NCBI GenBank assembly: GCA_002269645.1
Contig: NIVC01000462.1
Location: forward strand, 57,143 to 121,142
DNA from: Macrostomum lignano
Lineage: Eukaryota
Reading direction: 5' to 3'
Length of the DNA stretch: 64,000 bases
Shown here: piece after piece, positions 1 to 64,000 of the stretch
How the letters are laid out: each line of letters opens with the position of its first letter
Numbering within the stretch: the stretch's first letter is position 1
Made by a program: the position numbers and the translations under genes
Notes under the pieces: model-generated
What the model saw: the letters and a program-made list of their open reading frames with translations, nothing else
What the model was told of the DNA's origin: nothing
The model's database searches: none

Positions 1-181
1 CGTCCGGATCGCCTGTAGTCCAGCCTTGGACAGGAACAAGTCAGTCTTATCCCGCGCTTCGTCCGTGTCCGTAAGTTCTTAATGCGGGCCGTGGCGGAAA
101 GCTGCTGCTTCCATGCTCAGCGAGTTCAGGATCGTTGAGGTTGAGTTCTTGACTCTGAATTTCGCCTGCTTGCGACGCCAT
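1..181 (-). mobile_element. Possible 5' part of a degenerate gag-like ORF running off the window edge
   Basis: Minus strand reads MASQAGEIQSQELNLNDPELAEHG.. and, after a frame change, ELTDTDEARDKTDLFLSKAGLQAIRT. Loosely gag-like; no PBS or LTR pair confirmed. Confidence 0.2.
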
Positions 182-744
182 TGACGTGACGCGAAATCAG
201 GAGCTGATTGTTGTTTAATAACGAATGTGAATGCTTGCGATATATTTGTAGAATAGCCTAAGTACTTGACGAGTTGAAGACGAGAGAAATAGCTTAAATA
301 TTGTAAATATTGGATTTCACAGATGCACTGACACTGTGAGTGGAGAGAGTACAAATGATTAGAGACTTAAGGGGCGAGGCAATGGCTAGCGCTATGATGC
401 ACATGGAACAGAGTAGAGTACGCATAGAGTACACAATGATTAACTGAGTACACGCAGATCGCCAAGCTAGAAACAAGGTGACAAAGCTAAGTTAAATGAA
501 CAAGCCCCCACAGTTACCCAGCTCACAACCCAATCAACCGTCACTTCAAAAGTATTTTCGGCGCTATGATATATTCACCACATTCAGCATCTTACTGAAC
601 CACTCCATTCTTCGGCATTCCGATCTGGCTCTTCTGGGTACTCCATTCAGCTTCTTCTCAGTCACTCCTTCTGGCGTCTTTTAGGTTTCTCCGTTGTCGC
701 TTTTCTGAATAATTTAGGCCATTCTGTTTCGAAATTCCATGCAG

Positions 745-1018
745 ACCAGAACCTGTTCGTCCTTGGAAACCGGACCTTCGTCGAAGTCAGCGCTCAGGAT
801 GCGCCCGCCTTCAGAACGTCACCGCTGCTGAGCCCCTTGCGTGCGTTCTGCTGTGCCACTCCAGTTGCCAGGCGGTGATCTTCAGCCAGCAGCAGCGCCT
901 GTGCCACCTGCTGGAGTATGCTGCAGTGCCGGCCGCCCTCAGCAGCGCCAGCAGCGGCGACTTCTTTGTCCGCGTTGACAAAGGCTGTGCTGTACTAAGA
1001 GTAGTTTTTTCGTATTAA
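745..1018 (+). pseudogene. Orphan PAN/apple-domain exon with a frameshift, paralog of exon 2 of the WSC-PAN gene
   Basis: Acceptor CATGCAG at 744, same phase-1 entry as exon 2947-3191. Reads DQNLFVLGNRTFVEVS..; a 1-nt frameshift near 835 precedes LACVLLCHSSCQAVIFSQQQRLCHLLEYAAVPAALSSASSGDFFVR. DNA is near-identical to 3075-3185 over the core. No WSC exon is visible upstream. Confidence 0.7.
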
Positions 1019-1708
1019 ATTGATCCAAGTCTTTGTCTTAATTTTCTGTAAAATGAAATTCCGCCTTGTTTGTTTGTGTGTGTAGCTCGTACATCTTTCC
1101 TTTTTTTCTGCTCTCTCTTGAGCAGCACCAAGTAGTACGATTAGGAGTACACTCCTCTATTATTGATTGTACCGATGTAGAAACGACCTGGTAATGGATC
1201 AAGTACTTGCACTGTTACTTCACGCTTGTAGTCGCATCAAAGACTTTAATTCTATGCGATTTCAGAAGTAAAAGCTTCACGCCTTGCTGCCATTTTAGAG
1301 TTTTTTGCTAGCGGTATAATTTCCATTGGCTATGTCTTTTTCACCTCTTCATCGTAAAGGTATAAGGATTTGGCCGAATTCTTGTTATTGTTGCAACGTC
1401 GAATCTACATGTATATGTACGAGTAAATAGAATTTTTACGAGCTACGTGCTGTAAAGCGGGTGTGTTTAACTTCAATAAAGCAGGTGACTGTGGATTGCG
1501 TCGGGTAACCGTAAATTAAACACATTCGGAGTGAGCGGCTGACTAATATCTCTTCGAATACATTTATTGAATCCATTTAGCTGAATACTAAAAAGCATTA
1601 AAAATACAGTATAGGAGAGAGAGGGAGAAATCGTTAAATAAGATTTGACTAATAAAGAATCTGGCATGTGTCCATAAAGGTCGAAATTTCCAAACTGACC
1701 AAAGCAAG

Positions 1709-1853
1709 TGTGTCAGCACCTGTCCCATGCAGTGTTTGATTGTGTCAGCGCCTGTCACATGCAGTGTGCGATTGTGTCAGTGAATGTCACATGCAGTGTG
1801 CGATTGTGTCAGTGAATGTCACATGCAGTGTGCGGTTGTGTCAGTGAATGTCA
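1709..1853. repeat. 32-bp minisatellite, ~4.5 copies
   Basis: Unit TGTGTCAGTGAATGTCACATGCAGTGTGCGAT read directly. Confidence 0.85.
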
Positions 1854-2354
1854 GCAGCTACTAACCTTGTGTGAAGCGTGATTCGTGAAAGTGGTGAGAG
1901 AAGCATCACTTGAATAGGAGAAATTTTCCATAGAATAGGGGCTCTAAAAGATCCATCCTAGTCAGGCCACCTGCCGCGGTGTTTATTTCCCGTCACTCCA
2001 CCTGCCGAAAGAGCTACTGCCTTTCCGGTAAGTGTTTTCATCGCTGGCAATCGGCTCAATGGTTCATCTCAAATAGCGCAGAAAGTGAAAAAAAACCTGA
2101 GCTGCAAGCTTTTACGGGTAAAAACCAACAAAAAATGGGTTTATTTAAATGGATTTCCACGAGTTAATACATCCAGCTAATGCATTTCAATAAAAGCCAG
2201 ACAGCTCTTAATTAGCACTGCCGATAGACAAGTGGCTGCCTGTTAAGAATCTCCATAACAATTCGAATCGGCAAAACAGCAGTTTTTAGCCTTTCCTCAC
2301 AGAGGTTTGGAAATGCCTTGATAAAAATTCCAAACTGACGAACCCAGCCCAGCT

Positions 2355-3191
2355 ATGCTACTCTGCAAGATTTTCCTGTGCACCGCTCCAATCCTGAGCT
2401 GCCTGATCTGCGCCGCTCTGTGCCGCCAGTTCCGGACCTCGGACCTCGGCTGCTTCGTTGACTTCGCGAATGGCAAGAGAGAAATGTCAGGCATGAAGCA
2501 CCTCGGTCTATCACGGATTGGCAGCTCCAGCGTAATACAATATGGCGAAGGTGTCATGACTGCTCTCTTCAGCAACCAGATGACTCACGAGCTGTGCGGC
2601 AGCATCTGCGCTCTGGGCGGCTTTCAGATCGCTGCTTTGCAATCGAAATCCTGGTGCTTCTGCGGCAACTCCCACGGGTCGCAGGGCGCTGCTCCTGACT
2701 GGGAGTGCAAAGACGCTTGTCGTGGAAATTCTAGCCAGAACTGCGGAGGCGACTACCGAAACAGAGTTCTTCAGATGAGCTGCACCAACGGTGAGCTGTG
2801 TTTAGCGCCTCGTTCTGTTGCTATTGGATTTTATAGAAACGCTCATAATCGCCGTATTTGCGCATTTACGAGTAAATAGCAAGTTTTACAATCATTTTGT
2901 TGCCACTGAATTCCAACACGATTCGAATTCTGCTACCGGCTTGCAGGGGACATTCTCTTCGTCCTTGGAAAACGGACCTTCGTCGAGATCAGCGTCTTTG
3001 ATGCGCTGACCCTCGAGACAGTCAGCGCTCCGGATCTCCAAGAGTGCGCGCTCTGGTGTGTTCTCAAAAGTGCCGATTGCCAGGCGGTGATCTTCAGCCA
3101 GCAGCAGCGCCTGTGCCACCTGCTGGAGTTCGCTGCGGTCCCGGCCGCGCACAACAGCACCAGCAGCGGCGACTTCTTTGTTCGTGGCTAA
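2355..3191 (+). CDS. Secreted WSC-domain + PAN/apple-domain protein, 226 aa, 2 exons
   Basis: Exons 2355-2790 and 2947-3191 (GTGAG..TTGCAG, phase 1 in frame). Hydrophobic N-terminal signal-like segment; WSC Cys pattern (LGCFVD..MTHELCGSIC..WCFCGN..CKDACRGNSSQNCGG..NRV); PAN-like pattern (ECALWC..DCQAVIF..RLCHLL); stop TAA 3189-3191. Confidence 0.8.
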
Positions 3192-4021
3192 AAGTGGAAA
3201 CAGAGCTGATGCTGGCGCAGTTAAGCACATTTACTCGACTCTATGTTATTTCCTTTTATTATTATTTGTTGTTTGGGCGTCTCAGCATAGTTTTCCAACT
3301 CAAATTCAAGTCAAACTAATGGCCCCTATTTGATGCCATACTCACAGCACAGAGCCATACTTTGTCTCCTGTGCCTCCATCCTGGTCGGCCAGTCCAGAC
3401 TCTGGCCTCTATCTCAGCCTTGCCGTCTGTCATCTTTAGCTCTTTAGATACATTACATAGCAACCAAATAGTATTCGCTTCTTAGTGTTAATCTAATTGA
3501 TCAATTTTTGTTATTCTAGGCTAACATAATGCGTCATTCGGTCTTATCGCACTGTCTGCAGAGATGTGAAAGTAAAAAAACGGAATAAATGATTATGAAA
3601 ACGTCAATTTGCACCGCGCGTATCTTTAATCACAATTAAATGTTTTTCATTTCCACTGGTGCAATAAACGAAAAAATAGGTTTTTTTGGCAAAATTCGAA
3701 GTTTGCACTTTCTACGACAGAATTCGTTGCATGGTAACCTGTGCATTTGACTGAATTGGGTCATCAGCCAAACTGAATTATATAGATTTCACCTACACAG
3801 ACATTTAATGGGAGTCCTTCATTTGTGTTTTACCATCGATATTTAGTGACAGTGGGAGTGTAATGCTTTAAATCTAATGCGGAAGTGAAAGCCATTTTGT
3901 CATAGATTTCATTTGCGCCCACTGTAAGACTTGGCTTCGTATATAAGTGCCCTAAGCAGCCTATCCATTTTGTTTACTTCACTCACAAATTCTTAAAATG
4001 GTTGTTTTTATTCTTCTTTTA

Positions 4022-4572
4022 CCGTAGTCGTCATGGCCGTACGGGCGCAACCACTCTCATGCACCTGCCTCCTCCGCCACTGCCTGTCCTTTGCTGCTCT
4101 TCTTAGCCTCTCCATTATCCATCCGGTCCATTCTTTCAAGTCATCTTCCCGCTGTCTTTTCGGTCTTTCTCTTCTTTTTTCACCTCCTACTTATTTCTTG
4201 AATACTGACAGTTGCCATGGCCCTTCCTCGGCTGAATTCGTAATATTTCATGGTTTCTCCATAGATTCTGGTTCCTTTCCCAATACCTCCTTAACTTTTC
4301 TCTAAGCCCAGGCATTTGTCTTTTTATCTTTTTCATGAAATCCTTAGCATTCTTCTGTAACATGTCATTTCAAACGCTTTGAGTGTCTTCCATACTTTTC
4401 ATACCCAGAGTCCAGCTCTCGCATTCATGCATGTAGAGCGGTATCGCCCATTTGATCGCTTTTGTGATCTTGAGGCGATTCTTCAAACCGACTCCTTTTT
4501 AGTCACCAAAGTTCATAAAGCTGTTGTGTGCCCCTTTCACGAAAACGACGCCTATGCCATCTTAACCTATTG
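4022..4572 (-). mobile_element. 5'-truncated, degenerate RTE-clade LINE 3' fragment
   Basis: Minus-strand translation with stops and frameshifts gives RTE RT C-terminal motifs: ..CESWTL.., KAFEMTCYRRMLRIS*KDKKTNAW, KRRERPKRQREDDLKEWTG, AAKDRQWR. Confidence 0.8.
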
Positions 4573-5117
4573 GGAAGCTGCGACCTCCAGGTCCCCAGCC
4601 AGAGCACCCGCCAACGGAGGCAGCGGCGGCTGCCCACTCGACAGCAGCTTCATTATGTTTTTAATTTGGCCTACGAGTACATGAATATTAAATAAGGTAA
4701 GAAAGAATGTGCGGTACGGTAGGGTGAGGTGCGAGGTGGCGTGATCAGCGTGCGCACTGGTTGAGAAAACTGGAGGGCAGGGGCAGACTGGGCGCGAGAA
4801 CAAAAAAAGGGCACTATTGCACAAGCCTTGTCATTGAGCTGGTTGCAACGCCTATTCCGATTCTGATCTCTTCCTCCTCTGATTCTGATTCTCCATGATG
4901 GTTGCCCCCCCCCCAGATTGACAGAGTGACGGATCGAGCTGAAACTTTATTTTTGCAGTGTTCTTAGTTGCACATTTTTTTCCTGTCAAACGGCGTTCTA
5001 AAAAATTTTTGCAGAGCAGAGATTTTGTTAATTTTCGAATATCAATCTGAATATCGATCGGGAAACAAATGCGTGGTATATATAGCATTTCCCGGTCAAT
5101 TTGGTCCTAGAATCACT

Positions 5118-7714
5118 CAATTTAATCCGCAATAGAGAACTCCAATTCATTCCGCCGTCACTAGAGATATGTCTATGACCAAATATGCTGTTTTTTCAAT
5201 TTAATCCGCAATAGAGAACTCCAATTCATTCCGCCGTCACTAGAGATATGTCTATGACCAAATATGCTGTTTTTTCAATTTAATCCGCAATAGAGAACTC
5301 CAATTCATTCCGCCGTCACTAGAGATATGTCTATGACCAAATATGCTGTTTTTTCAATTTAATCCGCAATAGAGAACTCCAATTCATTCCGCCGTCACTA
5401 GAGATATGTCTATGACCAAATATGCTGTTTTTCAATTTAATCCGCAATAGAGAACTCCAATTCATTCCGCCGTCACTAGAGATATGTCTATGACCAAATA
5501 TGCTGTTTTTTCAATTTAATCCGCAATAGAGAACTCCAATTCATTCCGCCGTCACTAGAGATATGTCTATGACCAAATATGCTGTTTTTTCAATTTAATC
5601 CGCAATAGAGAACTCCAATTCATTCCGCCGTCACTAGAGATATGTCTATGACCAAATATGCTGTTTTTCAATTTAATCCGCAATAGAGAACTCCAATTCA
5701 TTCCGCCGTCACTAGAGATATGTCTATGACCAAATATGCTGTTTTTTCAATTTAATCCGCAATAGAGAACTCCAATTCATTCCGCCGTCACTAGAGATAT
5801 GTCTATGACCAAATATGCTGTTTTTCAATTTAATCCGCAATAGAGAACTCCAATTCATTCCGCCGTCACTAGAGATATGTCTATGACCAAATATGCTGTT
5901 TTTTCAATTTAATCCGCAATAGAGAACTCCAATTCATTCCGCCGTCACTAGAGATATGTCTATGACCAAATATGCTGTTTTTTCAATTTAATCCGCAATA
6001 GAGAACTCCAATTCAGTCCGCCGTCACTAGAGATATGTCTATGACCAAATATGCTGTTTTTCAATTTAATCCGCAATAGAGAACTCCAATTCATTCCGCC
6101 GTCACTAGAGATATGTCTATGACCAAATATGCTGTTTTTTCAATTTAATCCGCAATAGAGAACTCCAATTCATTCCGCCGTCACTAGAGATATGTCTATG
6201 ACCAAATATGCTGTTTTTTTCAATTTAATCCGCAATAGAGAACTCCAATTCATTCCGCCGTCACTAGAGATATGTCTATGACCAAATATGCTGTTTTTTC
6301 AATTTAATCCGCAATAGAGAACTCCAATTCATTCCGCCGTCACTAGAGATATGTCTATGACCAAATATGCTGTTTTTTCAATTTAATCCGCAATAGAGAA
6401 CTCCAATTCATTCCGCCGTCACTAGAGATATGTCTATGACCAAATATGCTGTTTTTTCAATTTAATCCGCAATAGAGAACTCCAATTCATTCCGCCGTCA
6501 CTAGAGATATGTCTATGACCAAATATGCTGTTTTTTCAATTTAATCCGCAATAGAGAACTCCAATTCATTCCGCCGTCACTAGAGATATGTCTATGACCA
6601 AATATGCTGTTTTTCAATTTAATCCGCAATAGAGAACTCCAATTCATTCCGCCGTCACTAGAGATATGTCTATGACCAAATATGCTGTTTTTCAATTTAA
6701 TCCGCAATAGAGAACTCCAATTCATTCCGCCGTCACTAGAGATATGTCTATGACCAAATATGCTGTTTTTTCAATTTAATCCGCAATAGAGAACTCCAAT
6801 TCATTCCGCCGTCACTAGAGATATGTCTATGACCAAATATGCTGTTTTTTCAATTTAATCCGCAATAGAGAACTCCAATTCAGTCCGCCGTCACTAGAGA
6901 TATGTCTATGACCAAATATGCTGTTTTTCAATTTAATCCGCAATAGAGAACTCCAATTCATTCCGCCGTCACTAGAGATATGTCTATGACCAAATATGCT
7001 GTTTTTTCAATTTAATCCGCAATAGAGAACTCCAATTCATTCCGCCGTCACTAGAGATATGTCTATGACCAAATATGCTGTTTTTTTCAATTTAATCCGC
7101 AATAGAGAACTCCAATTCATTCCGCCGTCACTAGAGATATGTCTATGACCAAATATGCTGTTTTTTCAATTTAATCCGCAATAGAGAACTCCAATTCATT
7201 CCGCCGTCACTAGAGATATGTCTATGACCAAATATGCTGTTTTTTCAATTTAATCCGCAATAGAGAACTCCAATTCATTCCGCCGTCACTAGAGATATGT
7301 CTATGACCAAATATGCTGTTTTTTCAATTTAATCCGCAATAGAGAACTCCAATTCATTCCGCCGTCACTAGAGATATGTCTATGACCAAATATGCTGTTT
7401 TTTCAATTTAATCCGCAATAGAGAACTCCAATTCATTCCGCCGTCACTAGAGATATGTCTATGACCAAATATGCTGTTTTTCAATTTAATCCGCAATAGA
7501 GAACTCCAATTCATTCCGCCGTCACTAGAGATATGTCTATGACCAAATATGCTGTTTTTCAATTTAATCCGCAATAGAGAACTCCAATTCATTCCGCCGT
7601 CACTAGAGATATGTCTATGACCAAATATGCTGTTTTTTCAATTTAATCCGCAATAGAGAACTCCAATTCATTCCGCCGTCACTAGAGATATGTCTATGAC
7701 CAAATATGCTGTTT
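5118..7714. repeat. 79-bp satellite, ~33 near-identical copies
   Basis: Unit CAATTTAATCCGCAATAGAGAACTCCAATTCATTCCGCCGTCACTAGAGATATGTCTATGACCAAATATGCTG(T)5-7. Variation is almost only T-run length plus one recurrent T>G (6016, 6883). Confidence 0.97.
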
Positions 7715-8435
7715 GGTTCCACTCAATTTAATCCTGGGGGCACTTATTTCGCGTATTTATTTTAAAAGCCGTTATAATAAGCAAGAATGAGTGACTCGGA
7801 AAGTAGCGCCAGCTTTGTCACTGCTGACGGAGAAGGAAATCAGGGAAGGAAATTAAAGACCATTAAAAGCAACCATTTTGGCCATAGAAAATGAAAAGCA
7901 AGTTTTTACAAAGTAATAGCTTTATTTCCTTACTAACGATTAAAATCTTTGCTCCGAGGCTCTATTTTCTATTTAAAATGCTGTTAAATTTCGCAGACAT
8001 AGATGGTCGAATCTGCTTTTCTAATTATTGCACTGACGCAAGTTTTATTTTTATTACGTGTCGTACTAGGTACTTGCGCTGCTTCTAGAAAGTTCTGCTA
8101 GTTTCTATTTCAAGCTTTTTCTTTCGTCATTTTATTCGTTTTTCATTCGGTCTAACCAGGCCTCACTATGGTTATCTATTCAAGTATACTCGTACTTATA
8201 TTTATGAAGTTATTACTGAACAGCCTGCTGTACAGTTTCTTGTATACAGTAGCCTTGCATCTTGAGCTGTACCCACCCAGTGCGAGCCTACGTACCATAA
8301 GCAGATTGAGATATAGACCAAAACAATATAAATGCATGCATACCAGGGGTAGCATAGTTACAGAACGAATAGAAAAAATAGAAACCGAAAATAAGAAGAC
8401 AGCTGAATTTCGTCTTTGTGTTTTGTAGCCTTACA

Positions 8436-9914
8436 ATGAGTGACGATTTTCCGGAGTACCTTGACTACCTGACAGATTGTATCAACGGACTGAATTCAGG
8501 AAAGTATCGCATTCTCACGGACGGCAACTATTCAGCATCATCATTAATTGTCATTGACAATTTCGGGAAAATAAAAAACGGAAAATGCATCCCGGAATGG
8601 GTCTTCCGATTGGATAAACCGCACAAGGGCTGCAATTACAGCCATTTGAATATTAACAGCAAAATGTTTGGCATTCCAGATCCGCACACTCCAATTCCAG
8701 ATTGGATGGTTAAATATGGAAAAACGTTCGGAAAAGGCGCTAAGGTAGCAGGAAAATTATTTTCCATCGTCGGCATAGTAGCAGATATATACAATGTTTG
8801 TAAAAGCGTGGTAAAAGATTATAGAGAGAATGGATCTGTTGAGTCTGCTGTTGCTACTGGAGCAAAAACCGCCGCTCCAGTCGTCGGTTCTCGCATGGCT
8901 TGTCCAGCTGGAGCCTCAGGTGAGAGAGACTGCCAGTTATATTAATGTGAGGCACTCGCAAACTTCTACAGTGTATGTAAGTACAGGTAGCATATAGCAG
9001 TTCCCAATGATATCTAGTCGCGTAACTATTGCAATATATACATGTATGCTACTGAGCAGGCGTAAAGCGGTGCTGGCCTTTACGGATACGAGTAGCTATT
9101 ATAACAGTTCTGGCAAATTCCGAAAGAACAAAAACCAAGGCAGCAATTACCGGTTGATTTCAGTTCTAATTGTGATAGCCTAGTTTGTGCTGGCTGCTGA
9201 TATTGAGTCCGTTTATTGTTTGTATACTGGATTCTAGTCTCTTGGTAGAAATTATTTTTGTCTCTTTGCCTTTACGTCCCTCTCTACATGTATTTGAAAC
9301 AGGTTTGGTATAGTATTTGTTTTGTATTTGAACAGGTTTTCTCTCAGTTTGGTGTCAAAACACAGGCGGAGGAATTGAGCTAACTCAACCCCAGCTAAGC
9401 GTCGGCCAATAAATATACCCAAAAAACCGACCCAAACAAAATGGAGAGAGAAAAACAGGGCAAAAGGCACAGCCAATCAGCGCGGCCCGCAGGGCAGAGC
9501 TGACAAACCATGGAAGGGGCAGAGCCACGCACGGCTGAAAGAAATGAGAGAGAAAGAGAGCTTACAGTTAACCTATCACCCTACAGCGCAGGCGATCACG
9601 ATGGGGTGGGGCCTATAATGCTCGCACCGGGGAACACGGCATCCAACCCCCTCCCCCCCCTCCAACCAGTCGGTACATCGTTTGGAGTGGCCGGCCCAAA
9701 GCGCAAAATTAAAGACAAATAAATGTATGACAGAAAAATTTTACTATTGAGCAAGCAATCAATCCTTAGTGACCAACCTGATCTCATTTTAACAGCTGGA
9801 GCGGTAATTGGCACTGCCATACTACCTGGTGTTGGCACCGTTGTTGGAAGCATCTGTGGCTCTCTTTTGGCGACATTCGCTGCTGACGAAATAGTGCACA
9901 AATCGGTTCACTAG
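8436..9914 (+). CDS. Uncharacterised 200-aa protein with His-rich motif, amphipathic helix and C-terminal glycine zipper (copy 1), 2 exons
   Basis: Exons 8436-8919 (donor CAG|GTGAGA) and 9796-9914 (acceptor TTAACAG), phase 1 in frame. Motif RLDKPHKGCNYSHLNINSKMFGIPDPH is conserved in the paralog. C-terminus GASAGAVIGTAILPGVGTVVGSICGSLLATFAADEIVHKSVH*. No signal peptide. Confidence 0.75.
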
Positions 9915-11152
9915 TTCTCTGACTAACTACTAAAGTTCTGTACTGGAGAATGAAGTTGCTCGATGTAGACTGCGATTTCATGATTGGATTCGATTCTGAA
10001 ATGCACCCAGCAGCATGTTAAAGTTTCCACGCCAAAACCAGTGGTCAACTTTCCTCAGATCTCAGCCCCAAGTGACACAATTCACACCACGTCCGCGGGC
10101 TCGTATGAGCTGATCAAGCTGATATGAAGAGAAATAAACTGATACTAGTGCATTACCAATTGAGAATATTAGGAATTAGTTTGTTATTTATTTATCAAAT
10201 CTCCACTTACATTGTTTGAATCATTATCGCAAAAACAGACTTTTTTATTTTTGGGTGGAAACTTTAACATGTTGCTGAGTGTATATTAAGTAGTTTACAT
10301 ATGTAATATTTATGTATATAGTAATGCCCTGTGTCTACCAAAAATTTACCAATGTCTTTGTTTAAAACACACTTCTCTTAGATTGTGTTTACATGTACCG
10401 TACATTAAGTGCTATTTATATCCCCACAAGTAGAAATCGATACTTTATAGCAATAGAAAATTAACGCAAGAAGGAAACCCGAGGTTAATGAGGGATCGAA
10501 ATATGAGCAGTGCTGTAGCATCGGCCTAGATAGATTAGCTCCAGTCTCATCTGGAACCAAATGTAAAAATATAAAATAGAGATTTTGGCCTCTAAAATCC
10601 TCAGAATCCGGCTCTGCGGTGGTGCAGGACCGTCTACGGAAACTGTATGTAGTTCTTACCGGTGGTTGTACTTTGGCTCCGGCATTACGAGTAACTGTGA
10701 CTGTCCTTCTTGGGAACTACAAGATACAATGACGTTGCACAGTCGAAAGTCCTTGAAAGTCGAATTTGTTTTTCTAAATTTTGCAGTGACGCGAGTTTTC
10801 ATTATTTTTATCACGAGCGTACGTGCGTATTACGCATTAGGTACTTGTGCTGCTTCCAGAAAGTTCTGCTATTTTATATTTCAATCTTTTTCTTTCGTCT
10901 CCGTGTTAATTCTGTCTGACCAGGCCTTGCTGCCCAAATCTATCCAAGTACACTGCAGAAGACTCCCGCATCTCGATCAGTACCTGCAAACGTACTGAAC
11001 CGATGTACTTACCGAAGTATCGAAGTACCGAATATCTAAATAGTATAAATATATAAAGGATGCAAAACGAATAGAATAATTAGAAACGAAAAATAAGGAG
11101 ACAGCTAGGTGAGTTTCGTTTTTTTGTATTTCGTGTTCGACGTGGCCTCAGA

Positions 11153-11833
11153 ATGAGTGACGACAACAGTCCTGAGTACCTTGACTACCTGACAGATATC
11201 ATCAACGGACTTGATTCTGGGAAATATCGCGTTGTCACGGACGGCCACACTTCGACATTTATAGTCATCGACATGTTCGGGAAAATAAAAAACAGAAAAT
11301 ACATCCCGGAATGGGTCTTCCAATCGGATAAAGCGCATAAGGGCTGCAACTACTCCCATTTGAATATTAACAGCAAAATGTTTGGCATCCCAGATCCGCA
11401 CACTCAAATTCCAGATTGGATGGTTAACAATGGAACGATGTTTGGAAAAGGCGCTAAGAAAGCAGGAAAATTCTTAAACATATTTGGAATAGCTGTAGAT
11501 GCAGCCAATGTTGGTAAAAGCATGACAAAAGATTATAGAGAGAATGGATCCGTTACATCTGCTTTTGCTAATGGAATGAAAGCCGCTGTTCCAATTGGCG
11601 CCTCTCGCCTGGCTGGTGCAACTGCATGGAGCCTCAGGTGAGTGAGACTGCTAAATTCTATGAATGTGTGCTATTGGGACTTTTGTCTTGTTTTATCGGC
11701 TACACAATTAATATATATGGCAGAAAATGTTGCCGTTGAGCTCAGGGACAAAACCTAATCTCCTTCAACAGCTGGGGCGGCAATCGGGACTGCCATGCTA
11801 CCCGGTGTTGGCACCGTTGTTAGAAGCGTCTGA
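11153..11833 (+). pseudogene. Paralog (copy 2) of the glycine-zipper protein, truncated or pseudogenising
   Basis: Exon 11153-11637 is clearly homologous to copy 1, but a 4-nt insertion before the donor shifts the phase. Exon 2 (from 11772; AGAAIGTAMLPGVGTVVRSV*) has an internal deletion relative to copy 1. Confidence 0.65.
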
Positions 11834-14009
11834 CCAAGCAGCGCACAAATTTGTTGACTGGTTGACTGGCTAACTAAAGTTCTGTACTGGAGAATGAAGT
11901 TGTGCGATGTCTGCGATTTACCCCATAATAGGAAATTCATCCATAGACTGACTGCGAAATCAGAATTTAATGTAACATGCGTCACTGAATAGATAACCAT
12001 TCTTATTCAACCCTTTCGTTGCTTTTTGAATTTTGACAAAATGATTGTTTCTTCGTAATCTAATGGGATTCAGTTTTTCTAAAAATTGATTCACTAATTT
12101 ACAAATGTAATTTAATTGCTAACCCCGCTTAAACCGCCATTGTCTACCAGAATTTATTAATATCAACGCTTTTTATTAGCTTGCATTTCTAGTTCATTAG
12201 TATACTAATAAACAACACTAATTGGTATATAGTGTTGCCCCACTACATGCATATAATCTGGAAACTTCTTACGCTCTCCATTATGCCGAAAATTGTAACA
12301 TTTTAGAAGCTTCCTTCGAGCACAAAAAGAAACACCCTACTGTACTATCTCTCACTCGTTCTGATTACTACTGCGCCCCAAACTAACTACTCCTCGCTAC
12401 CGAGCACTCTGTTGACTTGGTTCCTACCGATAACAGGGTTCTCTGTTCGTTCAATTACCATAGATACAACAGTTCATATGTATCGTAGGTGCCAGTTATA
12501 TTCCCCCACTATAGTAGAAATCGGACTTTAGCAACAGAAAAGTAACAAGGATGGGAAACTGGCGGTTTATCAGGGAAATACGAGCAATGCCTCGGCTCTT
12601 CAGTCTCATCAGGAACCCTATTATGAACAGAGATTTTGTCCGCTAAAATCTTCAGAATCCATGCAGTTCTTTGGTGCAGGAGACCGACAATTGACCTCCA
12701 GATTTCACTTGGAATGCAACGGCGGTCAAATTGTCTGGCGGTTAAATTGTGGCGGTCCAATCGGCGTAGACCCCGATCTAGTTCAGTCTCAGTACCATAT
12801 AGTTTCAATTCCCAGCTTCATCGGGCGGTAATTTGCTTATACACCAGGCGCTTCTAAGCCAGCGCCGTACACGCAGAAACTATCTCGGTCTCTCTCCCCT
12901 GTACCGCCTCCGGTGAAGCTGTACTTCAGTCTATTACCTACTATATAACATATATATATACCTTGATGGCTTTTGCCCTTTTTTCTTCTCCCTGGATGTG
13001 TTAACGATCTATTTAGCTGTAATATTATTCGAAAGTAAACGTAATTTCTGTCTGCAGGATTTTTCTTGACTGTGTAATCTTTTTAAAATTTATCCTGGCT
13101 TTCTTCGTTCTAAGTAATTAAAAACTCCCTAGCTGCCTTTGGCAGTAAAAGCATATGAAAGCTGGAAGGCTGCAAGAAAGAGTGTGAGGTTTGTGAGGTG
13201 TGTATAAGTGTGTAAAGTGTGTCATGATGTGTGTGAGGTGTGTGTATTGAGGGAAGATCAGCAGGGGGAGAGGGGGTCGTCCTGCAGCAACGCCAGAGCT
13301 GGTTGGAAACTCTGCAATGGGTCCATATCCATCGGATATTTGGGCGCAGGCCATGGAACTGCTGTGCATGTCCATGACTTCCCGCTCAAGCAGCAGGCCA
13401 AGCCTTTAACGCGGCAGGAGGCGGGCTTACGCAGGTTTCAATGATGATTCTGATTGCCACCACCTGCTCTCAGTAGTTGACCTGTCACTCTGTGAGGCTA
13501 GCATGCGCACGTTGAGCCCTAGTAGCAGGTAGTTTCGCAGCACGTCGTTCAGAAAATTTTTGAGAGTGCACTTCGAGGGCGATCCCGCGCTGGCTGATGG
13601 AGTTTGTCTTTATTGGGGATGGAGATGATCTTTGAGATCTTCTATACTGCATGGCGGCAGATGTGGACTCGTCACCACCAAGACAGCAGTGGCGGTTGAG
13701 CAGTCTGATCAAAGAAGATCAGGCAACTTCAGAACTCTCGGTCGGATTCCGTCAACTCCAGACGCAGCGTCAGGGGGGCAATATAGAAGGATTGGGTGTC
13801 AGGCCGGGTGTCAGGCCGGGTGTCAGGCCGGAGGCTGGTGGGAGAAGCAGACGAGGCTCGAGCGCGTTCAACACCAGCTAGTAGTGCGAGGCTACCAGCT
13901 GCTTTCGATTTTCCTGTGACTTGGCAGCGACGATTGTGTTGGGCTTCTCTCTGCGACCGCTCAGCCTGTTGATGGAGCGCTAGCTATGCTGTCAGTTCAC
14001 AGTCAGTTG

Positions 14010-14501
14010 CAGGGGCGTCGCCATGGATTTAATGGTGGGGGGACAAAGCCAAGAATTCAATATGTACATGTACATGACTAAATTTTGGTACTCATTTTAG
14101 TGCCGCAAGCACTCATTTTAGCGCTGCAGGCACTCATTTTAGCGCTGCAGGCACTCATTTTAGCGCCGCAGGCACTCATTTTGGCGCCGGAGGCACTCAT
14201 TTTAGCGCTGCAGGCACTCATTTTGGCGCCGGAGGCACTCATTTTAGCGCCGGAGGCACTCATTTTGGCGCTGCAGACACTCATTTTAGCGCCGCAGGCA
14301 CTCATTTTGGCGCCGCAGGCATTCATTTTAGCGCCACAGACACCCATTTTAGCGCCGAAGGCGCAATAATTTGGCGCCCTGTATAAAAATTACTGATTAC
14401 CACAAGGTGGGGTGGTGGGGACAAAGCTTGGCATGTCCCCCGAGAGCTTTTACTGGGGGGGACATGTCCCCCCTGTCCCCCCCCCGGTGGCGACGCGCCT
14501 G
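14010..14501. mobile_element. Non-autonomous hAT-type DNA transposon (MITE), 492 bp
   Basis: 14-bp TIRs CAGGGGCGTCGCCA / TGGCGACGCGCCTG (13/14 match); perfect 8-bp TSD GTCAGTTG at 14002-14009 and 14502-14509. An 8-bp TSD with CAG..CTG ends is typical of hAT. Confidence 0.88.
14088..14368. repeat. 21-bp minisatellite inside the hAT MITE, ~13 copies
   Basis: Unit GCACTCATTTTAGCGCCGCAG and variants. Confidence 0.93.
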
Positions 14502-15529
14502 GTCAGTTGGATCTCAGCTACCGCCTCTCCGGTTTAGACTTCAGCCTGCTGCTTATGTGCTTATTGGCTCAGAGCCTGCCTGTAAGATCCTGAGGGTGTT
14601 GTTATGACTGAATCATTGTCCCACGTAGAAACACTTTTGGGCTTGCGAGATTCTCGCAGCACAGAAGCACCAGTTTGGATGGCCATTAAAAAGGCCTCGG
14701 GTGAAAAGTTTGCCGGTGCAGCTCATGGCTTGCGATCCCTGCATCCTTACTAGTATTTGACAAAGCTAATAGAGAAATCCAATTAAAAGTACATATATTA
14801 TTATTTTAACAGCAAACGTATAATTTATTCATCAACTACACTGTTTGTAGTCACCGATATCGATCTATGATCAATGGATCGATGAAGACTGGAAAATAAA
14901 TTGTTTCAAAACGCTGAGTTATGGAGGCATACGTTATCCCGATTTTTGAGGCAACCATATACATGTCAGAGCCTCTAAAAAGTTTATGATGAGGACGCAC
15001 TTTTTTCCAAATCCCGCGCTAGCACATGGGCTCTAAACTTACTTGCCTACTAACAGTGGGCAATGGGCATTTTTATCCTTTTTCTGCGAATTTTCATAGA
15101 ATCTATACTAGATATAATGTTTGGTCATACTAGTAGTCATAATAACATAGGTACAGCTTTTTGGGTCATAAATCATCGCTTTCGAAGCTGGTCTGACAGC
15201 CACCTGCGCCTCACTCAGTGTTGAGGCGGGCGCCAGATGGTCTGAGAGGATGCGGGCGGTAGCTTTTTTCTCATCATTTTGACAGGCCATCAAGATTTAT
15301 GAGGTCAGAGCCTATTGTTCGTGTTCACTCAAGCGTGTGACAGCTTTGACAGCTATGCGTTTTACCCCTAAAAGTACTTTGGGATTAGCGATTAGCGATT
15401 TCTCTTCATTATCTTCACTTTCTATTCAATAAGAGCTTTCTAATGTATATTTTTTCATTAATTTCCGTCAATCCTACGCGAAAAGTCATAAATCATTTTG
15501 TTGCGATTTTGAGTGATTTATGGCCGCAC

Positions 15530-16203
15530 CTGTCATCTTTTTACGACCCTGTGGGAACTGATAGGATCTCTCGGTCACGTGATTCTGGGTAGCAACGAGC
15601 TTAGCCAATCAGAAAATTCGGCGCTCATTTTAACAAAACGGCTCAGCCAATCAGAATCGTCGTGTTCCATTATAACAAACTGCGGTCCAGTTGGCGGCTA
15701 TTTAAACCGGAGTTTTTGGCCCGCTCGGACTCAACTTTGGCTCGGGCCCAGCGCGCAACTTCTGGTTCCCGGAGCACGACCGTCGTTTCTTGATCCCCGG
15801 ATTGCGACTTCCCCCCATCATCATCAAGGACGAGTCCCCTCGGTCATCAGCAGTGAACGTCAAAGGGAAGAGCATCACCTGCTAGCTATCAGCGAAGAAT
15901 GTGACATCAGCACCATCCCGGGTCTACAGCTGCGAAGCACTAAGCCGATTCGGTCACTGTGGATTTCCTGGTCTCCGGCTGTTGAGTTTCTGATTGGTTG
16001 GGTGAGAGGCTACCTAGACTTGCTTGATTGGGTGATCCCTTATCTGTCCCCTGTTTCAGTAGCTGGATTAGGCGCACACTTTTGCTCATTTTGTTCAGTA
16101 GTGCTGTTGCTGAGGCAGAAGTCATTCAATAATACTGCTAGTAGTCTAAACTCCAATTCAATCTGAAGTGTGAAGTGATCTAAGGAGAAGGTTAAATCTA
16201 ACA
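15530..16203 (+). promoter_or_regulatory. Promoter-like / possible solo-LTR segment
   Basis: Two GCCAATCAGAA boxes (~15604, ~15645), TATTTAAA at ~15700, ends ..GTTAAATCTAACA like an LTR 3' end. No TSD or partner LTR found. Confidence 0.3.
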
Positions 16204-17384
16204 GTTATTGTTATCGGTTTTGTTTCTTTGTTCGCCGGTGGCTCAGATGAGTAGCTAAGCTAGTAGGCGCCGGTCACAGTGGACCAATGGCAAGGCAGTT
16301 CTCAGTCGATCAATCTATCAAATCAATGAGCAAAATTGCCAATGGTGCAAAATCGGCGCCAGAGATGTACTTTGTGCACTCTAGGGTAGCCAAGCGGCTC
16401 GGGTAATGAATAATGCGGTCTCTGAAGTTCGAGTTAGTCTATCATCAGCGCTATGAGAGGCTAGTTGGCGCGTTGAAGGCCAAAAGTACAATTCTTCGTA
16501 CCAGGTATTTAGCAATGTAATAGTACATGTAGCTACCACATAGTCTCGCCACTGCAAGAATCCCCTGCACAAGTCCCCTCTGTACCTGCATGGCCAATGC
16601 GATCAAGTCCCAGCAGTGTCCCTTATCATCGGCTATGACTTCGAGATAGACAGCAAAAAGACACTAGTTGGCAGGTAAGTGCAAAGCCCCTTCTAGTCGG
16701 AAGCCCGATTTCGAGAGTCCCGGTGTGGTGAGCCAGGACGCACGGGCTGGTGGCAGCGAGTTAGCTAATCTGCGGATTAACTAATTTCTACCTTCAAAAT
16801 TCTCCCTGCTTGTCTCTCGCTGTCCCTCTCTTAGCTATAGGACCTAGACTGCTCGCCACACGATCAAGCTACCATGGGGCTGACCATCTGACAGGAGTGG
16901 GGGGCCAGGTCTCTAATTGATTTATTTCTGAGACCTGTGGCCCGAAGGCTTCCCCACAAGGAGGCCGGAAGGTCGAAACCCATCATTTAGCGTAATTTAA
17001 AAGTGCAGCTGTCATTTTATATGTACATGTAATTAGGATAATTGAATTATTCAATTACGTACAGTGTGCAAATGTATCTATATCAATGCAGTTAAAATTT
17101 AGAGTGCACCATTTATACTGTCAAACTGCATAAATGTCGTTGACTCGTTTACTTTCATGCCACGCATTTATATTTAGAGATCAAATTCAGAAACATGTGT
17201 TTGTCTAGCATGTAAAAATAATAATAGTAATTGCTACGACTGCTTCGATCAATGGGCAGATGTGCAACCGAAAGTTCAACCGCAGCTATTGCGCGGCACA
17301 TCTGTTCGAAGACTGCGAACGGCTGTTCAGTCAAAAAGACTGCATGGGGGTCGCCACACACCTGATCTGCAATTATACTTCATG

Positions 17385-17551
17385 CCAGCGCCACTGGCAC
17401 CATATACGCTCCTATTTTACAGCTGGGTGAACTGAAGCAATTCAGAGGATAAGTGTCTTACTCTAGTACTCAATTTTTTCCCGAGTGGTTCAAAAATCGA
17501 ACCCCCAACCTTTCACTCTTGATCAGTCCGGAAAATCTAACCACTGGCTAA
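17385..17551 (-). mobile_element. tRNA-derived SINE with CORE/V-SINE-like central domain
   Basis: Minus strand: A-box-like TAGCCAGTGGTTAG, B-box-like GGTTCGATT, then GAGTAAGACACTTATCCTC..TGCTTCAGTTCACCCAGCTGTAAAATAGG, resembling the conserved central domain of CORE/V-type SINEs. Confidence 0.6.
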
Positions 17552-19684
17552 TAAAACCCCATTGCACGCACAATATACATAATTATTACCATTCATTACA
17601 TGTATTTTCAAATCTGACATATGGCCCTAGCTGTTAGTCTCTAGTATCGTCCTCCCGAGTCGTGACGTGGGATTTTGGAATTTTAATTCCGTTCGAATTT
17701 TCAGTCTACGCGTTACGCTGCATGTCAGCTCCGAATGCGGTGCAATGTTTGTAAAACCCATTTTCTATAGTGGCATTGCAAAATTATAAGACGATGTTCG
17801 AAAAATCGGCCGACGTCGGATTGCTTTATACTGTAATTAGCGGGTTTTGATTGCTACACTAAATCGTCCACTCTCGATCGCTTGTCATGCTGCGCCTGCT
17901 GCATGCGATTTGAAAGCCTGACTGCGCCTGGATCGACGTGTGCTCAAGGACGACTAATTAAGTAACTCTAAGTCGTGTGCTCTCCACTTCAGTGCAAGGA
18001 CTACTAGACTACTATAGACTATCTTCTGGCTGCAGCAGCTTCTTTCGCGGCAGCTAGCACACAGTCTCGGGCGATATTCGACTTAATTTGAGTGTCCTTG
18101 TCGAGTTCCTGACGAAAGTGTTCTTAGCTTATAGTGTAATTTCCCCGCCCCGGTGCGTCTAACACAACGTACCTTACTCAGAGAGAAACAACTGCATCAT
18201 ACAGTATAATGAATACAATTTAAACGGGTTCGTTTCAAACATGCCTGCAGGTCAGATCGACCTGAGATACACTGTATGTTGAAGCTGCTGCAGCCTTCGC
18301 TCGCAAAAGGCGTAGAGTGTATGATAAGCTATTAGCTCCAAACCAGCTGTTACTATAAAACTTGTGATTGAAATTATTTAAACTAAGGACGGTACAACAG
18401 CAGCATATGGCACGAAAGGCTTTCCATCACCAGAACTACTGCAAAGCAAATTTTAGCTAAAAATCTGGCATGATTTCACTTGAGATCAAGTTAAGGTTAT
18501 AAAATAGAATTTATACTGCTTTTTGTTAGTGGCTCTGGTTGCGGATTAAATCGCATGGTGTGTGAAAACAGGCTCTCTTTATTATCGAACTGGTGGTACA
18601 TCATCACGACAATCGTTGATTATTCTAAGAACAAAAATTAAAAAATAATCCTCGGCCATTTGACAAAAATTAAAATATTGATCAAGTCAAGTTAAGACAG
18701 TGCTAGCTCTGTTATTGATCAGTTCTCGCTTTTTGGCAAATGTTATTTGCGATTCCTAAATGTAAATGTAGAAATTTTTTTTCTTAGCTATCACACATTG
18801 GTTTTAGAGCGTAGCCTAGGCTAACATTAACATCAAGAAGTCAATCGATTTAAGAATCAAGAGCCACACGATCACTAAGTTTAAACTTTATGCACGCTTA
18901 GTCTAGGGCCTAGGCAGTTAAATTGTTTTGTCTGTACATTTGAATCTCATCATCCATCACAAGCTGACCAGGATAAAGAAAGCTTGCTAGTCTAGCCAGT
19001 CCTAGGCCTATAATATAAAAATGCCTCGTAAGTAATTTTTGTGATTAGGATACTATAATAGCAACTTGGCTTTCAAACTTGTACCTCAAATAAGACCTTG
19101 GAATCTTGGATGCAATTTTGCATCATTGCACTAGTGAAAAAACCTAGACTAGGCCTATGTGTTTTTATAAAATTACTATTTAACATCTTGACTAGTGTAG
19201 GACCAAGACTGCCACACACCAAGACCACCATACTTAGGAGCTAGGAGAGGAATCTGGCTCAATGTGTTATTAAATGGTGCGAGAGAGAAGATAAGTAGGT
19301 AGGGAAGCCAGCAAGACAAGCCTGCAAGAGAGGAACCTATGACTAGGCCTATAAGAGGAATAGCAATGAATGAATGATAGAAGATTGGTAGCTCTCCTTG
19401 GCCTTAATACCAATAGCCAATAATAGCTGTGGCAGTCTTGGTGTGTGGCAGTCTTAGTCATGTGCCTCTTGACTATTTATCTATTATCATATATTATATC
19501 CTGAAATTGTATCTTAGAGTCTGGAAAGTTACATATATATGCCAGAATCTGCTGGTATACTATTTAAATTTAAAAGTTGGGCTATTTTTGTTTACCATTT
19601 TAAGCTTGAGAAATTTTTGGTTTAAAAGTTAATGCAGTTTTTGTTATATAAATTCTAGTGAATAAATTCATGCTAGGCCCTAGG

Positions 19685-20349
19685 TCTGCGGTCATTTCGT
19701 CTGCCGCCTTTTCATCTACCAAAGAATTTTAGCAGACGAAACGACTTTTTTATTTATGTTTATTTTGGTTCACTTATTTCGTAATTTTTATGTAGGGAAT
19801 TAAAATAAATTAGTATAAGCAAGTTTTAAGTATGTTTTCTTATTTATATTGATACATTTTGTTTTTCTTCATTTTCTACGAAACCTAACTTACCTTTTTT
19901 AACACTTTGTGCATTTAAGCTACTTGTATTCGTGAATAAATTGCATGAGTTTACATTTTCTGTGCCTACAATTTCGATTGCTCCTTACATTTTACACTTT
20001 GTGCATTTAAGCTACTTGTATTCGTGAATAAATTGCATATGAGTTTACATACACGAAAAAAAAGAAAGTTGGAAGGAAACTAAATGGTTGGAACTTGGAG
20101 ATATTTGCTTCTGGCTTTGTGTATTTATATATATGCAACATATTAGCTCCGGAACTTGCAGAAAAATCCTAGCATTATAATAAATTAGAATTAATAAGAC
20201 ATTTACATTACACTTCCATGCGAAGCTTGATGACATAATTAGTTATTCCGATTTATATATTATATATATTGGCAGACAAAACGACTATATCGTATATTGG
20301 CAGACGAAAAGGCGGCAGACGAAAAGGCGGCAGACGAAATGACTGTCAA
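19685..20349. mobile_element. MITE with 23-bp subterminal inverted repeats
   Basis: GTCATTTCGTCTGCCGCCTTTTC (from 19691) vs GAAAAGGCGGCAGACGAAATGAC (ends 20343). Flanked by 12-bp direct repeat CTAGGCCCTAGG (19673-19684, 20350-20361). Internal ~55-bp direct duplication (19901/19993). Confidence 0.7.
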
Positions 20350-20722
20350 CTAGGCCCTAGGCCTAGGGCCTATGTATATACATACTTGAAAAGTTTAGTA
20401 TAAAAGTATATTTGGATTTACATTTTATAAATAAATATTATTATATTATATTTTATAAAAAATAAAGTTAATGAAATTGATTGCTTAAAATGTTTTGGGC
20501 ATTTTATGAATTCTTTCATTTTACAATCCCCATTCCTAGGCACTTTTGTTATACCATCCCTGGGTAAAAGATGCAATGAAAGAATATAGACACCAAAGGA
20601 CTAGAAACGTATCCATCAAAGAGTCAAAGTCACTGCACTAAGGCAGTTTCAAAAGCTGTCTATTTTGAAGGCAATCAAACAAAGCCTAGACAAGAGTCTT
20701 TACAAGAATAGTATAGGAGCCT

Positions 20723-21279
20723 TCCTATATTCACTTTCGTTATACAATCATTTAAATAGAGGAAGTGTATGGAAAGGGATCGGATAGGCTAACAAAACTT
20801 AGGCTTTTCATCAATTTCGTAATATGATCCCTCAAGTCAGAAATTTGTTTGCAGGGGATCGTATATCAAAAGTGAAATTTAGGTATAGTAGGCTATTAAT
20901 TGTATATGAAGTAAAAATAGTTCATACGACTTGTTTGATACCTGCCTAACACAGCCCCCTCAATTTTGTTTTAACAATCCCCTTATGGTATGGAGAGCTA
21001 TTGTTTCATGCTATCAGGGTTCATATAATGAAAGTAAAGGGAGGTAAAATATAGATGTATGTCGTATAGAACAACTTAGGAGACTTCTTTTTATCAGCCA
21101 TTGCTGAAATTTTTACAAGGTGTTTTTTTCGCATGTTAGGTACACAATCCCCTCCAAACAAATTTTTGCCTTGAGGGATCATATTACGAAATTGACGAAA
21201 AGCCCAAGTTTCGTTATCTGATCCCTTTCCATACATTTCTTCCATTTAAATGATTGTATAACGAAAGTGAATATAGGGA
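20723..21279. mobile_element. Foldback/MITE with ~140-bp imperfect inverted arms
   Basis: 20723-20862 is the reverse complement of ~21143-21279 (e.g. TATATTCACTTTCGTTATACAATCATTTAAAT / ATTTAAATGATTGTATAACGAAAGTGAATATA). Confidence 0.8.
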
Positions 21280-21999
21280 CATTCCTACTATTGCCAAGAA
21301 GATTCATGGCTTACAATTAATTAGGATAATCGTTGCAGTACCAATTCAAACTTGAGAAACATATCGCGAAACTAACTGGAATATACTCCACTGATATATA
21401 AGCAAGACTCCTATCCTTTATATAGGAGATCATATAACGAAAGTGCCATGTTCTATAGGATAAATGTAAGGGGATTGTAAAACAAAAGAATGCCATTTTT
21501 TGCATAATTAAATTTTTAAAATTATCTTTTTACAAGAAATTTTGACATATATTATAAGGACTTTTGGTTTGGTATATATTGACAATTTAAATAATATTCT
21601 TGTTCTAATGTATAATACTACATAATCTGGACCCTGTATTAGACCTTAGATGTAATTTGGCATCTTGGCACTAGCCAAAAACAATCTAAAATAAAAAATA
21701 TAAGTTGAAATAAATTTCTAAATAAAATTATTTTTTTGTTATAAGTCAACTACAAATAATTTTTTCTTTATTCTATAGCAGATAGTTTTGTATTTTATAA
21801 ATAGGTATATATTTTAGTTTTATTTATTAAATGAATATTGGAGCAAATGAGGTTTTTTCAGATGGTATTTAGCATACAAAATTAGACACTAAAAGTACAT
21901 ATTTAGCTTATACATCTGTGTGCCTAAGGTTGGATTTAAAAATGATATAGCAATAGTATATATCATACATGCGCAACCTCTGAAATTACGCTGGCCGTG

Positions 22000-22190
22000 C
22001 GACTTAGTTTTGACCAAAAATGTGACTTAGTTTTGTGACTTAGTTTGCTTCTTATGCGACTTACCTGATCCTTTTTGCAACTTAGTTGCTCCTTTTGCGA
22101 CTTACCTGATCCTTTTTGCGACTTAGTTGCTCCTGTTGCGACTTACCTGATCCTTTTTGCGACTTAGTTTGCTTCTTATGCGACTTGTTT
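22000..22190. repeat. Degenerate ~21/22-bp minisatellite upstream of the EFR3 start codon
   Basis: Alternating GCGACTTAGTTGCTCCTTTT / GCGACTTACCTGATCCTTTTT units. Confidence 0.75.
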
Positions 22191-22359
22191 TTCTTTTGCT
22201 TCACCATTTTTCCTTGAACCGCTCTTTTTTTGCTTTCCTGTTGCCTTTCTTTCTTGGTTCTTGTGTTTTTCTGTTTTTGGTTGACTCAATTTTGCAACTT
22301 ATCCCTGGTCAGCCACAATTTACGGTGGCCGGATCGGCCAGCTCGGCCAGCAGTTGCGC

Positions 22360-25300
22360 ATGTATGGTATATATAATAACAAAAACAGTAAACAACAAAA
22401 TACATCAATCAATTAGCAGACAATATCACAAAGGCCTAGGTGCGCCACCGGTTATGCTGTCAGCAATGTTCGGTGTACCGACATCAGCTAGCAGACAGTC
22501 AACAAAGCGCCAAGTATGAGCCTGCCCTTGCTAGTAAGGTGCATATAGCATTATCAGTAGCAACTCCTGCATTGGCTCTGGGTAGTACCACTTTGTTTAG
22601 ATGAGATTGCTTGCCAGCTAGAGTTGCTGACTAGACTATTTATATTATTATACTAGAAATAGTACACTATAATTTTAAATGCACTATTTTATTCTTTAGA
22701 GTTTTTTTAGAAAGCAAACATACTAGCAAAGAAGCATGTATAGTCATGCATAGATAATTTTAATACTAGAAATGATTTATTTTTTTATTTTAAGAATGTT
22801 GGTAAATAGATAAAAAGGCATTGGTATTGGTAATTGATAAATGGTAAGTAGACAAAAAGCATCAATAAAAGAATAAGAAGTGCCAATGGATGGATATTGA
22901 ATATTGATATTTCCATGGACACATTGTAATCGACAATATTAGGAGCTGATTATGATTTCGATATGTGTAAATTTGTTAATTTTCACATCTTTAGCACAAA
23001 GACAACAGGATAAGTTTGTTAAAGTAAAAGGCTTCTTTTAATTCATTGATGTTTATGCAAAAATGCAGCCAAAATTTTAAATAAAAGATAGTAGCAAAAT
23101 AGCATTAAGAATATACAGTTTAGTGGGAATTATAAAATATAAATTTCCTTAATATATTCAACCTTGTCCTCCTCCAAAGAATAGGAAGTCAATCATTGTG
23201 ATGTTGATGACCTTAGAACTATTTTTGGCAGCACTCCGCAAACTGCCAGACAATATAAATTAAAACCATTAGTGAATTCAACAAAATGAGCATCATGCTA
23301 AATTTTTTATACACAAAATTTATTGTTGCACCAGGTCGCTGCCAGGGCTGCTGTGGCATGTGCAAGCCGCGATGGGTTCGACTTGTGGACAATATCTATC
23401 CAAAAAACTATTTGGTGAGATTCTAAAAATCTAAATGCACCTCTAAGTACTACATGTTACTCAAGTGTCTGACAAATTGTCTAAAATTGTTCGCATGATA
23501 AAATCTCTGCAGAACAAGCAGCCCAATGGGCCGAAGCTCAACTCGCTGACTCATTATTCATGCCGCAACCCTGAGAAGCTCGCTCGTATTGCCGAGTACC
23601 TGGAGAGCCGGCTGCAGAGAGATCTTTATAGGAGAAAGACTGGGTGAGTTGAGATCAGAAAGATCGGCTGTAAAACCAGTTTACTGTGAGCAGTGAGAAA
23701 TTTTCCAATCCATTTTTTATTTTAGGCACGTCTTTGTCTCCATGGACATCATTGACAATCTGATCAAGAGCTGCCAGCGACTGGACAACTTCATCTGCAC
23801 CTATTTGGCTATGGTCACCAGCTTGTTGGAGAATAAGGATCCCGAGCTGCAGGTTTGGCTTATTGGCTGACTGGATTAACTGTATCATATCCAGACTTAA
23901 CAGATCCCCAGATTAGGTCTTCAGCGACCTTCTACCCTCCCAGATCCTCAGTTGCTGGGCCACCAGCCTCCCAGAGTGTCAGTTGCTGGGCCAGCCTCCC
24001 AGAGTGTCAGTTGCTGGGCCAGCCTCCCAGAGTGTCAGTTGCTGGGCCAGCCTCCCAGAGTGTCAGTTGCTGGGCCAGCCTCCCAGAGTGTCAGTTGCTG
24101 GGCCAGCCTCCCAGATCCTCAGTTGCTGGGCCAGCCTCCCAGATCCTCAGTTGCTGGGCCAGCCTCCCAGATCCTCATTTGCTGGGCCAGCCTCCCAGAT
24201 CCTCAATTGCTGGGCCATCCTCCCAGAGTGTCAGTTGCTGGGCCATCCTCCCAGAGTGTCAGTTGCTGGGCCATCCTCCCAGAGTGTCAGTTGCTGGGCC
24301 ATCCTCCCAGAGTGTCAGTTGCTGGGCCATCCTCCCAGAGTGTCAGTTGCTGGGCCATCCTCCCAGAGTGTCAGTTGCTGGGCCATCCTCCCAGAGTGTC
24401 AGTTGCTGGGCCATCCTCCCAGAGTGTCAGTTGCTGGGTCAGCCTCCCAGATCCTCGGTTGCTGGGCCAGTCTCCCAGATCCTAAGTTGCTGGGCCATCC
24501 TCCCAGAGTGTCAGTTGCTGGGCCAGCCTCCCAGATCCTAAGTTGCTGGGCCAGCCTCCCAGATCCTAAGTTGCTGGGCCAGCCTCCCAGATCCTCAGTT
24601 GCTGGGCCAGCCTTCCAGATCCTCAGTTGCTGGTCCAGCCTCCCAGATCCTCAATTGCTGGGCCACCAGCCTCCCAGAGTGTCAGTTGCTGGGCCAGCCT
24701 CCCAGATCCTCAGTTGCTGGGCCAGCCTTCCAGAGTGTCAGTTGCTGGGTCAGCCTCCCAGATCCTCAGTTGCTGGGTCAGCCTCCCAGATCCTCAGTTG
24801 CTGGGCCAGCCTCCCAGATCCTCAGTTGCTGGGCCATCCTCCCAGAGTGTCAGTTGTTGGGTCAGCCTCCCAGATCCTCAGTTGCTGGGCCAGTCTCCCA
24901 GATCCTCAGTTGCTGGTCCAGCTTCCCAGATCCTCAGTTGCTTGAATCCTATCACACCCCAAACTACTCGCAGATGACGGGCACGCAGAGCTTCGAGAAG
25001 TTCTCCGAGATCGACAAGGAGACGCCCAACTACCTGAAGGAGTACGCCACTTTGCTGGAGTGCTTTGTCAAGATGTGCCACGACGCCAGTCCCGACGAGG
25101 CGGTCCGCTGCCGGGTGCGCTGCGCCGGGCTGCAGGGCATCATGAGCATGATGCGCAAAGTGGCCTCCGATGATTTGCAGATCAACATCTGGGAACAGGT
25201 GCACATGAACCAGATCCTCTGGGGCATCCTGTTCAACCTGGAGGAGGGTTTGCAGGTGAGTTTTTCGAAAATTCGAGCCTCAGGCAATTCAGAGAGTAGA

Positions 25301-28300
25301 GAGCAGATTCAGTAGGGTAGACAGCAGATTCCGGAGGGCAGAGAGCAGATTCAGTAGTGAGTAGGGTAGAGAGCAGATTCAGTAGGGTAGAGAGCAGATT
25401 CAGTAGGGTAGAGAACAGATTCAGTAGGGTAGAGAGCAGATTCAGTAGGGTAGACAGCAGATTCAGTAGGGTAGAGAACAGATTTAGGAGGGTAGAGAGC
25501 AGATTCAGTAGGGTAGACAGCAGATTTAGGAGGGTAGACAGCAGATTCAGGAGGGTAGACAGCAGATTCAGTAGGGTAGAGAACATATTCAGGGGGCAGA
25601 GAGCAGATTCAATCCGCACTGCAATGCCGCACCCCGCAGGCAAGCGAGGAGGCGGCCGCCGCCGCAGCCCCGACCGCAGCGGCGCCCTCAGTCGGCGGCG
25701 ACGTGGCGCTGCTGGCCGAGGCGGGTGACGGAGGCGGCTGCGCCTCAGGCAGCGGCCCGCGGCCATTCGACAAGGCTAAGGAGGCCCTGGAGGACCTGGT
25801 GATGCGAGCCAATTACAACAACATGAACTGCATAGTGGACCCGGTGCTGACCCACCTGGACCACAATCCAGACCTGTGGGCGCCCAACCGGTTCGCCGTG
25901 TTCGTATTCCACACCATCATCTGCCGCATCCCCAAGCCGTCCCAGGCCTACGCTGTGGTGGACCGGGTCATCCAGCACCTCAACACGGTCAAGTCCACCC
26001 CGGTGAAGAAGGCAGTTGTCCAGGTTGTCAGCAGCATTGTGGGCTACGCTGCCAGCGATGCTATTGGGCCGGCCGTGTACAATGTGTTCAAGGAGCTGTG
26101 CAGGCAGCTCATGCAGAGCATCTGGTCCAGGGATGAGAGCAGCGATGTGAGTTTAGGTTGGGTTTCCACGCTTGGGATAAGACATCGACTCATTCACTGA
26201 TCCTCAGTTGCTGGGCCAGCCTCCCAGATCCTCATTTGCTGGGCCAGCCTCCCAGATCCTCTGTTGCTGGGCCAGCCTTCCAGATCCTCAGTTGCTGGGC
26301 CAGCCTTCCAGATCCTCGGTTGCTGGGCCAGCCTCCCAGATCCTCAGTTGCTGGGCCATCCTCCCAGATCCTCAGTTGCTGGGCCAGCCTTCCAGATCCT
26401 CGGTTGCTGGGCCAGCCTCCCAGATCCTCAGTTGCTGGGCCAGCCTCCCAGATCCTCAGTTGCTGGGCCAGCCTCCCAGATCCTCAGTTGCTGGGCCAGC
26501 CTCCCAGATCCTCGGTTGCTGGGCCAGCCTCCCAGATCCTCAGTTGCTGGGCCAGCCTCCCAGATCCTCAGTTGCTGGGCCAGCCTCCCAGATCCTCAGT
26601 TGCTGGGCCAGCCTCCCAGATCCTCGGTTGCTGGGCCAGCCTCCCAGATCCTCGGTTGCTGGGCCAGCCTCCCAGATCCTCAGTTGCTGGGCCAGCCTCC
26701 CAGATCCTCAGTTGCTGGGCCAGCCTCCCAGATTCCAAATTTGGAAGTGACCCCACACGTGACCGCCGCTTGCCACCTCAGGTGGAGTCGCAGTACCGCG
26801 AGGAGGTCATCAACACGATGGTCCGCTACTCGGAGGCTTCGCCCGACACGCAGAAAGTGGAGATTATGAAGTACATTCTGTCCTTCGAGGCGCAGCACGT
26901 TCGCATGCTGGACCAGAGCTCGCAGTCGCAGCCGGAGGTGGAGGAGCGCAAGCGCAAGATGCTGCTGAAGAGCCTGCTCAAGACTGTTAGCATGGTTGCT
27001 GAGAACTATCGCACCACGGTGATCTCCAACGCTTTCCCATTTGATTTCCTGCCTCCCCTGCTGAAGATCTCTATGAATAGCGATCCCGGCATCCGGGTTG
27101 TGGTGCAGAACATCTTGCAGCACCTCATCGATAGGCACTCTTATCGGGAGGCCTTCAGCCGGGTGCGCCTACTGCCGTTGCCCGACAGCTCGACAGGTGC
27201 GCCGTCACCGCGGCACGACAAGCCGTCTCGGCAGGACATGCAGTTCATGCGGTCCGCCATGGGCAGTGAGCTGCTCACCCACCTGTACACCCAGCTACAG
27301 GTGAGAACTGCGCGGTTGTTATTCAAGTAATAATCATCTAGTAAAAAGTCTAAATTAATCTAATGATATCCGTCTCTAAGATTTTCCCTTGGGGGGGGGG
27401 CGTGGAGGTGTCGCAGCCCAGTGGTCCAGCACGGATCTCTGATGTACCAACGGCCCAGGCTCGATTCCAAGTTGTCAGTCACATTAATTGGAATCTCGGC
27501 TTGGCTCTGCTCGTGCCCAGAGCACAGTAAATTGTACATACGAAACGATAAAGTTTATAGTGCGTATATGTGCGTATGACTGCGTACGTATCCGCGCGCT
27601 TGTGTGCCTGCTCAGGGGAGTCGGCGGAATGGGCATCAATGCCTCTCGCCTCTTGTGTGGCGATGTCGCTTAAAATGTGCCAGGGTGCCTCTAATAAAAA
27701 AAATCTATCCTGAAAATCGTCTCTGTATCTTTCTTGAGAATCGTCTCTTGATCTCACATGAGAGTTGTGGGATCTCATTAGATCTCATATGAAAATCGTC
27801 TCTAGATCTCACATGAGAATCGTTTCTAGATCTCACATGAGAATTGTCTTTAGGTCTGACCTAAGAATCGTTTCTAGACCTTACCTGAGAATAGTCTCTT
27901 GATCTCACCTGAGAATCGTCTCTAGATCTCACCTGAGAATCGTCTCTAGTTCTCACCTGAGAATCGTCTCTAGATCTCACCTGAGAATTGTCTCTAGATC
28001 TCACCTGAGAATCGTCTTTAGATCTCACCTGAAAATCGTCTATAGATCTCACCTGAAAATGGTCTCAAAATAGCCCCATTATGCCGTAATGCGAACGCCC
28101 CTCAGACTGAGCAGCTTGCTTCCATCCCGCAGGAGGAGAGCAACCGGGTGGACAACTTCGAGAAGCTGTACACCACCCTGTGCCTGCTGGCGCTGGAGAC
28201 TGCGGCAGATGAAGCTCTGGTTGAGTTCTTCCGCCTCGGCCTGCAGACTCAGGACTTTCTAGTCAGCGATCGGTGCGGCCTGAAGATTGTGCACAAGTCT

Positions 28301-28619
28301 GCCGCCATGGCGGTTGTGGCCGCCCTCTTCACCCTGCTGTGCGGCCTGCAGCCTTGCAAAGGCATCGACGCTCACGTGGCCGAGGTCGGAATTTATTCGA
28401 TTTTTACAGAATATAGCAATCATGCACTTTGTGTGCTACTTATTTAGCTACTGGGCAGTAGAATGCCTAAACTCTATATATTTAATTCCGCTAAATGCAC
28501 GCAGGTGATTGAGCAGCGAAACAGCAAAGCGCCGCATTTTCTGCCTAAAGTGGCTTTCAATAGGAATAATACAGCTAAGAGGTGAGTCCGACTTGCTTTC
28601 TAGTGTCTGTCTTAGTGGC

Positions 28620-28682
<63 letters not shown>

Positions 28683-28683
28683 G

Positions 28684-28730
<47 letters not shown>

Positions 28731-28731
28731 G

Positions 28732-28798
<67 letters not shown>

Positions 28799-28816
28799 GT
28801 GTCTGTCTGTCTGTCA

Positions 28817-28870
<54 letters not shown>

Positions 28871-28871
28871 G

Positions 28872-28910
<39 letters not shown>

Positions 28911-28952
28911 GTGTCTGTCTGTCTGTCTGTCTGTGTGTCTGTCTGTCTGTCA

Positions 28953-29006
<54 letters not shown>

Positions 29007-29007
29007 G

Positions 29008-29046
<39 letters not shown>

Positions 29047-29047
29047 G

Positions 29048-29086
<39 letters not shown>

Positions 29087-29104
29087 GTGTCTGTCTGTCT
29101 GTCA

Positions 29105-29174
<70 letters not shown>

Positions 29175-29175
29175 G

Positions 29176-29230
<55 letters not shown>

Positions 29231-29231
29231 G

Positions 29232-29290
<59 letters not shown>

Positions 29291-29291
29291 G

Positions 29292-29340
<49 letters not shown>

Positions 29341-32300
29341 GACTACACCCTGTATGCCATCACACTGTCCATCGCGCAGCTACGCCACCGAGTCCATCAC
29401 TCCTGAGCTGCTGTTCTCAACCGACCAGATCGAATCCGAGCTGAAGGCGGCCGGCTTCGACACCAGCACCCTGCGGCAGCCATACGAGTCGCTGATGGAC
29501 CTGCGTGCTAAGCTAGGTGACGAGATAAACGCATCGAACAGAGGTGAGGCCATGGTCAGAGCTTGGTTTAAACAAATTGACTGTAATACTTTGCTGCAAT
29601 TTAAGTTTGTCTGTTTGTTTTTATAAATTCGCTAGTAAAATGATACATTTACATGTAAATACAAGAGTGCAAATAAATATTAACGCCCGAACACTCGGCT
29701 ATCTGGTCTACTAGGCGGATTTGTTGGATTCGGCAGGCAGCAGCCAAAGCGAAGGGAGTCAACATTTCACTGTAAATAATATCTGCGTATGCGTTTTGGC
29801 CGTCCTGATTCGATGGCTCAATAATATCAATGTGTTTCAATATATGGCCATTGTAGTTTCATAAATTTAAATCTTTCTCAAAACTTTGGCGTATTGATTC
29901 ATTCAAATCAGTAATTGCTGCCAGATAGATTGGTTGCGGGCCAGTTCCTTATCCATCAGTGTACTCTTATAGCTTAGCGAAATTTATACATTGTTCCCTC
30001 TCAATGTACACTCTGCCTGCCCCCACCAACCCATAGACCCTCTGCCTCTCTCCCCAATGTACACATTGCCTGCCCCTTCCAACCCATAGACCCTCTGCCT
30101 CTCTCCCCAATGTACACTTTGCCTGCCCCTTCAACCCATAGACCCTCTGCCTCTCTCCCCAATGTACACTTTGCCTGCCCCTTCCAACCCATAGACCCTC
30201 TGCCTCTCTCCCCAATGTACATATTGCCTGCCCCCTTCAACCCAAAGACCCTCTGCCTCTCTCCCCAATTTACACATTGCCTGCCCCCTCTAACCCATAG
30301 ACCCTCTGCCTCTCTCCCCAATGTACACATTGCCTGCCCCCACCAACCCATAGACCCTCTGCCTTTCTCCCCAATGTACACATTGCCTGCCCCTTCCAAC
30401 CCATAGACCCTCTGACTCTCTCCCCAATGTACACTTTGCCTGCCCCTTCAACCCATAGACCCTCTGCCTCTCTCCCCAATGTACACTTTGCCTGCCCCTT
30501 CCAACCCATAGACCCTCTGCCTCTCTCCCCAATGTACATATTGCCTGCCCCCTTCAACCCAAAGACCCTCTGCCTCTCTCCCCAATTTACACATTGCCTG
30601 CCCCCTCTAACCCATAGACCCTCTGCCTCTCTCCCCAATGTACACATTGCCTGCCCCACCAACCCATAGACCCTCTGCCTCTCTCCCCAATGTACACATT
30701 GCCTGCCCCCTCCAACCCATAGACCCTCTGCCTCTCTCCCCAATGTACACTTTGCCTGCCCCCTCTAACCCATAGACCCTCTGCCTCTCTCCCCAATGTA
30801 CACATTGCCTGCCCCCTCCAACCCATAGACCCTCTGCCTCTCTCCCCAATGTGCACATTGCTTGCCCCTCCAACCCATAGACCCTCTGCCTCTCTCCCCA
30901 ATGTACACATTGCCTGCCCCCTCCAACCCATAGACCCTCTGCCTCTCTCCCCAATCAATTTATTATTGATTTCGTTCTGCATGTAGGAATACTCTTTTGG
31001 GTGTTAAATCTATTATTGACTAATTGTTTCAATCTCTGACATTAATTGGTTTAAGTGAGTAGATTTATGATTTTTTCGAGTTTTTTCATCTCACCTAAAG
31101 TTTAATAATGATTAACAGTAAAATGAATACTTTTTTCTGTACAGTACTTGTTCTTAAGAAAATTTATCTCTGCTTAAATTTGATTCTCACAACTTCCATT
31201 ATCATTCCCATTGTCCCCACAGATTGGGTTGTAGTGACGGAGTGTTCCTATATTATGGGGGGGGGGCTGGCTTCAAATCCTTTTCATTTATCTGTGCAAT
31301 TCGATGTATGAAATATTAATATTAACAATAATTAACCACACAGCGATTATTCACCTATAGAGTCAATAATAATTGTTATTTCACTAATAATTTCTATCAC
31401 TCTTTTTGCCGGATTTTTTAAAGTCAAGTGAAATAAAATAATTTGCGCATTCGCACATTTCATTTTAGCAGTAGTACTAGTAGTAGTGCGATATAGGTTA
31501 TCAAACATTTTGTTATAATTTATTTTTCATTATAAATCCTTTGTTTTAGTTCGTAAGTATGAGGCACCCGGTTGAATCCGGTTGAGTGGTCAGTTTGATA
31601 AACGGCAGATCATTGATTAGATTAATTTGTTATAACTATTTTAACTAACCACATTAACACGTGTTTTTAACCACTAACATTTGCGTAGCATATGATGTTA
31701 TAGTTATTATTTATTTATTTCATTGCATTTGCTTTTATTTGTTAACTTAAGTTTTGGTTTTTAACTTCTGCAGTTTTTGCATGCCCAGTGAGCTCTGCAT
31801 CTCTGCTTTTCTCTTTGTCTCCCTTTCCGCCTCTTGTGTACCTCTACCTCCACCTCCTATCTACCTCTCCACCTATCTCCTTCTTTAACTCTCCTATCTG
31901 TTTCTCTCCTCTCCTGTCTCCCTCTCTGCCTCTCCTATCTTATCTACCTCTCCTCCCACCTCTTCTATGTACCTCTCCCTTCCCCAATTTCCACCCTCTC
32001 TCTAGATCCTCTCTTCTTTATCTCATCCTCTCCCTCACTTTTTCCCATATCTCCTTCCCTTTCCCACTCTAATCTATTTTATCCCTCTCTTTCATGGCTC
32101 TCACCAAGTTATTGATCACCGGTAAAAAGATAGTGTATAAAGTTATTATCGATACATATCGGGTGAATCAACTTTAGTACTATCTAGCGGCTCAATTTGC
32201 ACGAGGATCTTCGACTGCCTTTAGGATTAGAAAAAAGTGCAATGCTAAAAAATCAGCCATTCCTTTCTCATCCAAGCTTACTAACGCAACCAATAGCTAA

Positions 32301-33557
32301 GTTAAGCTATGTACGCTATTTTTATCTTCTGTTGATAGTCCAAATTTCGATGATTGAATCTCCGCCCTCCCCCCGAATTTTTCATCACTGCAAGATTTCC
32401 GCGACTTCATGCAAACTGTCGGGGGCGCCAGGCGCGATCGTCGGGAAAGCGCCTGGTCTCTGGCGCCTTCGGTTAGCGACGAGAGCGTCGGGAGCCGGTC
32501 GCGTCGGCTCAGCCGGTCCGACAGCCTATCGGATTTGGATCTGTCTTTCGGCGCGTTTAGGAAGATTATGTGTGAGTTTTGGTGGCTTAGTGAGCTTGTA
32601 GTCTGTGCTCAGTGATCCTGCAGTCTGTGCTCAGTGATCTTGTAGTCTGTGCTCAGTGATCCTGTAGTCTATGCTCAGTGATCCTGCAGTCTATGCTCAG
32701 TGATCCTGCAGTCTATGCTTAGTGATCCTGCAGTCTATGCTTAGTGATCCTGCAGTCTATGCTTAGTGATCCTGCAGTCTATGCTTAGTGATCCTGCAGT
32801 CTATGCTTAGTGATCCTGCAGTCTATGCTTAGTGATCCTGCAGTCTATGCTTAGTGATCCTGCAGTCTATGCTTAGTGATCCTGCAGTCTATGCTTAGTG
32901 ATCCTGCAGTCTATGCTTAGTGATCCTGCAGTCTATGCTTAGTGATCCTGCAGTCTATGCTTAGTGATCCTGCAGTCTATGCTTAGTGATCCTGCAGTCT
33001 ATGCTTAGTGATCCTGCAGTCTATGCTTAGTGATCCTGCAGTCTATGCTTAGTGATCCTGCAGTCTATGCTTAGTGATCCTGCAGTCTATGCTTAGTGAT
33101 CCTGCAGTCTATGCTTAGTGATCCTGCAGTCTATGCTTAGTGATCCTGCAGTCTATGCTTAGTGATCCTGCAGTCTATGCTTAGTGATCCTGCAGTCTAT
33201 GCTTAGTGATCCTGCAGTCTATGCTTAGTAAGTTTATCTACCAGTTTAACCGCCGTCTCTGCCCCTCTCCACTCAGACGAGCCGCCAGCTCAGCGCTTGA
33301 AGCGCCGAGCCGAGGAGGAGCGCGAGATCAAGGAGCTGTACGACACCGCCTCCTTTGACGAGCTGCTGGAGCGACACCGCAGGGAGAAGGCCACCCCCAT
33401 CAACGAGGTTATCGCCTTCCTCAAGGAGGTTGAAGCCTCCAACAACAGCGACAGTCGGCCTGAACTGGGCGACAGCGGCAAGGAGCTGCGAGTCTGCGAG
33501 CCGAGGAAGGGCGCCACTATTAAGGAGATCGAGTTCCCGTCGCTATTCGTGTTCTGA
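22360..33557 (+). CDS. EFR3: Protein EFR3 homolog (PI4KA plasma-membrane scaffold), ~867 aa, 12 coding exons
   Basis: Exons 22360-22366, 23335-23414, 23513-23643, 23726-23852, 24974-25255, 25640-26146, 26782-27300, 28133-28384, 28505-28581, 29380-29543, 32395-32571, 33277-33557 (sum 2604 nt, all GT-AG, phases consistent). N-terminus [25 protein letters not shown] matches the EFR3 palmitoylated Cys cluster (human EFR3B MYGVCGCCGALRPRYKRLVDNIFP). Also [37 protein letters not shown], and C-terminal [10 protein letters not shown]. Confidence 0.93.
23935..24945. repeat. 28-bp minisatellite in EFR3 intron 4, ~36 copies
   Basis: Units CCTCCCAGAGTGTCAGTTGCTGGGCCAG and CCTCCCAGATCCTCAGTTGCTGGGCCAG. 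Confidence 0.95.
25290..25612. repeat. 21-bp minisatellite in EFR3 intron 5
   Basis: Unit GAGAGCAGATTCAGTAGGGTA. Confidence 0.93.
26195..26735. repeat. 28-bp minisatellite in EFR3 intron 6 (same family as intron 4)
   Basis: Unit CCTCCCAGATCCTCAGTTGCTGGGCCAG, ~19 copies. Confidence 0.95.
27405..27480 (+). mobile_element. tRNA-like SINE head in EFR3 intron 7
   Basis: A-box-like GCAGCCCAGTGGTCCAGC and B-box-like GGCTCGATTCC at tRNA-like spacing; no intact cloverleaf. Confidence 0.4.
27715..28060. repeat. 24-bp minisatellite in EFR3 intron 7
   Basis: Unit GAGAATCGTCTCTAGATCTCACCT. Confidence 0.9.
28619..29340. repeat. (TGTC)n microsatellite, ~180 units, in EFR3 intron 9
   Basis: Directly visible, with TGTG/TCAG interruptions. 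Confidence 0.98.
30000..30955. repeat. 53-bp minisatellite in EFR3 intron 10, ~18 copies
   Basis: Unit CAATGTACACATTGCCTGCCCCTTCCAACCCATAGACCCTCTGCCTCTCTCCC. Confidence 0.95.
31790..32105. repeat. CT-rich low-complexity polypyrimidine tract in EFR3 intron 10
   Basis: Almost purely C/T degenerate sequence. Confidence 0.8.
32590..33230. repeat. 22-bp minisatellite in EFR3 intron 11, ~29 copies
   Basis: Unit AGTGATCCTGCAGTCTATGCTT, nearly invariant. Confidence 0.96.
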
Positions 33558-33693
33558 GCTGTCCGATGAGATGCAGCTCGATCATAATTTTACTGGACTA
33601 AATTCGCTTTGTACTTTTCACATGCAATTCGTAAATTCTGAGTCTTAAATCTACTAAATGACAAAATGTCATAATTGAGACGCTAATTCCTTG

Positions 33694-35088
33694 ATTTCTA
33701 AAATCTCATAGGGAAGATTTTGAGTCCTCGGTTTCTAAAATCTTATGGGTGTTATTCTTAGTCTATGATTTCTGTAAAATTTCATGGGTGAGATTCTGAG
33801 TCTACGATCTCTCTAATCTCATGGGTGAGATTCTGAGTCTACGATCTCTCTAACCTCATGGGTGAGATTCTGAGTCTACGATCTTTCAAATCTCATGGGT
33901 GTTATTCTTAGTCTATGATTTCTGTAAAATTTCATGGGTGAGATTCTGAGTCTACGATCTCTCTAATCTCATGGGTGAGATTCTGAGTGAGTCTACGGTT
34001 TCTAAAATCTCATAGGTGAGATTCTGAGTGAGTCTATGGTTTCTAAAATCTCATAGGTGAGATTCTGAGTGCGTCTACGGTTTCTAAAATCTCATAGGTG
34101 AGATTCTGAGTGAGTCTATGGTTTCTAAAATCTCAGGTGAGATTCTGAGTGCGTCTACGGTTTCTAAAATCTCATAGGGAAGATTTTGAGTCCTCGGTTT
34201 CTAAAATCTTATGGGTGTTATTCTTAGTCTATGATTTCTGTAAAATTTCATGGGTGAGATTCTGAGTCTACGATCTCTCTAATCTCATGGGTGAGATTCT
34301 GAGTCTACGATCTTTCAAATCTCATAGGTGAGATTCTGAGTGAGTCTACGGTTTCTAAAATCTCATAGGTGAGATTCTGAGTGAGTCTATGGTTTCTAAA
34401 ATCTCATAGGTGAGATTCTGAGTGCGTCTACGGTTTCTAAAATCTCATAGGGAAGATTTTGAGTCCTCGGTTTCTAAAATCTTATGGGTGTTATTCTTAG
34501 TCTATGATTTCTGTAAAATTTTATGGGTGAGATTCTGAGTCTACGATCTCTCTAATCTCATGGGTGAGATTCTGAGTCTACGATCTTTCAAATCTCATAG
34601 GTGAGATTCTGAGTGAGTCTACGGTTTCTAAAATCTCACGGGTGAGATTCTGAGTCTACGATCTTTCAAATCTCATAGGTGAGATTCTGAGTGAGTCTAC
34701 GGTTTCTAAAATCTCACGGGTGAGATTCTGAGTCTACGATCTTTCAAATCTCATAGGTGAGATTCTGAGTGAGTCTACGGTTTCTAAAATCTCATGGGTG
34801 AGATTCTGAGTGAGTCTATGGTTTCTAAAATCTCATGGGTGAGATTCTGAGTGAGTCTACGGTTTCTAAAATCTCATAGGTGAGATTCTGAGTGAGTCTA
34901 CGGTTTCTAAAATCTCAAAGGTGAGATTCTGAATGAGTCTACGGTTTCTAAAATCTCACGGGTGAGATTCTGAGTCTACGATCTTTCAAATCTCATAGGT
35001 GAGATTCTGAGTGAGTCTGCGGTTTCTAAAATCTCATGGGTGAGATTCTTGGTCTATGATTTCTGTAAAATTTTATGGGTGAGATTGT
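33694..35088. repeat. 36-40-bp minisatellite downstream of the EFR3 stop, hairpin-bearing units
   Basis: Units such as GGTGAGATTCTGAGTGAGTCTACGGTTTCTAAAATCTCATA; contain the inverted repeat AATCTCA-n4-TGAGATT. Confidence 0.92.
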
Positions 35089-35849
35089 GAGCCCATATTG
35101 TTTTTAAGTCTGAGGCTTTGGGTGTGTATTAATTCAATAAGCAATAACTGTACCAACATGTCTGTCTGTGATGCTACTATGAATTTGTCTAAACTAACTG
35201 GTTTGTATTATTTTCTTCGAAATTCAAGTTTTTGTTTTTGTTTTTAATGCGCATTCGCGCAATATTCTACTTTTTTTTCTCTAAGCCATTGTTAGTAGGC
35301 AGTTTGGTATTATGTGTTTAGATAAACAGAATTGTTAGTAAGCCTTACTATATATTCTTACTAATCTATATTATACTAGTATTAACAATCGGTTCTTTTA
35401 TATAATTTCTAATCCGCATAATCTGCATAACGCCTATGCACTGAATGGTGAGCTTGTACTCCGATATATTTATTTATTTAAGCCTGATTTACTCTGTCTG
35501 TTTTTCTTGTGCGAATATTCTAGGTCTATATGCCTTCGCTTTGTGTATTTAAATATCATTGAATTGTGTTGTAAAACCAACAGTTTCTATCTTGCCATAG
35601 CATAGTGATTTTAGATGCACTATCTGTCTTAGTAAATCAATTAGGCTAATCTGTTTTTGTGTTCATTAAATATTGCTAATTCATTGTTTCGCTTGGCGCG
35701 GTTTCTTAGCATTGGAATAAAATAATTCGCAATATTACTAACATTTTGGTTAATTAATAGTTACTTCATGTTAACTCAACCTGTTTTTTCTGCCCTTGTA
35801 ATATACACTACCGTAGGTGTTCAGTGTACTCGTATTGGCTTTAACACCT

Positions 35850-36937
35850 ACCCTCACCCCAATCCCAAATTGTCGGAGTCCTTCCCCCACTGTACACTGG
35901 CTCTCAAGACCATCCGCACAAACCCCCACCCATTAAACTGGCGGAGCCCTTTCCCCACTGTACACTGGCTCTCCAGACCATCTGCCCAAACCCCCACCCA
36001 TTAAACTGGCGGAGCCCTTTCCCCACTGTACACTGGCTCTCCAGACCATCTGCCCAAACCCCCACCCATTAAACTGGCGGAGCCCTTTCCCCACTGTACA
36101 CTGGCTCTCAAGACCATCCGCACAAACCCCCACCCATTAAACTGGCGGAGCCCTTTCCCCACTGTACACTGGCTCTCCAGACCATCTGCCCAAACCCCCA
36201 CCCATTAAACTGGCGGAGCCCTTTCCCCACTGTACACTGGCTCTCCAGACCATCTGCCCAAACCCCCACCCATTAAACTGGCGGAGCCCTTCCCCCACTG
36301 TACACTGGCTCTCCAGACCATCTGCCCAAACCCCCACCAATTAAACTGGCGGAGCCCTTCCCCCACTGTACACTGGCTCTCCAGACCATCCGCCCAAACC
36401 CCCACCCATTACACTGGCGGAGCCCTTTCCCCACTGTACACTGGCTCTCCAGACCATCTGCCCAAACCCCCACCCATTAAACTGGCGGAGCCCTTTCCCC
36501 ACTGTACATTGGCTCTCCAGACCATCTGCCCAAACCCCCACCCATTAAACTGGCGGAGCCCTTCCCCCACTGTACACAGGCTCTCCAGACCATCTGCCCA
36601 AACCCCCACCCATTAAACTGGCGGAGCCCTTCCCCCACTGTACACTGGCTCTCCAGACCATCTGCCCAAACCCCCACCCATTAAACTGGCGGAGCCCTTC
36701 CCCCACTGTACACTGGCTCTCCAGACCATCCGCCCAAACCCCCACCAATTAAACTGGCGGAGCCCTTCCCCCCATTGTACACTGGCTCTCCAGACCATCT
36801 GCCCAAACCCCCACCCATTAAACTGGCGGAGCCCTTCCCCCACTGTACACTGGCTCTCCAGACCATCTGCCCAAACCCCCACCAATTAAACTGGCGGAAC
36901 CCTTCCCCCCATTGTACACTGGCTCTCCAGACCATCT
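35850..36937. repeat. 68-bp minisatellite, ~16 copies, between EFR3 and CSTF3
   Basis: Unit CCCCACCCATTAAACTGGCGGAGCCCTTTCCCCACTGTACACTGGCTCTCCAGACCATCTGCCCAAAC; repeat-derived ORFs recur every 68 bp. Confidence 0.96.
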
Positions 36938-37561
36938 GAACCCCCTGAAACGGGTGAACCCCACCGCCTATTTAATTTAAACAGACTCTGACTGAAGACC
37001 ATTTGTATCGATAAATATTATATTTATCTAACAGTTATCTCTAGTCTTGTGATTATATTTTATTTATTGCATTAATAATAAACTCGAAAAACAATCCATT
37101 TTTTAAACAAACTTAGTTTACAGCTTGCTCCGACTGCAATTACTAAAACGTTTTTGTTGTACTTTTCAGCTATGGAATTCGTTTCCCCTATTGTTTTATC
37201 GATGGCAAAGAACTGTTAAAGTTAATTTTTATAAATATCCAGTGAGTAGCAAAGAATTTTCAATTATTTATTAATTATTTATTTGTGTTGTCCAGCTCTC
37301 CTCAAGTTAAACAGTGGTCAATAAAATTAATTGTGTGCAATTTTGATTGTCGTCTCTTTCGCTTTTAATCTAGAGTTGTTGGTCTTAATCATTTTTAGTA
37401 AACTAAGTTTGTAAGTTAACTTTAATTTAAGTTGATACAGAAATATTTCAACAAGGTTATTTTTCTCTATTGTTCATCGTTGAACATTCTTGTTTCAGCT
37501 GTTCCAACAAAATTCTCAATCAAAAGTTTTTTAAAGAAACTTCGCTGCTCTTGTGTTAACA

Positions 37562-40500
37562 ATGGACAGATCGGTAAGTGACTAGTTAATTCCTGTGTAA
37601 ATCGTCCCTAATCGCATTCGTAATGGGCCCTTCAATCCCGTACAGAATTGCCCTTCAAACCCGTACAGAACCGCCCTTTAACCCCGTACAGAATCACCCT
37701 TCAAACCCGTACAGAATCACCCTTCAAACCCGTACAGAACCGCCCTTCAAACCCGTACAGAATCACCCTTCAATCCCGTACAGAACCGCCCTTCAATCCC
37801 GTACAGAATCACCCTTCAATCCCGTACAGAACCGCCCTTCAATCCTGTACAGAATCACCCTTCAATCCCGTACAGAATCACTCTTCAATCCCATACAGAA
37901 TCACCCTTCAATCCCGTACAAAATGGCTATTTAATCCCGTACAGAATCACTCTTCAATCCCGTACAGAACTGCTCTTCAATCCCGTACAGAATGGCCCTT
38001 CAATCCCGTACAGAACCGCTCTTCAATCCCGTACAGAATCGCCCTTCAATCCCGTACAGAACCATTCTCAATCCCGTACAGAATGGCCCTTCAGTCCCGT
38101 ACAGAACCGCTCTTCGATCCCGTAAAGAATCGCCCTTCAATCCCGTACAGAATCGCCCTTCAATCCCGTACAGAACCGCTCTTCAATCCCGTACAGAATC
38201 GCCCTTCAATCCCGTACAGAATCGCCCTTCAATCCCGTACAGAACCGTTCTCAATCCCGTACAGAATGGCCCTTCAGTCCCGTACAGAACCGCTCTTCGA
38301 TCCCGTAAAGAATCGCCCTTCAAACCCGTACAGAATCGCAACCGTTCTTCAATCCCGTACAGAATGGCCCTTCAGTCCCGTACAGAACCGCTCTTCGATC
38401 CCGTAAAGAATCGCCCTTCAAACCCGTACAGAATCGCAACCGTTCTTCAATCCCTTACAGAATGGCCCTTCAGTCCCGTACAGAATCGGCCTTCAATCCC
38501 GTACAGAACCGCTCTTCAATCCCGTACAGAACCGCTCTTCAATCTCGTACAGAATCGCCATTATCACTAAGGCGGCATCTCACAGATCCCCCAAAATCCC
38601 CCATATGCAGATTTTCCAGCAGGAGAAGCTGTCCAAATCCCGTGAACGAATCGTGATTAACCAGTGGGACATCGAGGCCTGGTCTGTGCTCATCCGGGAT
38701 GCTCAGGAGCGTAAGCTCGAAGATGGCGAGAAAATATTCGAAGAAGTTGTGGCCCAGTTTCCGTTGTCCGGTCACTATTGGAAACTCTACATCAACTATG
38801 AGGTTGTTAATTGTGCATTTAAGGGTAGATTGTGGGCAGACTTTGGGGTGGAGTGTGGGCAGGGAATTGGGGTGAGTGTGGGCAAACTTTGGGGTGGAGT
38901 GTGGGCAGGGAATTGGGGTGGAGTGTGGGCAGGGAATTGGGGTGAGTGTGGGCAAACTTTGGGGTGGAGTGTGGGCAGGGAATTGGGGTGAGTGTGGGCA
39001 GAAATTAGCGTAGTGTATGTTTGGCTAGAGATTAGGGTAGAGTGTGCATGGCTAGAGATTAGGGTAGAGTGTGCATGGCTAGAGATTAGGGTAGAGTGTG
39101 CATGGCTAGAGATTAGGGTAGAGTGTGCATGGCTAGAGATTAGGGTAGAGTGTGTATGGCTAGAGATTAGGGTAGAGTGTGCATGGCTAGAGATCAGGGT
39201 AGAGTGTGCATGGGTAGAGATTAACGGTAGAGTGAGCATGGCTAGAGATTAGGGTAGAGTGTGCATGGCTAGAGATTAGGGTAGAGTGTGCATGGCTAGA
39301 GATTAGGGTAGAGTGTGCATGGGTAGAGATTAACGGTAGAGTGAGCATGGCTAGAGATTAGGGTAGAGTGTGCATGGCTAGAGATTAGGGTAGAGTGAGC
39401 ATGGCTAGAGATTAGGGTAGAGTGTGCATGGCTAGAGATTAGGGTAGAGTGTGCATGGCTAGAGATCAGGGTAGAGTGTGCATGGGTAGAGATTAACGGT
39501 AGAGTGAGCATGGCTAGAGATCAGGGTAGAGTGTGCATGGGTAGAGATTAACGGTAGAGTGAGCATGGCTAGAGATTAGGGTAGAGTGTGCATGGCTAGA
39601 GATTAGGGTAGAGTGTGCATGGCTAGAGATTAGGGTAGAGTGTGCATGGGTAGAGATTAGGATAGAGTGTGCACGGGTAGAGATTAAGGCAGTGTCAGTA
39701 CACGATGTTGATATAACCCAACACACTTGCAGATCAAGCATCACAATTACGAGAAAGTCGAACAGGTGAGAGTTTCGATATAGCAATCACTTGTGTTCGA
39801 AAGCTTGTATCTCGCGTCTTTTACATTATTTAACTTTTTACTCCCCGCCTTCAGCTGTTTCAGCGTTGCCTCACCAAAGTGCTGCACATCGAGCTGTGGA
39901 AGCTGTACCTGCAGTACATTCGCGACACCAAATCCAAGCAGCCCGCGTTTAAAGAGAAAATGGGCAAAGCGTACGACTTTGCACTGGAGAAAATGGGCCT
40001 GGACTTCAGCTCCTATTCCATCTGGGTGGACTACATCCAGTTTTTGAAGAATGCGCCTGTTCAGGTCAGCATCGACTCAGATGTCTCCCCAAAGTCTCTT
40101 CAGAATCTCCTCAGAGTCTCGTCGGATGAACCACCAGTTTCCTCTGTTGTCTCCCTAGAATCGCCTGGGATATCTCCCTAGAATCGCCTGAGATATCTCC
40201 CTAGAATCGCCTGAGATATCTCCCTAGAATCGCCTGAGATATCTCCCTAGAATCGCCTGGGATATCTCCCTAGAATCGCCTGAGATATCTCCCTAGAATC
40301 GCCTGAGATATCTCCCTAGAATCGCCTGGGATATCTCCCTAGAATCGCCTGAGATATCTCCCTAGAATCGCCTGAGATATCTCCCTAGAATCGCCTGAGA
40401 TATCTCCCTAGAATCGCCTGGGATATCTCCCTAGAATCGCCTGAGATATCTCCCTAGAATCGCCTGAGATATCTCCCTAGAATCGCCTGAGATATCTCTA

Positions 40501-43500
40501 CAGAATCGCCTGAGATATCTCTACAGAATCGCCTGGGATATCTCCCTAGAATCACCTGAGATATCTCCCTAGAATCACCTGAGATATCTCCCTAGAATCA
40601 CCTGAGATATCTCCCTAGAATCGCCTGAGATATCTCTACAGAATCGCCTGGGATATCTCCCTAGAATCACCTGAGATATCTCCCTAGAATCGCCTGAGAT
40701 ATCTCCCTAGAATCGCCTGAGATATCTCCCTAGAATCGCCTGAGATATCTCTACAGAATCGCCTGAGATATCTCTACAGAATCGCCTGGGATATCTCCCT
40801 AGAATCACCTGAGATATCTCCCTAGAATCACCTGAGATATCTCCCTAGAATCACCTGAGATATCTCCCTAGAATCACCTGAGATATCTCCCTAGAATCGC
40901 CTGAGATATCTCTACAGAATCGCCTGAGATATCTCTACAGAATCGCCTGGGATATCTCCCTAGAATCACCTGAGATATCTCCCTAGAATCGCCTGAGATA
41001 TCTCCCTAGAACCGCCTGGGATATCTCCCTAGAATCGCCTGAGATATCTCCTTAGAATCGCCTGAGATATCTCCCCAGAATCGCCTGAGATATCTCCCTA
41101 GAATCGCCTGAGATATCTCCCCAGAATTCTTCCCCCTCTCATCCAACCCCAGGGCTCCTACGCGGAGAGCCAGAAAATCACCGCGGTCCGCAAGATCTAC
41201 CAGAAGGCCATCGTCACTCCGATGGTGAACATCGACCAGGTGTGGCGCGACTACAGCAGCTTCGAGACCGGCCTGAACGCCGCTCTGGCCAAGAAGTTCA
41301 TCGAGGACCGTCAGCGGGACTACATGAACGCTAAGCGAGTCGCTAAGGAGCTCGAGATTGTTACCAAGGGCATCAACCGGAACTGGCCTTCGACTCCGCC
41401 TACGAATAATCCTGACGAGGCCAGACAGGTGGAGCTGTGGAAAAAGTACATCGCCTGGGAGAAGGACAACCCGCTGCGCACTGACGACTTGTCGCTGATC
41501 TCCAAGAGAGGTACACAGCATTTGAAATATCCCTCAATCCTGATCCCAAATATCCCTCAATCCTGATCCCAAATATCCCTCAATCCTGATCCCAAATATC
41601 CCTCAATCCTGATCACAAATGTCTCCCATCTCTGATCCCAAATATCCCTCAATCCAGATCCCAAATATCCCTCAATCCAGATCCCAAATATCCCTCAATC
41701 AAGATCCCAACTATCCCTCAATTCAGATCCTAAATATCCCCCAATTCAGATCCCAAATATTCCTCAATCCAGATCCTAAATATCCCTCAATTCAGATCCC
41801 AAATATCCCTCAATCTAGATCCCAAATATCCCTCAATTCAGATCCTAAATATCCCTCAATTCAGATCCCAAATATCCCTCAATTTAGATCCCAAATATCC
41901 CTCAATTCAGATCCCAAATATTCCTCAATCCAGATCCTAAATATCCCTCAATTCAGATCCCAAATATCCCTCAATCCAGATCCCAAATATCCCTCAATTT
42001 AGATCCCAAATATCCCTCAATTCAGATCCTAAATATCCCTCAATTTAGATCCCAAATATCCCTCAATTCAGATCCCAAATATCCCTCAACTCAGATCCCA
42101 AATATCCCTCAATTCAGATCCTAAATATCCCTCAATTTAGATCCCAAATATCCCTCAATTCAGATCCCAAATATCCCTCAACTCAGATCCCAAATATCCC
42201 TCAATTCAGATCCCAAATATCCTTCAATCCAGATCCCAAAAACTTCTCATCTCAGATCCGGAAGAATCCCATTTTTCCCCTTCCCAGTAATGTTCGCGTA
42301 CGAGCAGTGCCTGCTGTGCCTGGGCCACCACCCGGACATCTGGTACGAAGCCGCCTCGTTCTTGGAGCAGGCCAGTCGCACTCTGATAGAGAAAGGGGTA
42401 AGAGAGTTTGTTCAGTGGTTTTCGTGAGTCACTTTTAGTGCTCATGTCTCATATTTAAAGTTTCTTATTGACACTGCCCTGTCCCACCCACCAGGAACCG
42501 ATGGCTGCTAAGCAGTTCGCTGATGAGGCGGCCTCGATGTACGACAGAGCCACTCAGGTGCTCAAGGAGAACACCTTGCTGTACTTTGCCTATGCGGACT
42601 ATGAGGAGGTAAACTTTTCTGGCTAAGGGTTACTGAGATTCCATTAGGTATGAATAAAGTGAATGAGATTAACCCAGAACTCAGTGAGATTAACGGAGAA
42701 TCTGGTGAGATTATCTGCGAATTAGGTGAGATTATATGAGAGTTGTGTAGGATTATCTGAGAATTGGTTAAGGTTATCTAGGAATCGGGTGAGTTTATCT
42801 TAGAATTGGTACGAGGTGAACTGGGAATCACCTCGTTCTGATTATCTTAGAACTGGGAAAGATTATCTGAGAATTGGGTAAGGTTATCTGAGAATTGTGT
42901 GAGATTATCTTAGAACTGGGAAAGATTATCTGAGAATTGGGTAAGGTTATCTGAGAATTGTGTGAGATTATCTGAGAATTGTGTGAGATTATCTGAGAAT
43001 TGTGTGAGATTATCTGAGAATTGTGTGAGATTATCTGAGAATTGTGTGAGATTATCTTAGAATTAGGAAAGATTATCTTAGAATTGTGTGATATTATCTG
43101 AGAATTGTGTGAGATTATCTTAGAATTAGGAAAGATTATCTTAGAATTGGGAAATATTATCTGAGAATTGGGTGGGATTATTTGAGAGTTGGGTGCCATT
43201 ATCTGAGAATTGTGTGAGATTATCTGAGAATTGAATGATATTATCTGAGAATTGTGTGAGATTATCTGAGAATTGAATGATATTATCTGAGAATTAGTGG
43301 AGATTAGCTGATGATTGAATGATTGAATGAGATTATCTTAGAATCTGGGTGAGACTGACAGAACTATAGGCAATACTGTTTGAGAACTCGGTGAGATGAA
43401 ACCTCATCCACCCTCGCCGTCGCCAGGGCCGCGGCAACTTCGAGAAGGTGCACTCGATCTACCGCAAGCTGGTGAACGTAGACAGCATCGACCCGACGCT

Positions 43501-46456
43501 GCCGTACATTCAGTACATGAAGTTCGCCCGCCGCAAGGAGGGCATCAAGTCGGCCCGCAGCGTGTTCAAGCTGGCCCGCGCGGACCCGCACTGCACCTAC
43601 CATATATTCGCCGCAGCCGCTCTCATGGAGTACTTCTGCAGCAAGGACCCGGCACTGGGCCAGAGAATTTTCGACCTGGGCATGAAGAGATTCGGCCAGG
43701 TGCCGGAGTACGTGCTCTGCTACACAGAGTACATGTCCCATCTGAATGAGGACAACAACACCCGGGTGCTGTTTGAGCGGGCGCTCACCTCCGGCTCTGT
43801 GCCAACGGAGAAGAGCCGGGTGATCTGGGCCAAGTTCTTGGAGTTTGAGACCAGCGTGGGCGACCTGGCCAGCGTGCTGAAGGTCGAGCGGCGTCGCCTG
43901 CAGGCTTTCCAGGGAGTTGAAGTGTTCCGTGGCAAGGAGACCGCGCTGCTCATTGACCGGTGAGTCTGTACCTGTAACCTGTGTCCGAGTATGTAACCTG
44001 TGTCCGAGTCTGTAACCTGTGTCTGAGTCTGTAACCTGTGTCCGGGTCTGTAACCTGTCTGAGTCTGTAACCTGTGTCCGAGTCTGTAACCTGTGTGTGT
44101 ACCTGTGTCCGAGTCTAACCTGTGTCCGAATCTGTAACCTTTGTCCGAGTCTGTAACCTGTGTCCGAGTCTGTAACCCGGCTGTGTCCGAGTCTGTAACC
44201 TGTGTCCGAGTCTAACCTGTGTCCGAATCTGTAACCTTTGTCCGAGTCTGTAACCTGTGTCCGAGTCTGTAACCTGTGTCCGAGTCTGTAACCTGTGTCT
44301 GAGTCTGTAACCTGTGTCCGAGTCTAACCTGTGTCCGAATCTGTAATCTTTGTCCGAGTCTGTAACCTGTGTCCGAGTCTGTAACCCGGCTGTGTCCGAG
44401 TCTGTAACCTGTGTCTGAGTCTGTAACCTGTGTCCGAGTCTGTAACCTGTGTCTGAGTCTGTAACCTGTGTCCGAGTCTGTAACCTGTGTCCGAGTCTGT
44501 AACCTGTGTCCGAGTCTGTAACCTGTGTCCGAGTCTGTAACCCGGCTGTGTCCGAGTCTGTAACCTGTGTCTGAGTCTGTAACCTGTGTCCGAGTCTGTA
44601 ACCTGTGTCCGAGTCTGTAACCTGTGTCCGAGTCTGTAACCTGTGTCCGAGTCTGTAACCTGTGTCCGAGTCTTTAACCTGTGTCTGAGTCTGTAACCTG
44701 TGTCTGAGTCTGTAACCTGTGTCCGAGTCTGTAACCTGTGTCTGAGTCTGTAACCTGTGTCCGAGTCTGTAACCTGTGTCCGAGTCTGTAACCTGTGTCC
44801 GAGTCTGTAACCTGTGTCCGAGTCTGTAACCCGGCTGTGTCCGAGTCTGTAACCCGGCTGTGTCCGAGTCTGTAACCTGTGTCTGAGTCTGTAACCTGTG
44901 TCCGAGTCTGTAACCTGTGTCCGAGTCTGTAACCTGTGTCCAAGTCTGTAACCTGTGTCCGAGTCTGTAACCCGGCTGTGTCCCAGTCTGTAACCTGTGT
45001 CTGAGTCTGTAACCTGTGTCTGAGTCTGTAACCTGTGTCTGAGTCTGTAACCTGTGTCCGAGTCTGTAACCTGTGTCCGAGTCTGTAACCTGTGTCCAAG
45101 TCTGTAACCTGTGTCCGAGTCTGTAACCCGGCTGTGTCCCAGTCTGTAACCTGTGTCTGAGTCTGTAACCTGTGTCTGAGTCTGTAACCTGTGTCCGAGT
45201 CTGTAACCTGTGTCCGAGTCTGTAACCTGTGTCCGAGTCTGTAACCTGTGTCCGAGTCTTTAACCTGTGTCCGAGTCTGTAACCTGTGTCCGAGTCTGTA
45301 ACCTGTGTCTGAGTCTGTAACCTGTGTCCGAGTCTGTAACCTGTGTCCGAGTCTGTAACCTGTGTCCGAGTCTGTAACCTGTGTCCGAGTCTGTAACCTG
45401 TGTCTGAGTCTGTAACCTGTGTCCGAGTCTGTAACCTGTGTCTGAGTCTGTAACCTGTGTCTGAGTCTGTAACCTGTATCCGAGTCTATAACCTGTGTCT
45501 GAGTTTGTAACCTGTGTCTAAGTCTGTAACCTGTGTCCGAGTCTGTAACCTGTGTCCGAGTCTGTAACCTGTGTCCGAGGTTGTAACCTGTGTCTAAACC
45601 TGTAACCCGGCTGTGCCCGAGCCTGTAACCCAACTGTGTCCTAGCCTATAACCGGCTGCGTCTTTGTGGAATATTTATTTTTATTTTCGTCTCAGGCTCC
45701 ATGATCTAATCGTACTTCATCACCAGCCGCCCCGCTCCCCCCCCCCCCAGCTACAAGTTCATGGAGCTGTTCCCCTGCTCAGAGCAGGAGCTGCGGTCCC
45801 TGGGCTACACGGACCTGGCCAAGCTGTCCCTGGCCGGCCTATCCAACCCGGCCCTCAGCGGCCTGGCCACGGCCGCTGGCATCGACGGCTCCTTCTGGCT
45901 GCAGCAGTCGCGCGACGTCCAGGCCAAGCGGCCGGGCGGTGGTGCAGCCGCGGCCGCCTACGCCAAGCCCGACTTCAGCCAGATGCTGCCGTTCCGGCCG
46001 AGGGCGCACCCGCGGACCGACTCGCACCCGGTGCCTGGCGGCGAGTTCCCGCTGCCGCCGGCCGCCTCCCACCTGGTGCGCATCCTGCCGCCGCCTACCT
46101 GCTTCCGCGGCCCGTTTGTCAACGTGGACCAGCTGATGGAGCAGATGGCCCAGCTGCCGGTGCCGGAGGACTACGTCAGGCGGCAGTACTCGGCCGAGGA
46201 CCGCCAGATCGACCAGGGCACCGCCTTCAGCATCGAGGTGGCCACCAGCGGCCTGCCCAGCGGTCTGAAACGGCGCAACCTGTTCCCGCCTGATGCTCAC
46301 CTGTCCTTCATGCTGCCGCCGCCGCCGCCCACCGCCGACCCGGCCGATCCGACCGTCATGCCGGCCGACGCCGAGGCCACCGGCGGCGGGAGCAGCGCTG
46401 GCGGAGCCCCTGCGGAGACCTACAGGCACCGGCTGCAGAAGCGAATCAAAACCTGA
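37562..46456 (+). CDS. CSTF3: Cleavage stimulation factor 77-kDa subunit (CstF-77 / suppressor of forked), ~755 aa, 9 coding exons
   Basis: Exons 37562-37573, 38611-38802, 39733-39765, 39855-40064, 41153-41510, 42288-42397, 42495-42608, 43427-43959, 45751-46456 (sum 2268 nt, phases consistent). HAT-repeat motifs: [108 protein letters not shown]. The 4-codon first exon is the least certain part. Confidence 0.95.
37625..38555. repeat. 22-23-bp minisatellite in CSTF3 intron 1
   Basis: Unit CCCTTCAATCCCGTACAGAATCG and variants, ~40 copies. Confidence 0.94.
38835..39690. repeat. Two adjacent G/GT-rich minisatellites (24-bp, then 27-bp) in CSTF3 intron 2
   Basis: GGGGTGGAGTGTGGGCAGGGAATT (~38835-39000), then GCTAGAGATTAGGGTAGAGTGTGCATG (~39020-39690). 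Confidence 0.93.
40152..41125. repeat. 23-bp minisatellite in CSTF3 intron 4, ~42 copies
   Basis: Unit CCTGAGATATCTCCCTAGAATCG containing the palindrome GAGATATCTC. Confidence 0.96.
41525..42240. repeat. 23-bp minisatellite in CSTF3 intron 5, ~31 copies
   Basis: Unit AAATATCCCTCAATTCAGATCCC. Confidence 0.95.
42700..43345. repeat. 21-bp minisatellite in CSTF3 intron 7
   Basis: Unit GAGATTATCTGAGAATTGTGT, degenerate at both ends. Confidence 0.9.
43962..45655. repeat. 19-bp minisatellite in CSTF3 intron 8, ~88 copies
   Basis: Unit GAGTCTGTAACCTGTGTCC; begins directly within the donor site GTGAGTCTGTACC. Confidence 0.97.
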
Positions 46457-46534
46457 TGCTGCGGCCTGACTGGGCTGCTTTCTGTTGTCATCTGTTCTTG
46501 TTAGTGCTGCGGCAGTCCGGCTCCGATCGATTGG

Positions 46535-46890
46535 AGAGCTTGTATTCTGAGGCATGAGATTTGGATAGCTTGTTCTCTGAGGCATGAGATTTGGATAGCT
46601 TGTACTCTGAGGGCATGATTTGGATAGTTTGTTCTCTGAGGGCAAGATTTGGATAGCTTGTACTCTGAGGCATGAGATTTGGATAGCTTACTCTGAGGGC
46701 AAGATTTGGATAGCTTGTACTCTGAGGGCATGATTTGGATAGCTTGTACTCTGAGGGCAAGATTTGGATAGTTTGTACTCTGAGGCCATGAGATTTGGAT
46801 AGTTTGTACTCTGAGGCCATGAGATTTGGATAGCTTACTCTGAGGGCAAGATTTGGATAGCTTGTATTCTGAGGCTATGAGATTTGGAGA
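46535..46890. repeat. ~30-bp minisatellite just downstream of the CSTF3 stop (putative 3' UTR)
   Basis: Unit GAGATTTGGATAGCTTGTACTCTGAGGCAT. Confidence 0.92.
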
Positions 46891-47501
46891 TCTTAGACTG
46901 TTGGTGTAGGAGATTTTGAAATCTTTCCTTGTGGGATCATGAGATGTAAAGAATATCCTACTCTAATTGGACGAGAAGGAGAATGTGACATTCGAGCCAT
47001 CACTGACTGTCGGAGATCGCTGTTACTGCAGTACATGCAATTATTTTACATTGTCAACTTGGAATTCAAATGCATTGCCACATTTTAATGGTATCCCAGT
47101 GTCTGCTCTGGCATGCCGGTGTCGTGTAATTATTTATTAGTTTCATAATTGTTAAATTATGCGCTTTGCAGCTCCCAGCAGGTGTGTGTGTTTAAGCCAC
47201 CCTACCTGACTTGACAGTTTCTTATTTGATGCATTCTGTACTAGCTAATTAACAGTGTGCTGTATTTATGCGAATTAAATAATAACCCCTAACTGTTAAA
47301 TATTGGCATTCATTTTTAATCATTTTGAAAAATATCTTGCTCATAGTTGGGTCTGTTTTCACTGAAAGTTAGTGAAAGACAACACAAGTGGTTGCCATAG
47401 CGACTATTCATGTAGTTGGCAGGCTGCGACCAGAAGAACAGAGGATCTCAGCAATGACATGCGAGTGTAATTTTATGACACCACAAATGTTTAAGTGTTT
47501 A

Positions 47502-47907
47502 AGACTCAGATATGAGATTCTACTGATCATTAGAGCGTGCCAGTCGGTGTCTTCCCGCAAAGAATCGTGTCTTTAGCTTTATCCGCTTTCCAGATATTCG
47601 AAGACGGCGATTCCGAAAAATTGCAATGCATTCAAAACAGGGAAATCCGGGAAAATCAATCAGGAATTGCCTAAATGTAAAGGTAGACTCAGATATGAGA
47701 TTCTACAGGTCATTAGGGCGTGCCAGTCGGTGTCTTCCCGCTAAAAATCGTGTCTCTAGCTTTATCCGCTTTCCATATATTCGAAGGCGGCGATTCCGAA
47801 AAATTGCAATGCAATCAAAAATCAAATTAATCTAGAGACACGATTCTTTCTGTAGGTGATACCGACTGGCACACTAATGATGTGTAGAATCTCATATTTG
47901 AGTCTAC
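47502..47907. mobile_element. Direct + inverted repeat element (MITE/foldback-like)
   Basis: ~129-bp block at 47502-47630 repeated at 47685-47813 (period 183); 47831-47907 is the reverse complement of ~47683-47760. Confidence 0.7.
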
Positions 47908-48176
47908 TGATACAGCTTGGCAATGTATACAAGCCTTTTGACTGTCAACTGTCACCCCACCGTGTCATTCTCTCTCTGTTGCGGTTTGGTGGGGAAGGGC
48001 GGTTCTCCCCCAATCGCCCAGCTTCAACCAATAGGAACAAAATACTATAGAATTCCAGAACGATTCCATGGAAAAATTGTGTCTTTCCGTGAACCCAACT
48101 GTAATAATAATATTACATGTAGTTTAATCTCCAGGTGATCTGCAGAAAAATGAGCAATTTAAGCATTTCGCCTCAC

Positions 48177-49085
48177 CAGAAAGGAGTTTCCATGATAAGA
48201 GCAAAGAAACTGAGCTCAGTGGGTACTCTTTGGATAAGTGCCGAAGCCGGTCTTGTACTCGGCCCAGAGCCGGTCGAAGCCCAGCACGTCCGACACCCGC
48301 AGGTTGACGGTCTCGAAGCACTGCTGAGTGCCCACAGTGTGGAACTCCTGAGTTTGCGGTTTCGTGAAATCTTTAAAGTATTTTTCTTGTGATAGAAATC
48401 GATGTGGACTGTCAGAGATATTAGCTGTTGATCCAGAAAGCAATCAAAATACTTTTACAGCCTTGTTTAAATTAAACTCATGCAACAAAAGCAGCAACTG
48501 CTAGCAATTACTTTCACATAACTATTGGCATAATATTGTTACGTGACATTGCCGGCCCCACAGCGCTGAGGCAGTTATGACTATTTCGCTGACTCCTGAG
48601 CTGAGCTCATACCTTCATGCAGGCTTGAAGATGCAGTACGCAGGAGCGCACTCGTTCGTCTGATCGTCAAGCATGCGCACTGTATGAGCCTTGGGGATTT
48701 TCCCGCATGGTGGGAATCAGAGAAACTAGACCCCTCAGCTAATTTCTGAGAACAAGGCCCAATTAATGCGGCCGCGCACACAGAATCGAACCAAGGCCCA
48801 AGGCCGGTCGTGGCGCGCGAGCCGCTGAGCTGCTCAGAGAAACTGCTACTCGCTGGCACAGAAACTGGATCCGGAGAATCCGAAACTCGCGCGATCGTCT
48901 TCAATGCAGACACGATTTACTCAGCAGACCGTGATATCGAAAAGCACTTTTCCAACACTCACATAGACGGTCAGCTCAGAGCTGTTCGGAGGCTGCTCGA
49001 ACCAGCGGCACAGCGGGTAGTCGGTGAGCAGAGAGCAGTTGCTGGAGTTGAACACAATCCCACGACAGGCCGGTACCTCGCTGCT
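48177..49085 (-). pseudogene. Decayed paralog of the PAN-PAN-FReD gene (partial exon 3 and exon 4)
   Basis: 48963-49085 is near-identical to 61743-61865 (EVPACRGIVFNSSNCSLLTDYPLCRWFEQPPNSSEL). 48177-48347 matches 61527-61659 but carries a 39-bp insertion with a stop. The 5' end is cut by a 23-bp repeat and the terminal exon is absent. Downstream flank 47390-47480 matches 60340-60430. Confidence 0.85.
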
Positions 49086-49092
49086 TTCTCTA

Positions 49093-49572
49093 CTAGCACT
49101 GATCTAGGGACTCTACCAGCACTGATCTAGGGACTCTACCAGCACTGATCTAGGGACTCTACCAGCACTGATCTAGGGACTCTACCAGCACTGATCTAGG
49201 GACTCTACCAGCACTGATCTAGGGACTTTACCAGCACTGATCTGGGGACTCTACCAGCACTGATCTGGGGACTCTACTAGCACTGATCTGGGGACTCTAC
49301 TAGCACTGATCTGGGGACTCTACTAGCACTGATCTGGGGACTCTACTAGCACTGATCTAGGGACTCTACTAGCACTGATATAGGAACTCTACTAGCACTG
49401 ATATAGGAACTCTACCAGCACTGATCTAGGGACTTTACCAGCACTGATCTAGGGACTCTACTAGCACTGATCTATGAACTCTACTAGCACTGATCTAGGG
49501 ACTCTACTAGCACTGATCTAGGGACTCTACTAGCACTGATCTAGGGACTCTACTAGCACTGATTTAGGGACT
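49093..49572. repeat. 23-bp minisatellite, ~21 copies, at the breakpoint of the pseudogene exon
   Basis: Unit AGCACTGATCTAGGGACTCTACC/T. Confidence 0.95.
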
Positions 49573-49820
49573 TGTAGTTTACGACCTTCTTTGCCTTCAC
49601 GCTATTCTCTGACTAGGCGCTTTAGCCCTCTGTCCAACGTGCACTAGCACTGGCCCCGTCAACGTAACACGTCTGTATCCGCACGTCGGCAGTGAGTCTA
49701 TATATATAGCTCAAATATGCAGTCCACGAGACCAGGTTTTTCGCCACACACAAGCGCACTACAATTGCATCGCAAGCAAGCCTCCCACACCACCCCCATT
49801 GAACTTGCGCGAGGAGCCCC

Positions 49821-50399
49821 ATGCGGCACATACAAAGTGGAGCAAGTGTTGGCTCAGTTCCGCAGCTGTTCGCCGCGGCCGCTGACATCTCTGACAAGAG
49901 GCGACTTCGCCAACTCCTATACACAGCGAGCGAGGACCTACAGGCCATTGCAGCCGGTATCGCCGAAGCCGGTGATGACGTCGACAAGCTCATCAAGGCT
50001 CTCAATGAGCACTTCATCAGCCAGCTCAACTTGCCCTTCACCCGCTACCAGTTCCGTCTGTGCATCCAGCAAACCGGAGAGTCCCTGGACGACTGGATGC
50101 GGCGGCTCAGCGACACCGCGGACTGCTGCAAATTCGAAGGCCTCCGGGACTTGCTGATCCGCGACCAGCTGATTTCCGGCTGCAGCTCCGAGCAGCTCCG
50201 CAGGAAGCTGCTGGCCATGGACAACGTGGACCTGGGCCAGGCGGTCCGGGTGGCCAGGGCCATGGAGGCAGCTGAGGCGCAGGCCAGCCTCATGGAGACC
50301 AGCGCAGCGACCGTGCAACGGCTGTGGAAGCGCGAGTTCAGGCCATGCGCCTCAGGGACGCCAGCACCAGCTCAATCAATCAGTTGGGATCGTCTTTAA
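49821..50399 (+). mobile_element. Ty3/Gypsy gag fragment
   Basis: LIKALNEHFISQLNLPFTRYQFRLCIQQTGESLDDWMRRLSDTADCCKFEGLRDLLIRDQLISGCSSEQLRRKLLAMDNVDLGQAVRVARAMEAA is a typical invertebrate Gypsy gag capsid signature (Q..GES..., C.F....RDQ.I.G...RRKLL). Confidence 0.85.
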
Positions 50400-50559
50400 T
50401 ATGATTGAACAATGTTACATTCTCCAGCGAGCAAACATGCATGTATAGTGACTGATAAAGCAGACCTCAATGACTACCCAAGTATATTCAAGGATAACAA
50501 GTTGGCAATAAAATCTCTATAACTGCGCGGCAATGGCCTCCTGTTCTCCGGTTGCTCAG

Positions 50560-50722
50560 GCTTCTTCTCAAACTCGCGCGTCGACATCGCGCGTCGACAT
50601 GTGTGATGCTTCTTCCGCGGACGTATGCGATATCGTAGTCGAAAGCGGCCAGTTGGATCGCCCACCGCGTGATTCTCGCCGACGGGACATTCTTGATCTC
50701 CTTGGCTAGGCTGGAGGACAAA
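50560..50722 (-). mobile_element. Gypsy pol fragment (C-terminus of RNase H)
   Basis: KEIKNVPSARITRWAIQLAAFDYDIAYVRGRSITHVDA matches the RI.RW.L.L..FDY.I.Y..G..N..AD motif; a 13-bp tandem duplication (50575-50600) disrupts the end. Confidence 0.8.
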
Positions 50723-53700
50723 GATGAACAGTGGAGCACAGAGATGAGTTCAGTGGAGCACAGATAAACAGTGGAGCACAGAGATGAGTACAGTGGAGCA
50801 CAGAGATGAGTTCAGTGGAGCACAGATAAACAGTGGAGCACAGAGATGAGTACAGTGGAGCACAGAGATGATTACAGTGGAGCACAGAGATGAGTTCAGT
50901 GGAGCACAGAGATGATTACAGTGGAGCACAAAGATGAGTTCAGTGGAGCACAGAGATTATTACAGTGGAGCACAGAGATGATTACAGTGGAGCACAGAGA
51001 TGATTACAGTGGAGCACAGAGATGAGTGCAGTGGAGCACAGATAACAGTGGAGTACAGAGAGATTAGTACAGTGGAGCACTGAGATGATTACAGTGGAGC
51101 ACAAAGATGAGTTCAGTGGAGCACAGAGATTATTACAGTGGAGCACAGAGATGATTACAGTGGAGCACAGAGATGATTACAGTGGAGCACAGAGATGAGT
51201 GCAGTGGAGCACAGAGATGAGTGCAGTGGAGCACAGATAAACAGTGGAGTACAGAGAGATTAGTACAGTGGAGCACTGAGATAAACAGTGGAACACAGAG
51301 ATGAGTACAGTGGAGCACAGAGATGATTACAGTGGAGCACAGAGATGATTGCAGTGGAGCACATAGATGATTACAGTGGAGCACTGAGATAAACAGTGGA
51401 GCACAGAGATGAGTGCAGTGGAGCACTGAGATGATTACAGTGGAGCACTGAGATAAACAGTGGAGCACAGAGATGAGTGCAGTGGAGCACTGAGATGAGT
51501 ACAGTGGAACACAGAGATAAGTACAGTGGAACACAGAGATAAGCACAGGGACGATTACAGTGGAGCACAGAGATGATTGCAGTGGAGCACAGAGATGAGT
51601 TCAGTGGAGCACAGAGATGAGTTCAGTGGAGCACAGAGATGAGTTCAGTGGAGCACAGAGATGAGTGCAGTGGAGCACAGATAAACAGTGGAGTACAGAG
51701 AGATTAGTACAGTGGAGCACAGAGATGATTACAGTGGAGCACAGAGATGATTGCAGTGGAGCACAGAGATGAGTTCAGTGGAGCACAGAGATAAGTACAG
51801 TGGAACACAGAGATAAGTACAGTGGAACACAGAGATAAGTACAGTGGAACACAGAGATAAGTACAGTGGAACACAGAGATGAGTTCAGTGGAGCACAAAT
51901 ATGAGTTCAGTGGAGCACAGATAAACAGTGGAGCACAGAGATAAACAGTGGAGCACAGAGATAAACAGTGGAGCAGAGATGATTACAGTGGAGCACTGAG
52001 ATAAACAGTGGAGCACAGAGATGAGTGCAGTGGAGCACTGAGATGAGTACAGTGGAACACAGAGATAAGTACAGTGGAACACAGAGATAAGTACAGTGGA
52101 ACACAGAGATGAGTACAGTGGAGCACAGAGATGAGTACAGTGGAGCACAGAGATAAACAGTGGAGCACAGAGATGAGTGCAGTGGAGCAGAGATGATTAC
52201 AGTGGAGCACAGAGATGAGTGCAGTGGAACACAGAGATAAGTACAGTGGAACACAGAGATGAGTACAGTGGAACACAGAGATAAGTACAGTGGAACACAG
52301 AGATAAGTACAGTGGAACACAGAGATAAGTACAGTGGAACACAGAGATGAGTTCAGTGGAGCACAAATATGAGTTCAGTGGAGCACAGATAAACAGTGGA
52401 GCACAGAGATAAACAGTGGAGCAGAGATGATTACAGTGGAGCACAGAGATGAGTGCAGTGGAGCACAGATAAACAGTGGAGTACAGAGAGATTAGTACAG
52501 TGGAGCACAGAGATGATTACAGTGGAGCACAGAGATGATTGCAGTGGAGCACAGAGATGAGTTCAGTGGAGCACAGAGATGAGTTCAGTGGAGCACAGAG
52601 ATGAGTTCAGTGGAGCACAGAGATGAGTGCAGTGGAGCACAGATAAACAGTGGAGTACAGAGAGATTAGTACAGTGGAGCACAGAGATGATTACAGTGGA
52701 GCACAGAGATGATTGCAGTGGAGCACAGAGATGAGTTCAGTGGAGCACAGAGATAAGTACAGTGGAACACAGAGATAAGTACAGTGGAACACAGAGATAA
52801 GTACAGTGGAACACAGAGATAAGTACAGTGGAACACAGAGATGAGTTCAGTGGAGCACAAATATGAGTTCAGTGGAGCACAGATAAACAGTGGAGCACAG
52901 AGATAAACAGTGGAGCAGAGATGATTACAGTGGAGCACAGAGATGAGTGCAGTGGAGCACAGATAAACAGTGGAGTACAGAGAGATTAGTACAGTGGAGC
53001 ACAGAGATGAGTACAGTGGAACACAGAGATAAGTACAGTGGAACACAGAGATAAGTACAGTGGAACACAGAGATAAGTACAGTGGAACACAGAGATGATT
53101 ACAGTGGAGCACAGAGATGAGTGCAGTGGAACACAGAGATAAGTACAGTGGAACACAGAGATAAGTACAGTGGAACACAGAGATGATTACAGTGGAGCAC
53201 AGAGATGAGTGCAGTGGAGCACAGATAACAGTGGAGTACAGAGAGATTAGTACAGTGGAGCACTGAGATGATTACAGTGGAGCACAAAGATGAGTTCAGT
53301 GGAGCACAGAGATTATTACAGTGGAGCACAGAGATGATTACAGTGGAGCACAGAGATGATTACAGTGGAGCACAGAGATGAGTGCAGTGGAGCACAGAGA
53401 TGAGTGCAGTGGAGCACAGATAAACAGTGGAGTACAGAGAGATTAGTACAGTGGAGCACTGAGATAAACAGTGGAACACAGAGATGAGTACAGTGGAGCA
53501 CAGAGATGATTACAGTGGAGCACAGAGATGATTGCAGTGGAGCACATAGATGATTACAGTGGAGCACTGAGATAAACAGTGGAGCACAGAGATGAGTGCA
53601 GTGGAGCACTGAGATGATTACAGTGGAGCACTGAGATAAACAGTGGAGCACAGAGATGAGTGCAGTGGAGCACTGAGATGAGTACAGTGGAACACAGAGA

Positions 53701-56374
53701 TAAGTACAGTGGAACACAGAGATAAGCACAGGGACGATTACAGTGGAGCACAGAGATGATTGCAGTGGAGCACAGAGATGAGTTCAGTGGAGCACAGAGA
53801 TGAGTTCAGTGGAGCACAGAGATGAGTTCAGTGGAGCACAGAGATGAGTGCAGTGGAGCACAGATAAACAGTGGAGTACAGAGAGATTAGTACAGTGGAG
53901 CACAGAGATGATTACAGTGGAGCACAGAGATGATTGCAGTGGAGCACAGAGATGAGTTCAGTGGAGCACAGAGATAAGTACAGTGGAACACAGAGATAAG
54001 TACAGTGGAACACAGAGATAAGTACAGTGGAACACAGAGATAAGTACAGTGGAACACAGAGATGAGTTCAGTGGAGCACAAATATGAGTTCAGTGGAGCA
54101 CAGATAAACAGTGGAGCACAGAGATAAACAGTGGAGCACAGAGATAAACAGTGGAGCAGAGATGATTACAGTGGAGCACTGAGATAAACAGTGGAGCACA
54201 GAGATGAGTGCAGTGGAGCACTGAGATGAGTACAGTGGAACACAGAGATAAGTACAGTGGAACACAGAGATAAGTACAGTGGAACACAGAGATGAGTACA
54301 GTGGAGCACAGAGATGAGTACAGTGGAGCACAGAGATAAACAGTGGAGCACAGAGATGAGTGCAGTGGAGCAGAGATGATTACAGTGGAGCACAGAGATG
54401 AGTGCAGTGGAACACAGAGATAAGTACAGTGGAACACAGAGATGAGTACAGTGGAACACAGAGATAAGTACAGTGGAACACAGAGATAAGTACAGTGGAA
54501 CACAGAGATAAGTACAGTGGAACACAGAGATGAGTTCAGTGGAGCACAAATATGAGTTCAGTGGAGCACAGATAAACAGTGGAGCACAGAGATAAACAGT
54601 GGAGCAGAGATGATTACAGTGGAGCACAGAGATGAGTGCAGTGGAGCACAGATAAACAGTGGAGTACAGAGAGATTAGTACAGTGGAGCACAGAGATGAT
54701 TACAGTGGAGCACAGAGATGATTGCAGTGGAGCACAGAGATGAGTTCAGTGGAGCACAGAGATGAGTTCAGTGGAGCACAGAGATGAGTTCAGTGGAGCA
54801 CAGAGATGAGTGCAGTGGAGCACAGATAAACAGTGGAGTACAGAGAGATTAGTACAGTGGAGCACAGAGATGATTACAGTGGAGCACAGAGATGATTGCA
54901 GTGGAGCACAGAGATGAGTTCAGTGGAGCACAGAGATAAGTACAGTGGAACACAGAGATAAGTACAGTGGAACACAGAGATAAGTACAGTGGAACACAGA
55001 GATAAGTACAGTGGAACACAGAGATGAGTTCAGTGGAGCACAAATATGAGTTCAGTGGAGCACAGATAAACAGTGGAGCACAGAGATAAACAGTGGAGCA
55101 GAGATGATTACAGTGGAGCACAGAGATGAGTGCAGTGGAGCACAGATAAACAGTGGAGTACAGAGAGATTAGTACAGTGGAGCACAGAGATGAGTACAGT
55201 GGAACACAGAGATAAGTACAGTGGAACACAGAGATAAGTACAGTGGAACACAGAGATAAGTACAGTGGAACACAGAGATGATTACAGTGGAGCACAGAGA
55301 TGAGTGCAGTGGAACACAGAGATAAGTACAGTGGAACACAGAGATAAGTACAGTGGAACACAGAGATAAGTACAGTGGAACACAGAGATGAGTTCAGTGG
55401 AGCACAAATATGAGTTCAGTGGAGCACAGATAAACAGTGGAGCACAGAGATAAACAGTGGAGCACAGAGATAAACAGTGGAGCAGAGATGATTACAGTGG
55501 AGCACAGAGATGAGTGCAGTGGAGCACAGATAAACAGTGGAGTACAGAGAGATGATTGCAGTGGAGCACAGAGTGTAGAAAAAATACTAAACTAAAGACT
55601 AGAGAGTTACTTGGAGTTAAATTGAACCTAAGATAAGCCAGTAAGTGGGCGCAGGGCCCAAACAAGTATATTTATACCAGACATTAACTTAGGGGGTTTG
55701 AATTGCAGATAATAAAGCGAGGGGTGGAGTGCGCGACTAAATAGAGAGGCGAGAATGGAGAACCAATCAGAAGGCAGCAAGGGAGAGAGAGAGAGAGAGA
55801 ATAACAAGATTGAGCTAGACAGAGAGAGAGAGAGAGAAAACAGAGTAAACAGAGACAAGTGAAGGTGAACTAAGAAATGACTAGGAAAGTCGCAACACTC
55901 CCCCCAAAAAATGGAACATTTTTTAATAAGTGACTACCATTACCAATTGAAATAAATGAGTTAGAATTAAGTCGAATTAAATTGAAAAACACATTCACAA
56001 TAAATGGTGTATAAAACGACTAAGAATTTGAATACAAAAACAGTAGAGTGAATGCAAAATATTAAGACCGAATTTTAAACTTTAGATTTTTAATGAGTAG
56101 TTTTTTAACCAATGAGAAGACTGAAAGGACTGAATAGAGATGAGACTGGATAGACTAGCCCTCCCCCCAAAAAATGTGCAATTTTTAACTGATGACAACT
56201 GGTACATGTACAGTACAGAAAAAATATTAAAAATATCGTCAGTTGAGTACGAGACATGAGATGAGATGAGAATCAGGTTGATGAAAAGAACGACTGGAGA
56301 CGACTGAAGACATTGACAAGAGAGGAGTGAAACTGAGTGAAGAAAATTTGACAAGAGGCCGGTGAGATTGACTG

Positions 56375-57053
56375 CCGACACAGACTCCGAAGCCGAGATC
56401 GACAGCCGAGTGAGAGAATATGCCGCCGGCCCAACTCCAAAGCAGAGACCGACAGCCCAAGTAGAGCAACGAATATGCCGCCGGCCCAACTCCGAAGCAG
56501 AGACCGACAGCCCAAGTAGAGCAACGAATATGCCGCCGGCCCAACTCCGAAGCAGAGACCGACAGCCCAAGTAGAGCTGCGAATATGCCGCCGGCCCAAC
56601 TCCGAAGCAGAGACCGACAGCCCAAGTAGAGCTGCGAATATGCCGCCGGCCCAACTCCGAAGCAGAGACCGACAGCCCAAGTAGAGCTGCGAATATGCCG
56701 CCGGCCCAACTCCGAAGCAGAGACCGACAGCCCAAGTAGAGCAACGAATATGCCGCCGGCCCAACTCCGAAGCAGAGACCGACAGCCCAAGTAGAGCAAC
56801 GAATATGCCGCCGGCCCAACTCCGAAGCAGAGACCGACAGCCCAAGTAGAGCTGCGAATATGCCGCCGGCCCAACTCCGAAGCAGAGACCGACAGCCCAA
56901 GTAGAGCTGCGAATATGCCGCCGGCCCAACTCCGAAGCAGAGACCGACAGCCCAAGTAGAGCTGCGAATATGCCGCCGGGCCCAACTCCGAAGCAGAGAC
57001 CGACAGCCCAAGTAGAGCTGCGAATATGCCGCCGGGCCCAACTCCGAAGCAGA
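56375..57053. repeat. 55-bp tandem repeat (~12 copies) inside the LTR element internal region
   Basis: Unit CCAACTCCGAAGCAGAGACCGACAGCCCAAGTAGAGCTGCGAATATGCCGCCGGC. Confidence 0.95.
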
Positions 57054-57292
57054 GATGCGAGAGATATTAAGCGAAGAGTTGAGAACGTGTTCACGAAGCG
57101 ACGAAAAGCGAAGAGAGGCCGACAGATCAGGCGATTGAGAATCTAGCAGACAAAGCGATGAGGCCGACAGACGAAGCGATGAGCGACGATGACGAGACGA
57201 CGAGACAATGACGAGACGATGCGTGACAAACCAAGTCAGCCAGCCAAGCTGGCACTTAATTAAACTAACTACATCTTCTTAGGTTCTATTTT

Positions 57293-57305
57293 TGTTCGGG
57301 CGCCA
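57293..57305 (-). promoter_or_regulatory. Primer-binding site complementary to the tRNA-Lys 3' end
   Basis: TGGCGCCCGAACA directly abuts the LTR end (..CTACA). It equals the first 13 nt of the established tRNA-Lys(UUU) PBS TGGCGCCCGAACAGGGAC. Confidence 0.85.
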
Positions 57306-60300
57306 TGTAGAAAAAATACTAAACTAAAGACTAGAGAGTTACTTGGAGTTAAATTGAACCTAAGATAAGCCAGTAAGTGGGCGCAGGGCCCAAACAAGTA
57401 TATTTATACCAGACATTAACTTAGGGGGTTTGAATTGCAGATAATAAAGCGAGGGGTGGAGTGCGCGACTAAATAGAGAGGCGAGAATGGAGAACCAATC
57501 AGAAGGCAGCAAGGGAGAGAGAGAGAGAGAATAACAAGATTGAGCTAGACAGAGAGAGAGAGAGAGAAAACAGAGTAAACAGAGACAAGTGAAGGTGAAC
57601 TAAGAAATGACTAGGAAAGTCGCGACACTCCCCCCCAAAAAATGGAACACATTGGGCGCCATGTAGAAAAAATACTAAACTAAAGACTAGAGAGTTACTT
57701 GGAGTTAAATTGAACCTAAGATAAGCCAGTAAGTGGGCGCAGGGCCCAAACAAGTATATTTATACCAGACATTAACTTAGGGGGTTTGAATTGCAGATAA
57801 TAAAGCGAGGGGTGGAGTGCGCGACTAAATAGAGAGGCGAGAATGGAGAACCAATCAGAAGGCAGCAAGGGAGAGAGAGAGAGAGAATAACAAGATTGAG
57901 CTAGACAGAGAGAGAGAGAGAGAAAACAGAGTAAACAGAGACAAGTGAAGGTGAACTAAGAAATGACTAGGAAAGTCGCAACACAGAGATGAGTTCAGTG
58001 GAGCACAGAGATGAGTTCAGTGGAGCACAGAGATGAGTTCAGTGGAGCACAGAGATGAGTGCAGTGGAGCACAGATAAACAGTGGAGTACAGAGAGATTA
58101 GTACAGTGGAGCACAGAGATGATTACAGTGGAGCACAGAGATGAGTTCAGTGGAGCACAGAGATAAGTACAGTGGAACACAGAGATAAGTACAGTGGAAC
58201 ACAGAGATAAGTACAGTGGAACACAGAGATAAGTACAGTGGAACACAGAGATGAGTTCAGTGGAGCACAAATATGAGTTCAGTGGAGCACAGATAAACAG
58301 TGGAGCACAGAGATAAACAGTGGAGCACAGAGATAAACAGTGGAGCAGAGATGATTACAGTGGAGCACAGAGATGAGTGCAGTGGAGCACAGATAAACAG
58401 TGGAGTACAGAGAGATTAGTACAGTGGAGCACAGAGATGATTGCAGTGGAGCACAGAGATGAGTTCAGTGGAGCACAGAGATGAGTTCAGTGGAGCACAG
58501 AGATGAGTTCAGTGGAGCACAGAGATGAGTGCAGTGGAGCACAGATAAACAGTGGAGTACAGAGAGATTAGTACAGTGGAGCACAGAGATGATTACAGTG
58601 GAGCACAGAGATGATTGCAGTGGAGCACAGAGATGAGTTCAGTGGAGCACAGAGATGAGTTCAGTGGAGCACAGAGATGAGTTCAGTGGAGCACAGAGAT
58701 GAGTGCAGTGGAGCACAGATAAACAGTGGAGTACAGAGAGATTAGTACAGTGGAGCACAGAGATGATTACAGTGGAGCACAGAGATGATTGCAGTGGAGC
58801 ACAGAGATGAGTTCAGTGGAGCACAGAGATAAGTACAGTGGAACACAGAGATAAGTACAGTGGAACACAGAGATAAGTACAGTGGAACACAGAGATAAGT
58901 ACAGTGGAACACAGAGATGAGTTCAGTGGAGCACAAATATGAGTTCAGTGGAGCACAGATAAACAGTGGAGCACAGAGATAAACAGTGGAGCACAGAGAT
59001 AAACAGTGGAGCAGAGATGATTACAGTGGAGCACAGAGATGAGTGCAGTGGAGCACAGATAAACAGTGGAGTACAGAGAGATTAGTACAGTGGAGCACAG
59101 AGATGATTGCAGTGGAGCACAGAGATGAGTTCAGTGGAGCACAGAGATGAGTTCAGTGGAGCACAGAGATGAGTTCAGTGGAGCACAGAGATGAGTGCAG
59201 TGGAGCACAGATAAACAGTGGAGTACAGAGAGATTAGTACAGTGGAGCACTGAGATAAACAGTGGAGCACAGAGATGAGTCCCCCACAGTGGAGCACAGA
59301 GATGAGTACAGTGGAGCACAGAGATGAGCAGTGCAGCGAGATTAAGATGATTGAGAAGTGTAAGAACTTTTACCATGTGACATCGGATATGAAATATAAG
59401 TTTTTCTGTTTAATAGGACATACTATGTTTCTTTATTTTGGCACCCAAGACTTATCTATTAGGCAAAAGTTACTTCAAAGATTAAAAAACATATCTGATT
59501 TTGATGCGGCCTCGCTAAAGACATCCTCTCTGCTGATAAATTAGCTCTATGTTTGATTAGTGCTAACTAACTTAGTGCATCATAAGTATCATTAGCTTAG
59601 TTGGCATTAGTTAGTTGATGATCAATATTTGGATAAGAGTTTCCAACTCTGATGAATTCAGCTGCTTGATCGAGGTTAGATGAGCGAGTGGAATTTCTTT
59701 ACGTCTTATTTAAATGTTCCTGCAACCCCGATAGGAGTATTGCTTATGATATTATTGATAATAAATGTGATATACCCTGGTCAGGCTCGTTTGAAGAGCA
59801 AAACTGCCTCTTGAGCCTTAGCGTTCGACGTCAGAGCCACAGGCTCAGCAAATTCTGCAAATTAGAAATTGCATTTTATCGCTGGCAACATTCAGATTCG
59901 CATTAGTTTTGGATATTCCGCCAGTTTTATCCTTTGCAAACAAGTTTCTGGCCTTGAGGGCTCTTAACGAATCTAAATAGCTTCCAGAAGGCTCGCGCCA
60001 CCCAACAGTGGATGCATGAGGTGTGAAATCAAACAGGATTAATGGACTTGCATTATCTTCTGTTTGCAAAAAAAATTTCTCATTTTCCTGAGTATGCACG
60101 GATACGAACTCAGGCAAGCACTTAAAAGGGGTACCTTCTCATCGTGAAGCATGAAATCCCCAACTTCATGTGGGCTGCGCGGGGACTCGAACCCCAGATA
60201 TAAATGCAGGCTGCTAAGCTCGTCTTCCAAGCAAGCAGAGTGCCAGAGGAACTACTGAGTCCAGGATTTTTCTCGTGATGATAGATCACGAGCTGTCTGC

Positions 60301-60780
60301 ACAAAAATAGTGATAGAAAGCACAAGCGGTTGCCATAGCGACTTTGTAGTGGGCAGGCTGAGACCAGAAAGAAGGGAGGATCTCAGCGATGGGATGCGAG
60401 TATAATTTAGGAGACAGAGCACAAAATTTGTCTCACTGCCATGAGATAGAAATAAGTGTGCATAGAGACATGATTAGCTGTGTGGTGCCTCGAGATTGAC
60501 GGCTCAAATTTAGCGCAAAGGCGAGAGGGCGGTCAGGGGGCGCATGGATCAGTGAGAAGAGGAGTTGAAGAATCCTACTTAACCGCGACTGCATCAAAAA
60601 TTTCAAAATTTCTGTTTCAATTTAGCACTGCAACTCTGTACTATTTCAATGTATCAGTTCATGACTTTCACGACAGTGGGCTTCACGTAGTCTCAATGCT
60701 CTGCAAAATATCATATGCCAAAAGACGTCGAAAACTTTGCCAAACACCAGGCACTGGCTCGTCTCATAGCTCAATGACGT

Positions 60781-62649
60781 TCAGGTGAGCATGAGAATCT
60801 CCAGCTGTTTGAAGCTGTAGTACCTTCCATCAGTGATGTTTGTAGGGGCATTGCGATACCAAAAGATGCCTTTGGCCCGGTCTGCAGCTGACACATTCAG
60901 GGCTGTTGGGTAGTTGAAGTACCTGCCGAACGGACCGGAGTTGTGGCAGCATGCGTGCCAGTGAGGCTGCTCGTATTGCACTGCACAGTTACTAAAACAA
61001 ACACTCAATCCGCGATCTCGAGTGACAAACTGCCTGTTCAATCCTTTAATCAGGCAGTCATCAAGGCCTCCAGCCGGTGCGTAGGTGAAGGCAGAAATCG
61101 TGTAGTTGGTGCTCTCGGCCAGAATGAGCACGTTCAGGTAGTAGGCATAGATGTAGGCGTCGTTCCAGTACAGCAGGTCGACGCGGAACCGGTTGCTGGG
61201 CTGAGCGCTGGTCCGATTGTGCAGCCACTCCAGGCCTGGCGTTATGAAATTCGCAGGTAATGAAATTGCATGTTGGTTCTCAACAATTGAACTAAATAAA
61301 CAAGCCAGCGCACAGAGAAAGAAATCACTAGAGAGGGCCCCTTTTTAAAATTCCAATAGCAAATAACAAGCGGAACTTTCTGCAACTAGAAGAGACAATA
61401 TTTCATATATGTGCCAGACCATTGGGGGTTTGGTTGATTGCCATGGCTCCAATTTATCACTTTTGTCACATCCAATTTGACTCCAACATCGAGTACTAGC
61501 ATGTAGAATTGAAAGTTCCGCCTCACCAGCAAAGTAGTTGCCGTGATAAGTGCCGAAGCCGGTCTTGTACTCGGCCCAGAGCCGGTCGAAGCTCAGCGCG
61601 TCCGACACTCGCAGGTTGACGGTCTCGAAGCACTGCTGAGTGCCCACAGTGTAGAACTCCTGCGTTTGAAGTTTGACGTGCAATGTAAAGAAAAGAGTCT
61701 ACTGTGGTAGCCCTGATCAAGCACTGCTTTCCCAACACTCACATAGACGGCCAGCTCAGAGCTGTTTGGAGGCTGCTCGAACCAGCGGCACAGCGGGTAG
61801 TCGGTGAGAAGAGAGCAGTTGCTGGAGTTGAACACAATCCCACGACAGGCCGGCACCTCGCTGCACTTGTCAACGCAGCGAACGAGCGATGAGACAGCCG
61901 GCTGGTGCTGAAGAAAGGCGGCGATGATCTTCACCGAGTTGCTGGGAATATGGACCCGCTTGTGCGTCACGTTCCGATCCACCAGGTACGCTGTGAAATA
62001 TGGATTTTGGGGATGGATTTGATGGGCAATAAGGTGAGAAAAGCTAGCATCAGCGTTGAAACTGGCTGGATTGCATCAACCTTTCCATGCTTATGCTAGA
62101 ACCCATCGCTTAAACAGACCACAGGTGTAAGACTAGGTTTTCATCGAAAAACTCACCAAGTAGGCGTGCGGCGTCGGTGCCTCTGAGCAGCTGCTGCTCA
62201 AAGTCGCCAGCCTTCCAGATCTGCACACCGTACTCAGGCCGAATCTCCCTGGCAACAAAGCTGCTGCTGCTCAAGCCCGGCTCGCTCGCATTGTAGATGA
62301 CGAGCACCTGGCATTCGAGGATCGCGTCTTTTTTGACGACTGCGACAGCGCAGGACGTTGCCCAGCACTTCCACAGGCAGAGAACATCTGATCGAACACC
62401 CGTCTCGTTGAGCAGCTCGCTGCTCACGTAGCTGCCGATGCCGATGAAGCCGCTGGTCACCCGATCGTAGAGACCTCCGGTGAGGGCGCTGGGGTCTGCG
62501 GCGGAGACCACAGCTGAAAGGGGTGTGAGTGAGCAGTGAGTGAGTAGAGTCTCTCCATCAAGGTGGCACCATTTTCATGCAGACTCACCCGTGAGCAGCT
62601 GGCACAGAAGCAGCTGCAGCGGCTCGGACCGCTTGGCTGTCAGCTTCAT
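60781..62649 (-). CDS. Secreted PAN-like + PAN/apple + divergent fibrinogen-related (FReD) domain protein, 417 aa, 5 exons
   Basis: Exons 62649-62589, 62513-62157, 61990-61743, 61659-61527, 61235-60781 (1254 nt, GT-AG, in phase). Signal-like MKLTAKRSEPLQLLLCQLLTAVVSA; PAN-type Cys patterns (CLWKCWATSC..ECQV; CVDKCSEVPACRGIVF..NCSLL); FReD motifs SFDRLWAEYKTGFG, GLEWLHNRT, FRVDLLYW, FVTRDR..NCA, GIFWY..YSFKQLEILM. An upstream in-frame ATG exists, so the start is uncertain. Confidence 0.82.
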
Positions 62650-62924
62650 TGCAGGCAGCTGAGTTGCTGGGCAGATTTTACAGTCAGCGATCGGCTCTGC
62701 TGATGCGAGATGATCCGCGATGGAGCTCAGCTCCTGATGGGGCTCCTGAAATATGGGATTCTGCCGCCCCCAGAGCTGATAAATACAAGCTGGTTGCCAA
62801 GCGCCTGACAAACCACCCATCGCCGCTCTTTCTCCACTGTACACGGCTGTTTCGCAGTGCCCAGTTATGGTGCAGCGGCTCGGTAGCCATTGGTTCCTTG
62901 ATTTGGGGGCGGTGATGGCTGTTT

Positions 62925-63357
62925 GGCCTGGGGCTGTCTTCCCATCTCTTCAACAACTGCTGTACGCTCATGTCGAATCTTAGTTGTTTAGATTTTTACC
63001 TCTAACCCCTCGGCCTCCCTCCTTCTTTGGCTCTCTTGTCTCCATTAAATGATTGGCTAGCAACAGCATGGCAACAAGCAGCATTCCGTGAGCGAGAAAA
63101 GTGTGGACTAAGGCAGAAAGATACGACTGAGAGTTGACGACGCCTCTTGGCGTTTATTAGATCAGCATTCAGGCTGTCTGGCTTGGGGCAGCTTCCTATC
63201 TGTTTATCAACTGCTGGGTGCTCATGTCGAGTCTTTATGGTTGGGTGGCTTGGTCTTCTCCTGCTCCACCTCTTCGCCTCCCACCTACCCTGTCTCTTTT
63301 GCTTCTATTAAACTACCGGCTAGCAACAGCTAGCATAGCAACAAGCAGCATTTCCTG
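62925..63357. repeat. Diverged ~260-bp-period tandem duplication upstream of the PAN-FReD gene
   Basis: CAACTGCTG..GCTCATGTCGA..GGCTAGCAACAGC..GCAACAAGCAGCATT occurs at ~62950-63088 and ~63208-63355. Confidence 0.7.
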
Positions 63358-63489
63358 GGCGAATGTGCTTAGTTAACAATTGCTTGAAATATTTTCAGCT
63401 TAATTTGATGGGCAAAGAATATTATTTAGAACTCAATTCCAAAAAAATTTACAAGAAAAAGACGCAAAAGCTTAAAAGTAAATTCAATT

Positions 63490-63760
63490 GTCATTTAGGG
63501 TCAGATGGCACGCCGCATCTCGAGCGAGCGTTCCAAATGTTAAAGAAGTCAGCCTTCAATCTATTAATTCTCCTTATTGCACGGCAGCTGCGGTGCGAGC
63601 TTCTGGAGTCCGCAAATTTGGGCCATCCGGGCATTGTAGGACCAAACAGCAGCTTCGCGAATTCACCTGTTGGCCAAGCATGGACGCCTACATTGAAACG
63701 TTCGTCAGAGATACTCTGATGTCCGCGACCCTGGGTACCGCGTCCCTTTGTGGTTTGCCC
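63490..63760 (+). mobile_element. Degenerate Gypsy integrase zinc-binding (H2C2) fragment
   Basis: Two frames join across a 1-nt frameshift: LRCELLESANLGHPGIV / RTKQQLREFTCWPSMDAYIETFVRD, matching H....HPG...T...L....WP.M...I..FV..C. Confidence 0.75.
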
Positions 63761-64000
63761 ACAATCCTTTATCATGGCTTTTGAATAATGGATAACAAAC
63801 AATGGATAAGACTTCAACCTACTGGTAGGGCCCTTCTAAACTTTAACCTTAGTCCAAGGCCGGTTCCGCTGGCAGATCCCAACCGGAGCTCTTGAAACCA
63901 ATTAGGTGCCCTCGAAAAACCTAATGGCCCTGCCGGTGGATCAAAGTTAACCGCTAGCTCTGAACCGAATCGGGCAGCTCGAATGGCTCAAACGCACTGA

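What the first reader, a model, noticed from the sequence alone, without database searches (positions are those of the whole stretch)
8436..11833. Tandem family of unnamed His-motif + glycine-zipper proteins: candidate toxin or pore-forming effectors
Seen: two diverged paralogs keep the block W-V-F-x-x-D-K-x-H-K-G-C-N-Y-S-H-L-N-I-N-S-K-M-F-G-I-P-D-P-H-T-x-I-P-D-W-M-V almost invariant while the flanks drift, which implies selection. An amphipathic helix (GKTFGKGAKVAGKLFSIVGIVADIYNV) and a GxxxG glycine zipper (GASAGAVIGTAILPGVGTVVGSICGSLL) follow; there is no signal peptide. Established: glycine zippers mediate membrane insertion and oligomerisation in bacterial toxins and effectors, and clustered D/H residues often bind metal. 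Inference: a cytosolic membrane-targeting effector family, possibly of bacterial origin and now intron-bearing, expanding by tandem duplication. I cannot assign it to a named family from sequence alone.
Basis: partly seen in the sequence, partly recalled or inferred. Interest (0 to 1): 0.72.

Follow-up and report, generated by a model that had tools for sequence, protein, structure and literature searches.

The report
Toxin-derived glycine-zipper genes in flatworm
The window (flatworm Macrostomum lignano) holds one intact and one decaying copy of a small gene whose whole protein matches the killing end of bacterial contact-dependent "polymorphic" toxins, a module that animals from nematodes to mayflies also carry as their own intron-bearing genes and that nobody has named or tested.

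Summary
Gene 1 (8436-8919 + 9796-9914) encodes the annotated 200-aa protein BOX15_Mlig019912g1 with the His/Asp block, a cationic amphipathic helix and a glycine zipper, and no signal peptide. Gene 2 (11153-11833) keeps the block, but its zipper exon is out of frame and cut short, so it is probably a pseudogene. The family is not flatworm-specific. A profile search finds 236 relatives. In bacteria the same module is the C-terminal cassette of RHS/DUF6443, Bfe1-type T6SS and WXG-type toxins, followed by a conserved small soluble immunity-type gene. In animals (Caenorhabditis, Panagrolaimus, mites, mayflies, a sawfly, Fasciola) it forms stand-alone "C13G5.2-like" genes, often in tandem clusters. 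A phase-1 intron sits within one codon of the same site in flatworm and nematode genes, which argues for an old animal acquisition rather than a recent transfer. No Pfam, NCBIfam, PDB or Foldseek match covers the His-motif part. The best reading is a domesticated membrane-permeabilising toxin module. The rival is an enzymatic head with the zipper as a translocation device. A side lead is that the central helix of a bacterial subfamily resembles the moth peptide moricin.

The parts
8436..8919 (+). Gene 1 (BOX15_Mlig019912g1) exon 1, codons 1-161 plus the first base of codon 162
   Evidence: ATG at 8436 and donor CAG|GTGAGA after 8919. The spliced translation equals P0001 at 100% over 200 aa.
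8598..8711 (+). Conserved His/Asp-motif block W55-V92 (R58, D60, H63, H70, N72, H84)
   Evidence: 34/38 identical between the two copies. dN/dS is 0.24-0.42. D60, H70, N72 and H84 are invariant, and R58 and H63 are at least 90% conserved, in 43 relatives. The AF2 model has pLDDT 82-95 here, with beta strands 34-47, 50-60 and 70-73.
8718..8798 (+). Cationic amphipathic helix G95-V121
   Evidence: Helix 89-132 in the AF2 model. Net charge +2 to +4 and hydrophobic moment 1.2-1.8. It aligns with the segment of bacterial members that hits Pfam Moricin and PDB moricins.
8920..9795 (+). Gene 1 intron (876 bp, phase 1), with a unique GC-rich stretch at about 9380-9720
   Evidence: GT..AG borders. The intron is 134 bp in copy 2 and about 231 bp in L001. 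It has no other copy in the window or in L001.
9796..9914 (+). Gene 1 exon 2: glycine-zipper hairpin (the zipper runs 8910-8919 + 9796-9875) and stop TAG 9912-9914
   Evidence: G163, G167, G175 and G179 are invariant, and G173 and G183 at least 90% conserved, in relatives. KD19 hydropathy is 1.4-1.8 over residues 153-195. Pfam Gly-zipper hits have E about 0.02 but fall below the cut-off.
11153..11637 (+). Gene 2 exon 1 (485 nt), with an intact His-motif block and a frameshift near its 3' end
   Evidence: 73% protein identity to gene 1. A 2-nt insertion relative to copy 1 lies just before the donor.
11638..11771 (+). Gene 2 intron remnant (134 bp)
   Evidence: Homologous donor CAG|GTGAGT and acceptor CAACAG|.
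11772..11833 (+). Gene 2 exon 2 remnant with a truncated zipper
   Evidence: With the homologous donor it is out of frame (stop at 11821-11823). The zipper frame ends ..PGVGTVVRSV* at 11831-11833. A weak alternative donor at 11615 would restore the frame, but the product still lacks G179 and G183.
10720..12812 (+). About 2.1-kb duplicated segment that carries gene 2 and is absent from the paralogous locus L001
   Evidence: The window flanks 10327-10720 and 12812-13000 are adjacent in L001 (10984-11371 and 11438-11619). Upstream homology between copy 1 and copy 2 is shown.

Best explanation
Gene 1 is a flatworm member of an unnamed three-part protein module. The parts are a small beta-rich head with an invariant Asp/His/Asn constellation (about residues 20-92), a cationic amphipathic helix (93-132) and a glycine-zipper helical hairpin (157-199). 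Shown: in bacteria this whole module is the exchangeable C-terminal toxin cassette of polymorphic toxins. These include RHS/DUF6443 proteins of Bacteroidota, a Bfe1-type T6SS effector and WXG-type proteins of Chloroflexota and Firmicutes-like genomes. In the five Bacteroidota and Chloroflexota loci examined, a conserved small soluble immunity-type gene follows directly. Shown: animals (nematodes, mites, mayflies, a sawfly, flukes, Macrostomum) carry it as stand-alone genes without signal peptides. These genes contain introns, are often tandemly amplified and evolve fast outside the His block. Inferred: the module works by inserting the zipper hairpin, helped by the amphipathic helix, into a target membrane. 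There it oligomerises through GxxxG packing and dissipates ion gradients, as shown experimentally for other glycine-zipper toxins (EsxX, TelE, TspA, Tse4). Inferred: the His/Asp head is a metal-stabilised accessory domain that keeps the hydrophobic tail soluble or gates its insertion. Inferred: the flatworm uses the domesticated module as a defence or antimicrobial effector. Gene 2 is a decaying tandem duplicate.
For: Identity and gene model. Family size: 236 hits at E<=1e-3 and 63 at E<=1e-10, covering profile positions about 20-188 and mostly at the C-terminus of the hit. Bacterial architecture: DUF6443 plus RHS in P0028 and P0142; a 2167-aa RHS protein in L006 and RHS-core ends in L004 and L005; a Bfe1 T6SS N-terminus in P0006; a WXG-like N-terminus in L009; orphan RHS cassettes on a Hymenobacter plasmid. 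Immunity-type gene: a soluble 145-186 aa ORF directly downstream in L004, L005, L006, L009 and L013, mutually homologous (blastp 2e-21 to 7e-6; profile E 1.3e-20). Animal members. The nearest neighbours of the Macrostomum proteins are animal sequences. Shared intron: phase 1, within one codon, in M. lignano and in five C. remanei paralogs. Tandem cluster of at least 7 paralogs in C. remanei. Selection pattern. Zipper glycines invariant. Hydrophobic hairpin and amphipathic helix. Functional precedent for glycine-zipper toxins: PMC12744356 and the abstracts listed.
Against: There is no experiment on any member; no paper was found for C13G5.2 or the Mlig gene ids. Pfam Gly-zipper scores are below the gathering cut-offs (15 bits against 25). 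The AF2 confidence for the C-terminal helices is only 50-75. Candidate immunity proteins are soluble, without TM segments. The head keeps invariant D, H and N residues in bacteria and animals alike. Both features are more typical of enzymatic toxins than of pure pore formers. Without a signal peptide, it is unexplained how an animal protein would reach microbes. H63 is replaced in some bacterial and nematode members, so a simple catalytic or metal role for it is uncertain.
Confidence: 0.55

Rival explanations
1. The His/Asp head is the toxic part, a small metal-dependent enzyme such as a nuclease or other hydrolase. The glycine zipper and amphipathic helix only carry it across the target membrane, as the N-terminal glycine zipper does for the T6SS DNase Tde1.
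For: D60, H70, N72 and H84 are invariant, and R58, H63, D117 and D128 are at least 90% conserved, from bacteria to animals, with purifying selection on the block. Candidate immunity proteins are soluble cytoplasmic proteins. Precedent: a zipper needed for translocation of Tde1 (PMC10240207, abstract).
Against: No sequence or fold match to any enzyme family was found: Pfam, NCBIfam and PDB profile searches, and Foldseek against PDB and BFVD. The head is only about 70 residues. H63 is Asp, Thr or Gln in several members, including immunity-linked bacterial ones. EsxX, a pure depolariser, also has a soluble immunity pair that binds its zipper.
Confidence: 0.22
2. In animals the module has lost toxicity and is an ordinary intracellular membrane or lipid-droplet protein. 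The zipper acts as a membrane anchor and the head as an interaction domain.
For: There is no signal peptide. Some nematode paralogs are fused to apolipoprotein-like or repetitive amphipathic N-terminal regions. There is a weak Tim23-like hit (E 0.015).
Against: The Tim23 score is 14.8 bits against a cut-off of 181.7. dN/dS is at or above 1 in the helical part, and the genes show rapid tandem birth and death and a patchy distribution across animals. These patterns are typical of conflict or immune genes, not housekeeping ones.
Confidence: 0.13
3. The animal genes are selfish toxin genes (toxin-antidote type elements) acting within the species rather than against microbes.
For: The genes encode intracellular toxin-like proteins in fast-evolving tandem clusters with pseudogenised copies, in Caenorhabditis and Macrostomum.
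Against: No antidote candidate is present. No homolog of the bacterial immunity family is found in the window or in L001. No genetic data exist. The family is conserved across phyla with a shared intron, which is unusual for short-lived selfish elements.
Confidence: 0.05
4. The genes are bacterial contamination or a very recent Macrostomum-specific horizontal transfer.
For: Identity to the Bacteroidales protein P0006 is 38% over 91% of the length, the best non-flatworm BLASTP match.
Against: The genes have spliceosomal introns and eukaryotic flanks rich in minisatellites, and a paralog sits on a second contig. They cluster with animal sequences. The intron position is shared with nematodes.
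Confidence: 0.02

Closest known systems
Glycine-zipper membrane-depolarising polymorphic toxins (EsxX and TelE of T7SSb; also TspA, Tse4, Ssp6)
   Same: They are C-terminal toxin cassettes of secreted polymorphic toxins and have an extended GxxxG zipper close to the C-terminus. Toxicity comes from membrane depolarisation. EsxX has soluble immunity proteins that bind the zipper (PMC12744356; PMC10434224).
   Different: No sequence relationship was shown here, and no His/Asp head has been described for those toxins. The immunity-type family found here has no Pfam or NCBIfam match. Animal homologs are not reported in the EsxX paper (0 occurrences of 'eukaryot').
Rhs pore-forming toxin Tse5-CT (P. 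aeruginosa T6SS)
   Same: It is an RHS-encapsulated C-terminal toxin that inserts into membranes and collapses the membrane potential (PMC9637101 and PMC10684867). It has the same kind of carrier as P0028, P0142 and L006.
   Different: It belongs to a different toxin family. The profile search of PDB, which holds the Tse5 structure, gave no hit.
Tde1 (Ntox15 DNase with a glycine zipper used for translocation)
   Same: It combines a His-containing catalytic head with a glycine zipper that permeabilises the target membrane (PMC10240207).
   Different: Its zipper is N-terminal to the nuclease. There is no sequence match to Ntox15, and the only Ntox hit is a chance-level Ntox24 hit (E 0.008 in 3 of 103 members).
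Moricin (Pfam PF06451), a 42-residue helical antimicrobial peptide of Lepidoptera
   Same: The central helix of a bacterial subfamily (P0075, P0059, P0127) aligns with nearly the whole mature peptide. The Pfam score is 27.2 bits (E 3.4e-6). Moricins 1kv4 and 1x22 are the top two of 177,635 PDB sequences (E 0.012 and 0.019). None of 20,000 shuffles reaches the real score.
   Different: Moricin is a secreted stand-alone peptide with a signal peptide. The scores are just under Pfam's cut-off (27.6). The flatworm protein itself does not hit moricin (E 0.3 in a 151-sequence search). The family's near-invariant Asp (D117) is Thr in moricin.
Other animal genes derived from bacterial polymorphic-toxin domains (teneurins, AID/APOBEC-like deaminases, ADP-ribosyl cyclases)
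   Same: They show the same evolutionary theme: a toxin cassette taken up by animals and kept as an endogenous gene (PMC3482391 and other papers listed).
   Different: This particular module was not found in that catalogue. Its text lists only Tox-WTIP as a pore-forming domain, and the term search found no Caenorhabditis mention.

Membership tests
Unnamed bacterial polymorphic-toxin C-terminal module (His/Asp head + helix + Gly zipper) | Significant whole-domain sequence similarity | tested here: met
   The profile of the three flatworm sequences hits 63 proteins at E<=1e-10 over profile positions about 20-188. BLASTP to P0006 gives 38% identity over 91% of the query.
Unnamed bacterial polymorphic-toxin C-terminal module (His/Asp head + helix + Gly zipper) | Position at the extreme C-terminus of a trafficking or repeat protein (RHS, T6SS, T7SS) | tested here: not met
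   This is met for the bacterial relatives. The flatworm protein is the bare module with no carrier. It is a homolog of the toxin domain, not a polymorphic toxin.
Unnamed bacterial polymorphic-toxin C-terminal module (His/Asp head + helix + Gly zipper) | Cognate immunity gene immediately downstream | tested here: not met
   A conserved immunity-type ORF is present in five bacterial loci. tblastn finds no homolog in the window or in L001.
Animal 'C13G5.2-like' glycine-zipper family | Clusters with animal members and shares gene structure | tested here: met
   The nearest clade holds C. tropicalis, C. brenneri, Cloeon, Mesorhabditis and Oppiella sequences, but the tree is star-like. A phase-1 intron lies within one codon of the site in five C. 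remanei paralogs.
Pfam glycine-zipper families (PF13488 Gly-zipper_Omp, PF05433 Rick_17kDa_Anti) | Score above Pfam's gathering cut-off | tested here: not met
   The scores are 15.3 and 15.2 bits against cut-offs of 25 and 24.2.
Pfam glycine-zipper families (PF13488 Gly-zipper_Omp, PF05433 Rick_17kDa_Anti) | Repeated GxxxG pattern in a hydrophobic helix | tested here: met
   The pattern G163-x3-G167 and G175-x3-G179-x3-G183 is conserved in relatives, and the segment is hydrophobic.
Pfam glycine-zipper families (PF13488 Gly-zipper_Omp, PF05433 Rick_17kDa_Anti) | Membrane insertion and oligomerisation | not testable with these tools
   This needs liposome, bilayer or in-vivo depolarisation assays.
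Moricin (PF06451) | Pfam score above the cut-off; a secreted peptide of about 42 aa with a signal peptide | tested here: not met
   The flatworm protein has no Moricin hit. The best bacterial member scores 27.2 against 27.6. The architecture differs.
HNH / His-Me finger nucleases | Beta-beta-alpha metal fold with a catalytic His, detectable by profile or fold search | tested here: inconclusive
   There was no Pfam or PDB profile hit and no Foldseek hit at E<0.001. Only the full-length model could be searched, and its floppy helices lower sensitivity.
Tim17/22/23 translocase subunits | NCBIfam TIGR00983 score above the cut-off | tested here: not met
   The score is 14.8 bits against a cut-off of 181.7.

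The most novel reading that the evidence does not exclude
This module is an ancient, still unnamed class of animal immune effector. It was captured once from bacterial polymorphic toxins before flatworms and nematodes diverged. Its central helix is the evolutionary source, directly or through a second bacterial transfer, of the lepidopteran antimicrobial peptide moricin. The His/Asp head is a new metal-dependent fold that gates membrane insertion.
Probability: 0.2. Interest if true: 0.8.

Novelty: new variant of a known kind. Interest (0 to 1): 0.6.

Why it matters
The finding defines a toxin module that no curated library covers: the His/Asp head has no Pfam, NCBIfam or PDB match. The module links bacterial warfare systems (RHS, T6SS and T7SS cassettes with a new immunity-type family) to a fast-evolving, tandemly amplified gene family in at least three animal phyla. 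That gives a testable case of toxin domestication in genetically tractable animals (C. elegans C13G5.2-like genes, M. lignano RNAi). It also suggests a possible origin for moricin, whose ancestry outside Lepidoptera is unknown to me. For annotation, the intact genes should be labelled polymorphic-toxin-like glycine-zipper proteins, and copy 2 should be flagged as a likely pseudogene.

Tried and rejected
Single-sequence searches (Pfam, NCBIfam, PDB) gave only sub-threshold glycine-zipper and Tim23 hits.

The word-indexed search of 5.8 billion proteins found only the two flatworm proteins. Repeating it with alignments A3 and A4 returned few members. The exhaustive profile search was what opened the family.

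AF2 with three sequences was useless (pLDDT 34). With 43 sequences it gave a confident head. Foldseek against PDB and BFVD then found nothing at E<0.001, and weak E2-like and PT7 hits were discarded.

Profile searches of PDB with A3 and A4 returned only chance hits (IL-6 receptor, TRIM33, a tape-measure glycine zipper).

The genome scan with the broad alignment failed because it had no conserved 7-mer. It was repeated with a close bacterial subset.

The NJ tree is star-like, with distances of about 0.70-0.73 to everything, so no donor lineage can be named.

Literature searches for the Mlig gene ids and C13G5.2 found nothing relevant. The 2012 polymorphic-toxin catalogue does not appear to list this module.

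No phage carries the moricin-like subfamily. P0165 (mite) could not be located for an intron check.

I rejected the idea that the immunity-type gene was co-transferred. I also rejected a transposable-element origin for the 876-bp intron, which has no other copy.
Full report
**What is in the window**

The window is genomic DNA of the free-living flatworm Macrostomum lignano. The spliced product of 8436-8919 + 9796-9914 is 100% identical over 200 residues to the annotated protein BOX15_Mlig019912g1. Gene 1 has two exons, a phase-1 intron of 876 bp with GT..AG borders, and a TAG stop at 9912-9914. Its N-terminus (MSDDFPEYLDYL...) is acidic, so there is no signal peptide.

- the block W55..V92;
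- the helix GKTFGKGAKVAGKLFSIVGIVADIYNV, residues 95-121;
- the zipper GASAGAVIGTAILPGVGTVVGSICGSLL, which spans the intron.

**The second copy**

Gene 2 starts at 11153 and is 73% identical in protein over exon 1. The block is kept at 34 of 38 residues. Exon 1 is 485 nt rather than 484, because of a 2-nt insertion just before the donor. The homologous donor at 11637 therefore reads exon 2 out of frame, giving the tail SWGGNRDCHATRCWHRC*. A weak upstream donor (CTG|GTGCAA, after 11615) would restore the frame. Even then a deletion ends the zipper at ..PGVGTVVRSV* (11831-11833), and the second zipper helix is lost. No protein for this copy exists in the 5.8-billion-protein collection.

Gene 2 sits in a 2.1-kb segment (about 10720-12812) that is absent from the paralogous locus L001, which carries the third paralog P0002 at 67% identity. 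So the window holds one intact gene and one decaying tandem duplicate.

**Selection**

Nei-Gojobori dN/dS among the three flatworm copies:

| Region | dN/dS |
|---|---|
| Whole of exon 1 | 0.6-0.8 |
| Block, residues 53-92 | 0.24-0.42 |
| Helical region, residues 93-161 | 1.04-1.5 |

The rest of the protein evolves at or above the neutral rate, as conflict genes often do.

One oddity remains unexplained. The 800 bp upstream of gene 1 are about 96% identical to L001. The coding exon is about 83% identical, with dS about 0.25, and the change is sharp near the ATG. Gene conversion of the flank, or a mosaic origin of the coding sequence, could cause this.

**The family**

Single-sequence searches gave nothing above threshold. 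An exhaustive profile search of 1.84 billion representatives found 236 relatives at E<=1e-3 and 63 at E<=1e-10. The match covers almost the whole protein and usually lies at the C-terminus of the hit.

In a 43-sequence alignment:
- D60, H70, N72, H84, G163, G167, G175 and G179 are invariant;
- R58, H63, D117, D128, G151, G155, G173 and G183 are at least 90% conserved.

No Pfam or NCBIfam model covers the His/Asp part in any member tested. No PDB sequence matches.

**Structure prediction**

AF2 with the 43-sequence alignment gives a confident head. pLDDT is 82-95 for residues 30-100, with beta strands at 24-28, 34-47, 50-60 and 70-73. Long helices follow at 89-132, 135-153, 157-170 and 174-199, with lower confidence. 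Foldseek against PDB and BFVD finds nothing at E<0.001.

**Bacterial members**

- P0028 and P0142 carry DUF6443 plus RHS repeats, with this module in the toxin position.
- L006 (a Cyclobacteriaceae MAG) encodes a 2167-aa RHS protein that ends in the module.
- L004 (Chitinophaga japonensis) and L005 (Flavobacterium cyanobacteriorum) show the RHS-core end followed by the module.
- P0006 has the N-terminus of Bfe1-type T6SS effectors.
- L009 (Caldilineaceae) has a WXG-like N-terminus.
- P0041 sits next to DUF4176 and arrays of paralogous small ORFs, a T7SS-type layout.
- On a Hymenobacter plasmid the module is one of several orphan "RHS repeat-associated core" cassettes. A neighbouring cassette is paired with a known SMI1/KNR4 immunity gene.

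In L004, L005, L006, L009 and L013 the next ORF (145-186 aa, no TM segment) belongs to one conserved family. Support is blastp 2e-21 to 7e-6 and profile E 1.3e-20. This family has no Pfam or NCBIfam match. I read it as the cognate immunity protein.

The scan found members in Bacteroidota, Alphaproteobacteria, Acidobacteriota and Chloroflexota.

**Animal members**

Named members come from:
- Caenorhabditis brenneri, C. remanei and C. tropicalis;
- Panagrolaimus and Mesorhabditis;
- the mites Dermatophagoides and Oppiella;
- the mayflies Ephemera, Neocloeon and Cloeon;
- the sawfly Athalia;
- the fluke Fasciola hepatica.

NCBI names the insect proteins "uncharacterized protein C13G5.2-like", so C. 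elegans C13G5.2 is a member. I found no paper on it.

In a neighbour-joining tree the Macrostomum proteins fall among animal sequences, but the tree is star-like.

A 12.6-kb stretch of C. remanei holds at least seven paralogs, and one is fused to an apolipoprotein-like region.

The C. remanei gene for P0171 has a 52-bp phase-1 intron splitting the Gly codon nine residues before PG.GT. Four neighbouring paralogs have a phase-1 intron in the same codon. The flatworm genes have a phase-1 intron ten residues before PGVGT, which is the same phase and within one codon. An unidentified eukaryote (L012), whose motif is the closest to the flatworm's, also has a phase-1 intron just before its hydrophobic tail.

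A shared intron argues that the animal genes descend from one intron-bearing ancestor. That ancestor is older than the flatworm-nematode split, or the genes moved between animals. It argues against a recent bacterial transfer into Macrostomum. The direction, bacteria to animals, is inferred from the bacterial diversity and the toxin-immunity context. It is not proven.

**Mechanism**

Nothing here measures function.

The best-supported inference is membrane permeabilisation. The C-terminal hairpin is hydrophobic and has invariant GxxxG spacing. The preceding helix is cationic and amphipathic. Glycine-zipper cassettes of T7SS and T6SS toxins depolarise membranes in experiments (PMC12744356; abstracts).

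Two facts keep an enzymatic head in play. The D/H/N constellation is invariant from bacteria to animals. The immunity-type proteins are soluble. Tde1 shows that a zipper can serve merely to translocate a nuclease (PMC10240207). Against that, no enzyme family matches. H63 is replaced in several members, including immunity-linked bacterial ones. EsxX, a pure depolariser, also has soluble immunity proteins.

I put 0.55 on the membrane-toxin reading, with the head as a metal-stabilised accessory domain. I put 0.22 on the enzymatic-head reading. The rest goes to a detoxified housekeeping role or a selfish toxin.

**Side lead: moricin**

In a bacterial subfamily (P0075, P0059, P0127, P0098, P0022; P0110 begins inside an RHS core) the central helix matches Pfam Moricin over nearly the whole mature peptide. 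The scores are 27.2 bits (E 3.4e-6; cut-off 27.6), 23 bits and 18 bits.

A profile of that helix ranks the moricins 1kv4 and 1x22 first and second among 177,635 PDB sequences, at E 0.012 and 0.019. A single-sequence search also finds the third moricin, 2jr8. None of 20,000 composition-matched shuffles reaches the real score.

The flatworm helix itself does not hit moricin. Convergence between amphipathic helices is not excluded. The later tests used the tool's own PDB sequences.

**Comparison with what is known, and verdict**

The genes work like, and are homologous to, polymorphic-toxin cassettes. They are not polymorphic toxins themselves, because they have no carrier and no immunity gene.

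They join teneurins, deaminases and ADP-ribosyl cyclases as animal genes related to such cassettes (papers). This module is not in the 2012 catalogue as far as the text search shows.

I rate it a new variant of a known kind, with interest 0.6.

Noticed in passing
window 7638-8435 against L001 9204-10000, compared with the coding exon 8436-8919: The upstream flank is about 96% identical between the two paralogous loci. The coding exon is only about 83% identical (dS about 0.25), with a sharp change near the ATG. Gene conversion of the flank or a mosaic coding sequence could explain it, but it remains unexplained.
   Followed up: partly
window 5117-7714: A 79-bp satellite of 33 copies at 99% identity ends just upstream of gene 1. 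A single unit sits at the matching place in L001 (9204-9300).
   Followed up: partly
bacterial proteins P0075, P0059, P0127 (central helix); PDB 1kv4, 1x22, 2jr8: The central helix of a bacterial subfamily of this toxin module resembles the lepidopteran antimicrobial peptide moricin. The Pfam score is 27.2 bits, just under the cut-off. Moricins are the top PDB hits, and none of 20,000 shuffles reaches the real score. It may be the evolutionary source of moricin, or it may be convergence.
   Followed up: partly
L004 6550-7056, L005 6561-7013, L006 6537-7037, L009 6468-7028, L013 3627-4118: A conserved family of small soluble proteins (145-186 aa, motif ..C.DDG..Y.[YW].N..) is encoded directly downstream of the toxin cassette in four Bacteroidota and one Chloroflexota locus. 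It has no Pfam or NCBIfam match and is a candidate new immunity family.
   Followed up: partly
L010 (C. remanei CM021146.1 99226-111841): At least seven paralogs of the family lie on both strands within 12.6 kb. One of them (3186-5379, 523 aa) is fused to an apolipoprotein-like N-terminal region.
   Followed up: partly
P0004, P0008, P0011; L012 about 740-1000: Several animal members carry an extra C-terminal tail with CxxC...CxxC spacing, which looks like a small zinc ribbon. The flatworm genes lack it. In L012 the glycine zipper is replaced by a plain hydrophobic segment.
   Followed up: no
window 9380-9720 (inside the gene 1 intron): A GC-rich stretch (52-60% GC) makes this intron 876 bp, against 134 bp in copy 2 and about 231 bp in L001. 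It has no other copy in the window or in L001.
   Followed up: partly
window 2355-2879 (+): An ORF of 174 aa has a hydrophobic N-terminus and a WSC carbohydrate-binding domain (Pfam E 1e-12). It is probably an exon of a secreted protein gene.
   Followed up: partly
window 43448-43963 (+): This is an exon encoding part of a Suf / CstF-77 type HAT-repeat protein (Pfam Suf E 2e-57). Long 19-23-bp minisatellites flank it on both sides.
   Followed up: partly
window 23900-59300: More than twenty separate minisatellite arrays are present, with units of 4, 19, 21, 22, 23, 24, 27, 28, 41, 53, 55 and 68 bp. Examples are (TGTC)n at 28604-29341 and a 22-bp array spanning 50712-55573. Many produce long spurious ORFs, and coding-looking exons at 25703-27330 lie between 28-bp arrays.
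   Followed up: no

What the first reader, a model, noticed from the sequence alone, without database searches (positions are those of the whole stretch)
55574..57983. Three-LTR retroelement containing a unit with only 34 bp between LTRs (PBS fused to PPT)
Seen: LTR-1408 bp-LTR-34 bp-LTR. The LTRs differ only by one GA unit and one substitution, and a single 5-bp TSD (CAGAG) brackets the whole structure, so it integrated as one unit, recently, into a satellite. The 34-bp spacer (minus strand TGGCGCCCAATGTGTTCCATTTTTTGGGGGGGAG) holds only a PBS stub and the PPT; it looks like a deletion derivative of the 1408-bp internal region. Established: TRIMs/LARDs are non-coding LTR parasites that often occur as tandem arrays, and TRIM internal regions are usually a hundred to a few hundred bp. 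Inference: this is a chimera of a near-minimal retro-replicon and a LARD-like element, mobilised in trans by an unknown Gypsy partner using tRNA-Lys.
Basis: partly seen in the sequence, partly recalled or inferred. Interest (0 to 1): 0.8.

Follow-up and report, generated by a model that had tools for sequence, protein, structure and literature searches.

The report
Three-LTR retrotransposon with primer-remnant joint
A very young, non-coding LTR retrotransposon sits in a satellite array and carries an extra third LTR joined by 34 bp made only of reverse-transcription primer remnants; this is most likely a one-off replication or repair by-product, not a new kind of minimal mobile element.

Summary
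There are three LTRs of 324, 322 and 322 bp, separated by 1408 bp and 34 bp. They differ by one GA unit and one substitution. One 5-bp target-site duplication (CAGAG) flanks the whole 2410 bp, and I confirmed it against paralogous empty sites in the satellite.

The element reads on the minus strand: LTR3, 34 bp, LTR2, PBS, 1408 bp, PPT, LTR1. It has no gag or pol and carries a 12-unit 55-bp array.

- The 34 bp is not a clean deletion of the 1408-bp region. It needs three extra nucleotides.
- Its breakpoints sit at the primer boundaries. Its layout, U5-PBS remnant-PPT-U3, matches known aberrant cDNA end joints (2-LTR-circle junctions that retain PBS and PPT).
- A single target-site duplication does not prove integration as one unit. 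Integrase-independent insertion at a resident element's PBS also keeps it.

No second copy of the LTR or the junction turned up in any collection I could search, and the host genome is absent from all of them. So there is no evidence that LTR-34bp-LTR is a replicon, and none for a Gypsy partner.

Three-LTR complexes and tandem LTR elements are well documented. I rate interest as modest.

The parts
55569..55573 (.). Left copy of the 5-bp target-site duplication CAGAG
   Evidence: Empty-site reconstruction.
55574..55897 (-). LTR1, the 3' LTR in element sense. 324 bp, TG...CA ends, one extra GA unit at 55783-55784.
   Evidence: alignment; family D5.
55898..55913 (-). 3' polypurine tract with its upstream T-run (CATTTTTTGGGGGGAG), directly abutting LTR1
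55898..57305 (-). 1408-bp non-coding internal region
   Evidence: No Pfam family reaches its cut-off in any ORF. No protein homologs.
56161..56176 (-). Second exact 16-nt copy of the PPT motif inside the internal region, 263 bp upstream of the 3' PPT. It may be a central-PPT-like site or a relic of an earlier rearrangement.
   Evidence: 2 matches against 0.01 expected. About 30 nt of flanking similarity is seen.
56384..57055 (-). 55-bp tandem array, about 12 units at 96% matches, inside the internal region
57293..57305 (-). Primer-binding site TGGCGCCCGAACA, directly abutting LTR2. 13 contiguous nt match the tRNA-Lys3-type PBS.
   Evidence: Reference PBS strings come from PMC1084362.
57306..57627 (-). 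LTR2, the middle LTR. 322 bp, with a private substitution at 57624, which is the 4th nucleotide of the LTR in element sense.
57628..57651 (-). PPT side of the 34-bp joint (TGTGTTCCATTTTTTGGGGGGGAG). It resembles the 3' end of the internal region but has an extra TG and an extra G.
57652..57661 (-). PBS remnant of the 34-bp joint (TGGCGCCCAA). 8 nt are shared with the full PBS; 10 nt match the tRNA-Lys1,2-type PBS.
57662..57983 (-). LTR3, the outermost 5' LTR in element sense. 322 bp, with no substitutions relative to LTR1.
57759..57764 (-). TATAAA box, element-sense LTR positions 220-225, shown here in LTR3 and present in all three LTRs. There is no AATAAA or ATTAAA in the LTR. Promoter function is inferred.
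57984..57988 (.). Right copy of the target-site duplication CAGAG
50712..59328 (.). Host 22-bp satellite with a 2183-bp higher-order period, interrupted only by the element

Best explanation
This is one very recent insertion of a non-autonomous (non-coding) LTR retrotransposon into a 22-bp satellite, with a supernumerary LTR at its 5' end. The 34-bp joint between the outer and the middle LTR is built as U5 end, 8-10 nt of primer-binding site, about 24 nt ending in the polypurine tract, U3 start. That is the layout obtained when two cDNA ends that kept their reverse-transcription primers (the tRNA-copied PBS on the U5 side, the PPT primer on the U3 side) are joined. So the third LTR is most likely a by-product of reverse transcription or cDNA-end processing, not a functional mini-element. 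Two routes fit equally well. (a) Before integration: the minus strand copies an unremoved PPT primer, then makes an end-to-end switch onto a second plus-strand strong-stop DNA that ended inside the tRNA copy. This gives a three-LTR cDNA with two normal ends, which integrase inserts once. (b) After integration: an LTR-length cDNA carrying PPT and PBS tails, such as double-stranded strong-stop DNA, is inserted at the PBS of a resident two-LTR copy by annealing or end-joining repair. The original target-site duplication is kept. Shown: the structure, the target-site duplication, the lack of coding capacity, the imperfect fit to a simple deletion, and the clustering of differences at the joint. 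Inferred: the route, and that the event happened once.
For: 1. Anatomy: coordinates and LTR differences; element-sense reading. The PBS directly abuts LTR2, and the PPT directly abuts LTR1 and LTR2.
2. The joint is not a simple deletion. The minimum edit distance to any concatenation of the internal region's two ends is 3.
3. The breakpoints leave at most 10 nt and at most 26 nt of a 1408-nt region. Uniformly placed breakpoints would do this with probability about 1.3e-4. The breakpoints are therefore tied to the primer sites.
4. Every non-microsatellite difference in the whole structure lies within about 28 nt of the joint: the extra TG, the extra G in the PPT run, and the T>C at the 4th nucleotide of LTR2. 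This pattern fits one error-prone synthesis or joining event.
5. Precedents: HIV-1 2-LTR junctions with both PBS and PPT inserted between unprocessed U5 and U3 (PMC5618025, Table 1 sample HL3a42). PPT changes extend the U3 end (PMC13332604). About 50% of Tf1 cDNA keeps a single-stranded PBS and about 20% keeps PPT nucleotides. Tf1 reverse transcriptase adds non-templated nucleotides. Integrase-independent insertions land at the PBS of resident elements and create tandems, some with truncated units (PMC11042837).
6. Three-LTR complexes flanked by one target-site duplication, with the outer LTRs most alike, are known products of template switching (PMC1950507; bioRxiv 10.1101/452573). Here the outer LTRs have 0 substitutions and the middle LTR has 1.
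Against: No second copy of the family could be examined, so I cannot show that the 34-bp joint is unique to this locus. The PPT-side remnant (24-26 nt) is longer than a typical PPT primer and includes a pyrimidine-rich stretch. Route (a) needs an end-to-end template switch that I did not find documented for this exact product. Route (b) needs a resident copy plus a second cDNA within a very short time. An 8-10-nt PBS could still prime reverse transcription (from my own knowledge, yeast Ty elements use PBSs of about that length), so function is not excluded. The clustering argument rests on three small differences.
Confidence: 0.55

Rival explanations
1. The LTR-34bp-LTR unit is a near-minimal retro-replicon, or the three-LTR form is a master copy that is transcribed through the middle LTR and retrotransposes as a unit, mobilised in trans by an autonomous partner.
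For: The joint keeps exactly the two cis elements needed for reverse transcription. The LTR has no AATAAA or ATTAAA, so read-through of the middle LTR is conceivable. The outer LTRs are identical in substitutions while the middle one differs, as expected if only the outer LTRs are regenerated each cycle. The spacer differs from the ends of the 1408-bp region by three nucleotides, which could reflect separate history.
Against: There is no other copy in the window, in metagenomes, in prokaryotic genomes or in the protein collection, searched with the ORF that spans the junction and with the internal ORF. These negatives are weak, because the host genome is absent from all of those collections. 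The PBS remnant is only 8-10 nt. A 34-bp internal domain is far below the smallest described, which is 122 bp in the 292-bp SMART element (PMC3281118). The middle LTR differs by only one substitution, so any such lineage would be extremely young.
Confidence: 0.13
2. Purely chromosomal origin. Unequal exchange between the 5' and 3' LTRs of sister chromatids or homologues made LTR-1408-LTR-1408-LTR, and a later deletion removed almost all of the first internal region.
For: Unequal LTR-LTR recombination is the classical source of three-LTR complexes (PMC1950507). Intra-locus exchange would keep the target-site duplication. LTR2 and LTR3 share the shorter GA tract.
Against: It needs two rare events within the time in which about 966 bp of LTR gained one substitution. 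A random deletion leaving only at most 10 nt and at most 26 nt has probability about 1.3e-4. The joint also needs three extra nucleotides.
Confidence: 0.15
3. Assembly artefact. A spurious tandem duplication of the 5' LTR was created by the assembler in a repeat-rich region.
For: The region is highly repetitive, with a satellite on both sides. The two adjacent LTRs are 99.7% identical.
Against: An artefactual duplication would not invent a joint made of a PBS remnant plus a PPT segment that normally lies 1.4 kb away. LTR2 and LTR3 also differ by a substitution.
Confidence: 0.05

Closest known systems
Aberrant 2-LTR-circle junctions that retain PBS and PPT ('U5 and U3 mispriming' junctions of HIV-1 and other retroviruses)
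   Same: The order of parts is identical: complete U5 end, PBS-derived nucleotides, PPT-derived nucleotides (sometimes with upstream sequence), complete U3 start. Small untemplated or slipped nucleotides occur at the joint (PMC5618025; PMC13332604).
   Different: Those junctions lie in extrachromosomal circles. Here the joint is chromosomal, inside an element with two intact outer LTR ends and a target-site duplication.
Complex three-LTR LTR-retrotransposon insertions (Sabot & Schulman 2007 template-switch model; Devos et al. 2002 recombination model)
   Same: Three LTRs, flanking 5-bp target-site duplication, outer LTRs most similar (PMC1950507; bioRxiv 10.1101/452573).
   Different: The described complexes contain two complete internal domains. 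Here one of the two is reduced to 34 bp of primer remnants.
Integrase-independent, Rad52 single-strand-annealing insertion of cDNA at resident elements (Tf1/Tf2 in S. pombe)
   Same: Insertion is directed by PBS and PPT tails of the cDNA. New LTRs are placed immediately upstream of the PBS of a resident element. The products are tandems sharing one LTR, some with truncated units (PMC11042837).
   Different: That pathway was shown in fission yeast with autonomous elements. The pathway was not tested here, and the added unit here is LTR-length only.
TRIM, SMART and LARD non-autonomous LTR retrotransposons
   Same: Non-coding internal region with PBS and PPT. Mobilisation in trans is presumed. 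TRIMs such as Cassandra form arrays with shared LTRs (PMC4079214 and PMC7215508, abstracts).
   Different: The 2054-bp two-LTR unit is larger than a TRIM and far smaller than a LARD. The LTRs (322 bp) are longer than is typical for a TRIM. The 34-bp domain is well below the smallest reported internal domain of 122 bp (PMC3281118). No family of copies has been demonstrated.

Membership tests
LTR retrotransposon (structural definition) | Two or more direct long terminal repeats with TG...CA ends | tested here: met
   Three LTRs of 322-324 bp, at least 99.4% identical, reading TGT...ACA in element sense.
LTR retrotransposon (structural definition) | PBS complementary to a tRNA 3' end next to the 5' LTR, and a PPT next to the 3' LTR | tested here: met
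   TGGCGCCCGAACA abuts LTR2 and matches 13 nt of the tRNA-Lys3-type PBS string (strings from PMC1084362). GGGGGGAG abuts LTR1. The host's own tRNA-Lys could not be checked, because the window has no tRNA gene.
LTR retrotransposon (structural definition) | 4-6-bp target-site duplication | tested here: met
   CAGAG on both sides. Empty-site reconstruction matches 6-7 paralogous satellite sites only with one copy.
Autonomous LTR retrotransposon (Gypsy, Copia or BEL) | gag and pol (protease, reverse transcriptase, RNase H, integrase) coding sequence | tested here: not met
   No Pfam family reaches its cut-off in any ORF of the element. No homologs for the longest ORF.
   No partner in the window. 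The host genome is not in any searchable collection.
   The LTR2-1408-LTR1 unit is 2054 bp with 322-bp LTRs. The LTR3-34-LTR2 unit is 678 bp, but its internal domain is below the described range (PMC3281118).
TRIM | A family of independent copies with their own target-site duplications | not testable with these tools
   Only one copy is visible.
LARD | Large non-coding element. PMC3281118 gives more than 8 kb; other definitions give more than 4 kb. | tested here: not met
   2054 bp for the two-LTR unit and 2410 bp in all (PMC3281118).
Template-switch three-LTR complex (Sabot & Schulman) | An internal LTR, flanking target-site duplication, and outer LTRs most similar | tested here: met
   Criteria are listed in PMC1950507.
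Template-switch three-LTR complex (Sabot & Schulman) | Two complete core (internal) sequences | tested here: not met
   One core is 1408 bp and the other only 34 bp.
2-LTR-circle junction with primer retention | U5 end, PBS nucleotides, PPT nucleotides, U3 start, in that order | tested here: met
   sequence compared with PMC5618025 Table 1.
2-LTR-circle junction with primer retention | Located on an extrachromosomal circle | tested here: not met
   The joint is chromosomal, within an insertion flanked by a target-site duplication.

The most novel reading that the evidence does not exclude
LTR-34bp-LTR is a working retro-replicon. Its internal domain would consist only of an 8-10-nt PBS and a PPT, about a quarter the length of the smallest internal domain described. 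It would spread alone or ride as an extra 5' module on a larger non-autonomous element. If so, packaging and dimerisation signals of this family must lie entirely within the LTR.
Probability: 0.1. Interest if true: 0.65.

Novelty: new variant of a known kind. Interest (0 to 1): 0.3.

Why it matters
If the joint is a fossil of primer retention at cDNA ends, it is a rare germ-line record of an aberrant reverse-transcription or integrase-independent insertion product in an animal genome. It also shows one way that tandem LTR structures, which can seed satellites, begin. If instead the 34-bp unit replicates, it would set a new lower limit for the cis requirements of LTR retrotransposition. Either way the practical point for annotation is the same: a single target-site duplication around three LTRs does not by itself show a single integration.

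Tried and rejected
1. Other copies. I looked for the LTR, the junction and the internal region by:
- blastn of the LTR and internal region against the window. Only chance matches.
- Exact-pattern scans of metagenome contigs for LTR end plus PBS and for PPT plus LTR start. 0 hits.
- The same scan of prokaryotic genome contigs. 0 hits.
- Protein-space searches with the 84-aa ORF that spans the junction and with the 319-aa internal ORF. 0 hits.
The host genome is evidently not in these collections, so the decisive genome-wide count could not be made.

2. Host identification. I used the CSTF3/Suf exon. The best identities were 55-66%, to nematode, insect, echinoderm and mollusc entries. Cluster members carry no organism names. 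The host remains an unidentified metazoan.

3. Host tRNA-Lys. ARAGORN and Rfam found no tRNA or RNA family in the window.

4. Is the region downstream of the internal PPT copy a degenerate LTR? The local alignment score of 26 is within the shuffle range (mean 20, maximum 28). Rejected.

5. Nested insertion of one element into another. Rejected, because no LTR is interrupted and there is only one target-site duplication.

6. Simple tandem duplication of the 5' LTR by slippage. Rejected, because the joint contains PPT-side sequence that normally lies 1.4 kb away.

7. One paper (PMC123172) could not be fetched.


Full report
**Observation**

- LTR1 55574-55897 (324 bp)
- 1408-bp internal region 55898-57305
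- LTR2 57306-57627 (322 bp)
- 34-bp spacer 57628-57661
- LTR3 57662-57983 (322 bp)

The LTRs differ in only two ways. LTR1 has one extra GA unit (55783-55784). LTR2 has a private substitution at 57624, G where the others have A. Tandem Repeats Finder independently reports the LTR2/LTR3 pair as a 356-bp period at 99%.

**Target-site duplication**

CAGAG flanks the structure at 55569-55573 and 57984-57988. The host sequence is a 22-bp satellite in which CAGAG recurs in every unit, so I tested whether the duplication is real.

The satellite has a 2183-bp higher-order period, with 91% identity at that offset. This means paralogous 'empty sites' exist. When the two flanks are joined with exactly one CAGAG, 23 nt of left flank plus up to 130 nt of right flank match six to seven other places in the array exactly. 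Each of those places has the same three ATGAGTT units that follow the insertion. With two or zero copies of CAGAG there is no match. So the 2410 bp is a clean insertion with a true 5-bp duplication and no loss of host sequence.

**Anatomy**

The element reads on the minus strand: LTR3, 34 bp, LTR2, PBS, internal region, PPT, LTR1.
- The PBS TGGCGCCCGAACA directly abuts LTR2. It matches 13 contiguous nucleotides of the tRNA-Lys3-type PBS (reference strings checked in PMC1084362).
- The PPT ...CATTTTTTGGGGGGAG directly abuts LTR1.
- The LTR has TGT...ACA ends, a TATAAA box at position 220 and no AATAAA or ATTAAA.
- The internal region holds about twelve 55-bp tandem units.
- It also holds a second exact 16-nt copy of the PPT motif at 56161-56176, where 0.01 matches are expected by chance.
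- No ORF reaches any Pfam cut-off, and the longest ORF has no homolog. The element is non-autonomous.
- At 2054 bp for the two-LTR unit it is neither a TRIM nor a LARD by size.

**The 34-bp joint**

In element sense the joint reads TGGCGCCCAA-TGTGTTCCATTTTTTGGGGGGGAG. That is a PBS remnant followed by the PPT region. Three points bear on its origin.

1. It is not a clean deletion of the neighbouring 1408 bp. The best reconstruction is 8 nt of PBS plus the last 23 nt of the internal region, and it still needs three extra nucleotides: a TG and one more G in the G-run. Over the same period about 966 bp of LTR gained one substitution.

2. The breakpoints leave at most 10 nt and at most 26 nt of a 1408-nt region. 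Uniformly placed breakpoints would do this with probability about 1.3e-4. The breakpoints are therefore tied to the two primer sites, either by mechanism or by selection.

3. Every non-microsatellite difference in the whole structure lies within about 28 nt of the joint: the TG, the extra G, and the T>C at the 4th nucleotide of LTR2. I read this as the mark of a single error-prone synthesis or joining event. That reading is inference.

A weaker lead concerns the remnant itself. It reads TGGCGCCCAA where the resident PBS reads TGGCGCCCGAA. The remnant therefore matches 10 nt of the tRNA-Lys1,2-type PBS against 8 nt of the Lys3 type. If that is real, the remnant was copied from a tRNA primer and not from the resident DNA. 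Only two nucleotides support this, and the host's tRNAs are not available.

**What it resembles**

The order U5 end, PBS nucleotides, PPT nucleotides, U3 start is exactly that of aberrant retroviral 2-LTR junctions in which both primers were retained.
- PPT changes that alter RNase H cutting extend the U3 end (PMC13332604).
- In fission yeast about 50% of Tf1 cDNA keeps a single-stranded PBS and about 20% keeps PPT nucleotides.
- Tf1 reverse transcriptase adds non-templated nucleotides.
- Integrase-independent insertion by single-strand annealing places new LTRs immediately upstream of the PBS of resident elements. This makes tandems that share one LTR, some with truncated units. Such tandems occur in yeasts, bivalves, Drosophila and plants (PMC11042837; PMC12786077).
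- Three-LTR complexes flanked by one target-site duplication, with the outer LTRs most alike, are documented in grasses and attributed to template switching (PMC1950507). Variants are known in rice (bioRxiv 10.1101/452573).

**Best explanation (confidence about 0.55)**

The third LTR is a by-product of reverse transcription or cDNA-end processing. Two routes fit.

Route (a), before integration. The minus strand copies an unremoved PPT primer. It then switches end-to-end, with two untemplated nucleotides, onto a second plus-strand strong-stop DNA that ended within the tRNA copy. This gives a three-LTR cDNA with normal outer ends, which integrase inserts once.

Route (b), after integration. An LTR-length cDNA with PPT and PBS tails is inserted at the PBS of a resident two-LTR copy by annealing or end-joining repair. 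The original target-site duplication is kept.

The LTR variant pattern (outer LTRs with 0 substitutions, middle with 1; LTR2 and LTR3 sharing the shorter GA tract) fits both routes and does not separate them.

**Rivals**

The joint keeps both cis elements, an 8-10-nt PBS might work, and the LTR lacks a canonical poly(A) signal, so read-through is conceivable. But there is no evidence of a second copy anywhere. A 34-bp internal domain would also be far below the smallest described, 122 bp (PMC3281118).
- Unequal exchange followed by an in-place deletion (0.15) needs two rare events and an improbable pair of breakpoints.
- An assembly artefact (0.05) would not create a PBS-PPT joint or a substitution between the copies.

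**Limits**

The host is an unidentified metazoan. A CSTF3/Suf gene lies at 42.3-46.3 kb, and its best database identity is only 55-66%. The host genome is therefore not in the collections I could search, and the genome-wide count of junctions, which is the decisive test, could not be run. The tRNA-Lys assignment rests on human reference strings and on the conservation of tRNA 3' ends.

**Verdict**

The feature is real and was described accurately. It belongs to the known class of complex or tandem LTR-retrotransposon structures. It is unusual only in that one 'unit' is reduced to primer remnants. The claim of a chimeric minimal retro-replicon mobilised by a Gypsy partner is not supported by any evidence available here. 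Interest is modest (0.3).

Noticed in passing
window 42287-46279 (+): A CSTF3 / Suppressor-of-forked gene. Exons lie at 42287-42424, 42486-42608, 43424-43963 and 45752-46279, and the introns are filled with 19-23-bp minisatellite arrays. The best identity to any database protein is only 55-66%, so the host metazoan is not represented.
   Followed up: partly
window 50712-59328: The 22-bp host satellite has a 2183-bp higher-order repeat, with 91% identity at that offset. The retroelement is its only interruption.
   Followed up: partly
window 56161-56176 (-): A second exact copy of the 16-nt PPT motif, with about 30 nt of flanking similarity, lies inside the element's internal region 263 bp upstream of the 3' PPT. 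It may be a central-PPT-like site or a trace of an earlier PPT-region rearrangement in this family.
   Followed up: partly
window 56384-57055 (-): The 55-bp array inside the element is open in all three element-sense frames (ORFs of 248-319 aa). The units alternate between CAG and GTT variants in blocks. There are no protein homologs and no Pfam domains.
   Followed up: yes
window 23900-49600: More than twenty different minisatellite arrays (periods 19-79 bp, many with over 90% matches) are packed into about 25 kb, including (TGTC)n at 28604-29341. This is an unusually minisatellite-dense region.
   Followed up: no
window 5117-7714: A 79-bp satellite with 33 copies at 99% identity.
   Followed up: no
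window 2355-2879 (+): An ORF with a WSC domain (Pfam PF01822, E = 1e-12), probably an exon of a host gene.
   Followed up: no
window 57624: The only substitution among the three LTRs changes the 4th nucleotide of LTR2 and creates the palindrome GTCGCGAC right next to the aberrant joint.
   Followed up: partly
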